Of a DNA stretch of 64,000 bases, positions 1 to 64,000 are shown one piece after another. Location: assembly GCA_041641295.1 (NCBI GenBank), contig JBEPYO010000001.1:544001-608000 (forward strand), read 5' to 3'. This DNA is from Nitrososphaerota archaeon. Its GTDB lineage: Archaea; Thermoproteota; Nitrososphaeria_A; Caldarchaeales; Calditenuaceae. How positions within the stretch are numbered: the first letter of the stretch is position 1; each line of letters begins with the position of its first letter. A program made the position numbers and the translations under genes. The notes beneath the pieces were generated by a model. It did no database searches, was not told the origin of the DNA, and saw only the letters and a list, made by a program, of their open reading frames with translations.

Positions 1-148
1 GAATCCAGAATCCAGACCCGCCCGGAATGCCTGGTAGTGGAATAATGATTATCGAGAACAGCGCGGCGGTAGCGCATACACCCCCGAAGATTCCAGAGAT
101 GATTGCTAGTTTCATCTTGATGCTAGCTTGAGTAACCACCTCACTCAT
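1..148 (-). CDS. Partial membrane protein running off the window start; possibly an ECF-type S component
   Basis: Manual translation from ATG at 148: MSEVVTQASIKMKLAIISGIFGGVCATAALFSIIIIPLPGIPGGSGFWI, open to the edge, directly after the stop of the upstream small gene. Confidence 0.55.
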   Translation of the reverse strand, partial: MSEVVTQASIKMKLAIISGIFGGVCATAALFSIIIIPLPGIPGGSGFWI

Positions 149-149
149 C

Positions 150-362
150 TTAGAACCACCCCATGAATGTTGCCTGTGCCACGTATGAAATGACAAGACC
201 CACCAATACTATCGCCATGAATATCGTCATCCCCCTTACGAAGCCGTAGTAGGCGCTACTCCTACTCATCCTTCTCAGCAACATGTATAGTCCCACCATG
301 ATGACCACGTCGATAGCGATTACCAGTTGGAAAAACGCCGGGTAAGGTATTGGAAGACTCAC
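150..362 (-). CDS. Small two-helix membrane protein
   Basis: Hydrophobic ORF (track 150..455); probable GTG start at 362 (VSLPIPYPAFF); abuts the next gene. Confidence 0.55.
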   Translation of the reverse strand: MSLPIPYPAFFQLVIAIDVVIMVGLYMLLRRMSRSSAYYGFVRGMTIFMAIVLVGLVISYVAQATFMGWF

Positions 363-598
363 GTAATCCGCGCAAGAATGACCGCAAAATATACCGATAC
401 TTACATGATCGTTTAAATTTTCAGTGAGGTGTACAAAAATTACGAGCGAGTACATGTGAAGCAGGCCCAGTGTCTCCTGAACTCTGTAAGAAGATAATGG
501 CTTCTAATCTGTTTGTACTGACTTTGGGGGTAAACGCATTGTCTCCGTCATGCAGGGTCGTTTAGGGTTATATTTGAGACGCTTGCACTTCATGGGGG

Positions 599-973
599 TT
601 GGAGAGGGTTAAGAGGACTCTGGGCACGGTGCTCTCGCTGAGCTGGGTTGTTAAGGGGCGGGGGGTGCTGGCAGCCATTTTGATGTTCACCGTGATACTG
701 GTCACGAGCGGTGTGGTCTTCGTCACACTAAACCGGGTTGCGACTTTCTGGGGCCGCCAGATCTTCGCTCCCACACAGACTTTACAGACAGTCGCTGAGT
801 TTATAGTCGTCTCACTCTACTACGCTCTGGGCTTGACCGGGCTAACCCTGTTCTACTTTGCCGCCACTGGGCGTCTAACTGATAGGGCAGCAGGATACGC
901 CGCACTTGGCGCATCACTTCTCATACTCTTATCGGCTCTTGGACTTTTCGCGGGATATACGGCTAAAATATGA
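599..973 (+). CDS. Hypothetical membrane protein (about 3 TM)
   Basis: 124 aa hydrophobic ORF converging exactly on the radB stop. Confidence 0.6.
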   Translation: MERVKRTLGTVLSLSWVVKGRGVLAAILMFTVILVTSGVVFVTLNRVATFWGRQIFAPTQTLQTVAEFIVVSLYYALGLTGLTLFYFAATGRLTDRAAGYAALGASLLILLSALGLFAGYTAKI

Positions 974-1627
974 CTAATCCTCCATAATCCCGCCCTCAAA
1001 TATTCTAACACGGAGCGATAATGATTGATCATTTATGCGCAGCCTCAATAACCGTCTACCGGCTGCAATAGACTGTAGCCACAACTCACTATCCGCATAA
1101 TAGGAGACGATCGCGCTGGCTACTGGCTGCGGCTGGCCTAGGCCAGGCCTCTCATGAATGTCTGAGACGACTATTGAAGTGACGTTGCGGGACCGGGTAA
1201 CCTCTTTAAGGAGGGCAGACTGGAAAGCGAGCATTTTATAGATCCACTTGTCATGAGGCAGGACGCCTGAAGCTTCCACCCTATGGAGGTATGTGAAGTC
1301 GTCCACAACTATTAGTCCCGGTTCTTGGGCGTAGTCGCAAGCCCAAATTATTAGCCGCAGCTGCTCAGAGAAGGTCTCAGGGGTGGAGATCCTAATTTTA
1401 GACAAGTCTGCACCCCAGTGGCTTGCCAGGGCCCTTAGCCTGGCAGGATGCAGTCTACCGCCACAGTCTAGCCAGAGGACCTCAAACCCCATTCCGGAGG
1501 CTATTGAAGCAACCTGTAGCGCGAGGGTTGTCTTCCCGCTCTTCTCCTCTCCAACGATTAGGTGGAGCCGCCTAGCCTCTAGCCCCCCACGCGTCGAATC
1601 TAGGCCACTTATGCCTGTGGCAAGCAT
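974..1627 (-). CDS. radB: RadB-like RecA-family ATPase
   Basis: Starts LATGISGLD; Walker A GEEKSGKTT, Walker B LIVVDD; 217 aa with no RadA N-terminal domain. Confidence 0.7.
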   Translation of the reverse strand: MLATGISGLDSTRGGLEARRLHLIVGEEKSGKTTLALQVASIASGMGFEVLWLDCGGRLHPARLRALASHWGADLSKIRISTPETFSEQLRLIIWACDYAQEPGLIVVDDFTYLHRVEASGVLPHDKWIYKMLAFQSALLKEVTRSRNVTSIVVSDIHERPGLGQPQPVASAIVSYYADSELWLQSIAAGRRLLRLRINDQSLSLRVRIFEGGIMED

Positions 1628-1815
1628 GTCTACGCTCTGCCTAGCTCGGGGGCCCGTGGCGTCTCACCCTAAAAATTAGCAGTGCCGACCAGCTAATAAT
1701 ATCAGATTTGCGTGTAGTCTTATAAGGGCGGCGGGCTAACTGACAGGCGTATTATATTGCTTAGCTGTTTAAATAAATTTTAAATCAAAGTATATCGAAA
1801 TATATTCAGAAGCAT

Positions 1816-2241
1816 ATGATGAGGGGACCGGCCACCGCGAGGGTCATTACAACTCTTAAGAGGTACGGGCCCTTACCTGTTCCCCTAATCGCACGTAAAG
1901 CAAAGTGTAAGGTTGCGACAGCCCAAGCAACGCTGAATAGGCTTGTTTACGACGGTCTGCTGAGTTTTGTGGAGGTGAGGCTGGGCAGGTTTGCAAGGCC
2001 TCGGGGACGGATTGGAAGCAGAAGGCTACTCAGACTATACTACATCCCCAAAATCCACAGCAACAATCGCGTATACCAGACTATAAGGAGACTGGTAATT
2101 TTTAAGAGACCTGTCAACGTCTATGAGAGGAGAGCGTTTGGTATGTGGCTTTCGTCATCAATTCTCCCAAGCCAGGTGAGAGAGAGCATAATTACTTCAG
2201 TCTTTGAGCATAAGCATAGAGCTGCACATGTAAGGGATTAG
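1816..2241 (+). CDS. Basic hypothetical protein with N-terminal winged-HTH-like region
   Basis: LKRYGPLPVPLIARKAKCKVATAQATLNRLVYDGLL fits a wHTH pattern; AT-rich promoter-like region upstream. Confidence 0.55.
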   Translation: MMRGPATARVITTLKRYGPLPVPLIARKAKCKVATAQATLNRLVYDGLLSFVEVRLGRFARPRGRIGSRRLLRLYYIPKIHSNNRVYQTIRRLVIFKRPVNVYERRAFGMWLSSSILPSQVRESIITSVFEHKHRAAHVRD

Positions 2242-3977
2242 TTCATTATAGCGGGCCTGCTCTTGATCTCCTTGAACCGCTCTCTTAGCTTGTTGAAGTC
2301 GGTGCCTTTCGAGTAGACTGTGGTGTAGTTTTTAGCCTTCTCGATTGCCCTGCCCGCCTCGGGGTTAACCTTTCTGAAGTAGCGCTCAATAGAGTTTACC
2401 CAGAAGTTGGCGCCGAATGTGAGTATACCACCTGTGACAAGCTTAAGTATCGGATTGTCGCTCCCGAGCCTCCACGCCAGAAGCTCGGCCATCCTCCGCG
2501 TATTCCTCCAGCTGACGTAGATTAGTGCTGCCTGCGCCGGGGTTAGGCTGGCATACACATCGGTGAGGGATTGGTTTCCGCGGAGGGAGCCGAGGCTTAC
2601 TAGCGCCATAGGCGTGACTGTGAAGAGGAGCCCTTGGGAGGCCATGTAGTTTATCAGGCCGATGGTGTCCCAGATGTCGTCATCCGTCTCACCTCCGAGT
2701 CCAAGTATTATTGTGTAGGCCGGTAACCAGTATGCAGCGTTTAGAGCCTTCTGCCCTTCAATAACTATCTCAGACCAAGTCGCATCCACGCCAACCCGGA
2801 AGGGTAGGGCCTTCCTAGACATGTGTTGCAGAATCAGCTTGTCACTCCCTGTCTCCAAGCCTATCTGAACACCGACGTGCTTCCCCGGACCAGCACCTAC
2901 TATCTTGGAGATCATCATGGGCAGCTCTGGGTCTGCAGCCGGTGGAGCAAGCGTCGCGTGCATCGGGTTTGCATGTGTCACACCGTTCTGCGACATGACG
3001 GTTCTGTAGAGTTTTTCGATCGCCTCCCTGTTCGGCCAGTAGTCAGGGTCTCTCAACATGTAGGCCCACTGATTATCTGTAATAAACCAAGCGTTCCTCA
3101 CACCATATCTCAAGTTCACCCTAACCTCCTCTAGGACCTTCTCCGGTGGATAATAGCGGAGCGGACGCGTCGTAACCTCGCAGAAATCACAGTCAAGACC
3201 GCAACCTCTCATGATCTCGACCTGGCCGCTAATAGTGCCACCGACTATGGTTGGAATATCGTCTATCTTGGGGAGCCTATACCTAGAGAATGGGTGACGC
3301 GTAATGAAGCGTCCACGCGGATCTTTCACATAAGTTACTGTGGCGCGTCCATGCTGGTTGAAGACTGTTGTTCTGAAACCATGAAAGAATATAGAATTGT
3401 CGATACTGTCCTCAATCAATCCCTCGAAGAGAATGTGTATTATATCGTCCATCTCGCCCTGAACTACGTGGTCGATCCCGAACGCATCTATCATCTCCGG
3501 CCTAATCTCAAACTCCCATTCACCCGCACCACCCACTATAAGCTTGGCCTTGGGGCATCTATTCCTACGCAGAACATTTATAGTATGTATGAGGGACTCA
3601 AACTCCTGCGCGACCCAAGACTTCTCACGCCCACAGTTGTTAAACATTATCGTTAGGGGCCCGATACCCAACGGATCCATCGTGTTAACAGCTATTATCT
3701 TGGTATCTTCTCTGATGTGTCTATCCAAGTGGTTGGGGTGGATGACCTCGGCCCGTAACTTCGACTTCGTCTTGAGACATGCCTCAATCTTTCTGATCCC
3801 GTAGGGTGCTAGGACGGCGCGTCCATATTCGTCTGCGGGAACATCCGGCTTGCTCAGATACCTGTATATCGGTGGTGGGACGTATCTGACCGGCGCGCAG
3901 GGGAGAAAGCTGAGGAGCGGAAAATTGTGAAACATGTGTCCCAATGAGGGATCGTATGTTAGCACTACCTGCGTCAT
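2238..3977 (-). CDS. B12-binding-type radical SAM protein, probable GDGT ring synthase (Grs) family
   Basis: CxxxCxxC (RGCGLDCDFC); N-terminal PDVPADEYGRAVLAPYGIRKIEA and MDPLGIGP; LIVGGAG; GLETGS. Confidence 0.7.
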   Translation of the reverse strand: MTQVVLTYDPSLGHMFHNFPLLSFLPCAPVRYVPPPIYRYLSKPDVPADEYGRAVLAPYGIRKIEACLKTKSKLRAEVIHPNHLDRHIREDTKIIAVNTMDPLGIGPLTIMFNNCGREKSWVAQEFESLIHTINVLRRNRCPKAKLIVGGAGEWEFEIRPEMIDAFGIDHVVQGEMDDIIHILFEGLIEDSIDNSIFFHGFRTTVFNQHGRATVTYVKDPRGRFITRHPFSRYRLPKIDDIPTIVGGTISGQVEIMRGCGLDCDFCEVTTRPLRYYPPEKVLEEVRVNLRYGVRNAWFITDNQWAYMLRDPDYWPNREAIEKLYRTVMSQNGVTHANPMHATLAPPAADPELPMMISKIVGAGPGKHVGVQIGLETGSDKLILQHMSRKALPFRVGVDATWSEIVIEGQKALNAAYWLPAYTIILGLGGETDDDIWDTIGLINYMASQGLLFTVTPMALVSLGSLRGNQSLTDVYASLTPAQAALIYVSWRNTRRMAELLAWRLGSDNPILKLVTGGILTFGANFWVNSIERYFRKVNPEAGRAIEKAKNYTTVYSKGTDFNKLRERFKEIKSRPAIMN

Positions 3978-4121
3978 CTTCTGGAATCGAGTGCATCTAC
4001 TGATAAATAACCTTTATCCACCGAAATTAACCGGTGAAAGGGCTATGTGTCAAGGCCCTACACAATTGTTGTGAGGCTGGAATTCATATATATCGCGGGC
4101 TTTTTTAGAGGATGGATAAAG

Positions 4122-5051
4122 ATGCCATACAAGTCTCTGGCTGAGGCAATTGCTAAGCTGGAGGCTGAGAGACGCCCTTACGCTGTAGCTACTGTCGTCC
4201 GGGTTTCCGGCTCAAGTCTAGGGAAGCCCGGGTTTAAAATGGTTGTTGACGATCGGGGAGAGATCGTCTATGGGACTCTGGGGGGAGTCTGTCCGGAAGG
4301 CCCCATCATCTCTATAGCGCTAGAGTGTATAAGGGAGGAGGAGCCCAGGTTGGTTAAAGTGCATCTCGAGAGCACGGAGGAGGCGGTAAAGGGCATGGCC
4401 ACATCGGGGAGCAGGGATGAGATATTTGTCGAGACCTTCTGCGGCGGTACTATGGAGATTTTCGTAGACCCCATCACACCGGCGAGGCGCCTATTCATCA
4501 TAGGACAGGGAGGGAAGGACGACGTGGAGGAAGCCTTGGTAAGGTTTGGGAAGATCCTTGGCTTTGAGGTCTGGGTCATAGACCCTATGCCTATGCTGGA
4601 GGCTGAGCCTGACAAGTTGATATCGGATATAGACTTCGACCTCTCCAAGCTCGATATAGGGCCCCGGGACTGTGTCGTGGTCTTGACTAAGGGAGAGAGG
4701 GATGTTAAGGTTCTTGAAGCCATCTCGGATAAGACACCCATCTACTTGGGGCTTATGGCCAGTAGGAAGAGGGCTCTGCGGAACCTAGAGCTTCTCAGAG
4801 AGAGGGGAGTGCCTGAAGAGTTCATAGCAAGGATAAGCACGCCCGCGGGTATCGATATAGGCGCGAAGATGCCGGCGGAGATTGCTCTATCAATAATGGC
4901 CGAGGCCGTGGCTAGAATCAGGGGCGTACCTGTGGCTAGGAAGGCCGAGACCGCAGCCCAGCCCCAAACAACCCAAGAGGCTAGGACATCAATATCTCTA
5001 AGAGGGCTGTCCTGCGACGTCCCCGCCGCCACCCTCAAGGACAAGGGATAA
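4122..5051 (+). CDS. XdhC/CoxI family molybdoenzyme maturation protein
   Basis: AVATVVRVSGS, GTLGGVCPE, CGGTMEIFVDP, YLGLMASRKR, PAGIDIGAKMPAEIALSIMAE; ATG at 4122 preferred as start. Confidence 0.9.
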   Translation: MPYKSLAEAIAKLEAERRPYAVATVVRVSGSSLGKPGFKMVVDDRGEIVYGTLGGVCPEGPIISIALECIREEEPRLVKVHLESTEEAVKGMATSGSRDEIFVETFCGGTMEIFVDPITPARRLFIIGQGGKDDVEEALVRFGKILGFEVWVIDPMPMLEAEPDKLISDIDFDLSKLDIGPRDCVVVLTKGERDVKVLEAISDKTPIYLGLMASRKRALRNLELLRERGVPEEFIARISTPAGIDIGAKMPAEIALSIMAEAVARIRGVPVARKAETAAQPQTTQEARTSISLRGLSCDVPAATLKDKG

Positions 5052-5077
5052 ACCCTCCCCCAACCATCCTATTAGTT

Positions 5078-5385
5078 GGGGGCGAGCGGCTGGGCGGGCC
5101 ACGGGGCACTCCCGAGGAAGTTCCTCCCCCCCAACCGGTGCAGTCAGCCACCGCGAGGTGGGCGGGGAGACCCGCGGCAACGCCACAGAAACGAGACCCC
5201 TCCACCGCAGATGAGTATGACCCGCCAACCCGAGGCGGCGACAAGTGGTGGAGAATGGATGAAACGGGCGACCCTGACGGGGAAAGGCGCGCCGGGCCAA
5301 TGAGACGCGCCGGCGAGGCCCGCGTGGAGCCGAGAAGACCAATCCCGCCTAAAACAGAAGGAGGACTATGGGCCGCACGCCCCCT
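5078..5385 (+). ncRNA. rnpB: Archaeal RNase P RNA
   Basis: P4 signatures GAGGAAGTTCCTCC (~5113) and AAAACAGAAGGAGGACTA (~5351); CCACAGAAAC; terminal helix GGGGGCGAGCGGC/GCCGCACGCCCCC; GC-rich intergenic position. Confidence 0.93.
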
Positions 5386-5610
5386 TTGGACAGTAAGCCT
5401 TTCCGCAAGCTTGAAACCAGCTTCTCGCCTGTTTAGAGAGTTTTCTGCACGGTCGCTAGGCTCAGGTCCATGAGGAGATGATAGTGGGATCACATATGCT
5501 AAGAGGTGATATTGTCTAACAGTCCACGAAGGATGTTATTGCTCCATTGGTTTTGGCTGATTGCTGTGAGATAAGTCTTATAGGGGACTTGGGGCGCTTT
5601 ATGGCCGCGC

Positions 5611-6909
5611 ATGTCTCCACACTCTTTAAAATATGCTTGGTTTGTAGCGATAATCTTATTCCTCTTCCAATCCCTCCACGTTGCCGACATCTATGTTATC
5701 TCGGTCGTCTTCCCCCAAATCTTGGACGAGTTCCAGATCACCTATGTCTATGGTGGTGCGCTAATCACAGCTACCACCGTCTTGTCTGTGTCTCTCTTCC
5801 CTGTCTGGGGGTATCTGTTCGACAGGTATTCAAGGAGGCTCCTGATAAGCATCGCAGGCATCATATGGGGATTCACCACGTGGCTTAATACATTGCCACG
5901 AAGCTTCACAGAATTTTTTATAACAAGGACGTTGACGGGGGTAGACAATACACCTCCATCCGGCATTGAGAGTCTGATCGGCGACTACTTCCCACCGAAG
6001 AAGAGGGGTAAGCCCCTTGGGCTTATCGGAGCAACGGGAGCAACCGGCGCATTAGTTGGGACAATACTTGGAGTCCTGATAGGCTACACGTATGGCTGGA
6101 GATTCCTTTTCCTGATTACGGGGGGTCTAGGTATATTGACTGCAATAATTGTATACCTTGCTGTAAAGGATGTTCCGCGGGGAAGCTCGGAGCCTGAGCT
6201 AGCGGGTCTGAGAATAAGGGAGGAGCTATATAGGATAAGGTTTAGGGAGATATTTGGCCCGCTGAAAAAGCCGTCCATGCTATTCCTCAGCCTACAGGGG
6301 TTCTTCGGGGTATTTCCTTGGACAACACTCCAAGCCTGGATTTTCACATATATGTTGAGGGAGAGACTGTTCGATGAAATAACGGCACTCTATGCGATGT
6401 TCATCTGGCTAGTTATAATGATACTCGGTAATTTCGCCGGAGGAGCTATTGGCGACGCCCTTTTCTCAAAGACACCTCGTGGACGGGCAATAGTGGGTGC
6501 GGTAGTCGTGTTTCTGTCCGCACTGACCATCTACATCACATTGACGTGGCCCGTTGAAGATGTCAACGGGTTCATAGTTCTGGGAGCGGTCACCTCATTT
6601 ATTCTGCCGATGGCCGGTCCAAACGTGGCCGCATCAGTCACGGACGTGACACAGCCGGAGGCGAGGAGCTCCGCATTCTCTCTCCTCTCGATATTCGAGT
6701 CTGCCGGCTCGTCGACAGCACCGCTCATAGCTGGGTATCTGGCCGACCTATACGGCCTAGGATTCGGAATACTCTACATCTCCGCCTCCACATGGGTTGT
6801 CTGTGGAATCTTCTTCACGGTGCTTGCACTCGTTATACCTAGGGATATCAGCGAGTTGAGGAGGCTGATGAGGGAGAGGGCTGAGAAACTCAAGGAAGGG
6901 CCCGACTGA
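5611..6909 (+). CDS. MFS transporter
   Basis: About 12 TM helices; GYLFDRYSRR motif A; GDYFPPKKRG. Confidence 0.92.
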   Translation: MSPHSLKYAWFVAIILFLFQSLHVADIYVISVVFPQILDEFQITYVYGGALITATTVLSVSLFPVWGYLFDRYSRRLLISIAGIIWGFTTWLNTLPRSFTEFFITRTLTGVDNTPPSGIESLIGDYFPPKKRGKPLGLIGATGATGALVGTILGVLIGYTYGWRFLFLITGGLGILTAIIVYLAVKDVPRGSSEPELAGLRIREELYRIRFREIFGPLKKPSMLFLSLQGFFGVFPWTTLQAWIFTYMLRERLFDEITALYAMFIWLVIMILGNFAGGAIGDALFSKTPRGRAIVGAVVVFLSALTIYITLTWPVEDVNGFIVLGAVTSFILPMAGPNVAASVTDVTQPEARSSAFSLLSIFESAGSSTAPLIAGYLADLYGLGFGILYISASTWVVCGIFFTVLALVIPRDISELRRLMRERAEKLKEGPD

Positions 6910-6980
6910 AAAGCCACAGTTCATGTGGCACCATCTGTACCGGCTTTTCTCCACCATCTTAAGGGAGAGGTGTTTAGGGG

Positions 6981-8240
6981 CTAGACCACTATCTGGGCCT
7001 GTTTGTTAACTTTCCGCCACCGGATATTGTATAGGAAGGGCTGTCTTGTGGGGGTTATCAATTTATCCCACCTCTCTATCAGCTCCCTCTCCTTCTCAAA
7101 GGCTAGTCTGAGCGGCGTGGATAGGTCGGCGCCTCCTCTAAATTCTTTGACAGCCTCCAGCACCATCCTCTGCACGTCGTCCCTCTCCTGTGAGAACTGT
7201 TGTATGTGGGTGTAGTTGGCTTGGAACTTGCGGTGGAATCTCTCGACACTCCACCAATAGTTGTTGGGGTTGTATTTGTTGGTGGGCTTCTCTCCCATGG
7301 GTGGCAGCTCCGTCTCAAAGGTTAATGGCTTGAAGATGCTTAGGCATGGGAGCGAGGTTCCGGTGAACCAGTGGATGCTTGTGTCGCTGAGTTCGGATAC
7401 TTGGGATGCGGCAGTCTGGCTCGGCCTCGTCAAGCCTCCATAGTGCATACAGACATCCCTCATCGAGCCTCTACTCGGTGAGTAGGGCTCGAAGCTGTGG
7501 GACCTCATTATATCCATCATGTATTCGAGGGTTATGTCGCCCTCCCTTTCCTTTAGCTTTCTGTATGTGTAGGCTCGCCTATCCCTTCCATGGGCAAAGT
7601 ATGTGTAGAATCTGTCTGAGAAGTGTCTGGCGAAGCTGAAGCCTCCCTTCCTCGCTAGGCTCTCGACACTGTCGGAGGCTAGGTCCCATTCATCCTCTAT
7701 TGTCAGCGCATTAGATATTGAGTATACACTCTCGATCTTCTTGGCTGCCCAGTGTCTGCCTGCCGTCTCCAAAACCCACGCCTCCCTCGGGTCGGCGATT
7801 ATGAAGGAGTTGCTGTAGAATAGCCTGTGCTCGTAGCTTCCACTACCGCCCTGATTCTCAACTATATTTGTTATGAGTTTTAAAGCCTCTTCAGAGTTTC
7901 TAGAACGCTCCAAGGCCAGCCTCACAATATCCATTCCGAGGATTCCCTTCCCAGGTAGCTTCTCTCGACAAAAGATGGCGGTGTTCCCCACCGCTAGGCC
8001 GAACTCGTTCACCCCCATCTCAGCACCCCAGGTCCACCACGGGCGCGAGACAATTATGGAATAAGTCTCCCCCACCTGTGGGAACTCTACATAGGTTAGC
8101 CTAACCTCCCCCTCCTCATGCCTCTGCCGGGGGATGAGCTCCAAGACTTGGGCCTCGTTGGGATCCCTGTCAGAGTTTTTCGCGAACAGCATTACCTTCT
8201 CCCTAGTCGCCCTCGGTGTTGCTACGAGAATGTCACACAT
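6981..8240 (-). CDS. Peptidase C69/secernin-family dipeptidase (Ntn hydrolase)
   Basis: N-terminal MCD nucleophile; FAKNSDRDPNEAQ, WGAEMGVNEFG, NSFIIAD. Confidence 0.9.
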   Translation of the reverse strand: MCDILVATPRATREKVMLFAKNSDRDPNEAQVLELIPRQRHEEGEVRLTYVEFPQVGETYSIIVSRPWWTWGAEMGVNEFGLAVGNTAIFCREKLPGKGILGMDIVRLALERSRNSEEALKLITNIVENQGGSGSYEHRLFYSNSFIIADPREAWVLETAGRHWAAKKIESVYSISNALTIEDEWDLASDSVESLARKGGFSFARHFSDRFYTYFAHGRDRRAYTYRKLKEREGDITLEYMMDIMRSHSFEPYSPSRGSMRDVCMHYGGLTRPSQTAASQVSELSDTSIHWFTGTSLPCLSIFKPLTFETELPPMGEKPTNKYNPNNYWWSVERFHRKFQANYTHIQQFSQERDDVQRMVLEAVKEFRGGADLSTPLRLAFEKERELIERWDKLITPTRQPFLYNIRWRKVNKQAQIVV

Positions 8241-8355
8241 AGCGACACCTCTATGTGAGAGGAGCAGAGGCGCTTATAAGAGTAGCCGGCATACTCTTCC
8301 ACGCTAAACAATGCCTAGCTGAGATTTCCGTGGAACGCGTTGAATCGTGTAGGGA

Positions 8356-9618
8356 TTGCTGAGATTTATTTTGACGCTTGAGGTCTGGTTGGCGGTCTTG
8401 GAGGCGAGGCTCCGGTCTGCCCGGCTCATACTCATACCGGGTGTGGCGTTGGCGACGGTTAGCGGCGTTCTGGGGGCTGTTGTGGGCGCGGTTTGGCTTC
8501 TCTCGCTTTCGAGCGCCCTACCCTTCACACCCCTAGTCTTGTCCCACCCCAAACTCATGCTCTTCGGATTCGTCTACGTGTTCATCGCCTCCGTGGCTAT
8601 GGTCCTTGTCCAGCGCTTCAGGAATGAGGAGCACACGAGCTACCTCCGCCTCAGAGCCGCTTCACCGATAGCTATAGCTTTAGGCGTGTTGCTCTCAGCC
8701 TTTGCTGAGCCGGGCACTGTTGTCTGGCTCCTCAGCTACGCGGCCTCAGTGGCCGGCGCTTCCTCTGCGGCATTTTACTCTGTGAGGGTGCTGGGTAGGC
8801 CGTCGGGCCCCCTGGCTGCAGCCGACCCACTAATATCGTCCTCGATGATTCTTATGCCTCTCTCCCTAGCCCTAACCATGTTCGCGGAGCTCGATGGTGG
8901 CCACGTCTTCGGCAGGCCCGGTCTGCCGTTGCTACTCCTCCTTGGGACGCCTGCTGGGATGGTGATGGGTGTTGGGATAAAGACGGTCCACTTCCGGGTG
9001 GATATTAGGTTGAGGAGGAGGGCTTGGTGGCTTCTCACGCCCCTTCATGTCGCATCTTCCGCCGCGGCTTCTGCCGCTGTGCCGCTCCGAAGTGAGGCTC
9101 TGGAGCTGGCCGCATCCCTGGGATACCTACTGGCATCCGTTGTCTGGGTGGTTTCTGTCGACGCCCTCAGACGGGTCAAGTCGGGTGAGCAGTATGCTAG
9201 GATGAGGGAGAGGGACAGGGTCAGGTACCTCTACTTCTCGGCGCTCTATAGGGCTGCCTCAATCTGGCTCCTAGCAGGGTGTGTCTTGGCGGCGGTGGGC
9301 TCGGCCAGCCTGCTGCTGGCCCATCCATTCTGGTATGTCCTCAGAGACGCATACATACACTCCTTAGCCGTCGGGTTTGTAGGCAACATGATCCTCGCAT
9401 ACGCGCCAATCCTGATGCCCGGCCTCATGTCGGCGAGAATGCCCTACACTGGTCTCACACTCTATCCTGCAGCCCTTCTCAACTCTGGCAACGTGCTGAG
9501 GATTGCATGGTTTCTAGCAGGGTCGCCGGGCGTGCCACTAGCAACGATAGCGGCCTCGGCCCTCTACCTGAGCAGCATAGTAATGACGCTCCATATGATG
9601 CATAGCCTGGGCGAATAG
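8356..9618 (+). CDS. NnrS-like polytopic membrane protein
   Basis: HPKLMLFGF and DAYIHSLAVGFVGNMIL resemble NnrS His motifs; converges on a NOR-like operon. Confidence 0.6.
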   Translation: MLRFILTLEVWLAVLEARLRSARLILIPGVALATVSGVLGAVVGAVWLLSLSSALPFTPLVLSHPKLMLFGFVYVFIASVAMVLVQRFRNEEHTSYLRLRAASPIAIALGVLLSAFAEPGTVVWLLSYAASVAGASSAAFYSVRVLGRPSGPLAAADPLISSSMILMPLSLALTMFAELDGGHVFGRPGLPLLLLLGTPAGMVMGVGIKTVHFRVDIRLRRRAWWLLTPLHVASSAAASAAVPLRSEALELAASLGYLLASVVWVVSVDALRRVKSGEQYARMRERDRVRYLYFSALYRAASIWLLAGCVLAAVGSASLLLAHPFWYVLRDAYIHSLAVGFVGNMILAYAPILMPGLMSARMPYTGLTLYPAALLNSGNVLRIAWFLAGSPGVPLATIAASALYLSSIVMTLHMMHSLGE

Positions 9619-9625
9619 TGGGGGT

Positions 9626-11122
9626 TTAGACCGTATCACTTATGTAGTGATGTGGCTTACTCAGGGACTTGAAGAGCTGGGCTAGGAATATGGCCTGAGC
9701 CGCTGCGAGGAGTACCCCGAAGCCTACAAGGCCCAATACACCAGTATCGCTGGGTATTGGGAGTGGGTATGCTCTTCTGGGTGTTCCCGCACCTCCCATG
9801 AAGGCCATGAAGTAGAATAGGCCTAGCGCCGCCACAGCCGTCAATATTATGTGGATGTATGCCAGCTTCTTGTTCACTTCTGTTCCAAAGAGGAGCCTGT
9901 AGCTGTGGTAGAGGGCGCCTATCCAGATCAGGGATACTGCGAGGAGTATTGTCATTAAGTGGGCGGTTACCGCATAGGTTCCGTGGAGCCTGTAGGCCCA
10001 GCCAATTGTCCCCAGCTGCATCGCGAGGAAGCCATCGACTATGTAGACGGCAAAACCGAGCATGGCCGCTAGGGAGGCCGGAGTGAGCCTCAGACCAAAG
10101 GCATACGCAGTTGCAAGGACGTTAAAGACGGAAAAGGCCGCCCCAAAGCCTGTCAACCAGCTGGCTATCTGGCCCGTGTAGCTAAGCCCTGCCGGCTGTG
10201 ACGTGGGCATGGTGAAGAGGTGGTGTGGAAAAGCTATTACCGCCGCGGTTGAGTAGAAAACTATTGCGAAGATTCCCAGCTTCTCACTGTAGAGCCTCGG
10301 CTCCACAACTTCAGAGCTTCTCAATACCGCGGTATACCGCGGGATTAGCCAATAGACAGTCCCTATCGCCATTATACCCATCGCCTCCATCAAGTTGTGA
10401 GCCCAGATCCAGAAGGGATAGTTGAAGTTTAGGGGGTGTAAGACCCAGCCCGCCGAGCTTAGGGGGATTGCGCCGAGGAGCGCGAGTCCTATTGTTACTG
10501 CTCCAATGGCGATTGCGGTGCCGAGTGGGGGGATGATGAATATGTAGGGGAGCATACCCGCCATACCCGCGGGATTGAGGGTTCCCACGAACCGCTCTAG
10601 CACGAAGGCTTCCTGGGTCTTTCCACCGAACATTAGTCTCGCGAGCGACGCAGGATATAATGTAATGATAACGGCAAGGACTAGGATTATGCCCCAAACA
10701 AATATAGTGAGGCCCTCGAGGGACCAGAGCCCCTTCAATGCACCTGAAGCGGGAAGAGGGAACATTAACGTATAGCTTGTCCTTACTCCGAAGACGAATA
10801 TTGCTGCGAGTATTAGAAGAAGCCCAACGTTAAGGGTGAAGTATGAAGCTTTCACGAGAGGCCCCTTTACAGATTTACCGTAGCAGAATCCTACCCTCAG
10901 TAGGGATAGGCCCATCATGAGCTGGAAAAGTCCTCCGAAAGGCATCACAACTCCGTGGAATGTGAGGAGCATGTTGTAGTCCGCTATTCTTAGAGCGCCT
11001 GTTAGATGAGCGAGCACCATTGCAAGTCCTGCGGCTCCACCAGCGAAGAACCAGGCAATCGAGGAGAGAATCATCAGTCTCGGATAATATGTCAGGTCCT
11101 CAAGCCTGATTTGCGAGGCCAT
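9626..11122 (-). CDS. Heme-copper oxidase superfamily subunit I, nitric oxide reductase type (nNOR-like)
   Basis: TFHGVVM, WAHNLME (Glu at the Tyr position), FPHHLF, TAHLM (Met at the second His), TPRRAY; start MASQIRL at 11122. Confidence 0.85.
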   Translation of the reverse strand: MASQIRLEDLTYYPRLMILSSIAWFFAGGAAGLAMVLAHLTGALRIADYNMLLTFHGVVMPFGGLFQLMMGLSLLRVGFCYGKSVKGPLVKASYFTLNVGLLLILAAIFVFGVRTSYTLMFPLPASGALKGLWSLEGLTIFVWGIILVLAVIITLYPASLARLMFGGKTQEAFVLERFVGTLNPAGMAGMLPYIFIIPPLGTAIAIGAVTIGLALLGAIPLSSAGWVLHPLNFNYPFWIWAHNLMEAMGIMAIGTVYWLIPRYTAVLRSSEVVEPRLYSEKLGIFAIVFYSTAAVIAFPHHLFTMPTSQPAGLSYTGQIASWLTGFGAAFSVFNVLATAYAFGLRLTPASLAAMLGFAVYIVDGFLAMQLGTIGWAYRLHGTYAVTAHLMTILLAVSLIWIGALYHSYRLLFGTEVNKKLAYIHIILTAVAALGLFYFMAFMGGAGTPRRAYPLPIPSDTGVLGLVGFGVLLAAAQAIFLAQLFKSLSKPHHYISDTV

Positions 11123-11123
11123 C

Positions 11124-11678
11124 TTAACCCACCACCTTGAACTTTGATAGCATCGCCGAGTGCCCGTCCCCGCAGAACTCCAAGCACCTGATGACATACT
11201 CGCCCGGCTCCACTAGATTTAGGACCAGTTCCTCCCTCATGCCAGGCAACAGCATCACAGTAGCTAGTATCTCCCCGCGCGGCGAGTAAATTGTTAGACT
11301 GTGGATGGTGTCATGTGCCCTCGCCACAAACTTCACAGTCCCGGCCTTGACCTCGTAGGTGTCGATCGTGTAACCCCACATGAAGGCTTCAACGTTTACG
11401 GCCTGCACGGGCTCTGAGGGTGTCTGACCCGGTGTGGCTGCTAGTGGCTGGAGCCATGGAATCCAAGGTATGCTGACCAAGTTAATCACTGCCCAAGCTA
11501 TGCCAACCCCCATCAGCCAAGCTACCTCCATCCCCCGAGCTGCCTTCTCGCCCAGAACCGCACCAGACAAGCTCCTACCCCTCCTGAAGGCGAGGAGCAG
11601 TAATAGTGTGAAGATGACTAGGAATGGCGCTGTTAGGTAGAGCAGGAGGAGTATTGCACCCCATCCCGTGCCCAGCAT
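11124..11678 (-). CDS. CuA-containing subunit II of the heme-copper enzyme
   Basis: Two TM helices, then cupredoxin domain with DTIHSL and CLEFCGDGHSAM CuA ligands. Confidence 0.92.
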   Translation of the reverse strand: MLGTGWGAILLLLYLTAPFLVIFTLLLLLAFRRGRSLSGAVLGEKAARGMEVAWLMGVGIAWAVINLVSIPWIPWLQPLAATPGQTPSEPVQAVNVEAFMWGYTIDTYEVKAGTVKFVARAHDTIHSLTIYSPRGEILATVMLLPGMREELVLNLVEPGEYVIRCLEFCGDGHSAMLSKFKVVG

Positions 11679-11819
11679 TACAGGACAGCCTGTTGAGGGG
11701 CCATTATATTAGTATTATCTTAGTTCTCGTCAATAGCCATCTTAGTCTGGACATATTAAAGGTTTGGACGAAATAGAGCAAGCCCCCATAAATGTGTAAA
11801 TGCTGCCTACGCCATATGG

Positions 11820-12482
11820 ATGGGTGGACGGGGCTTGAGGGTTCTTTTCCGCGACAGGGTCGATGCGGGTTTGAGGCTTGCGGAGGAGTTGAAGGACTAT
11901 CTGGGGCCAGGCTCAGTGGTCTATGGTATTGCGCGGGGCGGGGTCGTGGTTGCGGGTGTTGTGGCTCGAAAGATTGGCTGCGCCCTCGACGTCATAGTCG
12001 CGAAGAAGATTGGCGCCCCCTTAAACCCCGAGCTGGCAGCCGCAGCAGTCACCGAGTTTGGAGATGTGGAGGTGGAGAATGAGGTGGCGGCCTTCTATGG
12101 GATTTCGCGAGAGACGATAATGAAGAGGGCATCTGAGCATCTTCCCGAACTCCAGAGGCGGGCGGCGAGTTATAGAGGTGGCAGAGGGTTCATAGACCCG
12201 GCGGGGAAGGCTGTAGCCATCATAGACGACGGCCTCGCCACAGGCACAACAATGCTGGCGGCTGTCCAGTCAATAAAGAAGATGAACCCTTCAAAACTGA
12301 TAGCCTCGGCGCCAGTGGCCTCCACTACTGCCGCCTCTAGGCTCAGACCACTTGTGGACAAGATAGTATGCCCCTATGTGGAGGAGGAGTTCTACGCTGT
12401 AGGAGAGTTTTATGAAAATTTCTCACAAGTAACCGACGCTGAGGTTGTTAGATATTTGAGAGAAGGTGGGAGTCTCTATTAG
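11820..12482 (+). CDS. Phosphoribosyltransferase family protein
   Basis: FRDRVDAG, ARGGVVVA, KKIGAPLNPELA, PRPP loop IIDDGLATGTT. Confidence 0.9.
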   Translation: MGGRGLRVLFRDRVDAGLRLAEELKDYLGPGSVVYGIARGGVVVAGVVARKIGCALDVIVAKKIGAPLNPELAAAAVTEFGDVEVENEVAAFYGISRETIMKRASEHLPELQRRAASYRGGRGFIDPAGKAVAIIDDGLATGTTMLAAVQSIKKMNPSKLIASAPVASTTAASRLRPLVDKIVCPYVEEEFYAVGEFYENFSQVTDAEVVRYLREGGSLY

Positions 12483-13228
12483 GTGGTGTTTAGCGCTGCG
12501 TAACCCTTCTTCTCAAGCTCCTCGGCCAGCTCAAAGCCCCCAGACGCTATTATCCTCCCATCATACATAACATGCACAACATCGGGTTTTAGATAGTTTA
12601 GAATCCGCGCATAGTGGGTTATGACGAGGAATCCTGTCCCCTTCTCTCCGTTTATCTTCTTGATAGAGTTGGCCACAATCTTCACACTGTCTATGTCGAG
12701 TCCTGAGTCTGTTTCGTCTAGTATCGCGATGCGTGGGTTGAGCGTGGCGAGCTGGACGATCTCGCTCCTCTTCTTCTCTCCACCCGAGAAGCCCTCGTTC
12801 AAGTATCTCTTGGCGAAGGACTCATCCATCTGTAGTAGCTTGAAATTCTCGACGAGCAGCTTGTGGAACTCCGAGACCGAGAGCTTCTTTGTGCTCTCGC
12901 CATGGATTGAGAGGTAGGCGCGCCGGAGGAAGTTAGCCATAGTGACGCCGCTTATCTCCACCGGATACTGGAATGCTAGGAACAATCCGCGCTTCGCCCT
13001 AGCGTCGGGTGAGAGGCCGAGTATGCTCTCTCCGTCAAGGAGTATGTCGCCCTTCTCGACGGTGTATTTCGGGTGACCCATAATGACCTGCGCGGTCGTG
13101 CTTTTCCCGCTTCCATTCGGACCCATGAGAGCAGCTATCTCTCCCTCCTTTACTACTAGGTTCACACCTTTCAGTATCGTCTTCCCCTCGATGCCAGCCC
13201 AGAGATCCCTCAGCTCCAATATAGCCAT
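12479..13228 (-). CDS. sufC: Fe-S cluster assembly ATPase SufC
   Basis: GPNGSGKST, LFLAFQYPVEI, YLNEGFSGGEKKRSE, LDETDSGLDID, ITHY. Confidence 0.95.
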   Translation of the reverse strand: MAILELRDLWAGIEGKTILKGVNLVVKEGEIAALMGPNGSGKSTTAQVIMGHPKYTVEKGDILLDGESILGLSPDARAKRGLFLAFQYPVEISGVTMANFLRRAYLSIHGESTKKLSVSEFHKLLVENFKLLQMDESFAKRYLNEGFSGGEKKRSEIVQLATLNPRIAILDETDSGLDIDSVKIVANSIKKINGEKGTGFLVITHYARILNYLKPDVVHVMYDGRIIASGGFELAEELEKKGYAALNTT

Positions 13229-13409
13229 CTCCGGTAGCTACGGTGGTTGAGGCACGATAAAAACCCCAATCAATAACACGCGCCGCGTCAGATTACTCGG
13301 ACGATAGGGTCTCATAGTTGCGGGGTTTAGGGGCTGGAGTCGTAGCAGACCCTCTGCCCATATCCGGGGAAGTGTGGATATATATCCACGCTCTTCGATT
13401 TTGTTGAGC

Positions 13410-15905
13410 ATGACCATCATCTACCCCTACTATAAGCCGGGCCGCGGATTCGCCTACCCTGAATACGTTTCCCGGTTTCCACCCGTCAACAATTTCCGGG
13501 TGGGTCATCTGAGGCTGGAGCTTTGGATAGACTTTGAGGGGGAGTCGCTTAGGGGTTTGGAGGAGGTTGAGGTTGAGCACAACGCTGGTGGTGGATGGAT
13601 TGTTTTTGATGCTTGTGAGATGTGGATTGACGGTGTCAAGGTTGATGGGAAAGCGGCAGAGTGGAGGTATGATGGGGAGAAGCTACGAGTCCGGCTGGAC
13701 TCTGGGAAGGGCAGGGTGGAGATTGCATATAGAGCTAAGCCGAGGAAGGGCTTCCACTTCATAAAGCCTGACAAGGCCAATCCGGGGAGAGCCCCCCAGG
13801 CCTGGAGTCAGGGCGAGACCGAGTATAACAGGTATTGGCTGCCACTGGTCGATCACCCCTCACATAAACACACCTCTGAAATCATAGTCTATGTCCCACC
13901 AGGCTTCATAGCAGTCTCTAATGGAGACTTGGTATCTAGGGGCTCGAGGGAGGGGTGGGACTACTGGCACTGGAGGATGGATAAGCCCCACTCGCCATAC
14001 CTCATCAGCGTTGTCGCCGGTGTTTTCGAGGAGTATGGCGAAGAGTTTAACGGTGTGAAGTTGAGCTACTATGTCCCACCCGGCTATGGAAAATACTACC
14101 GCCTCAGCTTCGAGAAGACGCCGAAAATACTCGAGTTCTTCTCCAAGTACCTAGACTATCCATACCCCTATAGCAAGTATGCGCAGGTCGCCGTCTACGA
14201 GTTTATTTTCGGAGGGATGGAAAACACAACAGCAACTACCCTGACCGAACTCACACTGCATGATGAGAAGGCTCACGTCGACTTCTCCAGCGACCCACTC
14301 GTAGCTCATGAGGCGGCCCACCAGTGGTTCGGAGACCTCGTCACGTGTAGAGACTGGCCCCACATCTGGCTCAACGAGAGCTTCGCCACATTCCTAGAGA
14401 ACCTGTTTGTGAGGTATGATAAGGGTGAGGACGAGTTCGTCTACGAGAATATTAGGGACATGGACGCATACCTAAGCGAGTATAGAGAATACTATGCGAG
14501 GCCTATAGTGACGCGCGTCTACAGGTATGCTGCCGAGCTCTTCGACGCACATGCGTATCCGAAGGGTGGGGTCATACTCAATATGCTCCGAGCACTCCTA
14601 GGCGAGGATACTTTCAGAAAGGGGTTGAACCTATTTCTAAAGAGGTATGCTTACTCTGTCGCTGACACGGAGGACTTCAGGAAGGTCATGGAGGAGGTCT
14701 CGGGAAGGAGTCTGGAACAGTTTTTCGAGCAGTTCTTCTACAATGCGGGACACCCGGCGATCAGGGTGGAGGAGGAGTGGAGGGATGGGACTAGGCAGCT
14801 GGTGCTGAGGTTTAAGCAGACCCAGGGCGACGACTCCCTCCCAGTCTACCACCTAGACATACCTGTGAGGGTCAAGACAAAGACCACCGAGAAGTTATTC
14901 ACCGTGGAGCTTAGGGAGAGGGAGGTTACACACGTAATAAGTCTGGACGAGCAGCCGGAGCTTGTCTGCATAGACCCACGCTTTGAGGTCTTTAAGACTC
15001 TAGAATTAGCGCGGGGGGTTGAGCAGCACATCAAGGTCCTAGAGTCGGATGAGCATGTCTATTGTAGGGTTTTGGCGGCGCGGGCGCTTGGCAGGCTTGG
15101 CGGGGCTAAGGCGGTCGAGGCGTTGAAGAAGAGCGTTATTGGGGATAGGTTCTGGGGTGTCTCGGCCGAGGCGGCTAAAGCCTTGGGAGAACTCAGGACA
15201 GAAGAGGCCAAGAATGCGCTGCTGGAGGCACTATCCACTGTCACCAACGCGAAGGTGAGGAGGCCCATCTGTGAGGCGCTGGGAAACTTCAGGGGGCGAG
15301 ACGTGGTGGATGCCCTCTCAAAGGTCCTCTCAAACGATGAGGAGAGCTACTACGTCAGACAGGCCGCAGCCATGAGCCTTGGGAAAACCAAGGAGGAGGG
15401 CGTCTACGATATCCTCCTCAGATACATCGACACACCATCCCACGCTTCTGCGATAACCGTGGGGGTTTTGAGGGGGCTTGCGGAGCTGGGCGGCGAGGAG
15501 GCTTTGAAGATACTGTTGAGGTATGCGGAGGCTGATAAGCAGTCGCCCGTGAGGGCTGCGGCAGTTGCGTCGCTCGGCAAGTTCCCGGGGCGGAGAGAGG
15601 TGGTGGAGGCTCTCCGGCACTATGCGCGGGACCCGAACTACAGGGTTAGGCGGGCTGTGGTGGCGGCCTGCAGAGAGTTGCTCAGCGCAGAGGCGATAGG
15701 GATTCTTGAGGATATTGCGCAGAACGATGTCTATGAGATGAACCGTAGAGCTGCCCGCGACGCTGCGGAGAGGGTTAGGAAGAGCTTGGAGAGGGGTGTC
15801 GAGTATAAGGAGCTGAGGGAGGAGCTTGAGAGGATAAAGGAGGAGAACAGAAGACTCGTGGAGAGAGTCTCGATCCTTGCTGGGGCGATAGAGTCTAAGG
15901 CTTAA
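13410..15905 (+). CDS. M1 aminopeptidase with C-terminal HEAT repeats and coiled coil
   Basis: GGMEN, HEAAHQWFGD...WLNESFA zinc motif, AYPKGG; repeated AAxALG HEAT units; ATG at 13410 preferred as start. Confidence 0.92.
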   Translation: MTIIYPYYKPGRGFAYPEYVSRFPPVNNFRVGHLRLELWIDFEGESLRGLEEVEVEHNAGGGWIVFDACEMWIDGVKVDGKAAEWRYDGEKLRVRLDSGKGRVEIAYRAKPRKGFHFIKPDKANPGRAPQAWSQGETEYNRYWLPLVDHPSHKHTSEIIVYVPPGFIAVSNGDLVSRGSREGWDYWHWRMDKPHSPYLISVVAGVFEEYGEEFNGVKLSYYVPPGYGKYYRLSFEKTPKILEFFSKYLDYPYPYSKYAQVAVYEFIFGGMENTTATTLTELTLHDEKAHVDFSSDPLVAHEAAHQWFGDLVTCRDWPHIWLNESFATFLENLFVRYDKGEDEFVYENIRDMDAYLSEYREYYARPIVTRVYRYAAELFDAHAYPKGGVILNMLRALLGEDTFRKGLNLFLKRYAYSVADTEDFRKVMEEVSGRSLEQFFEQFFYNAGHPAIRVEEEWRDGTRQLVLRFKQTQGDDSLPVYHLDIPVRVKTKTTEKLFTVELREREVTHVISLDEQPELVCIDPRFEVFKTLELARGVEQHIKVLESDEHVYCRVLAARALGRLGGAKAVEALKKSVIGDRFWGVSAEAAKALGELRTEEAKNALLEALSTVTNAKVRRPICEALGNFRGRDVVDALSKVLSNDEESYYVRQAAAMSLGKTKEEGVYDILLRYIDTPSHASAITVGVLRGLAELGGEEALKILLRYAEADKQSPVRAAAVASLGKFPGRREVVEALRHYARDPNYRVRRAVVAACRELLSAEAIGILEDIAQNDVYEMNRRAARDAAERVRKSLERGVEYKELREELERIKEENRRLVERVSILAGAIESKA

Positions 15906-16293
15906 GAGGTATCCGTCTTACAGCTCCGCACGAGCCACAGGTCACGGTGACTGTTAAGCCCGCCCGCCCTCTCCTCACCCTGACCCTTGACACGTCAAAC
16001 CTGTACGGTGTCATACACTTCCTACAAATCAGTAGGCTGAGCCTCCTCGGTATCCTTACCCTGAAGCTCCTAGAGAGCTCCACGGCGTGGGCCATAGCCT
16101 CTCTCCTAAGCGTTTCATCGGTTGTGGAGAGGGCTATCTCTAAGAGCCTAAGCACTTCGCCCACCGCAACCCCGCGAACATCCCGCCTCAACGATACTAC
16201 ATTATCGAGGAACAGCTCGGAATTTTTTGATATTGCTCCTGCTTTGGGGTGGACACCGTGTGTATAGGGTTTATATGCTGAGAGAGATGACAT
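15895..16293 (-). CDS. rnp4: RNase P protein component 4 (Rpp21); true start probably well downstream of 16293
   Basis: RVRIPRRLSLLICRKC...VRVRRG...TCGSCGAVRRIP zinc ribbon typical of Rpp21. Confidence 0.75.
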   Translation of the reverse strand: MSSLSAYKPYTHGVHPKAGAISKNSELFLDNVVSLRRDVRGVAVGEVLRLLEIALSTTDETLRREAMAHAVELSRSFRVRIPRRLSLLICRKCMTPYRFDVSRVRVRRGRAGLTVTVTCGSCGAVRRIPLKP

Positions 16294-16302
16294 GGGACAG
16301 CG

Positions 16303-16914
16303 ATGCCATCAAAGATCACATTGGGGCTTATACTCTCTGCCGCCGGTATGATAATCTCGTTGGCAGCGCCCCTCATACATATAGCCCTAGTCTCCAGCGG
16401 CGTGGAGAGTTTTTTAGCACTTGAAACTGTGCCAGGACTTCCACTCCACCTACTCCTCTCGGTAGTTGGGGTTCCAATTGCCCTGTCAGGTCTCTTCCTC
16501 TTCAGGAGGGGGGTTAGGGAGGAGCTCTCAGCCGAGAGGATGATCTCGCTGGACAGGGAGTCTGTTATCCAGAGCCTTGAGGAGAGAGGTGTGATAAGGG
16601 AGAGGAATGTGAATACGCTAGAGGAGCTCCCACGCACCTCCGAGGCAGAGTCTCTGAGGAGGGGGATAAAAGTGAAGAGTGCGGGGCTCTCCCTCATATG
16701 CCCGAAATGCGGTTTTGAGACACCCCTGGGTGAGAGTAAATGCAGGAATTGTGGGGAGAAGTTCACCCAGAGCAGCGACCCAGTTAGGGCTTGCCCAATA
16801 TGTGGCGGAGACCTAGCGAGTGCTCGAAAAATGGGGGGAGACGTCTACGTGTGCGGGATCTGCTTCAGTGAGCTCGAGATTGACGAGCAGACGGCCCGGA
16901 GGATATTCGTTTAG
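16303..16914 (+). CDS. Membrane-anchored multi zinc-ribbon protein
   Basis: Two TM helices followed by CPKC, CRNC, CPIC and CGIC. Confidence 0.75.
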   Translation: MPSKITLGLILSAAGMIISLAAPLIHIALVSSGVESFLALETVPGLPLHLLLSVVGVPIALSGLFLFRRGVREELSAERMISLDRESVIQSLEERGVIRERNVNTLEELPRTSEAESLRRGIKVKSAGLSLICPKCGFETPLGESKCRNCGEKFTQSSDPVRACPICGGDLASARKMGGDVYVCGICFSELEIDEQTARRIFV

Positions 16915-16923
16915 GCGGTTACC

Positions 16924-17223
16924 ATGAATAGTGAGCCGCACCCCGAGGATATTGAGATAGACTCTGCTGAGACAAGGGGGAGGGTCAGTACTTTCACAGG
17001 CAGCTTCCTCCTCGGAGACAACAGATACAGGTTCAACGGCATAGCCGTCATGACAATCGGCGGCCCGACAGTGGGTGTCTCATTATCGAGCGAGACGGAG
17101 GCTGAGCTTCTCTCCAAGGGTTTTTCGAGGGAGCAGATTGAAAGCATTCTGGCAGAGGTTCAGCGACGCATCGTAGAAGGTAGTTTCAGGGTCAGTGGAG
17201 ATATCCGATTCCTCGAGGAATAG
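16924..17223 (+). CDS. Hypothetical protein
   Basis: 99 aa acidic ORF, 9 nt after the previous stop. Confidence 0.65.
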   Translation: MNSEPHPEDIEIDSAETRGRVSTFTGSFLLGDNRYRFNGIAVMTIGGPTVGVSLSSETEAELLSKGFSREQIESILAEVQRRIVEGSFRVSGDIRFLEE

Positions 17224-17270
17224 GCTGTGGAATATGGGGGACGGATGTTAAAGCTATATCCGAGGAGTAG

Positions 17271-17708
17271 ATGCGCAGTCCCGTGAGCACCCTAGAGAAC
17301 GAGGCAGTGCAGACACTTACCGCCGTCCTCGAAGCCATCAAAAATAAGGACCACACCAGGCTACTGGACCTCCACTCAAGCAAAGGTTACACACTCTACA
17401 ACGACGCCCCTCCATACCAGCTATTAGAGGATGAGATGGCCCTCAGACTGAAGCTCAGCCTACTGAACCAAGTCCAGGACATCTCATACCAGCTGCGGGA
17501 CCTACACCTCAACATCTACGGCGATGTGGCTTACGCCGCGTATGAGCTCGAGATGAGCGGCATACTTGTCTACCAGTACAGGTTTGAGGGGCAGAGGTGG
17601 GTGAGAAGGGCGCGGTGCACGACGATAATGGTGCGCGAGGAGGGTTCGTGGAAAATTGTACACGAGCATTTCTCACCCATAGGGCCTAGCTCGTCAGCCA
17701 CTTTATGA
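17271..17708 (+). CDS. NTF2-like/SnoaL-like protein
   Basis: GDVAYA...RCTTIMVREEGSWKIVHEHFS. Confidence 0.8.
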   Translation: MRSPVSTLENEAVQTLTAVLEAIKNKDHTRLLDLHSSKGYTLYNDAPPYQLLEDEMALRLKLSLLNQVQDISYQLRDLHLNIYGDVAYAAYELEMSGILVYQYRFEGQRWVRRARCTTIMVREEGSWKIVHEHFSPIGPSSSATL

Positions 17709-18075
17709 GACCCTCCACATCGTCAGTCTCAATCTCCAAGCTGATGTCGCCTAGGCCGGGCCTCTCATCCTCGTCGAGAATAGACGCCACTCCGACGTAG
17801 GCGGCGTGTTTGCTTAGCCGGGCCCTAACCACTCCCCCGCTCGATCCTGAGCGTAGGAGCCTCCCGGCGGCGGCCCTCACCCTCCTCATCCTCCAATTCT
17901 CCTTGAGATACTTCAGTGCTGAGAGCTCCGTCGACTCGGCCTCTACGAAGGTCCTCCCACCCTCCTCCGAGACCCTGAACTCGAGGGTTGGGAAAATCTT
18001 CCGAACAGCCCTCAATACACGCTCCACATCCTCCGTCGGAAAAACCTCCGCCCTAACGCTCACCCTCACATACAT
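17686..18075 (-). CDS. UPF0201 family putative RNA-binding protein
   Basis: VRAEVFPTEDVERVLRAVRKIFP and LSKHAAYVG; start at ATG 18075 rather than the long track start. Confidence 0.8.
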   Translation of the reverse strand: MYVRVSVRAEVFPTEDVERVLRAVRKIFPTLEFRVSEEGGRTFVEAESTELSALKYLKENWRMRRVRAAAGRLLRSGSSGGVVRARLSKHAAYVGVASILDEDERPGLGDISLEIETDDVEGLIKWLTS

Positions 18076-18187
18076 ATTCCCGCCAATCCAGAAGGGCATC
18101 CTACGAATTAAATCCTGAGGGGCTCCCTCGTCCTTGCCGGGAGCGCTCTCAGTTATTAACAGGCAGCCTGTGTATATCCTTTGACGG

Positions 18188-18874
18188 TTGAGAAACTCCA
18201 CATTTATCGCGGTTTGGGAGGGGACGGACGGGTCAGGGAAGACAACGCTGATGAAGCGTGTAGCACGAGTACTCTCTAGGCGCGGCTTCAAGGTAGTCAC
18301 ACACAAGACGCCGGGAGCCATGCAGAGCGGAAGATTCGCGGTCTCATACGGCAACAGCCCAAGAATCTCACCCCTGAGCAGGATGATGCTCTTTCTCGCC
18401 AACACGGTCGACGAGACAGGCGCGATGGTCAGAAAGGTCATGCGGTCGAAGCCGGACTTCCTCTTCATAGACAGGTACTATCTCTGCTCCGCTGTCTATG
18501 GTCTCGCACTGATAAGGCATCGGCGGGGGCTCCAAGACCTGCCATCTATAGTTGAGCTGGTTGGTCTCTTGGAGAGGCTTGGTAGGTCCGACTACTTGGC
18601 TCCCGATGTCTATTTGATAGTGGATGTGGGTGAGGAGGAGAGGCTTAGGCGGCTTCGAGGCAAGCGGGGCCGTGAAGGCGTGCTCGAGAGGGATACCGTC
18701 TTCCAGAACATGGTGAGGGAGATATACGACGAGTTCAGCAAGTCTAGGCCCGGCCAAGTAATCAAACTTCTAAACGAGCCAAATAGGCTCGAGGAGCTCG
18801 CAGATTCAACCGCAAGTAAGCTGGCTGAGCTGAGGGCACAGGCATTATCGGCGCAACAGGCGCAAAAACCTTAA
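18188..18874 (+). CDS. tmk: Thymidylate kinase family protein
   Basis: FIAVWEGTDGSGKTT, LFLAN, IDRYYLCSAVYG, PDVYLIVD. Confidence 0.8.
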   Translation: MRNSTFIAVWEGTDGSGKTTLMKRVARVLSRRGFKVVTHKTPGAMQSGRFAVSYGNSPRISPLSRMMLFLANTVDETGAMVRKVMRSKPDFLFIDRYYLCSAVYGLALIRHRRGLQDLPSIVELVGLLERLGRSDYLAPDVYLIVDVGEEERLRRLRGKRGREGVLERDTVFQNMVREIYDEFSKSRPGQVIKLLNEPNRLEELADSTASKLAELRAQALSAQQAQKP

Positions 18875-18917
18875 TCTTAAAGCCAGTCAACTCCTCTTCC
18901 CGAAGAGTGTAATCCGC

Positions 18918-19493
18918 ATGTCGTCGCATCTCATACGGAGTTTCGTGGCAGTTGACGTATTCTCGCCGGAGATTGTCAGAGGAGTTAGGGCTATTCAGCA
19001 GGAGCTGATAGAGGCCGGGGTCTTGGGTAAGCCGGTGGACCCTGAGAGCCTCCACATAACTCTCATCTTCTTGGGCGAGCTGGAGCCTCCGGTTGTTGAG
19101 AGGGTTAAGGAGCGTTTATTAGGGATTGAGGTTAGGCCGATGCGCCTATTGTTGAAGGGTGTTGGATACTTCCCGGGCGGTTCTAGGGTAAACGTCATCT
19201 GGATAGGCGTCGAGGATGTTGATTCTCAGCTTACGGCGGTCCAGCGTGAAGTGGTTTCGAGGCTCTCCGAGCTGGGATTCACACCCGACAAGGACTTCAA
19301 GCCCCACATAACAATCCTAAGGGTCAAGGGCGTCAGAAACAAGTCGGAGGTCCTATCAAAGCTATCCCGGCTCTCCACCCACACTGTGGGAGAGATCGTA
19401 GTAGATAGGGTCAAGCTTAAGAAGAGCACACTCAGGCCTGAAGGCCCGATATACGAGGACCTACACGTCTATGGGCCTACCCAGTCTGCTTAA
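18918..19493 (+). CDS. thpR: RNA 2',3'-cyclic phosphodiesterase (2H family)
   Basis: RSFVAVD and two HxT motifs (LHITL, PHITI). Confidence 0.9.
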   Translation: MSSHLIRSFVAVDVFSPEIVRGVRAIQQELIEAGVLGKPVDPESLHITLIFLGELEPPVVERVKERLLGIEVRPMRLLLKGVGYFPGGSRVNVIWIGVEDVDSQLTAVQREVVSRLSELGFTPDKDFKPHITILRVKGVRNKSEVLSKLSRLSTHTVGEIVVDRVKLKKSTLRPEGPIYEDLHVYGPTQSA

Positions 19494-19857
19494 TAGCCAG
19501 CCTAATCTCCTCGCTCTTCCTCAAGACGCTTAGAAGGGAGTCTATAGTCCTCGCGGTCTCCTCTATCTCGCTCAGGTCCACAGACTCGGCAAGCCTGCCA
19601 GTCAGCTCGTCTATCTTCCCGACTACAACACCCTCGAGGCTGGTTAGGACGATGGGTAGGAGGGCTCTCCCAGACTCTGCCTGATCCCTCACAACCACTA
19701 CTGGCTTATCACAGGCAACGCATCTAAGCTCCCCTCTTATCTCGAAGAGCGGGTTGCCGCAGGCAGGGCATGTCTGTGCAAGCATCTTCCCCCCGGCCTT
19801 CAGCACCTCGCTCATCCTCTTTACAACGTCGTCCCTGCTCAGAGCCACCACCCTCAC
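19477..19857 (-). CDS. UPF0148/autoantigen p27-like zinc-ribbon protein
   Basis: LKAGGKMLAQTCPACGNPLFE...CVAC. Confidence 0.8.
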   Translation of the reverse strand: MRVVALSRDDVVKRMSEVLKAGGKMLAQTCPACGNPLFEIRGELRCVACDKPVVVVRDQAESGRALLPIVLTSLEGVVVGKIDELTGRLAESVDLSEIEETARTIDSLLSVLRKSEEIRLAIKQTG

Positions 19858-19891
19858 CTAGCCTTGGGCGCGGAGGATATAAACACGATAT

Positions 19892-20563
19892 TCACACTCC
19901 GCCTGTTTCCGAGCCCTCTACGAGCTTCTCAACCTGCTCCAACGCCTCCAGAATGTCCCCCGCGTGGACATCTGCCCAAATACTTGGCCTACCCCCCACC
20001 TTAACAGTAAACATCCCCATAATCTTCGCCGTCCGCAGCTCCGCTATCGCCCTATCTCCCACATATATGCACTCCTCAGCCCTACAGCCGGCGGACAGTA
20101 GGAGAAGCTCGTAGCCCTGTGGGGAGGGCTTCGGCGCCGCGTCCTCGCTGGTCACTATGATGTCGAAGAGGTCTGGTTTTAGGCCGAGGGCGGAGAGGAC
20201 CTTCTTGGTCAAAGCCCTTCCAGCGTTGGTGTGTAGGGCGATCTTGACTCCGCGGGCCTTAATCCTTCTTAACACATCTTCAACTCCTATACGAGGCTTT
20301 ATGTGGCTGGCCGGCTCCACCATGCGGGAAAGCCTCTCATAGAACTCTGAGCGTGGAATCCCGAGAAGGTCGAGGCTCGCGCTGGTGGTGAGGACGCGGC
20401 TCTTCGCCTCCGCCAGCCTCCTAGCAGCTGCCTCAGAGCTCACGCCAAGCATCTCAGCGACCAAGGCGACAATAGCCTTCTCCAGCTCCTCCACATAGCT
20501 GCGGGAGGAGTAGAGCGTCCCATCCATGTCCAGAGCTAGGAGCCTAAACCTCCTCCGACCCAC
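19892..20563 (-). CDS. HAD-superfamily hydrolase
   Basis: DMDGTL, HTN, KPSP and YVGDR motifs. Confidence 0.9.
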   Translation of the reverse strand: MGRRRFRLLALDMDGTLYSSRSYVEELEKAIVALVAEMLGVSSEAAARRLAEAKSRVLTTSASLDLLGIPRSEFYERLSRMVEPASHIKPRIGVEDVLRRIKARGVKIALHTNAGRALTKKVLSALGLKPDLFDIIVTSEDAAPKPSPQGYELLLLSAGCRAEECIYVGDRAIAELRTAKIMGMFTVKVGGRPSIWADVHAGDILEALEQVEKLVEGSETGGV

Positions 20564-20636
20564 CCGGCCAGACCTCCTCTAGAGCCAGAGGATTCGGCGA
20601 CATAAGCATATAAAAGACCACCACCACGTATACCTT

Positions 20637-20828
20637 GTGAGTACAGGCCAGCGAGTCCTATACCAATGCGTAAAGTGTGGGAAAGTCTTCGAGAGGGAGC
20701 GGGTCTTCAAGGGGACAGGCATTAGATGCCCCTTCTGCGGCTTCCCAGTCCTGAGGAAGGCTAAGCCAGAGACCGCCAAACTGATAAAAACATCTAAACT
20801 ATCTGAGGAGCAGAAACTCTTCTTCTAG
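20637..20828 (+). CDS. rpoP: DNA-directed RNA polymerase subunit P (Rpo12)
   Basis: YQCVKCG...IRCPFCGFPVLRK. Confidence 0.85.
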   Translation: MSTGQRVLYQCVKCGKVFERERVFKGTGIRCPFCGFPVLRKAKPETAKLIKTSKLSEEQKLFF

Positions 20829-21340
20829 AGCTTGGAATAGATCTTGTCCCACTCTTCCTCGTCCTCAACCTCATCCTCGAGGAGTTCCTCAAAGAGCTCG
20901 TGAGTAACATAGTCCGTGTCCCTATACTTCCTGACCATCTCGTTGTAGAACTTGATGGCGCAGGCCTCACTCTTCAAAACGTCTTCGACCAGTTGCTTGA
21001 TGTTGGTGGGGTCTTTGGGTGGAGGTATGTATCCGCAGCCAGAGGTTGCGAGGAGCTTCGCGAAGTCTAGAACCGGCTCGCCTCCTAGCTGGATTATCCT
21101 CTGAGCCAGCTTCTCGGCATGCTTCAGCTCGTCTTCAGACTGTTTGAGGAGAATAGGCCTCAGCGTATCCGCGTCAATCCCCCTGATCCACTGGGCGGCA
21201 ACCCAGTACTGGTAATGCGCCAGCCACTCATCGGCATAGGCCTTCAGCAGGTCTGACAAGACCTCGTTAATATCTGCCTTAACTATAGAACGACCTGTCT
21301 TACCCAACACCGATACACCAACTAAATCACCCCACCCCAA
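20825..21340 (-). CDS. DPS-like ferritin-superfamily protein (DpsL)
   Basis: AYADEWLAHYQY, EDELKHA, RIIQLGG, conserved Cys pair (SGC, EACAI), EDEVEDE. Confidence 0.88.
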   Translation of the reverse strand: MGWGDLVGVSVLGKTGRSIVKADINEVLSDLLKAYADEWLAHYQYWVAAQWIRGIDADTLRPILLKQSEDELKHAEKLAQRIIQLGGEPVLDFAKLLATSGCGYIPPPKDPTNIKQLVEDVLKSEACAIKFYNEMVRKYRDTDYVTHELFEELLEDEVEDEEEWDKIYSKL

Positions 21341-21447
21341 CTAAAAAAGACTTCCCCAGACTACAAGACACTGAAGGAGCCGTCTAAACACGCCCTTTGG
21401 AGGGGATATCGTAATATTTATCCCCCTCAAAAATAGAGCTTGGAGAG

Positions 21448-21532
21448 GCGGGGGTCGCCAAGTCTGGTCAAAGGCGCAGGGCTGAGGCCCCTGTCCCGTA
21501 GGGGTTCGTGGGTTCAAATCCCACCCCCCGCA
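21448..21532 (+). tRNA. tRNA-Leu(GAG)
   Basis: Cloverleaf with anticodon arm CAGGG-CTGAGGC-CCCTG, long variable arm and GTTCAAATC T-loop. Confidence 0.96.
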
Positions 21533-21641
21533 CTGCCTTGCTAGTGAATTGTTAATTCGACTAGATGGGGTGTCCCATGGTGAGTGGTGTTTATTTGGGT
21601 TTGCAGGTTGGCCGTGTATCTCTTTGCCAGTGGAGGGTTCG

Positions 21642-22775
21642 TTAGATTTCCGGCAGGTCAGCTAGGAAACGCTTGTTCAATGCATAGTAGGCCGTTGTCA
21701 TGAAGCCTACGATGAATATTATCAGGACTCCTAGGACTGCGATGACTAGCATGTATGGTATCTCTATGTAGAGGTTTGAGAAGACGAGTGGAGGTAATCC
21801 TTTATCTCCGAGCAATACGAGGTAGGGAAATCGTCCGGCGTCGTTGATGTATTCGCCGAGTATCACCACCAGAATTGCTAGTGGTCCGAGGCCGAGGGCG
21901 AGTCGTGTGACCTCACCAAGTCCCCGCTTGACTCTCCTCCAGATGACAAGAGACAATGCTGCTAGTGACGCTATGACCACCAGTTTACCGGTGAACATTG
22001 GTAGAAGGTTATATGTAGCTTGCACCCCTCCGAGGATGTTATTGTAGAGTAAGGGGGCTTTCTCGCTGAGGGATAATAGGTACCAGAGTCCGAGGATAGG
22101 CTGTAGTGCGAGGAATAGAACTCCGTGCCAAAGGCCAATCCACAGGAATTTCGGCGAGGTGTTACCCCTGATAGCGAAGAACGATGCAGTTATGAATCCT
22201 CCAACAGACATGGCCCCAGCCACCGTGTGGAGTATTAGGGGCGGGTAGATCGGGTTGAGGAAAACTTGGAGCCGCGCCAAGTCTCGTGAACCCTCTAGCG
22301 CCGCAGCGATTCCATACGGAGATGTTATTTCGGCGAAGATGTATCTGAAGCCCATGGGAACCGCGAAGCCTGAAACCGCCATTATGAACCCAATAACTAC
22401 GTGAATACTGGGCTTGACTTTGCCCCATGTATACCAGAACAGGGCTATGCTAGGTATCCGGATTATTATCGCAGAGAGTGCGATGAGGATTGGGTAGAAG
22501 AGAGTGTCTGTGGCGATGGCTAGGAGGGTTGGGAATAGCCCTGCAAGGATGACGGTAATGATTGTCCCCCATACACCGCTGAAAAGTTCATGCACGATAA
22601 GGATTTTGAATACACGTCTCGCCATGATTTCGAGTGAGGGGTCACTTCGACGCCACGCCAGATAACGGGCCATCGCAGATATCCAGCCCGTGCCTATTGT
22701 AATGTTGACGAAGGCTATGTGAACGAGTGTAGCCAATCCTAGGAGATTAAAGCTGAAAAGCTCTGACGTGTTCAC
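21642..22775 (-). CDS. Cytochrome bd second subunit of CydA' type (CydA paralog, not CydB)
   Basis: Keeps CydA-like LVHIAFVNITIG, ILHTVAGA and DAGRFPY; no Q-loop; 4-nt overlap with cydA. Confidence 0.78.
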   Translation of the reverse strand: MNTSELFSFNLLGLATLVHIAFVNITIGTGWISAMARYLAWRRSDPSLEIMARRVFKILIVHELFSGVWGTIITVILAGLFPTLLAIATDTLFYPILIALSAIIIRIPSIALFWYTWGKVKPSIHVVIGFIMAVSGFAVPMGFRYIFAEITSPYGIAAALEGSRDLARLQVFLNPIYPPLILHTVAGAMSVGGFITASFFAIRGNTSPKFLWIGLWHGVLFLALQPILGLWYLLSLSEKAPLLYNNILGGVQATYNLLPMFTGKLVVIASLAALSLVIWRRVKRGLGEVTRLALGLGPLAILVVILGEYINDAGRFPYLVLLGDKGLPPLVFSNLYIEIPYMLVIAVLGVLIIFIVGFMTTAYYALNKRFLADLPEI

Positions 22776-24346
22776 TCCTCAACACCCGCCCCTCTTCTCA
22801 GTAGTTTAACAAATTCGAGCGGCTTAACTGCGACGAGGTACATCCCATAGAGGCCACCCAAGGCCATGGCTGCGAAAAGAAGCGTAAAAGCAATGATAAC
22901 AGGGGTGGAAAAAGATACCGGCGTTACAAGCTCTTCAGGATATAGGAGCCCGTAGACCGTCCACGGCTTTCTGCCAACCTCGCGAACATACCACCCAAGG
23001 GCCGAGGCTAGAATAGAACCCAGCAGAGTCAGCAGGGCTAAAAGGAATAACAGGTTCTTCCCACCCAAGCGCTTCTCTATAATTCGTACAACACTAGAAA
23101 TAAGCCCCAAGTTGTGGACGGAGCCAGATAGTGCCACAACCGAGACGAGAGCTATGACGCCTGCGGCTATTTTTGTGTAGTACGCCGCGTGTATTGTAGG
23201 TAGCCGTTTCTCAGCCTTGGAGAGGTCTTGGAGGCAGAGGTCTGAGAGCCTGATGCTTCCGGAGGGGCCTGGTCTATAATCTGGAACAACTTCGTAGGCT
23301 ATATCCGCAATAGTCTCGTCCCCGTGCTTTCCGCATGCTCGCCGGAGCTCATCAAATCCTTGAATCGGTCTAGACGGGTCTCCATAGGCGAGGAAGGCTA
23401 GTAAGGGGTTTTGGATGGTTGTTTCGGCTCCCTCCATCATGGCAAACTTAGTGGGCATGAAGGCTGCGACGGCTTTCCCCATGTTGTCACCGAAGACGAT
23501 CGGCTGTATAATGAGTAGTACTAGCAGAATGGGTAGGAAAGACTTGAGGAGTTTTACGTATTTCTGGTCCCCTGTCCTGAAGTGTTTGTACGAAAATGCG
23601 GCGGCTGCTAGTGCTATGCCAATGATGACGGCTGCTGTTACGTTGTGGAGCACGCTCGCTAGAGCATATGGGGACGAGAGGGCGATATATGGGTCGCTTA
23701 GCGATAGGCCGACTGCCTTGGCTATCTCAGGGTTCTGCAGTATCTGTGACGCTGTGCCAACTGTGAGGAGGCTATCAACTAGGGCTAGCTTGACAGTTAC
23801 AAGAACGGGTATTTGGAATGCGGCTGGACCGTATTCAGGGAGGAAGGGGTAGAGGACGGAGGCCAGCGGACCAGTCCCCCACGGTACGTTCAGCCAGCTG
23901 TTAACCATTGTTATCAGCATCCCGGAAAAGGCTGCAAAGACGAAATACCCAGCCATTAAGCCGATGCTGACCCACATCCTCACCCATCTCAGGGTCACGA
24001 TAAAGGCTATGAGGAAAACGATTTCTCCGATGAAGGCAGCCAACTCTAGTACTAGGGGTGTAAAGGCTACGGTTGATATTGCATAGATGGAGCCAGGCCA
24101 TGCCTGAACAAGCCCAAACTCAACCAGTGTGCCTGTTATGGCCCCGAGGGCGAAGTTGACGGCTAAAACACCTGTCGCAATCCGCGCAGCCACATAGTAG
24201 TCATTATCCTTAGTCCTAGCCCATTTGTATAGAAACGCTGAAATGACGAAGGGAAAACCCAGCGTCACGGATACGAAGACCGCGTGTAGATAGATTCCTA
24301 GGATGCTTACGGGCATCAGAGCAGAAACGTTATCATAGGCTGCCAC
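22772..24346 (-). CDS. cydA: Cytochrome bd quinol oxidase subunit I
   Basis: YLHAVFV, GTLVEFG, LHNVTAA, Q-loop PTKFAMMEG, GWYVREVGRKPW. Confidence 0.92.
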   Translation of the reverse strand: MAAYDNVSALMPVSILGIYLHAVFVSVTLGFPFVISAFLYKWARTKDNDYYVAARIATGVLAVNFALGAITGTLVEFGLVQAWPGSIYAISTVAFTPLVLELAAFIGEIVFLIAFIVTLRWVRMWVSIGLMAGYFVFAAFSGMLITMVNSWLNVPWGTGPLASVLYPFLPEYGPAAFQIPVLVTVKLALVDSLLTVGTASQILQNPEIAKAVGLSLSDPYIALSSPYALASVLHNVTAAVIIGIALAAAAFSYKHFRTGDQKYVKLLKSFLPILLVLLIIQPIVFGDNMGKAVAAFMPTKFAMMEGAETTIQNPLLAFLAYGDPSRPIQGFDELRRACGKHGDETIADIAYEVVPDYRPGPSGSIRLSDLCLQDLSKAEKRLPTIHAAYYTKIAAGVIALVSVVALSGSVHNLGLISSVVRIIEKRLGGKNLLFLLALLTLLGSILASALGWYVREVGRKPWTVYGLLYPEELVTPVSFSTPVIIAFTLLFAAMALGGLYGMYLVAVKPLEFVKLLRRGAGVEE

Positions 24347-24565
24347 ATACAGCGAGAGTGATGCTAATACACATTAACATTTTACCTCTGTTTTACAAAT
24401 TAAAATTTAGACATATTCATGTTTATTTAATTGCTCAAGACTACACTCCAGACATCATAGCGTTTTGGGGTGTTGGATAGAGCCCTCTATTTTTGGTTGT
24501 TATTGGTTTTTAGATGCCTCGAAAAATTGTGTATCGATTATACTGTCGGGATGGTAGGGTAGGAT

Positions 24566-24862
24566 TTAGGAGGCTCCGAGTATGAAGAATGCGATGGCTA
24601 TTCCGTAGATGGCTAGGGCCTCTCCGAAAGCGGCGATGATTATTGCCACCGTCCTGACTTCGGGCCTCTCGGCTGATGCTGCGAGCCCGGCCGATCCTGC
24701 TCGGGATATGGCGAAGCCGGATGCGAGGACTGCTGCGCTGAAGGCTATGGCGGCGGCGAAGACCTTGCTGAAGATGTCGGACGTAGCCTCAACAGCGAAG
24801 ACAGCCGGTAGCAGCGACATGGCCAGTAGCGCACCATTGATTATGTGTATTCTCGTATTCAA
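24566..24862 (-). CDS. atpK: A/V-type ATP synthase proteolipid (subunit K/c)
   Basis: GSAGLAASAERPE...AAFGEALAIYGIAIAF with the ion-binding Glu. Confidence 0.88.
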   Translation of the reverse strand: MNTRIHIINGALLAMSLLPAVFAVEATSDIFSKVFAAAIAFSAAVLASGFAISRAGSAGLAASAERPEVRTVAIIIAAFGEALAIYGIAIAFFILGAS

Positions 24863-24998
24863 GGTGCTTCGGCTCTAAAGATAGGTACTCACATATATAC
24901 CGTAGGCACAGGCTATCCCGGCGCCCCCGCGCCTCTTTTGTAGCAGGCGAGTAGTGTGGAAAAATAGAAATTATGCGTCGCAGAGGAGGGGGGGCGGT

Positions 24999-25472
24999 AT
25001 GCCTGTCAAAGTTGGGGACAAGGCTCCGGATTTCTCGCTGCCCGACCAAGACAGGAATCTGAGGAGGCTATCCGACTATCGCGGCAAAAAGGTTGTATTG
25101 GTCTTCTTCCCAGGCGCCTTCACCTCTGTATGCACGAAGGAGATGTGCACCTTCCGGGACAGCCTCTCCCAGTTCTCAAAGCTGAACGCAGAGGTCATCG
25201 GAATAAGTGTTAACGACCCCGTCACGCTGAAGGCCTTTGCTGAGCATAACAAGCTCGGCTTCACGCTGCTCTCGGACTATTCGAGGGAAGTTGCCAAGAA
25301 ATATGCAGGGCTCTATGAGGATTTCCTCGGGTTGAAGGGATACTCGGTGGCTAAGAGATCAGTCTTCATAATCGATAGGGATGGTGTCGTGAGGTATGCT
25401 TGGATTTCTGAGGACGCTGGTAAGGAGCCGGACTACAGGGAGGTAGCGGCGGCTCTCGAGAAGATTAGCTGA
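24999..25472 (+). CDS. Peroxiredoxin (BCP/PrxQ type)
   Basis: [33 protein letters not shown]; ATG at 24999. Confidence 0.92.
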
Positions 25473-26232
25473 GCATTACGGTTCCGCCGTCCACCACTAT
25501 CACCTGCCCGTTCACGTAGCTGAATAGGTCTGAGGCCAGTGCGAGGGCCACGGTAGCGACTTCCCGCGGCTCCCCCCACCTCTTCATCGGAGACTCTTGG
25601 GCGAGCCTCCTCCTCTCTGCGGGTTTGAGGCGTCTATAGGTCGCGCTGGTTCTGATGTTTCCAAGCGCTAGGGCGTATGTCCGTATTCTGAGCCTGTCGT
25701 ATTCCGCAGCTATCAACTTCATAAGCCCGATCAGTGTGAGCTTGGCTAGAGAGTAGGCGGCTCCATACCTGTACCATGTGAGGGCTGGTGTGGAGGATGT
25801 GAAGATCATTACTCCTCCTCGCCTACTCATTATCGGTATGGCTGCCTGGGCTAGGCTTAGGGCTGTGTAGAAGTCTGCGGCCATTATGTCTCTTATGGTG
25901 TTGATGTCTAGCTTGTCTATGCTTTTATACCATGTTGATGGTTTGAGTCTGGCTCCTACGTAGCTGACTATTATGTCAAGCCCGCCTAGTTTTTGGGCCG
26001 CGGCCTTCACCACCTTGGCCGCTTCGCCCGGCCTGGTTAGGTCTGCCGGGATAGGTATCGCCTCTCCTCCCCGCGACTTTATCTCTGACGCCAGACCCCT
26101 CAACAGGCTTGCGCGCCTCGCCACCAGTGCGAGCCTCGCCCCGTGTTCTGCGAAGACCCTCGCTGTCTCCTGCCCTATCTCGCTCGTCGCCCCCGCTACG
26201 AGCGCCCGCCTCCCTTCTAGGAGCATAACCAT
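25465..26232 (-). CDS. Short-chain dehydrogenase/reductase
   Basis: [13 protein letters not shown] catalytic motif, [12 protein letters not shown]. Confidence 0.9.
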
Positions 26233-26698
26233 CTACTTCAGCCGGGTCTCGTATAGCTTTATCATGGCCAGATGCCTCGGCACTTTCCAGCGAGACATGG
26301 ACAGTATCCTCAGCGCCTACTTCGCGGAATATCCAGCCCCTCCCCAGAAACCTCACTGCGAGGACTGGCTTGGGGTTGAACTCACCGCCGCAATGAGGGC
26401 ACCTGATCCTAAAGAGCTCTGTGAACCTGAGCAGCCTCTCAAGCTGGTCGGGCCTGACGTATATAGAGGCCCTGTTCGTCGACTTCACCTCTATTGCGTA
26501 GAGCTCCCCATCCTCGACTACTAGTAGGTCGGGCTTGTATGTCTTACCTGTCCCACTCCCGGGTGTCCTCACCGCATAGTAGCCGGGCTTGTTGAGGGTA
26601 GTGAACTTCTTCATCAGATAGTATTCGCCCTCGTAGCCTATTCGGAGCCTGTAGGACCTCTTGAAAGGGGAGGCCGGCCTCCGCGGCATGAATATCAA
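25976..26698 (-). CDS. hjc: Hjc-like Holliday junction resolvase (PD-(D/E)xK) with zinc-knuckle insert; 3' end anomalous
   Basis: GYEGE, YAVRTPGSG, PDLL, AIEVKST, CPHC; reading frame runs 257 nt into the SDR gene. Confidence 0.75.
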   Translation of the reverse strand: MIFMPRRPASPFKRSYRLRIGYEGEYYLMKKFTTLNKPGYYAVRTPGSGTGKTYKPDLLVVEDGELYAIEVKSTNRASIYVRPDQLERLLRFTELFRIRCPHCGGEFNPKPVLAVRFLGRGWIFREVGAEDTVHVSLESAEASGHDKAIRDPAEVDGYAPRREAGARSGGDERDRAGDSEGLRRTRGEARTGGEARKPVEGSGVRDKVAGRRGDTYPGRPNQAGRSGQGGEGRGPKTRRA

Positions 26699-26890
26699 CC
26701 ACGCTCGGGGAGGCTATAAGGAGTTCACAACTCAAGGCTAGGAGAGGCTACGCTGGTCATAACCCGGATTGATTCGCATTCTGAGAATTTAATCGAATTA
26801 TACCCTATTCACGGTTCATGCATTGCCGTGAAAAGGTGTGCATGATTGTCTTCCAGTTTAATACCGTCTTAGGGGATGTGGGCTTGGTGA

Positions 26891-27244
26891 GTGGCCTTGG
26901 CATGCTTCATCACACCTCTGGTTGTAGCAATTCTGTTGAGCATGGTTGGAAGGGCTGCTCCGAGCTGGGGGAGGCGGCTTGGGCCCCTCAGTCTACTGAT
27001 GTGGGGTGGAGCAGTTGGTCTTATGGCAGACCATGTCGTAAATGGGGAGCTGGCTCCTCGGCCGCCATTCCTGACAGGCTGGAACCCGGCGGCTGGCCTA
27101 TATCCTCTCCTCGAGGAGGTGCTGTTTACCGGCGGTCTTATAACCGCGTCGATATCCACTCTCTGGATGTTCGCTCTCTTGATTCATAGGTCCCGCGCCG
27201 CAGCTAGTTTTACTAAGATTCGAGGCCCGTTTAGGAGCAGCTAG
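26891..27244 (+). CDS. Small membrane protein
   Basis: Three hydrophobic segments; LMWGGAVGLMADHVVNGEL. Confidence 0.6.
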   Translation: MALACFITPLVVAILLSMVGRAAPSWGRRLGPLSLLMWGGAVGLMADHVVNGELAPRPPFLTGWNPAAGLYPLLEEVLFTGGLITASISTLWMFALLIHRSRAAASFTKIRGPFRSS

Positions 27245-27318
27245 ACATGCCAGCTGGTTCGCGACACCCTGTGGACTAATGTTTAAATGTGAATTTTATT
27301 GTCTAGCGGCTAACTAAC

Positions 27319-28491
27319 ATGAGTAGGGCTAGGCAGCTCACTATACTCTCTCTGAGCCACTTCGTCAACGACCTGTACGGCAGTGTCCTCCCACCGCTCT
27401 ACCCATTACTGGCTAGTATCTACAGCCTCACCTATGCGTCTGCAGGACTCTACACCGCGGCCTACCTCTTCTCCAGCGCCCTCCTCCAGCCCATATTCGG
27501 ATACGTCTTCGACAAGTATAGGTGGTGGTTCATGCTTCCCCTCTCACTTGTCCTCGGCGCCGTCGGTATAGGTGCGGTAGGGTTGGCCGCGGGGTTTGAA
27601 GCCTCGCTTCTATTCGTCGCAGTTGCTGGGACAGGCTCAGCAATATTCCATCCAGTAGCCTCGGCCTACTCCTCCTACAGCTCCGCTAGACGAGGCCTCC
27701 TCTTCTCCGTGTTCATGATAGCTGGCAGGATCGGCGCGGCCGTGGCTCCCTTCCTCGCTCTGAGGGCCACGGATGAGTGGGGTCTCTACGGCTTGGCAGT
27801 GTTTGCTATACCCGCACTACTCATCCTATACTTCACCATCAGGATTGGGGAGTATGAGGGGACTAGGCCTAATGGAGCATTCGTAGAGGGCGGTAGGCAT
27901 GAGACAAGGTTACTAGCGAGGGGCAAGCTTCTAATCCTCACAGCGCTCGTCGGGCTTACGGGCATAGGCGCACAGATAGCAGCTAATGGTGTCGTCAGTT
28001 TCATCTCATTCTTGGCAGTTGCAAAGGGGCTTGGACAGGGGTTCGGCGGCCTACTCCTGACGGTTCATTTCGTTGGAGCGATAATTGGTGTTCCCTTGAC
28101 CAGCTACTTATCCGACCTTAAGGGCAGGTATGTAGTCTCGATATTTTTGCTGGGTGTGGCCTCCCTCCTCCTCATGCCCCTCCCCCTCCTCGACCCAAGC
28201 GGCATGGTCCTCGCCTCTGCAGTCCTAGGCGCCTGCTTCATATCACTCCACACCCTCTTAATCCTGATTATGCACGAGATTATGCCGGAGCACAAGGGCC
28301 TGGCCACCAGTGTGATATACGGGGTTGCACTGGGTGGTGGTGGACTCCTGACACCCGTGATAGGTTACATGATAGATGTGGGCGGCTTCACTACTGGATA
28401 CACGGTCCTATCGGTAATCGGCCTGCTCTCACTGATGCCGCTGGCGGCCGTGTGGCGGCTAAGAAGAGGGGTTAGCCCTATTCCTCCCTAG
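27319..28491 (+). CDS. MFS transporter (Fsr-like)
   Basis: SHFVNDLY, QPIFGYVFDK, AIFHP. Confidence 0.9.
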   Translation: MSRARQLTILSLSHFVNDLYGSVLPPLYPLLASIYSLTYASAGLYTAAYLFSSALLQPIFGYVFDKYRWWFMLPLSLVLGAVGIGAVGLAAGFEASLLFVAVAGTGSAIFHPVASAYSSYSSARRGLLFSVFMIAGRIGAAVAPFLALRATDEWGLYGLAVFAIPALLILYFTIRIGEYEGTRPNGAFVEGGRHETRLLARGKLLILTALVGLTGIGAQIAANGVVSFISFLAVAKGLGQGFGGLLLTVHFVGAIIGVPLTSYLSDLKGRYVVSIFLLGVASLLLMPLPLLDPSGMVLASAVLGACFISLHTLLILIMHEIMPEHKGLATSVIYGVALGGGGLLTPVIGYMIDVGGFTTGYTVLSVIGLLSLMPLAAVWRLRRGVSPIPP

Positions 28492-29464
28492 AGTAGGGTT
28501 TTCCCAGGGCTGCTGGAGCCGGAATCCGCCCCTTGCTGGCCAGCGAGATCAGTACTAGTGTCACAATTGTTATGATGTAGGGGAGCATCATTATGAGCTG
28601 AGGAGTCTCAGCACCGAAGCCACGAAGCGGTATGCGGAACTGGAGGCTCTCGACACCGCCGAAGAGGAAGGAGGCGGCTATGGCTCTGAGGGGGCTCCAT
28701 GAGGAGAGGATTACGAGGCTGAGGGCTATGAATCCGCGGCTCCGTGTCAGGTTCTCGACCCAGAAGGGCTGGTAGCCTATGAACAGGTATGCGCCAGCCA
28801 CGCCAGCAAGCGCCGAGCCTATTACCACTGCGAGGTATCTGATGGCGAAGACGTTTACTCCGGCGGTATCTGCTAGGGCCGGGTTCTCACCCACGCTCCG
28901 CAGCGACAACCCCCACTTGGTCCTGAAGAGGATGAACCAGAGCAGGACGGCTGAGGCGAGGCCGGCGTAGACGAGGGCGTTCTGTGAGAAGAGGGCCCTG
29001 CCAATAATCGGGATGCCTGCTAGGAATTCCACCCTGACCTCAGGCAGCCTGGGAGCTTGCTTAAGCTCCGCCAGAAACTCGGGCACAGAGGGGTTCAGAG
29101 CCTTCAGCAGCTCCCTAGCCACTTCAGGCGCACCCATGAAGGCGCTCAGCCCTAGTCCGAGCCAGGTTATCGCCAGGCCCACCACTATCTGGTTCAGCCT
29201 GAGTGAGACCGAGAGGAAGGCGTGGAGTAGTCCGAAGACTGCTCCCACCAGGGCTGCCGCTAGGATTGCCGCCAAGTGGCCGTAGGCGAGTGTGATGATG
29301 AAGGATGTTATCGCTCCCATCGCCATTATGCCCTCGAGGCCAAGGTTTATCACCCCAGACCTCTCAGTTACGCACTCACCCACAGACGCTATGAGATAGA
29401 TTGTACCTGCTGACACGGCGCTAGTCAATATCGCCTCTATGAAGGATAGAGACTCTAGGGTCAT
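28478..29464 (-). CDS. Nucleoside/sugar ABC transporter permease
   Basis: ERSGVINLGLEG, GLSLRSVGENP, LPYIIT, PAALGKPY. Confidence 0.92.
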   Translation of the reverse strand: MTLESLSFIEAILTSAVSAGTIYLIASVGECVTERSGVINLGLEGIMAMGAITSFIITLAYGHLAAILAAALVGAVFGLLHAFLSVSLRLNQIVVGLAITWLGLGLSAFMGAPEVARELLKALNPSVPEFLAELKQAPRLPEVRVEFLAGIPIIGRALFSQNALVYAGLASAVLLWFILFRTKWGLSLRSVGENPALADTAGVNVFAIRYLAVVIGSALAGVAGAYLFIGYQPFWVENLTRSRGFIALSLVILSSWSPLRAIAASFLFGGVESLQFRIPLRGFGAETPQLIMMLPYIITIVTLVLISLASKGRIPAPAALGKPYSREE

Positions 29465-30588
29465 GCCACCCCTTCACCACGCCCAACCACGATGGTGAGG
29501 CGATGCCTCTTCACAAACTCCGCGACAATAGTGGCCAAGAAGATCATAGCCATTATGATCTCCACCCCCGACTTGGGCATCTGGAGGCCTGCCTGGAGGA
29601 GGTCGCCGCCAGTCACGAGCATTCCGAAGAGGATTGATGAGAAGAATACCGCGGGTGGGTAGAGGCCGCCCAGCATGGAGGCGATTATTGCGTGGTAGCC
29701 GTAGCCCGGGGAGGCTCCCGGTCTAAGCCTACCTATCAGGCCGCTGACCACGATAAGCCCTGCCAAGCCCGCCAAGGCCCCGCTGATGAGGACACCTCTA
29801 ACCAAGATGGAGCTTATGCTGAGCCCAGCATACCTCGAGGCATATATGTTGAGGCCCACAATTTTGGACTCAAACCCAAAGACTGTGTACTTGAAGACCA
29901 AGAACGTTAGGACTGTCGCGGCCAAGGCTATGGCTAGGTATGCCACCGCGTCTGGGACGCCTGGGATTGATATCTTGGCGGCTGCTGGGAACTGGACCGT
30001 CTGTGCAAATCCGTACCCGGCCGGGTCCTTCCAAGCACCATGTACTAGAAAGTCCGCGAGTAGAATGGCTGTGTAGTTAAGCATTAGGGTTGTTATTATC
30101 TCGTTGGCGCCGAACCTGACCTTTAGGACTGCCGGGATTAGGCCCCACGCGCCTCCAGCCATCATGGAGGCCGCGACCACCGCGGGCAGCAAGAGCTGCT
30201 CTCCGGGACCATATCCGGCACTGTGTAGGACGATGACACCGGTAGCGGCTATCATCCCCATGTATAGCTGCCCCTCGGCTCCTATGTTCCAGAAACCCAT
30301 CCTATACGAGTAGCATAGGCCTATGGCCGCCAAGATTATGGGGGCAGACCTCCTGAAGACCTCCTCGAGCATTATGGGGCTCAGGAGGGTTGTGAAGAAG
30401 GACCTGTAGATGTGGAGCGCGCTGAAGCCTAGGAACTGGAAGATGATCCCCGAGGCTAGGAAGGCGAAGAGCAGCATCCCGAGAGAGACGATTATCGAGT
30501 AGCGCGGGGTTACTTCAGGCCTCCTCTCAACCCTCACGGATAGCCTGAGGCCGCCGGGGAGGCTACGCCGAAGCACTGGCAGCCACAC
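29461..30588 (-). CDS. Nucleoside/sugar ABC transporter permease
   Basis: WNIGAEGQ, NEIITTLMLNY, SGALAGLAG. Confidence 0.92.
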   Translation of the reverse strand: MWLPVLRRSLPGGLRLSVRVERRPEVTPRYSIIVSLGMLLFAFLASGIIFQFLGFSALHIYRSFFTTLLSPIMLEEVFRRSAPIILAAIGLCYSYRMGFWNIGAEGQLYMGMIAATGVIVLHSAGYGPGEQLLLPAVVAASMMAGGAWGLIPAVLKVRFGANEIITTLMLNYTAILLADFLVHGAWKDPAGYGFAQTVQFPAAAKISIPGVPDAVAYLAIALAATVLTFLVFKYTVFGFESKIVGLNIYASRYAGLSISSILVRGVLISGALAGLAGLIVVSGLIGRLRPGASPGYGYHAIIASMLGGLYPPAVFFSSILFGMLVTGGDLLQAGLQMPKSGVEIIMAMIFLATIVAEFVKRHRLTIVVGRGEGVA

Positions 30589-32149
30589 CCCTTGACATCA
30601 TAATTCCGAGAAGCTCCGGGGTGGCCTCACCCCGCCTAACCACACCCACAACCCTGCCACCATACATTACAACAATTCTGTCGCTCAGCTCAAGAATCTC
30701 GTCCAAGTCCTCACTCAGCACTAGAACCCCAACACCCTCTGACCTCAATCTTGAAAGTATCCGCCTAACCTGTTCGGAGGCAGCTATGTCCAGCCCCTTT
30801 GTTGGGTAGGCGGCCACCAGTAGTGAGGGCTTTGAGGTTGTGAGTTCTCTGCCAAGTATAAGTCTCTGGACATTCCCACCTGAGAGCGACCCTGCCCTAC
30901 TCTTTATGGAGGAAGTATCGACCCTGAACTCCGAGACGACTTTTCCCGCCACCTCAGCGACCTTCCTCCAATTTATCACACCCATCCTCGAATAGGGCTT
31001 ATACCTCGCAACACGTAGCGCCACATTCTCATAGATGCTTAGCTCCGGAACGATCCCCCACTTCTTACCTTCCGGTGGGATGTAGGTTAGGCCGAGCTCC
31101 ATCAGCCTCCTAGGAGAGGCACCTGTCACGTCTAGACCGTTGAGCATAATCTTGCCGCGGACTGGCTTCCTGAGACCTGCTATCGCCTCGACAAGCTCTA
31201 TCTGTCCATTACCGCTCACGCCGGCAATGCCGACAATCTCTCCCCGATTCACTGTCAGGTCAGCATCTCTCACCGCTAGGACTCCCTCATCACCCATTAC
31301 TGAGAGGCCTGAGACCTGTAGTGTAGGCGCATCAACAGCAGGATAGGTGGGCCTCTCCTCTAAGCCCGCATTCCCAATAAGCTGCCCCCCAACCATCGCT
31401 GCCGACAACTCCTCGATGGTGGCCTCCCTAGTCGGCTTGGAGAGGACAATTCTACCGCGCCGCATCACAGTGACCCTGTCGCTAACACTCATCGCCTCGC
31501 TCAGCTTATGAGTTATGAGGACGATGCTCTTCCCCTCTTCGGCCATCCTCCTCATGGTCTTAAAGAGGACCTTTGTCTCAATTGGTGTTAGGACGCTGGT
31601 AGGCTCATCGAGGAGGAGGATGTCCGCTCCCCTGACGAGGAGTTTGAGTAGCTCGACCTGCTGCTTCTCACCGGGTGAGAGGTCGCCCACCCTAGCCCTA
31701 GGATTCAGCCGCCAGCCATAGTTCGACGCTATCTCCTCAAGCCGAGACTCGAGGGCCGACCACTTCGGAATAAAGCCCAGGCCATCATAGTTGAGAAAAA
31801 CATTCTCCACGACCGTGTGGGCCTCTATGAGCCGGAAGTCTTGGTGGACCATACCTATCCCGAGCCTGATGGCGTCGCGGGGACTCCTCAGCCTAACCGG
31901 GACCCCCCGGACCCTTATGACACCGGCGTCGGGCGTGTAGATGCCGTATAGAATATTCATCAGGGTTGTCTTCCCAGCCCCATTCTCACCGAGCAGGGCG
32001 TGAATCTCGCCGGCATAGATTGTGAAGTCTACCCTGTCGTTGGCCACGACTCCGGGAAAGCGCTTCACTATGCCGCGCATCTCGACCTTAGGGGTGAGTG
32101 TTGGGGCTGGTCCGGGGCTAGCCAACAAATCCTCAGACATCGGCTCCAA
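30563..32149 (-). CDS. ABC transporter ATPase with two NBDs (CUT2 type)
   Basis: GENGAGKTT, LDEPT, LSGGNVQ. Confidence 0.93.
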   Translation of the reverse strand: MEPMSEDLLASPGPAPTLTPKVEMRGIVKRFPGVVANDRVDFTIYAGEIHALLGENGAGKTTLMNILYGIYTPDAGVIRVRGVPVRLRSPRDAIRLGIGMVHQDFRLIEAHTVVENVFLNYDGLGFIPKWSALESRLEEIASNYGWRLNPRARVGDLSPGEKQQVELLKLLVRGADILLLDEPTSVLTPIETKVLFKTMRRMAEEGKSIVLITHKLSEAMSVSDRVTVMRRGRIVLSKPTREATIEELSAAMVGGQLIGNAGLEERPTYPAVDAPTLQVSGLSVMGDEGVLAVRDADLTVNRGEIVGIAGVSGNGQIELVEAIAGLRKPVRGKIMLNGLDVTGASPRRLMELGLTYIPPEGKKWGIVPELSIYENVALRVARYKPYSRMGVINWRKVAEVAGKVVSEFRVDTSSIKSRAGSLSGGNVQRLILGRELTTSKPSLLVAAYPTKGLDIAASEQVRRILSRLRSEGVGVLVLSEDLDEILELSDRIVVMYGGRVVGVVRRGEATPELLGIMMSRGVAASASA

Positions 32150-32293
32150 GATAATCTATGCTTGTCCAGCTCATAAATGGAGATTTCCCAGCACCAGTCA
32201 AATTTGCATAAACGTGAAAAATTACACATCCATGCACAATTTAGCCAGATTTGAAATGCATCTTTTTAAATGTCGATGACAGGGTGGGCCGCG

Positions 32294-33631
32294 ATGAGCT
32301 CGGAAAGGGTTTCTAGGAGAAAGTTCCTATCCGGGGCTTCTAGAGCTGTGGTGGTTGGCGGAGCAGCAGCGGGCCTAGTGGTAGGCGGTGTCGCAGGGTA
32401 TTTTGCCGGACAATCCACCGCCCCGGTACTGACTAGGACCCAGACCATGGCCATAACCCAGACCAAGACGGTTACTGCGGAGAGGAAGGGAGTCAAGGCC
32501 GGCTACTTCTATCCAGGCCCCGCAAAGGACTATGGCTGGTCCTACGCCCACGACTTGGGGAGAAAGTTCGCCGACGCATCAGTCCCGGGGAGCAGCAGCA
32601 CCTACATAGAGCTGGTTCCAGACCCTGAGGCCTCGTCAGCCATCAAGACACTCCTGGACCAAGGGGTTGACATAGTATTTGCATGCAGCTTCGGGTTCAT
32701 GGAGGCGATGGTGGAGGCCGCGCGCAACAACCCTGACAAATACTTCGTCCACATCTCGGGATACAAGAGCGGAGCAGCACCGCCACCCAACACTACAACG
32801 CCAAACATGAGCACAGCTTTCGCCGAGTTCTACCAGCTATACTACCTCAACGGCCTCGCAGCAGGCGCGGTCACCCAGACAGGCGTCGTCGGATACGTAG
32901 GGGCATTCCCAATACCCGAGGTTGTTAGGCACATAAACGCCTTCGTCCTCGGCGCCAACGCAACCTACAAGAGGAGGACCGGGAAGAACATCAAAGCCTA
33001 TGTTGTCTGGATAAACTCTTGGGTCGACCCGCCAAAGGCGAGGGAGGCCGCAATAGCGCTTATCGAGGACCAGAACGCCGACGTTATAGCCTACACCGAG
33101 GACACGCCAACAGTCCTCCAAGTAGCTGAGGAATACACGACACAGAAGGGAAAGCGCGTGTGGAGCTTCAGCCACTACAGCGACATGACAAAGTTCGGGC
33201 CCAACGCACACTTAACAGGACAGATCGTGAACTGGGGGCCCATATACGCCTACTTCTACAGAATGGTTGCGACCAATAGCTGGGAGCCAGTAGACATCTG
33301 GACGAGGCTGGGTGACATGACTCCGTGGAGGTGGAGGAGGCCGATTGAGCAGAGCCTCGCAGGAAAGCCAGAAGGCACGGTCTACCTAGCACCACTGAAC
33401 CCGGCAATCCCCGAAGAGGCTGTCCGCGAGATCAAGCAGAGATACGAGGAGATGAAGGAGCTCCTATTTGAGCCCTTCTCACCAGAGGGCAACCTCGGAG
33501 AGCCGATAAGAGACCAGGACGGGAACATAAGGATTGGCAAGGGAGAAAGGGCTGACAGAGAGTTCCTCTGGAGCGACAAGACCATGAACTTCTTCGTCGA
33601 ATACATCGAGTCACCATTCCCACGCGGCTAA
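32294..33631 (+). CDS. BMP-family ABC substrate-binding protein with Tat signal
   Basis: SRRKFL twin-arginine signal, Thr-rich linker, DYGWSYAH, PIPEVVRHINAF; divergent from the ABC operon. Confidence 0.9.
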   Translation: MSSERVSRRKFLSGASRAVVVGGAAAGLVVGGVAGYFAGQSTAPVLTRTQTMAITQTKTVTAERKGVKAGYFYPGPAKDYGWSYAHDLGRKFADASVPGSSSTYIELVPDPEASSAIKTLLDQGVDIVFACSFGFMEAMVEAARNNPDKYFVHISGYKSGAAPPPNTTTPNMSTAFAEFYQLYYLNGLAAGAVTQTGVVGYVGAFPIPEVVRHINAFVLGANATYKRRTGKNIKAYVVWINSWVDPPKAREAAIALIEDQNADVIAYTEDTPTVLQVAEEYTTQKGKRVWSFSHYSDMTKFGPNAHLTGQIVNWGPIYAYFYRMVATNSWEPVDIWTRLGDMTPWRWRRPIEQSLAGKPEGTVYLAPLNPAIPEEAVREIKQRYEEMKELLFEPFSPEGNLGEPIRDQDGNIRIGKGERADREFLWSDKTMNFFVEYIESPFPRG

Positions 33632-33721
33632 AGCCTCCAACCACCATTATTTTCTTGCCAAGTTTTTCTTACTTTGGGAATTACTGACACTTATATAGAG
33701 GGGGCTAGTTCTTGATGGAGA

Positions 33722-33904
33722 ATGGCGGTTAAAACGGTCGTATTTCCACGCTGCACCAGCTGCAACAGGCCAATAACGCCGGACATGAGGGCGGTCCGTT
33801 TCCCATGCCCCAACTGTGCAAAGGTGACCATCTGGCGCTGCGAGGTCTGCAGGGAGCTGGTTAGGCTCTACACCTGCCCCGCATGCGGTTTCGAGGGACC
33901 CTAA
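33722..33904 (+). CDS. Small zinc-finger protein (DUF1610/HVO_2753-like)
   Basis: Four CxxC motifs, FPCPNC, ends CGFEGP; upstream of EF-1beta. Confidence 0.88.
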   Translation: MAVKTVVFPRCTSCNRPITPDMRAVRFPCPNCAKVTIWRCEVCRELVRLYTCPACGFEGP

Positions 33905-33905
33905 C

Positions 33906-34178
33906 ATGGCGCGCGTCCTGCTAGCCGTAAGGATCCTAGCACAGGACCCAGACACCGACTTAGATGCCCTGAGCAACGAGCTGAGGGAGAAACTCCCCCA
34001 AGGATTCAAGCTACTCTCGATTAGCAGGGAGGCAGTGGCCTTCGGCCTCGAGAGCCTCGTCGCATGGTTCTCTGTACCTGAGGAAGAGGGTGTCACGGAG
34101 AAGCTAGAGTCCTATCTGACATCCATCAACGGCGTCGGAGAGTTTAACGTCGAGGCCATGTCTAGGACAAGCGAGTAG
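33906..34178 (+). CDS. ef1b: Archaeal elongation factor 1-beta
   Basis: 90 aa; DTDLDAL, EAVAFGLESL; conserved position after DUF1610. Confidence 0.88.
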   Translation: MARVLLAVRILAQDPDTDLDALSNELREKLPQGFKLLSISREAVAFGLESLVAWFSVPEEEGVTEKLESYLTSINGVGEFNVEAMSRTSE

Positions 34179-34186
34179 AAGGGAAT

Positions 34187-35650
34187 TCACCTTCTTCTCC
34201 GCCTAGCACGCCTCGGCCTACCCAACAATATCACGACGAGGGCCGTCACGAGTACTAGGAAGAAAGCCATCTCGACGGCGATGGGGAAGAGGCTTGATAG
34301 GTCTGTGGGGGTTGTAGCTGTCGGAGTGGTTGTCACAGTCGGTGTGGGCCCTGAGCCAGATATCCTCCCTCCCTCCACCTGGTAGTTGGCTACTTCTAGG
34401 CGAGCCTCATTACCCCCTACATCCAATGCTTGGACATAGACCCTCAAGACTCCATCACCCTCCGGAACCACCAGCTCGGCCGAGTATACGCCGCCACTCA
34501 GGCTCATCTGCTGCGTAGCAACCTCCGACCCAAGCACACCCACCACCCTCGGATAACCCTCAGCCAAATCACCGTCCGGATCCGTAACCCTCGCAACCAC
34601 CTTAACCCGCACGCCGTTCTCAACTGGGGTGGCTGAAGTGTCGGAGATAGCGGGGGGCCTCGAGACCGAGGCAATCACGATCCTCTTCTCCGATGAGTCT
34701 AGCAAGTAGATCAACGTGGGGCCCTTAAGTGCCGCGAGGGTGAAAGAGGCTTGGAGCTGCTCGCTCGAAACTTGGCCACCACTAATATCTCTGATAAATC
34801 CTTCGAGCCTCGAGAGTATTACCAGCCTGTCCCCGGGTAGTGCGAAACCGATATCGCCGACCCGGGCCCTGAACTCTGTATTTAGGCGCAGCTCAACACC
34901 GCGTATCGAGAGGCGAGCAACCCCTCCATCAGAGTCTACAGCCCAGACCTTCCCGTCGCGAGAGGCTAAGACCACGGGCTTCTTATCCAGCTTAAACTCC
35001 CTATAGCCCTCGCGTCCAAGCTCAACCATGAGGAGGTTACCATCCACCGTCTTGAGCCAGACATAGCGGCCTGAGGCGGCTGCCGGCCTGAAACGCTCCA
35101 GCTGCCTATCAGTGATTCTACCCTCCCACAGCACATTACCCTCGGGCGAGAGGTGGGTCAACACGGTCATGGTAGGGAAGTTCTTCACCAGTACGAAGCC
35201 CCCATCCACTGTTACAACAGCGTCTATGAGCCCAGCCTCCACAGACTTCCACAAAACCTTGCCAGTCGAAGAGTCGATAAAAACCAGCTCCGAGGACCCG
35301 GCCTCATAGGCCACAACAACCCCATACCCATACACCAAGTCAGAGACGCTAAACCCAAGCTCAATATTATTCAAGCCGACATCCGGGACATACAAGGCCA
35401 CGGAGCGGCCCAGTGGAAGAGCAAACCAGATACGCCCAGCATCATCCACCACCATATCGCTCGGCGGATAACTCAGCGGAGGATAATCAATAACCCCAGT
35501 ATACCTCACCCCCACAACAGGAATCACAGCCAACAGGCACAAGAGGAACGCGAGCAGAGCCGCATTAACACGCATACCAGAAAACACCAACCCCGGCATA
35601 ATAAACATGAACGGAGAGTTGACGCTTAAATCCATCATACCACAAGACAA
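34187..35650 (-). CDS. Secreted, C-terminally anchored cell-surface protein (beta-propeller-like plus Ig-like domain)
   Basis: Signal-like MRVNAALLAFLL (start probably ~35575); beta-rich repeats; ARVTDPDGDL; PT-rich linker; TM then RRARRRRR. Confidence 0.75.
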   Translation of the reverse strand: MSCGMMDLSVNSPFMFIMPGLVFSGMRVNAALLAFLLCLLAVIPVVGVRYTGVIDYPPLSYPPSDMVVDDAGRIWFALPLGRSVALYVPDVGLNNIELGFSVSDLVYGYGVVVAYEAGSSELVFIDSSTGKVLWKSVEAGLIDAVVTVDGGFVLVKNFPTMTVLTHLSPEGNVLWEGRITDRQLERFRPAAASGRYVWLKTVDGNLLMVELGREGYREFKLDKKPVVLASRDGKVWAVDSDGGVARLSIRGVELRLNTEFRARVGDIGFALPGDRLVILSRLEGFIRDISGGQVSSEQLQASFTLAALKGPTLIYLLDSSEKRIVIASVSRPPAISDTSATPVENGVRVKVVARVTDPDGDLAEGYPRVVGVLGSEVATQQMSLSGGVYSAELVVPEGDGVLRVYVQALDVGGNEARLEVANYQVEGGRISGSGPTPTVTTTPTATTPTDLSSLFPIAVEMAFFLVLVTALVVILLGRPRRARRRRR

Positions 35651-35656
35651 CTATAC

Positions 35657-36676
35657 GTGAAGTCGGTCCTAGTCGGCTCCGAGGGGTTTGAGGTCGTTGA
35701 AATAGAGACCCCTCGGCCTGGGCCGGGAGAGGTCCTAGTCAGGATGCTAGCATGCGGGCTCTGCGGCACCGATGTTGAGAAGCTCGAGGGCAGGTACCGG
35801 GGCTCCAAGCCGGTGATAGGCCATGAGGCGGCCGGCATCGTAGAGGCAGTAGGAGAAGGCGTAGCAGGGCTCGAACAGGGAGAATTGGTCGTGCCACACC
35901 ACCACGTCAACTGCGGCCAATGCTACTACTGCCTCAAAGATAGCCCAACCATGTGCCCATACTATAGGGAGTACAACTTCACGCCCGGCGGCTTCTCAGA
36001 ATACTTCATCGTGCCCCGATGGATAGTAGAGAGGGGAGGAATACACAAGCCGCCACCAGGCATGTCGCCGATACAGGCGTGTCTCACAGAGCCTACCGCC
36101 TGCGTCATAAGGGCTGTCAAGAGAATAACAGCCAAGAACCCCGAATCCTACGCCGTTGTGGGTCTGGGCGCGGTGGGACTCACATTCATCCAAGTGTTAA
36201 AGTGGATGGGGGCGAAGAGCATCATAGGCCTCGACATAAACCCCACTCGCCTAGCAGTAGCTGAGAGATATGGGGCGGAGGCCCTCAACTCAACAGAAGG
36301 CGATGTTGTCGAGGTGGTGAAAGACCTGACCGACGGCAGGGGCGTTGACGTAGCGGTAGTCGCCGCAGGCCCCCCACAAGCCCTCTCAACAGCTATTAAA
36401 CTCACTAGGAGGGGTGGCCAAGTCCTACTCTTCGCAGTCCCACCCCACGGCTCAACCCTCCCACACGACATAAGCGACCTACTAGTGAGAGAAGTCTCAA
36501 TCATATCCAGCAACGCCGCAACAGACCAGGAAATGAGAGAGGCACTGGACCTGATCTCGAGAAAAATTGTGGACGCGGAGGGCATGGTAACACATAGATA
36601 TAGGATAGACGAGTTCGGAGAAGCCCTCAAAACATTCAAAAAAGGCGCGGGAATAAAAATAGTGATAACACCATAG
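35657..36676 (+). CDS. Zn-dependent medium-chain dehydrogenase
   Basis: CGLCGTD, GHE, CGQCYYC...C, GLGAVG. Confidence 0.92.
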   Translation: MKSVLVGSEGFEVVEIETPRPGPGEVLVRMLACGLCGTDVEKLEGRYRGSKPVIGHEAAGIVEAVGEGVAGLEQGELVVPHHHVNCGQCYYCLKDSPTMCPYYREYNFTPGGFSEYFIVPRWIVERGGIHKPPPGMSPIQACLTEPTACVIRAVKRITAKNPESYAVVGLGAVGLTFIQVLKWMGAKSIIGLDINPTRLAVAERYGAEALNSTEGDVVEVVKDLTDGRGVDVAVVAAGPPQALSTAIKLTRRGGQVLLFAVPPHGSTLPHDISDLLVREVSIISSNAATDQEMREALDLISRKIVDAEGMVTHRYRIDEFGEALKTFKKGAGIKIVITP

Positions 36677-36718
36677 CCGGGCAAAGAAGATGGAAAATCT
36701 TGAGGGCGCGGCTTACTG

Positions 36719-36802
36719 CTACCCAGACTTCAAGCAGCTGACGACAACCTTCTCCGGAATAAACTCCTCCTCACTACCATCTCTTTTAACCACCTTGATC
36801 AT
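36719..36802 (-). pseudogene. Truncated ATP-cone domain remnant
   Basis: Manual translation MIKVVKRDGSEEEFIPEKVVVSCLKSG* matches an ATP-cone N-terminus; stops after 27 aa. Confidence 0.65.
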
Positions 36803-36836
36803 ACAAGACATATATCAAATGGAGGATAATATCCGT

Positions 36837-37547
36837 TTAGCTGGACCTCCGCCTCAATATATCCAGCATGAGCCTAGCATTATCCAACATCCAGTGATCA
36901 TTATTGAAGAAGACATAGACGGCCCTAGGCCCGAGCGATAGTATCGTATCCGCGAGCTCGGAAAGCTCATCTAACGAGTAGTCATGAGCATACCAGCCGG
37001 ACCTTCCATGCATCCTCAGATATACCACACCCCCACTTGAGTGGATGAAGGTTTTCACCGGCGAGTCGATGGAGACGTAGGTAGCCCCAATACCCGATAT
37101 CTCTTCGGCTAGCTCGCGGCTGAACCAGCTTTCATGCCTAAACTCTATCGCGAACCTCCTACCAAGCCCAGACTCGGTGAAAAACCTTCGAACCCTCGCG
37201 AGATTCGCCTCACTAGCTGAGAAATTAGGAGGCATCTGGAAGAGATAAAAATCCACACGCCCGTCAAGCGGCTGAAAGAGCTTGCGAAACCTCCTCCAAG
37301 TCTCGAGGGCAGGGTCAGAGAGCTTCCTCAAATGAGTTATAGACCTATGGACCTTGACAGCCCACTTAATCGCAGTAGTCTTCCTCGACCAGCCCAATAC
37401 TTGAGAGGGAAACGGGAACCTGTAGAAGGAGGCATTAAGCTCGACTGCGTTAAGCCCAGAGTTTACGAGATACCAGTCCAACGACCCATCAGAATTCCAG
37501 TCATACATCCAGCCCGAGGTCCCCACAAAAACCTCCAACAAATCCAC
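36837..37547 (-). CDS. DUF72 family protein
   Basis: VGTSGW, VELNASFYRFP, FQMPP, EFRHESW, YLRMHG, YVFFNND. Confidence 0.92.
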   Translation of the reverse strand: MDLLEVFVGTSGWMYDWNSDGSLDWYLVNSGLNAVELNASFYRFPFPSQVLGWSRKTTAIKWAVKVHRSITHLRKLSDPALETWRRFRKLFQPLDGRVDFYLFQMPPNFSASEANLARVRRFFTESGLGRRFAIEFRHESWFSRELAEEISGIGATYVSIDSPVKTFIHSSGGVVYLRMHGRSGWYAHDYSLDELSELADTILSLGPRAVYVFFNNDHWMLDNARLMLDILRRRSS

Positions 37548-37796
37548 CCCCTAAACCTAAATCACACACCGACCCAATTAATCCATTTAAACAAACCGAC
37601 AAGAATGCAGGATAAGATATAGTAGCCAAGACGAAGCCGCCTACAACATTAGTACTAATTTAGGATATTATCTATAGATCCCATGCTACCATTCGGGAGA
37701 TATGACGCGCCGCTAGCATTTAGAAGGGATAATCCTTTGTTAAAGCCACATGTTAGCTGTAACATTTTTTAGATACGCGCTATCCTCAGTTAGGAT

Positions 37797-38837
37797 ATGA
37801 GGGTGCTTGTTACGGGAGGGGCAGGGTTTATCGGTTCACACATAGTAGAACACTATGCGGCTAATGGGTTCGAAGTTGTTGTATTGGATAACTTTGCACG
37901 GAGCAAATTACTTGGGAAGGGTGCAGAGTGGTCGAGGTATAACTGGGATTACCTTAGGTCTAGGTTCCAAAATGTCGAATTGGTGGAAGCTGATATCAGG
38001 GACTATAAACAGGTGGTGGATGCGGCGGCGGGGACAGATCTCATAGTCCATGCAGCTGCGCAGGTTGCAGTTACTACGTCACTAAACGATCCTCTGACAG
38101 ACTTCATGATAAATGCTCAAGGGACAATTAATGTTCTCGAAGCTGCGAGGAGACATGACTCGGCCATAATCTTTCTATCCACTAACAAGGTCTACGGCGA
38201 CAGGGTGAATGAGATCCCACTAAAAGACGAAGGGACAAGATACTGGTATGACCAGCGCGAATATCTCCAAGGAATACCTGAAGACTTTCCCATTGACGGA
38301 AGCACTCATACCCCCTACGGCTGCTCAAAACTTGCAGCCGACATATATGTGCAGGACTATGGCAGGGTATACGGCCTCAAGTCCGCGGTATTTAGGATGA
38401 GCTGTATCTATGGAGAGAGACAGTTCGGGGTTGAAGACCAAGGCTGGCTAGCCCATTTTGCCAGGCTTATAATTTATCGAGAGCCTATAACCATCTACGG
38501 GGACGGTAAACAGGTAAGAGATGTACTCTATGTTGGGGACCTTGTGAGAGCTATTGATAGGGCCTATACGCTCGCGTCCAAGCTCACAGGCGAGGTATTC
38601 AATATTGGCGGCGGCCCGGAAAACTCATTATCACTGCTTGAGGCTATAGACTATATTTCTGGTCTGGAGGGATTCCGACCACAACTCTACTTTAAAGAAT
38701 GGAGGCCTGCCGATCAGAAAGTGTATGTCAGCGATATACGGAAAGCCATGAAGATGCTTGACTGGAGACCGGAGGTTGGATGGAGAGAAGGTATTAAGAG
38801 AATGCATAAATGGATGAGTAACATGATGAGGAGATGA
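37797..38837 (+). CDS. NAD-dependent nucleotide-sugar epimerase, CDP-paratose 2-epimerase-like
   Basis: GGAGFIG, AAQVAVTTS, STNKVYG, PYGCSK, RQFGVEDQGW. Confidence 0.85.
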   Translation: MRVLVTGGAGFIGSHIVEHYAANGFEVVVLDNFARSKLLGKGAEWSRYNWDYLRSRFQNVELVEADIRDYKQVVDAAAGTDLIVHAAAQVAVTTSLNDPLTDFMINAQGTINVLEAARRHDSAIIFLSTNKVYGDRVNEIPLKDEGTRYWYDQREYLQGIPEDFPIDGSTHTPYGCSKLAADIYVQDYGRVYGLKSAVFRMSCIYGERQFGVEDQGWLAHFARLIIYREPITIYGDGKQVRDVLYVGDLVRAIDRAYTLASKLTGEVFNIGGGPENSLSLLEAIDYISGLEGFRPQLYFKEWRPADQKVYVSDIRKAMKMLDWRPEVGWREGIKRMHKWMSNMMRR

Positions 38838-39895
38838 GCGACAAACACCTGCTTATAGACATCTTCCCATCCCCTCACCCACTATGGAGTACTATTCTAG
38901 AGAAACCGCCCGAGGGAGTTAGATACTTAATCCGTAGAGGCCTGAGTGGGAGAGCCTACCTCGCATTTAGCTCCCTAATCGGAGACCGCAAATTGATACA
39001 CTTCTGTAACGGCATAAAGCTAGCCCCGCGTAGAAGATGGGTGGCAGACATGGAATCCGTCAAGGTCTTGTTCAAGGACTATAGATCTATGTTCAACAAC
39101 GACGCACGGAATGATGCACAGAATAGGATAGAGACGGGCGAGTGCAGATATATCCTCCCACTAACAGAGGCGGCGAAAAAGACCCTCACACGATTCTTAC
39201 GGCTTAAAGGCTTCCAGGTCAGGGTATTGTATCCCACATTCTACACCAATTTGAAGCCAAAGCATGAGGGGCCTCGGGATTTAATCCTATTCATAGGGGG
39301 CTCCTATTTTGATAAGTCATTCGAGGCTAAGGGGGGGAGAGAAGTGTCTATTGCTTGGATGAACATTCATAGAGATTTTAAAAATTACAAGTTTTTCATG
39401 CTCTCCACACCCCCTCCCAGTTTGGCGGAGAAGTTGAGGGGTATGGGTGTTGAGATAGGACCCATGCCACGTGAGAAGCTCCTGACCGAGTTGTATCCAC
39501 GGGCGCGAGTAATATTACTTCCATCCATGATGGATACTGTTGGTTATAGTGTGATAGAGGCAATGAATTTCGGTATCCCTCCTATCGTCAGCGACCATTT
39601 CGCTATGCCGGAACTGGTCGGCGATGCTGGCATCATTCTGCGAACCCCTACAGGCCTCTGGCTAAACGACGGGACCCCAAACATATCTTTTCACCAACAG
39701 CTAGACAACGGTCCATTTAGCGAGCTTTCTGAGCGAATAGCTGACGCTCTACATAGACTACTAAGCGATGATGGTGAGTGGGTAAAGCTTTCAGAAAGAG
39801 CGCTGGCTAGAATGAACAATCCTCCATTCCACATATCCTATAGAAATAAAGTCCTCCACGAAGTATATGAGGATGCTTCGTCAGAGAACGCCTAG
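38834..39895 (+). CDS. Glycosyltransferase family 4
   Basis: LLPSMMDTVGYSVIEAMNFGIPPIVS GT-B motif. Confidence 0.85.
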   Translation: MSDKHLLIDIFPSPHPLWSTILEKPPEGVRYLIRRGLSGRAYLAFSSLIGDRKLIHFCNGIKLAPRRRWVADMESVKVLFKDYRSMFNNDARNDAQNRIETGECRYILPLTEAAKKTLTRFLRLKGFQVRVLYPTFYTNLKPKHEGPRDLILFIGGSYFDKSFEAKGGREVSIAWMNIHRDFKNYKFFMLSTPPPSLAEKLRGMGVEIGPMPREKLLTELYPRARVILLPSMMDTVGYSVIEAMNFGIPPIVSDHFAMPELVGDAGIILRTPTGLWLNDGTPNISFHQQLDNGPFSELSERIADALHRLLSDDGEWVKLSERALARMNNPPFHISYRNKVLHEVYEDASSENA

Positions 39896-41362
39896 CCTTC
39901 TCATTATACTCTTCGCCATTTCCCGGAATTCCTTGTCGAGACAGTAGAGTGAGACAAAATATATTGTTGCACTCACTCCAACGGGGATAAGTGTCTGGGG
40001 AAGGGCTTGAAGGATCTCAGCTGGGAGATGTGATGGGCGCATAACTAGCAGAGCTAAAGCCATCAAGGATGATGCTATTAAGTATCTTGCGATGGAGTGG
40101 AGTGGTAAGTTGAACTTCAAATTATGTCTAGCTATTCTCAACTTATAGACTGTCAGAGCTACCGTCAAAAAGGCGCTCACGAAGACCCACAGGAATAGAG
40201 TCTCCAGAACAGTGGTAGGAGATGCGATGTAAAGTACTGTGACGAGCACAGTTATATAGAGAGCTGAGTAGAAGTAGTTTATCGTAGGGAGTAGAAAGAG
40301 CCTGCTCTTTATAAGTCTCCTCATAGTGACACCTTCTTCAAAATCTGCTCGCTCCTCTCCAATAATGACGGAATCAAATATATTATTCATGATAAAGAAA
40401 ATGGATTGGACTAGGACTAGCGGCATGATGGCCGCTGCACTAACGTAATCTGGCCTCAAGAGATTTAGGAGGTTCTGAGAGAGTATTAGTGCGCCTATGG
40501 AGGAAGGGATGGCCAACATCAAAACGAGCTTGAGAGATACCTCAACATCCTTCTCTGAAGGAACTTGTAGCATCTTGGGGTAGAGGCCGGAGGCCAAATA
40601 GCCAGATGCTGTTACCATGCTTGCGATTAGATAGACGGCTGAAAAGTATCCAAGAGGTTCTGCTGACCCGTAGAGAAGTACTATGATGATGGTGTCTAAA
40701 GCTAAGATGTTTGGAGGGATGGATGAGTAGAGTGGGAGCCATGCTCTGGAGAAGATTTTTATAGCATAGGATTTATCCGGTGACCCCCATTTTATGTCTC
40801 TTAGGAATAATGCCATCGCCGCGCATCGGCTGGTGAATCCCATCACTGCCGCAAGTATTGCGCCCGTGAGCCCGAGCCTTAGAACTATGACTAACATGAC
40901 TCCTATAGGTAATTTTACGACCTCTTGTATTATGCTTGCATAGTAGTTCATGTGTGGTCTTATTGCCGTTCCTGCTGATTCTAAGACTGTGTAGAGGTAG
41001 ATTGTGGGTATCTCGAGGGCTGCTATTATGAAGACTGTTGTGGGGAAATCTACAGAGCTTGCAAATGTGTTTGAGAATGTGATGAAGAGTAGTGTGGCAA
41101 GGATGGAGAGGAGGGCAGCCATTGCTGTTGTTGTTCCGAGGATGGTTTTTCCTTGGGCAATCATTCTCGTTGTCCAGAACCCTATGAAGGCTGAGGGTGT
41201 TACGAAATAGTTTATTAGGGTACCGATGTATCGCCAAACTCCCAGCTCTTCCGGAGTTAGGCGGCGGGTTATAACTAGTGTGAAGGCGAGGCCAGTGAGC
41301 ATTGTGACTAGATATGCCGTATATGCTGTTAGGCCTGTGTATCTGAGTCTGATGCTGGCCAC
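39881..41362 (-). CDS. Wzx/MOP-like oligosaccharide flippase
   Basis: About 12-14 TM; TRRLTPEELGVW; located within a glycosyltransferase cluster. Confidence 0.78.
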   Translation of the reverse strand: MASIRLRYTGLTAYTAYLVTMLTGLAFTLVITRRLTPEELGVWRYIGTLINYFVTPSAFIGFWTTRMIAQGKTILGTTTAMAALLSILATLLFITFSNTFASSVDFPTTVFIIAALEIPTIYLYTVLESAGTAIRPHMNYYASIIQEVVKLPIGVMLVIVLRLGLTGAILAAVMGFTSRCAAMALFLRDIKWGSPDKSYAIKIFSRAWLPLYSSIPPNILALDTIIIVLLYGSAEPLGYFSAVYLIASMVTASGYLASGLYPKMLQVPSEKDVEVSLKLVLMLAIPSSIGALILSQNLLNLLRPDYVSAAAIMPLVLVQSIFFIMNNIFDSVIIGEERADFEEGVTMRRLIKSRLFLLPTINYFYSALYITVLVTVLYIASPTTVLETLFLWVFVSAFLTVALTVYKLRIARHNLKFNLPLHSIARYLIASSLMALALLVMRPSHLPAEILQALPQTLIPVGVSATIYFVSLYCLDKEFREMAKSIMRRLGVL

Positions 41363-41441
41363 CTCTCACTCCCCGTTAATTTTCATGTAACAATCAAGTT
41401 GATGAGGGTCCTAATTAACCAGAGAGACGGATGATATATCC

Positions 41442-42608
41442 CTATTGATCTATTAGGGGGGCTACTGCTTTGGCGTATTTGGGTATTAGCTTCTGCCAAT
41501 CATAGTATTGTTCGACAATGCGTCTTGCTCTTTGGGCCTTGGTCTCAGCGTCTTCTTTTTCATTTAAGGCTCTGAGTATTTCTAGTGCGAACTCTTCAGG
41601 ATCACGGCGCCTTGCGATAAATGCAGAGTCTGGGTCGAGAACATTAAGCCTTGCAGGTGTGGCAACCATGACTATGGGGCGTTGGGCCGCCATGTATTCA
41701 AACAACTTTTGCTGTTCAGCATAGTACGTGCCGAGGATATCACCAATTGGCAGGACTAGGGCATTACTCGCCTTGAAAAGGCTCATCCTTACAGGCTCAT
41801 AGGGGGCCATGGGCGGGAGAAGAATGGTGTGATTTTCTAATCCGCGTTTTCTCACTTGTACTTCCACCCATTTCCACATTGGTGTGCTTGGCGCGGCCGC
41901 CCCTTGAATTATTAGTTTAAAGCTACTGGTGCTTTTTGCCAATGCCTGTACAGAATCTAGTAACAGTTCAAGACCCTGGCCCTCCCGCCGACCCCATAAA
42001 TACGCTGCGCCACTGTATGTTATTATTCTATTCTCCTTAAGTCCGTATAGTGACCTGAAAAGCTGAGGGTCGGCCCCCATATAGTGCTTGTCGAATTGTT
42101 GCAGTTCTATGCCGAATGGTACGTAGGTTGCTCTTTTTAATAGTTTGGGGTGGTTTTTCTCGGCTAGTGTTTTTATGGCTCTGCTTGCGAATATGACGAG
42201 ATCTGCGAGTTCTATCATTCTTTGATCATAGAATGGGATTGAGCCGTCGTCTTGAATGGTGACGTCTTGACAGTCTATAATTAGTGGGACCTTCTCGCGG
42301 AATAGGGCTTTGAGGGCGAGGACTCCTATGGTATTCATGTTGATGCAGAGGGCAGCGTGGTTTTTTGGTAATGTAGTGTATATGGCGGCGTCGTATACGG
42401 TGTCTTTGCACAACCAGTTTATTGGTGGTGGCAGTAGGTTTGATAGGGATGTGGCGGCTTTCAGAGTCTTATATTTGTTGACTAGATCCCAGCCCAGGTA
42501 TATTTTTGTTTTGACCCCTAGGAGTTTTAGGGCTTGGGAGGCGAGGAGCGGTCTTCTGTATCTGAGTGGTGGGAAGGATGTTAGGTATATTGCGTGTTTA
42601 TCACTCAT
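41442..42608 (-). CDS. Glycosyltransferase family 4
   Basis: KLFEYMAAQRPIV; start MSDKH at 42608 overlaps the epimerase stop. Confidence 0.85.
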   Translation of the reverse strand: MSDKHAIYLTSFPPLRYRRPLLASQALKLLGVKTKIYLGWDLVNKYKTLKAATSLSNLLPPPINWLCKDTVYDAAIYTTLPKNHAALCINMNTIGVLALKALFREKVPLIIDCQDVTIQDDGSIPFYDQRMIELADLVIFASRAIKTLAEKNHPKLLKRATYVPFGIELQQFDKHYMGADPQLFRSLYGLKENRIITYSGAAYLWGRREGQGLELLLDSVQALAKSTSSFKLIIQGAAAPSTPMWKWVEVQVRKRGLENHTILLPPMAPYEPVRMSLFKASNALVLPIGDILGTYYAEQQKLFEYMAAQRPIVMVATPARLNVLDPDSAFIARRRDPEEFALEILRALNEKEDAETKAQRARRIVEQYYDWQKLIPKYAKAVAPLIDQ

Positions 42609-43543
42609 GGTTGGATTTCTTTTCTGATCCATTCGTATTCTTTTCTTAGTCCTTCGTCTAGTTTTGTCTCGGGTCTCCATCCGAGCTTTTCTTCTGCTTT
42701 CCTGTAGCTTCCTATGAATCTTTGTATGTCTCCTTTTCTGGGTGGGTGGTATTCTACTCCTGCCTTGCTTCCGGTTATTTCTAGTATCTTTTTTGCGAGC
42801 TGGTTTAGTGTTGTTCCTATGCCTGTTGGGAGTAGGAATGTTTCCCCTATTGCTTCTTGGTTCTGGATTGCTAGTAGGTATGCCTTCGCTGTGTCGACTA
42901 CATACGTGTAGTCTCTCACCTGTTCGCCGGTGCCGTATATTGGTAGTGGTTTTCCCTTGATTGCTAGTTCGAACCAGTATGCTATGAAGTTGTACCAGCC
43001 GCCGGCCCAGTATGGCTGTCTTGGGCCGTAGACGTTGCTTGGTCTTAGTATGACGTATTTTAGTCCGTATAGTCCGTTGTATATTTTGCAGAGCATTTCT
43101 CCGTATATTTTGTGGGTGTTGTAGAATGTTGAGGGGTTGTAGGGCCAGTTTTCGTCTGCTATGTGTGGTGGTGGGATGTCTCCGTGGACGCTTCTGCTGC
43201 TGGTGTATATGAGGAGGGCTTTTGTGTTGTTTTTTCTGAGGGATTCCAAGAGTCTGAAGGTTCCTTCGGCGTTTCTTGCGAAGTCTTCTTCGGGGTAGTC
43301 GACTGATTTGAAAGTTGAGACTTGGGCCGCGGCGTGTATGACGACGTCCACATCTTTTACGTCGTTAGCAGAGATGTTTCTGACGTCCTTGACTACTAGT
43401 TCGGCGTCTTCGGGGAGGTTTGTCCGTCTTCCTGCCGATAGGTCGTCGATTACTTTGACAGTGTAGCCGTTTCTCAGCAGTAGTTCCACTATATGGGAGC
43501 CTATGAATCCGGCACCTCCTGTCACAAGTACGTGTTCCTTCAA
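42605..43543 (-). CDS. NAD-dependent nucleotide-sugar epimerase/dehydratase (GalE-like)
   Basis: GGAGFIG, YNTHK, NVYGPRQ, GEQVRDYTYV. Confidence 0.9.
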   Translation of the reverse strand: MKEHVLVTGGAGFIGSHIVELLLRNGYTVKVIDDLSAGRRTNLPEDAELVVKDVRNISANDVKDVDVVIHAAAQVSTFKSVDYPEEDFARNAEGTFRLLESLRKNNTKALLIYTSSRSVHGDIPPPHIADENWPYNPSTFYNTHKIYGEMLCKIYNGLYGLKYVILRPSNVYGPRQPYWAGGWYNFIAYWFELAIKGKPLPIYGTGEQVRDYTYVVDTAKAYLLAIQNQEAIGETFLLPTGIGTTLNQLAKKILEITGSKAGVEYHPPRKGDIQRFIGSYRKAEEKLGWRPETKLDEGLRKEYEWIRKEIQP

Positions 43544-43664
43544 ACTGTCTTCACAATTCTCCCGCCATAGCTATTTTTAAGGATGTTGATGAGGTGAAGG
43601 ATCTAATTCTGCGATGGACGAGTAGGGGTGGTGGCTGGAGTAGGGGTCGGTTTAGCATATTTCC

Positions 43665-44765
43665 TTAGAGCGCCATTTTTCTGAATTCTACAACTTCGTA
43701 GTCTGTTTGGTCTGTTATTGTAACTTTTTCGGAGTTATACCCCCCTCTTATTAGCCAGTAGATGAGTGCTATGCTTAGAGCTAGTGATTTTGCCAGCCTG
43801 AAAGGGAGCGTTAATGGGTAGAGGGTTAGACGTCCAATCCCTACTGCCCTTCGTGAATAAGCTAGGAAACCTCCGGCCAGTAGTGCTAGGAGTGGGTAGT
43901 AGGTTAGTGGGGATAAGAATATGCTTGTGAGTAGGGCGTCCCAGTATAGGATGCTCTTTACAGCGCTGGATGCTATCTTGTTTTTTAAGAAGAGCTTTGC
44001 CTCTGATCGGGCACCGGCAAAGAAATATTTTCTAATCTCTCTTAGTGAGTATCTTCTAAGATGCTTTACTATTACCCTAGAATCAAATAGGCAAGTAAGG
44101 CCTTTCCGCGTGGCCCGTCTCCCCCAGTCTAGGTCTTCAATGAATCTTATATCTTCGTCAAAATATCCAACACTCTTTGCAGTCTCTAGGTTGATAAGAC
44201 ATGCAGCCGTGTTGCATGCCTCTCCTCTACTAACCCGGTGTTTGGGATTTGCACGTCTAGCTTTGAGATACTTTGCATACAGTCGCTCAAGGAAGTCCAG
44301 GTTCTCATAGCCTACGTCCCATACTGTGCTTACACAAACTATGGATGGCTCTTTGCTAATTAGTTCAAGTCCTCTATTGAGGAAGTCTTTATCTATTATT
44401 ATGTCGGAATCTATGAATGCTAAGTATTTGAATTTTAGCTCTTGAGCGGTTTTGAGGGCTATGTTGCGTAGTCTGCTTGGGTTTCCGGCTGCTCTTATGT
44501 GTAGTACGCCTCCGTAGTTTTCGCCGTGTTTTTTTAGCCAGTTTTTGCAGAAGTCAAATGCACCGTCTTTTGAATAGTTGTCGATGAGGCAGAGGAATAT
44601 TCGTTCCTTTGGGTAGTTTAGACTTGATAGTGATTCGAGGGCGCGGGATAGTGTGTCTCCCTTCATACTGTGATAGATCATTGTTACGAATATTGGTAGT
44701 TGTTTTTCCGCTGGAACTGGTTTCTCAGTTTGCATGCCTGTGGGTATTTTTGGGGCTGGACACAT
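43665..44765 (-). CDS. Glycosyltransferase family 2
   Basis: IDNYSKD, FIDSD, EDLDW; C-terminal TM segments. Confidence 0.85.
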   Translation of the reverse strand: MCPAPKIPTGMQTEKPVPAEKQLPIFVTMIYHSMKGDTLSRALESLSSLNYPKERIFLCLIDNYSKDGAFDFCKNWLKKHGENYGGVLHIRAAGNPSRLRNIALKTAQELKFKYLAFIDSDIIIDKDFLNRGLELISKEPSIVCVSTVWDVGYENLDFLERLYAKYLKARRANPKHRVSRGEACNTAACLINLETAKSVGYFDEDIRFIEDLDWGRRATRKGLTCLFDSRVIVKHLRRYSLREIRKYFFAGARSEAKLFLKNKIASSAVKSILYWDALLTSIFLSPLTYYPLLALLAGGFLAYSRRAVGIGRLTLYPLTLPFRLAKSLALSIALIYWLIRGGYNSEKVTITDQTDYEVVEFRKMAL

Positions 44766-44813
44766 AAAAATCTAAGCTTATGCGGCTTTATAGCTTGTCA
44801 TGGATTATACGTT

Positions 44814-45443
44814 CTAATGGTTGAATATGCTTCTGGTGAGCCATCGGCGGTATAGCAGCCATTCCAGTATCCACTTTAGCCTCCTAGCTAGCTCTAGTGG
44901 GTTCTTTCTCAGTATTAGTCGGTGGATGGGGAGCTCTCTATGCTCTAGGTATGCCCAAGTTAGGTGTTTCTGGTTCAGGAGGTATCTAGGGTTAGGATTG
45001 ATGTTAAGGTGCTGTAATTCGAGCGCTTGACAGTCCAGCTCATCAATATTCAGCCCCATCTTTTTCAACCTGATCTTGAGCTCGATGTCCTCGCCCATAT
45101 TCGGTTTGAGCCTCTCATCATAACCGCCCGAGGCGAAGAACGTCACTGCGTTAATCACTAAAATATGGGGTTGAGCATGCCAAATGGCTCGACCTCTGCT
45201 TTTCTTAAATTCGACTAGAAATGTGTAGAGGGCTCGCCAATTCAGACGCGCGTCGTCATCGATGAAGCAGAGAACCTCTCCCCTTGCTACTGCTGCTCCT
45301 ATGTTCCTTGACCTGCTAGCATTGCGCCATCTGTCTCTCACCTCTATTACTTCAACTCCTCGAGACTCTAGTTCCTCCCGTGGCAGATACTGGATTGTCT
45401 TGTTATCCCCCAGTGTGGGTATAATTATCGAGGCCCATACCAC
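44814..45443 (-). CDS. Compact glycosyltransferase family 2
   Basis: SIIIPTL, SRNIGA, FIDDD, GGYDE, GEDIEL. Confidence 0.8.
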   Translation of the reverse strand: MVWASIIIPTLGDNKTIQYLPREELESRGVEVIEVRDRWRNASRSRNIGAAVARGEVLCFIDDDARLNWRALYTFLVEFKKSRGRAIWHAQPHILVINAVTFFASGGYDERLKPNMGEDIELKIRLKKMGLNIDELDCQALELQHLNINPNPRYLLNQKHLTWAYLEHRELPIHRLILRKNPLELARRLKWILEWLLYRRWLTRSIFNH

Positions 45444-45457
45444 TATCTAAAACCACC

Positions 45458-46225
45458 TCATCTTTTCCTAGTTGCTACGAGGTAACATTGACCCTTAAAA
45501 GGTTTGAACCCCGCGAATGTGTGAAACTTGTATCCGTACTTAGTTAATAGATCGGCTACCTGGTCATATGTGCCATGGCATTCTATAAGTAAGAGTGGAT
45601 TTCTCTCATTAATTGTTTTCTCTGCACCCTTTAAGATCCTTAATTCTCCGCCCTCGGCATCTATCTTGATGAGTAAATCTCCCTCGGGAATGTGTATGTC
45701 ATCTATCTTGATCGTTTTTAAGATGATTCTGTTTACCGTTTTACTTTTAGGAGCCCACTTTTTAAACATCCGTGCCTCTGCAAACATACTATCGCATCCA
45801 GGCAGTTGAAGGAACTCTAGAGTTGACCCATCTCCGGCGGGAGCTGGAATAACACGTATCCTGTTATCTTTTTGGGATAACCTCTGCAGTATTTCTACAT
45901 ATTGTGGTACAGGTTCGATGGCAATTATTGCTTTTGCTTTTTCCGCTATTATTGTTGTGTCGCCTATGTATGCGCCGACGTCTATGTAGACCCCCCTCCA
46001 CTTCGATATTATTTGCCTGAACATCTGCTCCCCTTCAGAACTCCAATCAAGTATCATTAAGACCTTATACGCAACCCTTCTAAGCATAGGTATTTTAGTC
46101 ATTCTTCTCAACAAAAACCACCGTAGACGCCAATGTACCGACCTTGGATCTTCAAGCAACTTATAGATTACGAACAAGGGGTTTATGAGGCGAGTCGGCT
46201 TAGAAGTGTCTTTCTTTGTTACCAT
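45458..46225 (-). CDS. FkbM-family methyltransferase
   Basis: IDVGAYIG, IEP, IKIDAEGGE, LLIECH. Confidence 0.88.
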   Translation of the reverse strand: MVTKKDTSKPTRLINPLFVIYKLLEDPRSVHWRLRWFLLRRMTKIPMLRRVAYKVLMILDWSSEGEQMFRQIISKWRGVYIDVGAYIGDTTIIAEKAKAIIAIEPVPQYVEILQRLSQKDNRIRVIPAPAGDGSTLEFLQLPGCDSMFAEARMFKKWAPKSKTVNRIILKTIKIDDIHIPEGDLLIKIDAEGGELRILKGAEKTINERNPLLLIECHGTYDQVADLLTKYGYKFHTFAGFKPFKGQCYLVATRKR

Positions 46226-47052
46226 GGAATCTCGCCATACCTAGTTGCAATTAAATGATAGTTATGCCATCTAGCTCTGGCTGTAGAATAAACACGCGAT
46301 AGCCCTTCTTTATTAAGTGAGGGTACTATTTCTAGGCTTTCTCTACTCATAGGTGTGTAATGAACTTCAACTACTAAGTTCCTGACAGATGAGAGGTCTA
46401 AGGTGGGATCTGTTAGGACATGACATTCGGCGCTTTCAATATCCATCTTCACGAGATCAACCCCGCTGAGCCCCATCCTTCTCACGAGTGTATCAAGCCT
46501 AATGGTCCTCACCTTAATTGTCCCATCGCTTAAATACCCTCTTGCCATATGATCTATTATCGGTGTCATACTACCTGCTTGGCTTAATTCACCTTTTCCT
46601 GTATAGAACTCTATATCTTCATCGTCACATGTCCAGACAGCTAGTCTAACTGTCCGGATGTTGTCTGCTTTGGGTAATTCACGTACTAACGCTTGATAAT
46701 TCTGAGGGACAGGTTCGACTGCTACTATTAGCGAGCCGTGTCGACGCCTTAAAATTCTATAGGCCTTCAAGGTATGAAATCCAGTATAAGCACCAACGTC
46801 AATAAAAATGGAGTCGCCTTCCCTCATAACCTTGGATATTACTCGTGCTACATGAGGCTCATACGGTGCACTTATACTTAGTATGCCATATCGAGCATCC
46901 CACCCAGCTCCATAATGTAGCCCTAACAATTGCATGTACCGGTTGGGCCGCTCCTTACCGATTAATACCCTCATAGTGGCTCGCAGAAGTGCGTAGCCAA
47001 TGTAGAGCAGCCCAACCCACGCCATTACACCAGCCACACGAAGATCAGCCAT
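46219..47052 (-). CDS. FkbM-family methyltransferase
   Basis: FIDVGAYTG, VEP, VKMDIESAE, VVEVH. Confidence 0.85.
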   Translation of the reverse strand: MADLRVAGVMAWVGLLYIGYALLRATMRVLIGKERPNRYMQLLGLHYGAGWDARYGILSISAPYEPHVARVISKVMREGDSIFIDVGAYTGFHTLKAYRILRRRHGSLIVAVEPVPQNYQALVRELPKADNIRTVRLAVWTCDDEDIEFYTGKGELSQAGSMTPIIDHMARGYLSDGTIKVRTIRLDTLVRRMGLSGVDLVKMDIESAECHVLTDPTLDLSSVRNLVVEVHYTPMSRESLEIVPSLNKEGLSRVYSTARARWHNYHLIATRYGEIPW

Positions 47053-47095
47053 AACACCCTTCTAAGGCTGCTGACTCACTGCTGATAAATTAATT

Positions 47096-47735
47096 TTATC
47101 CAAAAATGCTCCTCCTCTTCCATCTAGTGAATAGTATCCATTGAAGAGCCCAAAACCATATCCTAGCTAGCTTTATAGGGTGTTTTCGTAATAAGACACG
47201 TCGAAGCGGAAAAGTTCCATACTCGATATATGTCCAAGTAAAACTCTTATTTGCAGCCAAGTAGTGCCTTCTATCCCACGTATCGCGGAGATGAACCAGC
47301 CTTATATCCAGTAAATTGACACTCACCCCCATGTGCCGCAGCCTCTCCCTAATCTCAACCGCTTCAGCCCCCCTTATAGGATGACGCTCATCATATCCAC
47401 CCACCCTGAAGAATACATCACTCCTGACAATCAAGATATGAGGCGCGTCACTCCAATAACACTCAACACCACAAGCATCACTAACATGAAGAATCCTCTG
47501 CTTAAGCTGCTCAAAATCAAACTCCGCATCATCATCAATGAAACACAATACCGACCCCCTTGAGACGGCTGCCCAAATATTCCTACTTCTACTGGCATTC
47601 CTCATCCCCCACCGGTCATGAACGATAATAAGCTCCACACCCTGCCTCCTCAACTACTCCTCATCAGTCAACGAGTAAAGAGTAGGCGGGATCCTCCACC
47701 AAAGTCGGAATAATAATCGAGCAACAAGGCCTCAT
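47096..47735 (-). pseudogene. Decayed compact GT2, paralog of 44814..45443
   Basis: ATG 47735 gives MRPCCSIIIPTL, then a frameshift near 47690 and an in-frame TAG at 47654-47656 before LRRQGVE...FIDDD...GGYDER. Confidence 0.72.
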
Positions 47736-47788
47736 TTCCCACAACTACCTACACATTACTTTATATAACCCTTCCAAGAGCAGATCAA

Positions 47789-48835
47789 ATGGTGCGTGCA
47801 TCAATAATAATACCAGCATACAACGAGGAAAGACACATCGCTAAATGTATAGAATCTCTTCTACAACAAAATTACAGCGACATAGAAATAATCATCATAG
47901 ACAATGGATCAAAAGATAAGACTAGAGACATAGCACAGAGCTATATTGAGAAGTATCCTCAAAAAATCCGCCTCATAAAACTCAGCCAAAACATGGGCCC
48001 AGGTGCAGCAAGAAACATCGGAGCCAAACAAGCCAGCGGAGAAATCTTACTCTTCCTCGACGCTGACATGATCTTTCCACCAGACTACATTACGAATCTT
48101 GTGGAACCAATCAAAAGAAACATGGCCGTATCAACTTCACATAGTGAGGAGCTGGTGGGAAATTTAGAAAAAAGGTGGGTGAAAGTTCAAGGACAGCTCA
48201 AGAAGAGCCCACACACGGGAAAAATAGGCGTCGCCAGAGCTATCAGGAAAGACATATTTTTAAAATATGGAGGCTTCGACCCTACACTACATTACCATGA
48301 TGACAGAACATTCTTCCACAAAAGTGGAATCGAGGCACTAGTTATATCCGAGGCACACTGCTACCCCAACAATCCCGACACATTATATGAAATTTTTAGA
48401 AGGAACTATTGGATAGGTAGGACATATATAGCCATAACATTGAGGGAGAAAGGTTTGAAGGGCTTACTAGAGGTGGCGAGAACCGCTATTATCAGACTTA
48501 TAGATCTCACCGCCATCCCATTCGCAGCATCGTGGCTAGCGTGCAGGCTAACTGGCATCACAAACTCCCTGATAGAGGCTCTCCTCATAACCCCGCCAAT
48601 CCTCTTCATACTAGCCATAGTCAAGATGAAAATCGTAAACGCCCCATCCATTAAAGAGAAGATAATACTAAGATCTCTCTACGCCCCCGCATACAGAATC
48701 GTCAGGGCAGCAGGTCTCATAGCAGGACTGACAGCCTCTCTAACGAGAGGCCTAACAGTAAAACCGAAAACACAGCCCATCACAACACTACACCAGCACA
48801 ACAATACGGGCTCACCATACCAACATAAATCCTAG
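47789..48835 (+). CDS. Glycosyltransferase family 2
   Basis: SIIIPAYNEE, IDNGSKD, ARNIG, FLDAD. Confidence 0.9.
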   Translation: MVRASIIIPAYNEERHIAKCIESLLQQNYSDIEIIIIDNGSKDKTRDIAQSYIEKYPQKIRLIKLSQNMGPGAARNIGAKQASGEILLFLDADMIFPPDYITNLVEPIKRNMAVSTSHSEELVGNLEKRWVKVQGQLKKSPHTGKIGVARAIRKDIFLKYGGFDPTLHYHDDRTFFHKSGIEALVISEAHCYPNNPDTLYEIFRRNYWIGRTYIAITLREKGLKGLLEVARTAIIRLIDLTAIPFAASWLACRLTGITNSLIEALLITPPILFILAIVKMKIVNAPSIKEKIILRSLYAPAYRIVRAAGLIAGLTASLTRGLTVKPKTQPITTLHQHNNTGSPYQHKS

Positions 48836-48908
48836 CAAACCCACCCCATAACGTAGCCGGACTACTCGCCTCCAACACTTATAAACTCACCACAAGTCAT
48901 ACATATTA

Positions 48909-49940
48909 ATGCATCAAACACCCAAAGTAGCTTTAATAGTGCTAAACCACAACTCCGTATCAAAGCTTGGCAGAGAAATGCTCAGATATGTTGAGAGCAT
49001 AGCCAAAACACAATACCGCAACCTAGAGATAATAATTATAGATAACGCCTCCACCGACGGCAGCTACAACATAATCCAAGACTGGGTCAAAAACTATCCC
49101 CACACAAGACTATTGAAACTAGACAGGAACCTAGGCTATGCAGGTGGAAATAACACAGGATTCAGAACAGCCGTAAAAGATGCAAAATATGTCGCATTCC
49201 TTAATAACGACATAGAAGTTGAACAGGACTGGCTAGAAAAAATAATAGAAGTAATGGAGTCCGATAGAAGCATCGCCGCAGCCCAGCCAAAAATACTCCA
49301 ACTAAAAAATAAACAACTCATCGACTCACTTGGAGGATTCGTAGACAGACTCGGCAGAGCATACGACCTCGGCCACGGAATGCCAGACATGGACCAACAT
49401 GAAAAACCCTTTGAAGTATTCTACGCACGCGGGGCAGCGATAGTTGTCCGCGCAGAATTGTTCAGGATGGTCGGCGGGTTTGACGAGGACTACTTCATCT
49501 ACTACGAGGAAACAGATCTCTGCTGGAGGCTAAGACTCCTAGGCTACAAGATAGTTACAGTCCCAACCGCAAGGATATATCACCTTGGGGGTGGTACAAC
49601 AGGCGGAGCAACACCCCACACTATATACCTCAGGAGACGTAACCAACTCGCCACTATACTGAAAAACTACAACTTATTTAACGCCATGAGATTCGGCGCC
49701 ACCGTAATACTACTATATTCGGTATTCGCAATATCTCGCCTTACGATTAGAAGAGATAGCAGGGTAGCCGCCGCAGTACTAAAATCTTTAATCTGGAACA
49801 TAAAAAATCTGAAAAGAGTCTTCGCGAAACGAGCTATAATACAAGCAATACGCCGAGTCCCTGAAAAAGACATCCTAAAACACATGCTCACCGTGCAACA
49901 ATACAATTCAATTGCAAAGCATCTCGTGAAAGAGTACTAG
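48909..49940 (+). CDS. Glycosyltransferase family 2 (rhamnosyltransferase-like)
   Basis: DNASTDGS, NLGYAGGNN, FLNND, FIYYEETDLCWR. Confidence 0.9.
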   Translation: MHQTPKVALIVLNHNSVSKLGREMLRYVESIAKTQYRNLEIIIIDNASTDGSYNIIQDWVKNYPHTRLLKLDRNLGYAGGNNTGFRTAVKDAKYVAFLNNDIEVEQDWLEKIIEVMESDRSIAAAQPKILQLKNKQLIDSLGGFVDRLGRAYDLGHGMPDMDQHEKPFEVFYARGAAIVVRAELFRMVGGFDEDYFIYYEETDLCWRLRLLGYKIVTVPTARIYHLGGGTTGGATPHTIYLRRRNQLATILKNYNLFNAMRFGATVILLYSVFAISRLTIRRDSRVAAAVLKSLIWNIKNLKRVFAKRAIIQAIRRVPEKDILKHMLTVQQYNSIAKHLVKEY

Positions 49941-50878
49941 GATTTGAGCAGCTCGTAGAGCATTCCGGCTGTTCTGACGGCCTGTCTTAACACCTCTATC
50001 GCAGGGAGAACAATCTTGTCCACCAATCCAATACTGTCGAGCGTTCCATATCTTAAGAGATAGTGCAGATAAATTAAAAGTTGTAGCGGCGGTACAAGCA
50101 GGGCTGAGGTAAGCACAATATTCTTGAAGGTCCATAGTGGGGACATGTCAGGATGCTTCTCAGCTATATGGACGTAGCTTCTGCCATACCTGAAGTTGAG
50201 CTTCCAAAACCTAGCCCGCTCTAAATGTAACACCTCTACCGGCAGGTATGAGAGCCGATACCCGGCCTTACGGAGTCTAAAACTTATGTCACTATCTTCC
50301 TTAGCCAGTTTGAAGTAGGGGTCAAACCCACCCACCTGTTCCAGTGCATCTCTCCTAAACATAGTGCAAGCTGTATGTAACGCTATGGCAGGATGCGGAT
50401 AACAAGGGTCTGATAAATGGAGATAAATCGCCAGATTCTTCGCTTGAAAACGGGCAAGCCAGCCTTGCTCCTGCACCACCGGTCTGAGTTTCGCAGAAAC
50501 AGCGCCTAATCCTTGATCAGACTCCAACACCTTTATAGCCTCGGTCACAAAAAGTGGTTCTAAAACCACATCGCTGTCCAACATAACAATATATGGACTA
50601 GTGGTCGCTCTCCATCCTTTGTCCCTTGCAAATCCAAGCCCCCGTCTTTCATCGTCAAGGATCTTAATTACGAGCCTCTCGCTGAAACGCTTAATAACCT
50701 CTAATGTCCCATCAGTCGACCCACCATCCACAACGACAACCTCTCCAACAGGCTCCGATACACGGGTGATAGCCTCAATACACCTCTCAATCGTTCTTAC
50801 AGAATTTTTCGTCAAGATCACAAACGAAACACTAGCCATCACATAGTCAAGAATCTGTGGATATATTAAATTCTTCAT
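49937..50878 (-). CDS. Glycosyltransferase family 2 (start probably at MASVSFV)
   Basis: VDGGSTDGT, LDSD, GGFD, EDSD. Confidence 0.88.
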   Translation of the reverse strand: MKNLIYPQILDYVMASVSFVILTKNSVRTIERCIEAITRVSEPVGEVVVVDGGSTDGTLEVIKRFSERLVIKILDDERRGLGFARDKGWRATTSPYIVMLDSDVVLEPLFVTEAIKVLESDQGLGAVSAKLRPVVQEQGWLARFQAKNLAIYLHLSDPCYPHPAIALHTACTMFRRDALEQVGGFDPYFKLAKEDSDISFRLRKAGYRLSYLPVEVLHLERARFWKLNFRYGRSYVHIAEKHPDMSPLWTFKNIVLTSALLVPPLQLLIYLHYLLRYGTLDSIGLVDKIVLPAIEVLRQAVRTAGMLYELLKS

Positions 50879-50953
50879 ATGTAGGCGTATCGACTTCCGA
50901 GACGCATTAGTTTCTGTCTTACACAGAGTCGTAGCCAGAGATTTTCCTGCGCT

Positions 50954-51796
50954 TTATGCTGTTTTTCTTGTTATGTCTGTTTTGGTTAGTCTTACGAGTG
51001 TGATTGCTAGGAGTGCTGCGGTGTACAGTGTGATGTTTACGGCGAGTGTGAGGGTTTCTGCTGGTTGTGTGGAGCCGGTTAGTAGGGGGATTTGTACGCC
51101 CTGTAGTCCGAGGCTTGAGGAGATTACTGTGGCGGTCATCCTTGAGGCGGCCCATGATGGCAGGTATTCGGCGATGGCTGTTAGGGATTGGTTGTTCGTG
51201 ATCGCTCCGACGAATCCTAGGTAGGTCTCCGCGATGAGGGAGGTGAAGTAGGCGGTGGCTGCTAGGATTGTGGCCAGCATGCTCCGCCTCAATAGCTCTC
51301 CAGCTGCCAGTCCTATTGAGAGGAAGGTTAGGGCTGAGAAGGCTGAGGCGAGGGCTGCTGTGGGGAGGAGGTCGAGCCTGGCCTGGGGGCCGAAGATCCA
51401 CCAGGAGAGGGCTAGGCTTAGTGTGGTGTAGGTCGCGACTATGGCCGTTGTGAAGGCTAGGCTTCCGAGGACTTTGCCTGCGAAGTATTCTATTCGGGTG
51501 ATGGGCCGGGTGAGCCAGAAGTCCGCCGTCCCCATCTCATACTCCTCCGAGAAGGCTGCTGCGCCGATGGTAAGTGCGAGGATGTGTATCAGGATGGTTG
51601 AGGGGACTATTAGCCCGATTATCCAGGCGTAGGGTTTGAAGGGCTGGATAAATGTGGTGGGGAGTAGTGTGAGTATGAGGTAGAGTGCGGCCTCGGCTAG
51701 GAAGATGAGGGCGATTAGGAGGATTATCCTCTTCCGCGCTATCGCCCTTCTCAGTTCGTATAGTATGAGAGTAGAGAGTGCTTTAGGGCTTAGCAC
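50954..51796 (-). CDS. ABC-2 type exporter permease
   Basis: EEYEMGTADFWLTRPITRIEYFAGK; about 6 TM. Confidence 0.9.
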   Translation of the reverse strand: MLSPKALSTLILYELRRAIARKRIILLIALIFLAEAALYLILTLLPTTFIQPFKPYAWIIGLIVPSTILIHILALTIGAAAFSEEYEMGTADFWLTRPITRIEYFAGKVLGSLAFTTAIVATYTTLSLALSWWIFGPQARLDLLPTAALASAFSALTFLSIGLAAGELLRRSMLATILAATAYFTSLIAETYLGFVGAITNNQSLTAIAEYLPSWAASRMTATVISSSLGLQGVQIPLLTGSTQPAETLTLAVNITLYTAALLAITLVRLTKTDITRKTA

Positions 51797-52724
51797 CTTT
51801 CTGGACCACCTCCATGAAGAGATCCTCCAGCGTCTTGTTGATGATGCGTAGGCCGATCAGCCCCGCACCAGATTTCACCAGCTCCTCCGCAAGCCTCTCA
51901 CGCCCATCCACCCCCTCCGCGAAATGGACCCGTAGTCTTGAGCCGTCAAGCTCAAGGCTCTGAACCCCTTCGATTCCCTTTATCAGGGAGGTTGGCACTA
52001 GGCTTGGCCGCAGAACTTCAGCCTCAACAATCATACCCAACGTGTTTTGTGAGAGAAGCTCCTGTACCCAGCCCTCAACCATAACCCTGCCTTGGTATAT
52101 CATGCCGACAATATCGGCGACCCTCTCCAGCTCGTAGAGCTCGTGGGAGGAGAAGAGTATTGTCTTACCGCTCCTCTTAAGGTCTAGAAGTATCTCGCGG
52201 ATCTGGACCCGCGCCGCAGGATCAACACCAAGCATCGGCTCGTCGAGTATGAGTATCTCTGGATCGCCCATGATCGCCTGGGCCACTGCAAGCCTCTGCA
52301 GCATTCCCTTACTGTAGCCGCCCACGCTTCTATCCGCGTGTGAGACTAGGCCGGAGAGGTCGAGTACCCTGGCGATTTCGCGGAGGAGCTCTTCGCCTGA
52401 GAGGCCCTTGAGCCTCCCTGTTATCTTGAGTATGTCTCTGGCGGTGAGGAATGGTGGGAATGAGGGGAGTTCCTGCGAGTAGCCTGTGATCTGCATCAGC
52501 TCTTTGGCCTCGGACGCCGGGTCTAGGCCTGCGACCCTTATCATGCCGCTGGTGGGCCTCTGGAGGCCGAGCATGCATCTGATCGTGGTTGTTTTGCCGG
52601 AGCCGTTCGGCCCAACTAAGCCGTAGATTACTCCGCGTGGGGTTTTGAGGGAGATAGGCCCCACAACTACTCCATCCCTATACCTTTTGACTAGCTCCTT
52701 GACCTCGATGAGCCATTCCGACAA
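51783..52724 (-). CDS. ABC-2 type exporter ATPase
   Basis: GPNGSGKTT, YSKGMLQR, LDEP, SSH. Confidence 0.93.
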   Translation of the reverse strand: MSEWLIEVKELVKRYRDGVVVGPISLKTPRGVIYGLVGPNGSGKTTTIRCMLGLQRPTSGMIRVAGLDPASEAKELMQITGYSQELPSFPPFLTARDILKITGRLKGLSGEELLREIARVLDLSGLVSHADRSVGGYSKGMLQRLAVAQAIMGDPEILILDEPMLGVDPAARVQIREILLDLKRSGKTILFSSHELYELERVADIVGMIYQGRVMVEGWVQELLSQNTLGMIVEAEVLRPSLVPTSLIKGIEGVQSLELDGSRLRVHFAEGVDGRERLAEELVKSGAGLIGLRIINKTLEDLFMEVVQKGAKP

Positions 52725-52744
52725 GCCGATATCCTCTCCAGCCC

Positions 52745-53677
52745 CTAGACGTAGTGGGGCTTCCTCGCCAGACCCTCCACCCGCTCCGCCCTTCTCCGGT
52801 GCCTCAGTGGAACAACAGCTACAACCGCCAGCGCCGCGAGGCCAACCGCAAAAACTACTAGGGCCCTCCCCCAGTAGTCATCCGCCGCTTGGGCGGCCTT
52901 TACCTCCCTGTCTGTACCGTATAGTGAGGCCTGGAGTCCGAGACCGTCGCCGGGTAGAGACAGCATCGCGGGCGCAAGCTCCGCTAATGATGTAGATGAA
53001 TAGCTTATGGGATTCGCTAGGAGGTCCAAGTTAGTATCTAATAGGCTTATGACGAATCCGACTGAGTGACCACTGGAGACCGTGACCTGTCCTTCCGCAC
53101 TGTATAGTATGTTTGAGCCGTTAATCAGGGTTATGACGCCTGAAAACTCCGTTTCCGTTCTCTGAACCTCACCTGTGGCTCGGTCTCTATGTGTAATGGT
53201 TGCGGCCCCCGTGATGCTGTAAATGTTAGCAAGGTAGGTCCGGCCACCGACTGAGACTTGGGCCGAGCCTATCCGCGTTGAGCTTACGGTGATGGAGTAG
53301 TTGGAGCTGCTGTATGTGAACTGGCCCTCGAAGAGGTGGGGCAGGCGGGGGATTATGAAGAATTTCTCAGGTACATTCTTCTCGAGGGTTGCGACCCCGT
53401 CGTTGAATGTCGCCTCCACTCTCAGCCTGATTGTGCCGTTTCCATAATCTCTAACAACTTCTTCGCGTACAACACCCCTCACAGACCTGTCACCATAGTC
53501 TACTGAGTAGCTGTAGGCGATGTAGGAGCCCTCACCTACCGATGATGCGAAGACAAGGCCCGGAGCTAGGCTGAGGATGAGAAGCACACCTAAAAGGGCT
53601 AGCGAAGCCCTGCCCATACAACTAGTAAACACCTCGACATTATTAAGCCTTGGCCATATACAATGCGCTACCATCAA
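52745..53677 (-). CDS. Secreted, C-terminally anchored protein of unknown function
   Basis: Signal-like MGRASLALLGVLL (start probably ~53617); beta-rich body; TM plus basic tail; upstream of the ABC-2 genes. Confidence 0.7.
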   Translation of the reverse strand: MMVAHCIWPRLNNVEVFTSCMGRASLALLGVLLILSLAPGLVFASSVGEGSYIAYSYSVDYGDRSVRGVVREEVVRDYGNGTIRLRVEATFNDGVATLEKNVPEKFFIIPRLPHLFEGQFTYSSSNYSITVSSTRIGSAQVSVGGRTYLANIYSITGAATITHRDRATGEVQRTETEFSGVITLINGSNILYSAEGQVTVSSGHSVGFVISLLDTNLDLLANPISYSSTSLAELAPAMLSLPGDGLGLQASLYGTDREVKAAQAADDYWGRALVVFAVGLAALAVVAVVPLRHRRRAERVEGLARKPHYV

Positions 53678-53707
53678 GGAAGTATGGTGGAAATTGAGCT
53701 ATCCAAC

Positions 53708-54571
53708 TCAGGGCTGGCCCTGAAAGACTACACCCTCCCCCCGGTCTATAATCTCTACATGGACTTCAGATGAGGCCCGTCTCCCTAGCCCGAGTTTCTT
53801 CTTGATGGTTTTTAAGAGGCTGCGGTCGATCTCGTAGCCTATGCTATTGCGCCCCAGGCTTAGGGCTACCTTAGACGTGGTGCCTGTGCCGAGGAACGGG
53901 TCTAAGACCGTGTCCCCTATTATGGAGAACATCCTGATGAGCTTGTAGGGGATTGATTCGGGGAAGGCGGCGGCCCTCCTCTCAACACCCCTGAGACTCT
54001 GCCTCGCCCCAGCATCTGTCCATATCTGGGTGAACCAGCTGTCCCTCTCCTGCTTCGTGAACCTGCTCGCATACCTCAGACTGTCTCGGGGCTTAAACTT
54101 TCTCAGCCCGCCCTTCCTGAATATGAGTATGAATTCGCAGTCGAGCGTGACGTATGCGTTGGGTGGGAGAAAGCCTGAGCCGAGGAAGACCCCCTTCCCC
54201 TTGTACTTGGGCTTCGTGGTCGGCTTTTTCCATAGGATGTAGGGGAGCGTCTTGAAGCCTATCCTCTCGCAGTGCTCAATCACCCTCGCGTGGTTTGGGT
54301 ATATCTTAAACTCGCCGTCAACGGTCCTAGCGGCGTCGCCGATGTTTATGCACGCTATCCCACCGTTTACTAGTACGCGATAGCACTCCCTCCACACTTC
54401 TGCAAGATACTCATGCATCTCATCATAGCTCCTACACCCAACTCTGCTGAAGAATGAATCCCACATCTCGATCATGGGATATGGAGGCGAAGTCACGACC
54501 AGGTGGACACTCTCGTCTCCCACCTCCCGCATACTCCTACTGTCGCCGATTACTATCTTATGCCAGGTCAT
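53708..54571 (-). CDS. Beta-class N4-cytosine DNA methyltransferase, probably CTAG-specific (M.MthZI/M.MjaI-like)
   Basis: TSPPY precedes DPFLGTGTT; GSGFLPPNAYVTLDCEFILIFRK. Confidence 0.85.
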   Translation of the reverse strand: MTWHKIVIGDSRSMREVGDESVHLVVTSPPYPMIEMWDSFFSRVGCRSYDEMHEYLAEVWRECYRVLVNGGIACINIGDAARTVDGEFKIYPNHARVIEHCERIGFKTLPYILWKKPTTKPKYKGKGVFLGSGFLPPNAYVTLDCEFILIFRKGGLRKFKPRDSLRYASRFTKQERDSWFTQIWTDAGARQSLRGVERRAAAFPESIPYKLIRMFSIIGDTVLDPFLGTGTTSKVALSLGRNSIGYEIDRSLLKTIKKKLGLGRRASSEVHVEIIDRGEGVVFQGQP

Positions 54572-54914
54572 CCCACCCTCGTATCATACGTTGATGCCCA
54601 ACTTTGAAATATATGGGTTGGCCGGCCGGTGGACGTATAATTTTTAGCACTCCTGTATTATCGACCATCAATCCGCGAATATTTTATACGGCTGGCCTAC
54701 TGGTGCCCAGATAGGCGGAATGGCTCGCGGCTAATCACCGATAGCTTATCAACGCGATAGAGGAATTCTGTAAGAGCGTCCCTTTTACTAGAGCTTTCCC
54801 AGCCCATATCCACCCTAATTAGACATGTGGCCTACCCATAAATGGCGTGAAAGGCGTTTTTGTGTTGATGTGGCAGACATTTATACTTCTCAGCGAAACC
54901 ACAGAAGAAATAAA

Positions 54915-55535
54915 ATGCCTGAAAAATGGAGTTACACAGGAGATTGGGTAACATCCTGCAACTGCGACTGGGGTTGTCCATGCAACTTCAACTCCATGCC
55001 GACGAAGGGTCATTGTGAGGGGGTCGTGGCTTTAAAAATCAAGGAGGGTAATTATGGTAAGACGAGCCTAAACGGCGTCAACGTCGTAATTGCTGTCTGG
55101 TGGCCAGGTGCAATCCATCAAGGCAACGGTGTGGCACAGATCTATATCGATGATAAGGCGTCAAAGGATCAAGAGAAAGCAATTCTAGAGATTTTGTCCG
55201 GCAATGCAGGTGGAAAACCGTGGTCGATTCTGGCAAAGACCTTTTCCACTCTACTACCGCCTAAGCGCGCCCCGATCCAGATGGAGGTTAGGGGAAAGGA
55301 CACCGTGTTAAGGGTAGACAACCACGTGGATGTACAAGCAGAGCCGATGCGCAACCCAGTAACTAAAGATGAGGCTTATGCAGATGTAGTGATTCACACA
55401 TACTTAATCTTCAATAAGGGCTCTCTATTCTCTAATAAGATACACACAGTTAAAGAGTCCTCACACCCAAAGCTCAACTTCTCTCACCCAGGACAATACC
55501 TCGCAGTTGCAGAAGTGCGGCACCAAGGACCGTAA
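54915..55535 (+). CDS. DUF1326 family Cys-rich protein
   Basis: W...GDWVTSCNCDWGCPC...PTKGHCEG, PGAIHQGNG; ATG at 54915. Confidence 0.85.
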   Translation: MPEKWSYTGDWVTSCNCDWGCPCNFNSMPTKGHCEGVVALKIKEGNYGKTSLNGVNVVIAVWWPGAIHQGNGVAQIYIDDKASKDQEKAILEILSGNAGGKPWSILAKTFSTLLPPKRAPIQMEVRGKDTVLRVDNHVDVQAEPMRNPVTKDEAYADVVIHTYLIFNKGSLFSNKIHTVKESSHPKLNFSHPGQYLAVAEVRHQGP

Positions 55536-55611
55536 GACGGTACTACTCTCTCGTTTTTTACTCTTCTTAAACGGTAGTGCAGCATCTTTTAAGCGCGTTA
55601 ATGTTCCGGCC

Positions 55612-56427
55612 TTAACCAAGGCCTAGGGCGCGCATCCCCCACTCGGGGAGAAATATGAATGAAGCGCCTAAGGCGATGAATAAAGCACCAATTACATACG
55701 AGGCCCTTAACCCGTGAGGCAGTGTCCTCTCAGCGAAGATGATGAGGGTGAGCAGGGCCATCCAAGGAAGTGATGCTACGCCGACGGCGAATAAAACCAA
55801 GAATAGGGCCCAACAGCAGCCTATGCAGTAGGCCGCGTGGTAGAATCCGAGGTATGCTGCTCCGGACACCCCAGCCCGCCACCTGAGGAATAGAAAGGAA
55901 AATGGTGAATGGCAGGCTGTTAGGCAGACATTCTTAAGAGGAGTGCACTGATAGACACCCGCCACAATCAAGGCGCCACCCGCCACTATCGGCTGCAAAG
56001 TTCCGATGCTGACGCCCCCAACCACGCCCCCTGACAGAAGTAGATAGAGTCCTCCCACGCCTAGACCGAATAGAGTCCAGACCACTAGATACGAGCTGAG
56101 GAACGTGGCGGCCTGTGCTGAGATCCATTTACTCCCCCTAGCTTTCTCGACACTCAGGTTCACGTAGGCCTGTGCCATAGGCGTAGCAGCTGGAAGCATC
56201 ATGGCAACCATCATGACCACCCAACTCAGCAAGAAGAAGCCCAAACTCTCAGGGCCACTCATTGTCGCCATCATAGGAGACTTCATGTGCAGGTCAGAAA
56301 ACAGAAGAGCCGCCCACGCAACCCCAGCAATAGCCGCCATAACCCCTAAGAGAATTATCACAAAACGCCCACCATGACCCCAGAAGACAGAAGCCGTAGA
56401 ACCTGCCAAAAAATAACTCATGACCAA
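55612..56427 (-). CDS. DUF2182 family putative metal-binding membrane protein
   Basis: WVVMMVAMMLPA, YQCTPLKNVCLTACHSP, YCIGCCWAL. Confidence 0.88.
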   Translation of the reverse strand: MVMSYFLAGSTASVFWGHGGRFVIILLGVMAAIAGVAWAALLFSDLHMKSPMMATMSGPESLGFFLLSWVVMMVAMMLPAATPMAQAYVNLSVEKARGSKWISAQAATFLSSYLVVWTLFGLGVGGLYLLLSGGVVGGVSIGTLQPIVAGGALIVAGVYQCTPLKNVCLTACHSPFSFLFLRWRAGVSGAAYLGFYHAAYCIGCCWALFLVLFAVGVASLPWMALLTLIIFAERTLPHGLRASYVIGALFIALGASFIFLPEWGMRALGLG

Positions 56428-56683
56428 CCTCTAAGCCTGCTGTTAATTTAAAGCTTTTCGGAAAACGTTTCTTTGTTGTAGATTGGGCGTTTGTGAACGG
56501 GTAGAGGACAGTGTTGCTGATCGTTATTTTATGCTATGTTCATTATACTCGCAGTCTAAATTATGGGGGAGGGTTCAGGCCAGCATCCTCCCATGGCTGA
56601 GGCTTGCTATCCTTAACTCTACTTAATAGATTGATAAAAAGTCTATGGTGGAAAAATGGGAGGAAGGAAGGGTGTGTCCGCCA

Positions 56684-56878
56684 TCAGACTCTATTAAGAA
56701 GAGCCTTTAACACTTCGACTGGACTGTCGTATCGGCCTTCAGGCAGATTTTTGGAGATCCATTCCCTATCCTCGGGGAGGTCCTCCATTGCGTTGCACGC
56801 TGCCACCACTTCGCTTCGGCTAGCAGGATATTTTATGTGATGTTTCACATGTTCAAGTTGTTCCCGCAGTGTTGCCAT
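56684..56878 (-). CDS. Small protein, DUF2795-like
   Basis: HIKYPASRSEVV...LPEGRYDSPVEVLKAL. Confidence 0.65.
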   Translation of the reverse strand: MATLREQLEHVKHHIKYPASRSEVVAACNAMEDLPEDREWISKNLPEGRYDSPVEVLKALLNRV

Positions 56879-56962
56879 GAATGTTAACCCATTCTGTAAT
56901 ATTTAATTATGGTACCACAGGCTGAAAGTTGGTATAACCATAGTTCTTATATGTGATGGTTT

Positions 56963-57034
56963 TGGACCGGGCGGGATTCGAACCCGCGGCCTCCCGCACG
57001 CCAAGCGGGCGATCTACCACTGATCTACCGGCCC
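56963..57034 (-). tRNA. tRNA-Ala(GGC)
   Basis: Reverse complement GGGCCGGTAGATCAGTGG...CCCGC-TTGGCGT-GCGGG...GTTCGAATC...GGTCCA; G3:U70 pair. Confidence 0.96.
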
Positions 57035-57060
57035 GTATCCTTGTTGTGCTCTGGTGGAAT

Positions 57061-57885
57061 TTAAGCCTGTCTGGTTTTTCTGGCTTCTATTTCTCTCCGA
57101 GTGTTTTTCACAATCTCTGAAGTGGCTCTGTATAGTATTGCTACGTCTACTGAGTAGGCGAGGTATTGTATGCCCTTTGCAGCCCATTCTGCTGCGACTT
57201 GAGGCGACTCGATGAAGGTGCCTGCCGCGACCCCTCTCTTTCTTGCCTCTGTTACCGCTTTCTCGATGAGGCTGGTAACTTCCGGGCTTCTCACTTGGCC
57301 TGGTATGCCGAGGGATTGGGATAAGTCGTAGGGCCCTAGGAAGACTACATCTACTCCACCCCTCTCTAGAATCTCTGGGAGCCTCTTGACACCTTCAGCA
57401 CTCTCTATGTGTATGATGACTGCCACTTCCCTGTTGGAGACTTGGACATGCTCCTTCGGATCTCTGGCACCATACCTCCCAGCCCTAGTGTAGGGCGAGA
57501 ACCCCCTCATACCCTCGGGATAATAATGTGCAGCCTCAACCACCTTCTTCGCGGTCTCTGGGTCATCGACATGAGGCACTTGGATGCCGTGGGCCCCACA
57601 CTCTAGGGCCCTCAAGATGTATGTCTCCTCACTCGATGGCGTCCGGATGATGGGTGTAATCCCAACGGCCTCGGCTGCTCGGACAAGCTCTTCAGCATCC
57701 GCGAAGCTGAATGGGCCGTGCTCCATGTCGATGATTACGAAATCCAGCCCAGCCTCCCCCAGAATCTCTACAACATCCCCTGAGTTAAGGTAGACGAAGG
57801 TCCCTAAGACAGTCTCACCGGCCCTGAGATGCTCCAAAAACCCCTTATCCGCGACCATCCCTAAACCACAAGTCCCAACAAGCAC
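57061..57885 (-). CDS. HpcH/HpaI family aldolase
   Basis: DFVIIDMEHG, YYPEGMRG, HIESAEG, FLGPYDLSQSLG. Confidence 0.9.
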   Translation of the reverse strand: MLVGTCGLGMVADKGFLEHLRAGETVLGTFVYLNSGDVVEILGEAGLDFVIIDMEHGPFSFADAEELVRAAEAVGITPIIRTPSSEETYILRALECGAHGIQVPHVDDPETAKKVVEAAHYYPEGMRGFSPYTRAGRYGARDPKEHVQVSNREVAVIIHIESAEGVKRLPEILERGGVDVVFLGPYDLSQSLGIPGQVRSPEVTSLIEKAVTEARKRGVAAGTFIESPQVAAEWAAKGIQYLAYSVDVAILYRATSEIVKNTRREIEARKTRQA

Positions 57886-57973
57886 AAGGCCACAATTTAA
57901 CCCACCTCTCCCAAGTAAGGACGAGGATACGCGGTGGCGAGAAGCTAAATAACCCGACAGAGCAGGGCAAATT

Positions 57974-58048
57974 GGGCCCGTAGCTCAGCTTGGATAGAGC
58001 GCTGGCCTTCGGAGCCAGAGGCCGAGGGTTCGAATCCCTCCGGGCCCG
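57974..58048 (+). tRNA. tRNA-Arg(TCG)
   Basis: Cloverleaf with anticodon arm CTGGC-CTTCGGA-GCCAG. Confidence 0.96.
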
Positions 58049-58142
58049 TTTTCACATGGTGAGTGGGGCAGAAGAATTTAGAGTGCATTCTGACTTGCAG
58101 TTGGAGTGCAACCGATAGACCCTATGAATTCGGTTTAGAGTT

Positions 58143-58218
58143 TGGGGCCGGTGGGATTTGAACCCACGACCTCCTGGGCCCAAGCCAGGCATCTTAGACC
58201 ATGCTCGACCACGGCCCC
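58143..58218 (-). tRNA. tRNA-Pro(TGG)
   Basis: Reverse complement GGGGCCGTGG...CCTGG-CTTGGGC-CCAGG...GTTCAAATC...GGCCCCA. Confidence 0.95.
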
Positions 58219-58272
58219 AGGTTTTGAAGTGGAATCTTCGCAGATAAATATGTGGTGTTTTAGGCCCTCTAA

Positions 58273-59520
58273 TTATTTCTGTCTGGATAGGACCTGTATT
58301 CCCGGCATCGGCTCGCCTGAGAGGAATGATATGAGGGCTCCTCCTCCGAGGCTCACGTAGGTGAAATCGCTAGGCCTTAGGCCGAGGATCTCTATGGCGG
58401 TTACGGAGTCTCCTCCACCTATGAGGGTTGAGGCGCGGGATTTTGCGAGCGCCATGTAGACTGTCTGAGTTCCTTTCCTGAACTCAGGTTTCTCATACAC
58501 ACCCATGGGCCCCTTCACTATCACTGATGCGTCAGGCTCAAGCCCCTCTATTATTTCACGGTAGTACTGGATGGTTTTTGAGCCTATATCCTGAATCTCC
58601 CCGGGGCATGGGAGTCCTTCTCGCAGAACCTCCATCCTCGAGCCATCCTTGCCTGCATAGGCGAAGTCGAGCGGGGTGATTACCCGGTCTCTAAGCTTCT
58701 GGTCGATCTCGGAAACTGCTCCGAAGAGCTCCATGTGTTTCTTCTTTACCAAGAACTCCTCGCTTGGGCCGCCTAGGTTGTATCCACGCGCCTTTGCGAA
58801 GAGCTGCCCAAGGATCCCTCCAGTCAATACTGCATGGATGCTCTCTGGCCTCTCTTTCAAGAAGCGCTGAAGCACCTTTACACACTCTACTGGCTTGTTA
58901 CCTCCTAAGGTGAAGACGATCTTACTGGTTAGGGCGACCATCTTGTTGAGGGCGGAGAGCTCCCTCTCCATAACCCTTCCCGCGTAGGTTGGAAGAAGTG
59001 CCGCGAGACCGACGATGGAGGAGTGGGAGCGGTGGGCTACGGAAAACGCGTCTAGGACGAAGATGTCCAGGTGGGGGGCCAGCGTCCGCGGAAGCGTGCT
59101 ATTAGCATGCTCCTCGGGGGTCTTCTCAACGTCCTCGTCCTCTAGCCGCCTCACGTTGTCCAGTAGTATGGCCTCGCCCTTAGAGAGACCCTTAATCGCG
59201 TTTATCGCCTCGGCCCCAACGACATCGGGGATAAACCTTACTTCCTTACCCACAAGGCTTGAGAGTATCTCGGCGTGCTGTCTCAGGTCTGTGAAGTCTG
59301 GGTCTCCGCGCCTGCCCTGGTGGGCGAGTATTACCAGTTTCGCACCTCTCTCCATCAGCTCCTTGACTGTTAGCGAGTGGGCCCTGAAACGCTCGTTGAG
59401 CTGTATCTTCCCTGTCTGGGGGTCGATGGTGGAGTTGAGGTCCACTCTGAGGGCTACGCGCTTTCCAACTACGTCCACTTGGTCTAGTGTCCTGTACTTA
59501 ATTTCACCTTGCCCTGCCAC
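58273..59520 (-). CDS. pgk: Phosphoglycerate kinase
   Basis: RVDLNS, AHQGR, DAFSVAHR, GPMGVYE, GGGDS, SLGGGA. Confidence 0.95.
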   Translation of the reverse strand: MAGQGEIKYRTLDQVDVVGKRVALRVDLNSTIDPQTGKIQLNERFRAHSLTVKELMERGAKLVILAHQGRRGDPDFTDLRQHAEILSSLVGKEVRFIPDVVGAEAINAIKGLSKGEAILLDNVRRLEDEDVEKTPEEHANSTLPRTLAPHLDIFVLDAFSVAHRSHSSIVGLAALLPTYAGRVMERELSALNKMVALTSKIVFTLGGNKPVECVKVLQRFLKERPESIHAVLTGGILGQLFAKARGYNLGGPSEEFLVKKKHMELFGAVSEIDQKLRDRVITPLDFAYAGKDGSRMEVLREGLPCPGEIQDIGSKTIQYYREIIEGLEPDASVIVKGPMGVYEKPEFRKGTQTVYMALAKSRASTLIGGGDSVTAIEILGLRPSDFTYVSLGGGALISFLSGEPMPGIQVLSRQK

Positions 59521-60541
59521 GCCCCGACACCATCAGGACTAGGTCAACGAGCCTGTTGCTGTAGCCCCACTCGTTATCATACCATCCAAAGACCTTGACG
59601 AAGTCGCTCTTATCGCCCAAGACAAGTGTCTGGGTGGCGTCGAAGATGCATGAGTGCGGGTTACCTATAATATCGACGGATACTATGGGGTCCTCTGTGT
59701 ATTCAACGATGCCCTTCATCCTACCCATGGCCTCCTCCTTGAACACTTGGTTGACCTCCTCGACCGTTACTTGCCTCTCGAGAACGGCTGAGAGGTCTGT
59801 GAGCGACCCGTTCGGTACTGGAACCCTCATGGCAATTCCGTGAAGCTTGCCCTTTACTTCGGGTATGACTTGGTGGAGGGCGGAGGCTGCTCCTGTAGTG
59901 GTGGGGATTATCGATGTGGCTGCTGCCCTAGCCCTTCTCAGGTCTCTGTGGTAGAGGTCTAGGAGCCGCTGGTCGTTCGTGTACGCGTGGATGGTTGTCA
60001 TGAAGCCTTTAACCAGTCCGAAGTTGTCGAGCAATATCTTCACCATTGGTGCTAGGCAGTTTGTGGTGCAGGAGGCACCCGAGATGACGACGTGCTTCGA
60101 CAGGTCTAGGGCTTGGTCATTCACACCCGGCACTATCGTTACGTCCGCATCGCTGGAGGGGGCCGAGATGATGACCTTCTTAACACCATGCTCGAGGTGG
60201 CCTGCGGCGTCCTTCCTCTTAGTGAATAGACCGGTCGACTCTACAACCACGTCTACTCCCACCTTATCCCACGGTATTTCTGACGGCTTAGAGACAGAGA
60301 AGTAGGCGAACTCCCGATTCCCAATCCTGATACCTCCACTCTCGGTTACCTTTACCTCCTCACCCAGCCGGCCGTGAACAGAGTCGTACTTGATCAGGTG
60401 GGCGGTGGTTTTAGCGTCCGCAATATCGTTAAAAGCCACAACCTCGAAAGCCTTTCCATAGAGCGAGTCTTTGAGGGCGGCGCGGAGGAATAGCCTTCCA
60501 ATACGCCCCATACCGTTTATTCCGACTCTAACAGGAGCCAC
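59504..60541 (-). CDS. gap: Class I (bacterial/eukaryal-type) glyceraldehyde-3-phosphate dehydrogenase
   Basis: VGINGMGRIGR, YDSVHG, ASCTTNCLAP, PTTTGAA, WYDNEWGYSNR; GTG start at 60541. Confidence 0.94.
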   Translation of the reverse strand: MAPVRVGINGMGRIGRLFLRAALKDSLYGKAFEVVAFNDIADAKTTAHLIKYDSVHGRLGEEVKVTESGGIRIGNREFAYFSVSKPSEIPWDKVGVDVVVESTGLFTKRKDAAGHLEHGVKKVIISAPSSDADVTIVPGVNDQALDLSKHVVISGASCTTNCLAPMVKILLDNFGLVKGFMTTIHAYTNDQRLLDLYHRDLRRARAAATSIIPTTTGAASALHQVIPEVKGKLHGIAMRVPVPNGSLTDLSAVLERQVTVEEVNQVFKEEAMGRMKGIVEYTEDPIVSVDIIGNPHSCIFDATQTLVLGDKSDFVKVFGWYDNEWGYSNRLVDLVLMVSGRGRAR

Positions 60542-60655
60542 GCCTATACAATATGGGTTGTAATATAAGTATGTGGGGGGCTGAGTGAATATATCTGCGT
60601 GGACTTGTATGTTGGGCGTGCTGCGCATTGGAGGGCGGGGAGAATAACTTAAATA

Positions 60656-62272
60656 TTGGCTGGCCTTCAGCATGTGGCAAGGGGTGTCTCAATCGATTAC
60701 GTCGAGCTTCTCGATACGACGCTTCGGGACGGCGCCCAGACTAGAGGCGTCTCTCTAAGCCTAAGGGACAAGCTGAGAATAGCTGAGAAGCTTGACGAAC
60801 TCGGTATAGACATTATAGAGGCCGGCTGGCCGGGTGCGAATCCAAAGGACTCAGAGTTTTATAAGGCCGTTAAGAACGTGTCATTCACGCACAGTAAGCT
60901 CGCCGTCTTCGGGAGCACCAAACACAAGAACTCGAGGGTTGACCAAGACCCTATGCTCAAAAGCCTAGTCGAGGCAGATGTCCCCTACGCCGTCGTGTTC
61001 GGTAAGAGCTGGCTACTCCACGTTAGGGAGGTCCTGAGGGCCACGCCAGAAGAGAATCTGGAGATGATCGAGGAGACGATAAGCTATCTCAAGGCCCATG
61101 GGATGAGGGTGATCTTCGACGCAGAGCACTTCTTCGACGGGTGGAAGGACTCGCCCGACTACGCCCTCTCGGTCCTGAAGGTGGCCAGCGAGGCTGGGGC
61201 GGAGACGCTGGTGCTATGCGACACGAACGGCGGCACCCTACCATCCGAGCTACTAGGCATCGTCAAGAAGGTGAGGTCCGAGATTAACGCCCGCCTCGGG
61301 ATACACGCCCATAACGATGCGGGCTGCGCAACCGCAAACAGTCTAGCAGCAGTGGAGGCTGGTGTGCGACATGTCCAAGGCACATTCATCGGGCTGGGGG
61401 AGAGGTGTGGCAACGCAGACTTGGCCCAGATTATACCGGCTCTAAGGCTCAAGATGGGGTTCAAGGTGCTCAAGGACGGAGACGTGGAGAGGTTGAAGAA
61501 GCTCACCGAGGTTGCAAGGTTCATAGCCGGTGTGACCGGATTCCACCTAGCACCCAACCACCCCTACGTCGGGAGAAACGCCTTCGCCCATAAAGGGGGA
61601 GTCCACATAGACGCCATAATCAAGCACCCGAGAACATACGAGCACATCGACCCCTCGCTCGTCGGAAACGAGAGGGTCCTCTCCATCTCGGAGCAGGCCG
61701 GGAGGTCAGCGCTCATGGACCTGGCCAGACGCATAGGCCTGAACCTCTCTAAGGAGGAGCTGAAGGCGGCGACAGAGGAGGTAAAGAGGATGGAGTCGCT
61801 TGGATACCACTTGGAGCCGGCCGAGGCCACCGTAATCCTCCTCATCCTAAAGCACATAGGCATGTACAGGGAGCTCTTCGAAGTCAAGAACTGGTGGGTC
61901 GAGTCAGTCAACATAGGCAGGAAGATATCCAGAGCCATAGTAACAATATCTGTAAATGGCGACATAGTTACGGCGATGGGCGAGGGGGTAGGGCCTGTGC
62001 ACGCGCTGGACGAGGCTGTCAGGAGCGGAATCTCATCAAGGTTTCCAGCCCTAAGGGACGTCAGCCTCACCGACTACAAGGTCCACGTAGTCGACAGCAA
62101 GGAGGGGACAGCAGCCTATGTCAGAGTCTTCACAGAGTTTACATGGAGGGAGAGAAGCTGGGTAACAACCAGCGTCTCCAACAACATAATCGAGGCAAGC
62201 CTCTCAGCAATAATCGACGGCTATAGATATCTGCTACTAGCTCTAGAGCCGGGACTATTAAACAACAGATAA
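60656..62272 (+). CDS. cimA: Citramalate synthase (LeuA/CimA family)
   Basis: DTTLRDGAQ, FGKSW, IFDAEHFFDG, HAHND, GERCGN, AHKGGVH; C-terminal regulatory domain. Confidence 0.82.
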   Translation: MAGLQHVARGVSIDYVELLDTTLRDGAQTRGVSLSLRDKLRIAEKLDELGIDIIEAGWPGANPKDSEFYKAVKNVSFTHSKLAVFGSTKHKNSRVDQDPMLKSLVEADVPYAVVFGKSWLLHVREVLRATPEENLEMIEETISYLKAHGMRVIFDAEHFFDGWKDSPDYALSVLKVASEAGAETLVLCDTNGGTLPSELLGIVKKVRSEINARLGIHAHNDAGCATANSLAAVEAGVRHVQGTFIGLGERCGNADLAQIIPALRLKMGFKVLKDGDVERLKKLTEVARFIAGVTGFHLAPNHPYVGRNAFAHKGGVHIDAIIKHPRTYEHIDPSLVGNERVLSISEQAGRSALMDLARRIGLNLSKEELKAATEEVKRMESLGYHLEPAEATVILLILKHIGMYRELFEVKNWWVESVNIGRKISRAIVTISVNGDIVTAMGEGVGPVHALDEAVRSGISSRFPALRDVSLTDYKVHVVDSKEGTAAYVRVFTEFTWRERSWVTTSVSNNIIEASLSAIIDGYRYLLLALEPGLLNNR

Positions 62273-62304
62273 TAAAATAAAAAAGTCTTTGTGGTTGGGA
62301 TGCT

Positions 62305-63147
62305 TTAGCTTATCGGCTCGAATACATACGTAATGTCAACCGTCACCGTGTATGTTATCTCGCCACTCATTATTGGTGGTCCGCCAGCACCCTGCCCAGC
62401 TACGACCCCGACCTCCGCCCTCGCCATAGGTATGATTCCACCCCCATCTTCAGAGAACAAGACCTGGACCTGCCTGATTTCTTTAATTCTCATATTTAGG
62501 TACTCGGCAATCTTCGAGGCCTTGGCCGTTGCGTCGGCGAACGCCATCTGTAGAGCAGAGTCTCTTAGATTCTTTCTTGTCTCATCCTTCAGGTCAAACC
62601 ACGCACCTTGGAAGTTGGTTGCTCCAGCCTGGATGGCGTCGTTAATGATTTTAGGGGCCTCCGATATCAGGCTGTCCTCGAGCGTCACGGTCACTAGGTT
62701 GATGGCGACGTATCCCTCTTGGCGGCATCCGTCTTTGTCGCATATCCAGTTGGGGTTTATCGCTACGTACGATGTCTTGATGTTCTTCTCATCAACTCCG
62801 TTCGCGAGAAGTGAGGCGACGACCCTTCCAGCCACCTCGCTGTTCAGGTTGGAGGCCTCCAACGGTGTTGCGCCTCGGGTCTCTACTCCGAGCATGAAAC
62901 TCATCCTGTCCGGCTTTAGCTTGACAGTTCCTATACCCCTGATAGGAACACGAACGCCGGCGACCTCTCCATCTCCCCCACCATCTCCAGTCTGCAGTGT
63001 ATACGGAACGCTACTCGCACTGCCTAGCATATTCATCGCGTAGAGGGATGCAGCCAAGACAGCAGCTATCGCCACCACTGAGACAGTCAAAGCATATACT
63101 GTAGGAATCTCACCCTTGATCCTCCTTATGCCGCTCATGGCTAACAT
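62305..63147 (-). CDS. SIMPL/DUF541 domain protein
   Basis: N-terminal TM; GTVKLKPD, AIQAGAT, AFADATAKA, GEITYTVTV. Confidence 0.85.
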   Translation of the reverse strand: MLAMSGIRRIKGEIPTVYALTVSVVAIAAVLAASLYAMNMLGSASSVPYTLQTGDGGGDGEVAGVRVPIRGIGTVKLKPDRMSFMLGVETRGATPLEASNLNSEVAGRVVASLLANGVDEKNIKTSYVAINPNWICDKDGCRQEGYVAINLVTVTLEDSLISEAPKIINDAIQAGATNFQGAWFDLKDETRKNLRDSALQMAFADATAKASKIAEYLNMRIKEIRQVQVLFSEDGGGIIPMARAEVGVVAGQGAGGPPIMSGEITYTVTVDITYVFEPIS

Positions 63148-63540
63148 GTACCCCCGGACTATATATGTGCCTATGCCCTATACCCGCGGAGCCCCCAACA
63201 CCCACACGTCTAAGCTAAATGTGGCTTCGAAGAATCTCTTGGAAACGAGGTTGCTGGAGACACCACTGCTAAACCTTCCCCCACCCATAGTATAATTTCG
63301 AGACCCTTACATTAGTTTAGGTGTCTCAAAGCTTATACGTGGGAGAGTATAAAGCGTGTTACATTAGTGTGTGGTAGGTGTTAACAGCTGACAATAGAGC
63401 AGATAAATACTTGGGAATATGGTGCTAGGCTCATAATAGATGGTGGAATTCCGTACTCCCTACCAGGCAAGGCTGCTGGGCTGTCGAGAGAGGTTGGAAG
63501 AAGTGATCAACGACTATCACCTGAGCTGAAGGATAAGCTT

Positions 63541-64000
63541 ATGGAAGCTCTGGAGATTGGGATCCGGAGCGGATTTAGCTATCATAATGTCTGGAGGATG
63601 CTGCGTGGTAGTGGAGTAGAAGTATCGAGGTCTACTGTCAGGAGATATTACTACAAGAGATTTCCTGAGAGGTTGGGGAAGAGAGGGCCGTGCCTCGACA
63701 GGTCTATTAGGATTAAGGTTTTCGGCGAGGTCAAAAGGCTGCGGGGATTGGGACATTCGTACAACAAGATCATAAGGGAGATAGAAGAGGTGTACGGAGT
63801 CCGGCTAAGCAAGTCGCAGGTCAGTGAGTGGTTGAGAGGGATACATAACCCATTCAATGGGTGTAGGATACCGTCCATAGACTTCCTAGAGAAGACCCCA
63901 GAACTCGCATACGTTATAGGGGTTGTCTCTGGCGACGGATGGGCTGTTAGAAAAAGAAAAGGCGATGCTAGGATAGGGGGCATGGTCAAAGACAGGGAGT
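63541..64000 (+). CDS. HTH plus LAGLIDADG homing-endonuclease-like protein, partial (absent from the ORF track)
   Basis: Manual translation: MEALEIG...GHSYNKIIREIEEVYGVRLSKSQVSEWLRG...PELAYVIGVVSGDG...VKDRE, open to the window edge. Confidence 0.8.
   Translation, partial: MEALEIGIRSGFSYHNVWRMLRGSGVEVSRSTVRRYYYKRFPERLGKRGPCLDRSIRIKVFGEVKRLRGLGHSYNKIIREIEEVYGVRLSKSQVSEWLRGIHNPFNGCRIPSIDFLEKTPELAYVIGVVSGDGWAVRKRKGDARIGGMVKDRE

Follow-up and report, generated by a model that had tools for sequence, protein, structure and literature searches.

A two-gene locus of a Caldarchaeales archaeon matches the nNOR family of predicted nitric oxide reductases

One of the four nitric oxide (NO) reductase families proposed to have evolved from oxygen reductases is nNOR. 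As described by Murali et al. (2024, PNAS; PMC11214002), this family is related to B-family oxygen reductases, combines a CuA subunit with the active-site residues of cNOR and qNOR, and has a low-spin heme with His and Met as its ligands together with a conserved proton channel that cNOR and qNOR lack. In that paper, activity is reported for eNOR and bNOR only, and NO reduction by nNOR is a family-wide prediction, no member having been purified or assayed. A whole-word search for nNOR in the literature from 2022 on returned no nNOR biochemistry among the matches listed. Dataset S1 of PMC11214002 gives E242, Y253, Y259, (S/T)324, (N/T)327 and T331 as the channel residues of the reference nNOR, a sequence of Aigarchaeota archaeon SCGC AAA471-B22, and Dataset S8 places nNOR in five Caldarchaeales genomes of f__HR02 and also in Thermoflexus hugenholtzii, Thermomicrobium roseum, Sedimenticola, UBA5680 and Rubrivivax. 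The family, including its presence in Caldarchaeales, is already published, and the finding reported here is confirmatory, adding no new kind of system. As a natural experiment that unites a cNOR-type active site, a proton channel and a His/Met heme, nNOR would bear on why cNOR is not electrogenic.

Electrons enter cNOR through NorC and qNOR from quinol, and the ba3 oxidase of Thermus thermophilus has HPIVY as its helix VI motif and, like the enzyme described here, an Arg pair near the C-terminus of subunit I. Both cNOR (NorBC; PDB 3O0R, 4XYD) and qNOR (PDB 3AYF; C. necator NorB) reduce NO to N2O, which is the reaction predicted for the present locus, and both share with it three active-site His and a Glu four residues past the first of them (HLWVE in cNOR and qNOR, HNLME here), the cross-linked Tyr being found in neither. 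However, these enzymes are distant from it and group with the C-family CcoN, their low-spin heme has two His ligands (HGH, HAH) where Met occupies that column here, they have no CuA subunit whereas one is present here, and the second Glu of their HLWVEGVWE is replaced by Ile here. The ba3 oxidase (PDB 1EHK, 1XME) has the same two-subunit core with a CuA subunit II and a similar spacing of ligands in subunit I, but differs in its His-Tyr cofactor, its His/His low-spin heme and its reduction of O2. Finally, eNOR and a gNOR-like enzyme encoded in the genome analyzed here are also Tyr-less and B-related, with NO reduction shown or proposed; eNOR differs in having Gln at the Tyr position (Dataset S1, PMC11214002), and the gNOR-like protein in that Asp replaces its first His and its subunit II lacks the CuA cysteines.

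The locus lies on the reverse strand of the window, by which we mean the whole stretch of 64,000 nucleotides that was analyzed. Subunit I (9626 to 11122) is a protein of 498 amino acids that starts at the ATG at 11122, one base past the stop codon of subunit II and with GGTGG ahead of it. A 523-amino-acid reading frame from 11197 is too long, overlaps subunit II and is probably unused; the database twin of subunit I also has 498 amino acids, and homologues start at M26 of the longer frame, which is the ATG at 11122. Directly upstream, subunit II (11124 to 11678, reverse strand) comprises 184 amino acids, with a cupredoxin domain and, at the N-terminus, two membrane helices, and this gene order recurs in 79 of 80 related loci. 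Its CuA site is complete (H...C-x-E-x-C-x3-H-x2-M, read as TIHS...CLEFCGDGHSAM), and its residues line up with those that bind CuA in subunit II of Thermus ba3. In the region from 11679 to 11760 on the same strand, an AT-rich stretch, aagataatactaatataatgg, about 20 to 45 bases upstream of the subunit II ATG, is the likely candidate for an archaeal promoter of the two-gene operon.

A preliminary description of this DNA had read HNLME in helix VI, HLM in helix X, intact TFHG and PHH motifs and a full CuA site, and all of these were found, HNLME and HLM at exactly the coordinates given. In subunit I, all on the reverse strand, TFHG of helix II (10952-10963) supplies H56, a predicted low-spin heme ligand; HNLME of helix VI (10385-10399) supplies H242, the first active-site metal His, and E246; PHH of helix VII (10220-10228) supplies H300 and H301, the second and third active-site metal His; and HLM of helix X (9953-9961; AHLM, 9953-9964) supplies H388, which is predicted to bind the high-spin heme as its proximal ligand. 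M390 falls in the column of the second low-spin heme His (HLM versus HFH, HGH and HAH), and the low-spin heme is predicted to be ligated by H56 and M390. The column of E246 holds the cross-linked Tyr in A- and B-type oxidases and the FeB-ligand Glu in cNOR and qNOR, and E246 is a predicted metal ligand. HMMER alignments with solved A-family oxidases set H-N-L-M-E over H-P-E-V-Y, AHLM over AHFH, PHH over AHH and TFHG over TAHG. A separate reference alignment, built with the A-type oxidase encoded in this genome, with cNOR NorB and CcoN of S. meliloti and with the qNOR of C. necator, gave identical motif columns and placed E246 over the Glu of cNOR and qNOR (HLWVE) and over the Tyr of A- and B-type enzymes.

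The agreement extends to the proton channel, as all six Dataset S1 residues (PMC11214002) have a match in subunit I. The channel-matching residues lie between 10109 and 10354 (reverse strand), namely Y257 (10352-10354), Y263 (10334-10336), S331 (10130-10132), N334 (10121-10123) and T338 (10109-10111), and their spacing is that of Dataset S1: E+11, E+17, then 3 and 4. In the alignment of relatives, Y257 and T338 are invariant, Y263 is nearly so, position 331 is S or T and position 334 is N or T. The locus shares with published nNOR the motifs HxxxE in helix VI, HH in helix VII and HxM in helix X, a subunit II with CuA, a channel composed of Y, Y, S/T, N/T and T, and a host lineage in the Caldarchaeales family HR02; nothing of substance differs. 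The preliminary description had stated that CuA, a His/Met heme and Glu for Tyr together mark the rare B-family-related nNOR, which agrees with PMC11214002, and every sequence-level feature tested was present.

Conservation among relatives gives these motifs further weight. All 32 aligned relatives, whose identity reaches down to 36%, have H56, H242, L244, M245, E246, H300, H301, H388 and M390 unchanged, and the motif set is therefore beyond chance. The Arg pair near the C-terminus of subunit I (R449/R450) is also invariant. Of the 80 related loci, 78 showed HxM, 78 showed HH and 79 showed the CuA motif, the missed loci being two that were unparsed and one that was cut; the presence of the Glu motif in 80/80 is circular, as LMEAM served as the scan pattern. 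The scan matched Archaeon HR02 twice (86% and 68% identity), JGI OTU-1 (74%) and Sedimenticola selenatireducens (39%), as well as Thermoflexus, Thermomicrobium, UBA5680 and Rubrivivax, and these named relatives coincide with the nNOR genome list of PMC11214002. By the count of that paper Archaeon HR02 has two nNORs, whereas the genome analyzed here has one. A cupredoxin gene directly follows subunit I in 2 of 11 annotated loci; such a gene is found at the second HR02 copy and at a Caldarchaeum locus but is absent here.

Automated pipelines had been expected to label this enzyme as a cox gene product, and its relatives do carry such names in the databases ("cytochrome c oxidase subunit 1", "cbb3-type cytochrome c oxidase subunit I" and "Alternative cytochrome c oxidase subunit 1"). 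A contig named Calditenuis fumarioli encodes an nNOR with 76% identity, and a 2023 Caldarchaeales MAG paper reports coxA/coxB, and no NOR, for that organism. If the functional prediction is true, cox-labeled nNOR genes are being miscounted in nitrogen-cycle surveys, and organisms whose annotation is that of simple aerobes, this Caldarchaeales archaeon among them, convert NO to N2O.

Subunit I matches Pfam COX1 (1.5e-34) and reaches only 64.5 bits against NCBIfam CtaD_CoxA, whose cut-off is 670.75, and subunit II matches NCBIfam CoxB (2.2e-13) and Pfam COX2 (E 0.0032), both under cut-off; no NCBIfam model names subunit I, or the cNOR and qNOR references, as a NOR. The best solved relatives of subunit II are the subunit II and CuA domains of Thermus ba3 (E 4e-7 to 6e-7), with A-family subunit II ranking behind (E 0.02-0.08). 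The AlphaFold2 model of subunit I (pLDDT 87.5, pTM 0.91) has the multi-helix fold of subunit I and gave TM scores of 0.74-0.84 against A-family subunit I chains in Foldseek. Among the matches listed, there were A-family chains only, and none of ba3, cNOR, qNOR or cbb3; Foldseek therefore has no power to discriminate the family here. A profile search with nNOR subunit I at E values up to 10 likewise did not match ba3, cNOR, qNOR or cbb3, its matches among solved structures being A-family only. Because the profile and Foldseek matches of subunit I are confined to A-family structures, a position of the nNOR subunits close to the B family is supported indirectly: besides the ba3 matches of subunit II, hhalign scored 262.8 against the HPIVY group and 260.9 against the Asn group versus 225.8 against the A-type, and the best PDB match of the Asn-type sister group is ba3.

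In two trees of subunit I, which held 29 and 32 rows with most groups labeled by motif only, the Glu-bearing rows (14, then 13), with the present protein among them, formed a single clade with 100/100 support. The Tyr-bearing groups formed clades separate from it, and the placement inside an oxygen reductase clade that the preliminary description had named as counting against its reading was not observed. The sister branch of nNOR had support of 87/91 and was not starred. Lying across a starred branch (97/98) from nNOR were cNOR, qNOR and CcoN; with the Met in the ligand column and the CuA subunit, this position on the opposite side of the branch argues against membership in cNOR or qNOR. Membership in the A- or B-family oxygen reductases was likewise rejected on the helix VI Glu for Tyr and the helix VII Phe.

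It is important to consider whether the pair could still reduce O2, as a divergent terminal oxidase of B type that works with no His-Tyr cofactor and perhaps is slow or yields peroxide. The COX1 and CoxB-like matches would suit such an enzyme, as would the full CuA site, the three His and the occupancy of both heme ligand positions. A Tyr supplied from another helix had been named as an outcome that would favor an oxygen reductase, and it was sought beside HH: helix VII reads HHLFT, and Phe at the position next but one after HH means that no substitute Tyr comes from helix VII there. In the relatives this residue is F or Y, and no invariant Tyr occurs within 7 residues before HH in their alignment. 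Glu replaces Tyr in 32/32 relatives with no conserved Tyr adjoining HH, the clade stands apart from every Tyr-bearing group at 100/100, and the genome already encodes one oxidase of A type, with HPEVY, and another of bd type. Furthermore, the eNOR of Rhodothermus marinus, the one characterized Tyr-less relative from this radiation, reduces NO and not O2, as reported in PMC11214002. Gene neighborhoods can be read in favor of an oxidase: a cytochrome bd-like oxidase, a peroxiredoxin and a ferritin-like protein are encoded within 15 kb in the window, and proteobacterial nNOR loci include genes for a Cu-ATPase, SCO1 and a heme O synthase-like UbiA, which are oxidase-assembly neighbors. These last neighbors also fit CuA assembly, and Fe or Cu at the active site would be compatible with them. 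Overall, we consider O2 reduction as the function of this pair very unlikely.

We favor the reading in which the gene pair encodes an nNOR, composed of a CuA-bearing subunit II and a catalytic subunit I, that probably reduces NirK-made NO to N2O, with NO reduction or detoxification being, as for the whole family, a predicted function. A small copper protein would deliver electrons to CuA, and from there they would move by way of the His/Met low-spin heme to the pair of high-spin heme and non-heme metal, where two NO would be joined to give N2O; four-electron reduction of O2 would be unlikely without the Tyr. Protons would be taken from the cytoplasm via the conserved channel, and the reaction could therefore conserve energy.

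The rest of the genome is in keeping with NO as a substrate. A search for nirK, nirS and nosZ had been proposed, of which nirK was found, as a three-domain NirK (E 7.6e-135 to 6HBE, a solved enzyme of that type), and nirS and full nosZ, like narG, were not found in the genome. Two NCBIfam NosZ models matched cupredoxin-domain pieces only, with no control genome over the cut-offs, and a Pfam nos_propeller search gave no match in any control genome. Since the genome encodes NirK, nNOR and the gNOR-like enzyme, with no nitrate reductase or N2O reductase found, the enzyme likely removes or respires NO, whether this comes from NirK or from outside, ending at N2O. Within the order, NirK occurs in 6/10 nNOR-positive versus 14/66 nNOR-negative genomes, counts that come from related genomes and are not independent. 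Thirteen of the 20 NirK-positive genomes have, by these queries, neither nNOR nor a gNOR-like gene, and NirK therefore does not need nNOR. Four of the ten nNOR-positive genomes are without this NirK, and those four are 66-88% complete.

The same scaffold might instead serve another substrate, by reduction of N2O, nitrite, peroxide or peroxynitrite or by NO dismutation. An NO dismutase and an N2O reductase have been proposed among other Tyr-less heme-copper families (PMC11214002), and loss of the Tyr alone therefore does not fix the substrate; in addition, nosZ was not found in this genome, and the rise in potential expected of a His/Met heme, predicted at about 150 mV, could suit a different acceptor. 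Nevertheless, the active-site residues are those of cNOR and qNOR, whose reduction of NO is proven, sites of other kinds occur in the families proposed as dismutase and N2O reductase, nosZ is also present in many of the nNOR genomes of Dataset S8 (PMC11214002), and no data point to any other substrate. A different substrate is improbable on this balance, though less so than a role in O2 reduction.

A more specific version of the NO reductase reading is that nNOR conserves energy, is wired through copper proteins only and, with NirK and the gNOR-like enzyme, carries out nitrite respiration to N2O; we hold this version only tentatively and think it rather unlikely as a whole. Electrons would then run from quinol through an alternative-complex-III-like module encoded in this genome and cupredoxins to CuA, the high-potential His/Met heme and the His3-Glu site, in an archaeon that is said to make no cytochrome c, and protons would be taken up through the Tyr/Ser/Asn/Thr channel. 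If true, this would constitute a biological source of N2O in hot springs of 70 degrees C or hotter.

The distribution of the pair is patchy, as it occurs in 10/76 genomes of the order and in 3/7 other genomes of the genus, which could suggest that the genes are silent or in decay and now serve no function. On the contrary, the two frames are uninterrupted and meet in a tight stop-start junction, 49 columns show no variation across archaea and bacteria, and the pair keeps 86-90% identity to other species and has no stop codons here; decay is extremely unlikely.

No nir or nos gene adjoins nNOR in 11 diverse loci of the 80 (128 ORFs) or in the window. An NnrS-like gene lies convergent to nNOR here and was kept in 3/80 loci, the closest ones; after searches by tblastn and a family profile it was rejected as a system partner. 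The main text and five supplementary files of a 2026 study of cultivated Calditenuaceae (PMC12979851) hold no entry for nNOR, gNOR or nitric oxide, and the same paper credits one author with "nitric oxide reductase screening". In a Pyrobaculum locus, a hemerythrin gene follows subunit I. Separately, ytfE adjoins the qNOR gene of C. necator.

The two genes are tightly packed on the minus strand and encode subunit II (11678-11124, 184 aa) and subunit I (11122-9626, 498 aa from the ATG at 11122). The mechanical ORF of subunit I starts at 11197, giving 523 aa and an overlap with subunit II; the identical protein in the database is 498 aa long, homologues all start at the Met at 11122, and this ATG, preceded by GGTGG, lies one base past the subunit II stop. 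The gap between subunit II and a divergent phosphoribosyltransferase gene upstream measures 141 bases and contains an AT-rich stretch. The large protein is COX1 by Pfam (1.5e-34), and its best NCBIfam model, CtaD_CoxA, scores 64.5 bits where the cut-off is 670.75. Thus, subunit I fits no curated oxidase family, though it is a heme-copper subunit I.

All four subunit I motifs are confirmed, HNLME (10385-10399) and HLM (9953-9961) lying exactly where the preliminary description had placed them. In a HMMER alignment with solved A-family oxidases, HNLME stands over HPEVY, AHLM over AHFH, PHH over AHH and TFHG over TAHG. The named references were a cNOR (NorB of S. meliloti pSymA; E 2.3e-199 to PDB 4XYD and 9.5e-156 to 3O0R), a qNOR (the large subunit annotated as nitric-oxide reductase on C. 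necator pHG1) and CcoN from pSymA, scoring above the NCBIfam cut-off. Aligned with these, the Glu of the window protein shares a column with the Glu of HLWVE in cNOR and qNOR, where A-type and HPIVY-type enzymes have Tyr, and its Met occupies a column in which all other aligned enzymes have the second His. The CuA site of subunit II is intact, as had been described, with the full pattern and a ligand-for-ligand alignment with the Thermus ba3 CuA domain. Residues H56, H242, L244, M245, E246, H300, H301, H388 and M390 are invariant across 32 aligned relatives, the most distant at 36% identity. Among the best 80 of 136 related loci in named genomes (two unparsed and one cut), HxM and HH each occur in 78 and the CuA motif occurs in 79; the Glu-motif count is circular because this motif was the scan pattern. 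On these alignments, the ligand residues are no local accident.

The sections of Murali et al. 2024 (PMC11214002) that treat nNOR describe it as related to the B-family oxygen reductases, with a CuA subunit, a His/Met-ligated low-spin heme, and active-site residues identical to those of cNOR and qNOR by convergence. Its channel residues in Dataset S1 (E242, Y253, Y259, (S/T)324, (N/T)327 and T331) have counterparts at identical spacing in E246, Y257, Y263, S331, N334 and T338, and our family alignment has the same S/T and N/T alternatives at the two variable positions. The nNOR entries of Dataset S8 include five Caldarchaeales genomes of family HR02, together with Thermoflexus hugenholtzii, Thermomicrobium roseum, Sedimenticola species, UBA5680, Rubrivivax and others. 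Our scan of one genome per species gave 136 relatives among 224 pattern matches, and the best 80 contain Archaeon HR02 twice (86% and 68% identity), a genome likewise counted with two nNORs in the corresponding part of PMC11214002. These 80 also comprise Calditenuaceae JGI OTU-1 (74%), Calditenuis fumarioli (76%), Sedimenticola selenatireducens (39%), Thermoflexus, Thermomicrobium, UBA5680 and Rubrivivax. Since ligands, channel residues and relatives agree, the window protein belongs to the published family and comes from the lineage published for it, which supports the earlier interpretation as nNOR. The literature already describes the enzyme with its odd ligands, names the family and records it in this archaeal family.

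Two maximum-likelihood trees (LG+C20, 29 and 32 rows) include nNOR relatives, the closest sequences outside the family from an exhaustive search of representatives, and both other heme-copper enzymes of the genome; cNOR, qNOR and two CcoN were added in the second. Apart from these named references, groups take their labels from motifs alone, and neither tree contains eNOR, bNOR or ba3. The Glu-bearing rows form a single clade (100/100) with a long stem, and the window protein is nested among its archaeal members. In both trees this clade stands apart from the Tyr-bearing groups, placement within which would have spoken for an oxygen reductase, and from an Asn-bearing group. A branch supported at 97/98 (starred) separates cNOR, qNOR and CcoN from nNOR, reproducing on a small sample the convergence reported in the relevant text of PMC11214002. 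The family is small and isolated: among 1.84 billion representatives, 98 reach E 0.001 and 7 reach 1e-30.

Descent of nNOR from the B family is only indirectly supported by these comparisons. The best solved relatives of subunit II are ba3 subunit II, profile-profile scores to the HPIVY (262.8) and Asn (260.9) groups slightly exceed that to the A-type (225.8), and the Asn group, sister to nNOR at 87/91, has ba3 as its top solved match. Against B-family descent, the nNOR profile reaches only A-family PDB chains, the Foldseek matches listed for the confident subunit I model (pLDDT 87.5) are A-family chains only, and one HPIVY representative matches A-type chains more strongly than ba3.

The 1.56-Mb genome (93.8% complete) encodes three heme-copper enzymes: nNOR, an A-type I+III fusion with HPEVY and its own CuA subunit, and a gNOR-like enzyme in which Asp replaces the first His and subunit II is CuA-less. 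The search for nirK, nirS and nosZ suggested in the preliminary description returned a NirK that is anchored in the membrane and carries a cupredoxin domain at its C-terminus (E 7.6e-135 against 6HBE, a solved three-domain NirK); no cytochrome cd1, NarG or full NosZ was found in this genome. Across 76 genomes of the order, including this one, nNOR occurs in 10, this NirK is found in 20, and 17 carry the gNOR-like gene. NirK is present in 6 of the 10 nNOR-positive genomes versus 14 of the 66 nNOR-negative ones, and 13 of the 20 NirK-positive genomes have neither candidate NOR. The association is only mild, as the genomes are kin and often incomplete. In a same-genus genome (G029), a second nNOR copy (C30:4579-6030) has one in-frame TGA, and the matched stretch of its NirK (C12:5734-7290) is interrupted by one TGA and one TAA; these stops could be sequencing errors or mark decaying genes.

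Given the observed ligand set and CuA subunit, the catalytic steps can be predicted by homology to cNOR/qNOR and B-type oxidases. CuA would be reduced by a small copper protein and would pass electrons to the His/Met low-spin heme, whose potential is expected, in the section of PMC11214002 on this heme, to be ~150 mV above that of a bis-His heme. The high-spin heme and the His3-Glu metal (Fe or Cu) would then convert two NO to N2O, and protons may arrive from the cytoplasm via the conserved channel, which would make the reaction electrogenic. With NirK acting earlier in the pathway and no NosZ found, N2O is the predicted end product. The experimental portion of PMC11214002 concerning eNOR demonstrates reduction of NO, not O2. 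Among the matches listed, literature from 2022 on that names nNOR consists of surveys only, and the family is biochemically untouched.

No nir or nos genes adjoin nNOR in the 11 annotated loci of the 80. A cupredoxin gene directly follows subunit I in two archaeal loci, and a hemerythrin gene does so in a Pyrobaculum sp. MAG (L029:7472-8011). A hemerythrin-type ytfE also adjoins the proven qNOR gene of C. necator pHG1 (L098:3728-4338); nNOR and qNOR may have an accessory function in common. Proteobacterial loci (L026, L028, L044, L063, L067) recurrently carry genes for a Cu P-type ATPase, DsbD-like, SCO1 and heme O synthase-like (UbiA) proteins, which hints at a dedicated copper and heme o/a supply for the bacterial enzymes and would fit either Fe or Cu as the active-site metal.

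Annotation still hides nNOR, as seen from the database names and from a 2023 paper on C. fumarioli, whose genome descriptions report coxA/coxB and identify no nitric oxide reductase in its MAGs, though a Candidatus Calditenuis fumarioli MAG contig carries nNOR, its subunit I (L018, 5989-7452) sharing 76% identity with that of the window. The remaining interest of nNOR lies in this concealment and in its untouched biochemistry.

Convergent to subunit I, with ends 8 bases apart, lies a gene for a 420-aa multi-helix membrane protein (8356-9618, plus strand) that has no Pfam match at normal thresholds. Its family is small, comprising 12 proteins, whose source-named members are hypothetical proteins of archaeal MAGs. 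Pfam NnrS is touched by 6 of 11 family members (best E 6e-4, nearly full-length alignment), and a protein-atlas search ranked an NnrS cluster third (0.89). Bacterial NnrS is linked to NO stress. The NnrS-like gene adjoins nNOR only in the 3 closest of the 80 loci.

Elsewhere in the window, two adjacent ORFs of 377 and 524 aa (within 21642-24346, minus strand) both match cytochrome bd subunit I, and no CydB-type match was seen; the pair may represent a bd relative of the CydA-CydA' type. A ferritin/Dps-like protein and a peroxiredoxin are encoded on either side (20825-21340, minus strand; 24954-25472, plus strand). An archaeal RNase P RNA (5082-5380, plus strand; Rfam RF00373, 156 bits) overlaps ORFs 5035-5493, 5138-5473 and 4998-5342, which are therefore spurious. 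From about 37800 to 50900, GC falls to 0.44-0.48 versus about 0.55 elsewhere, with strong strand skew, and the encoded glycosyltransferases, sugar epimerases/dehydratases and FkbM methyltransferases indicate that this stretch is probably a surface-glycan island.
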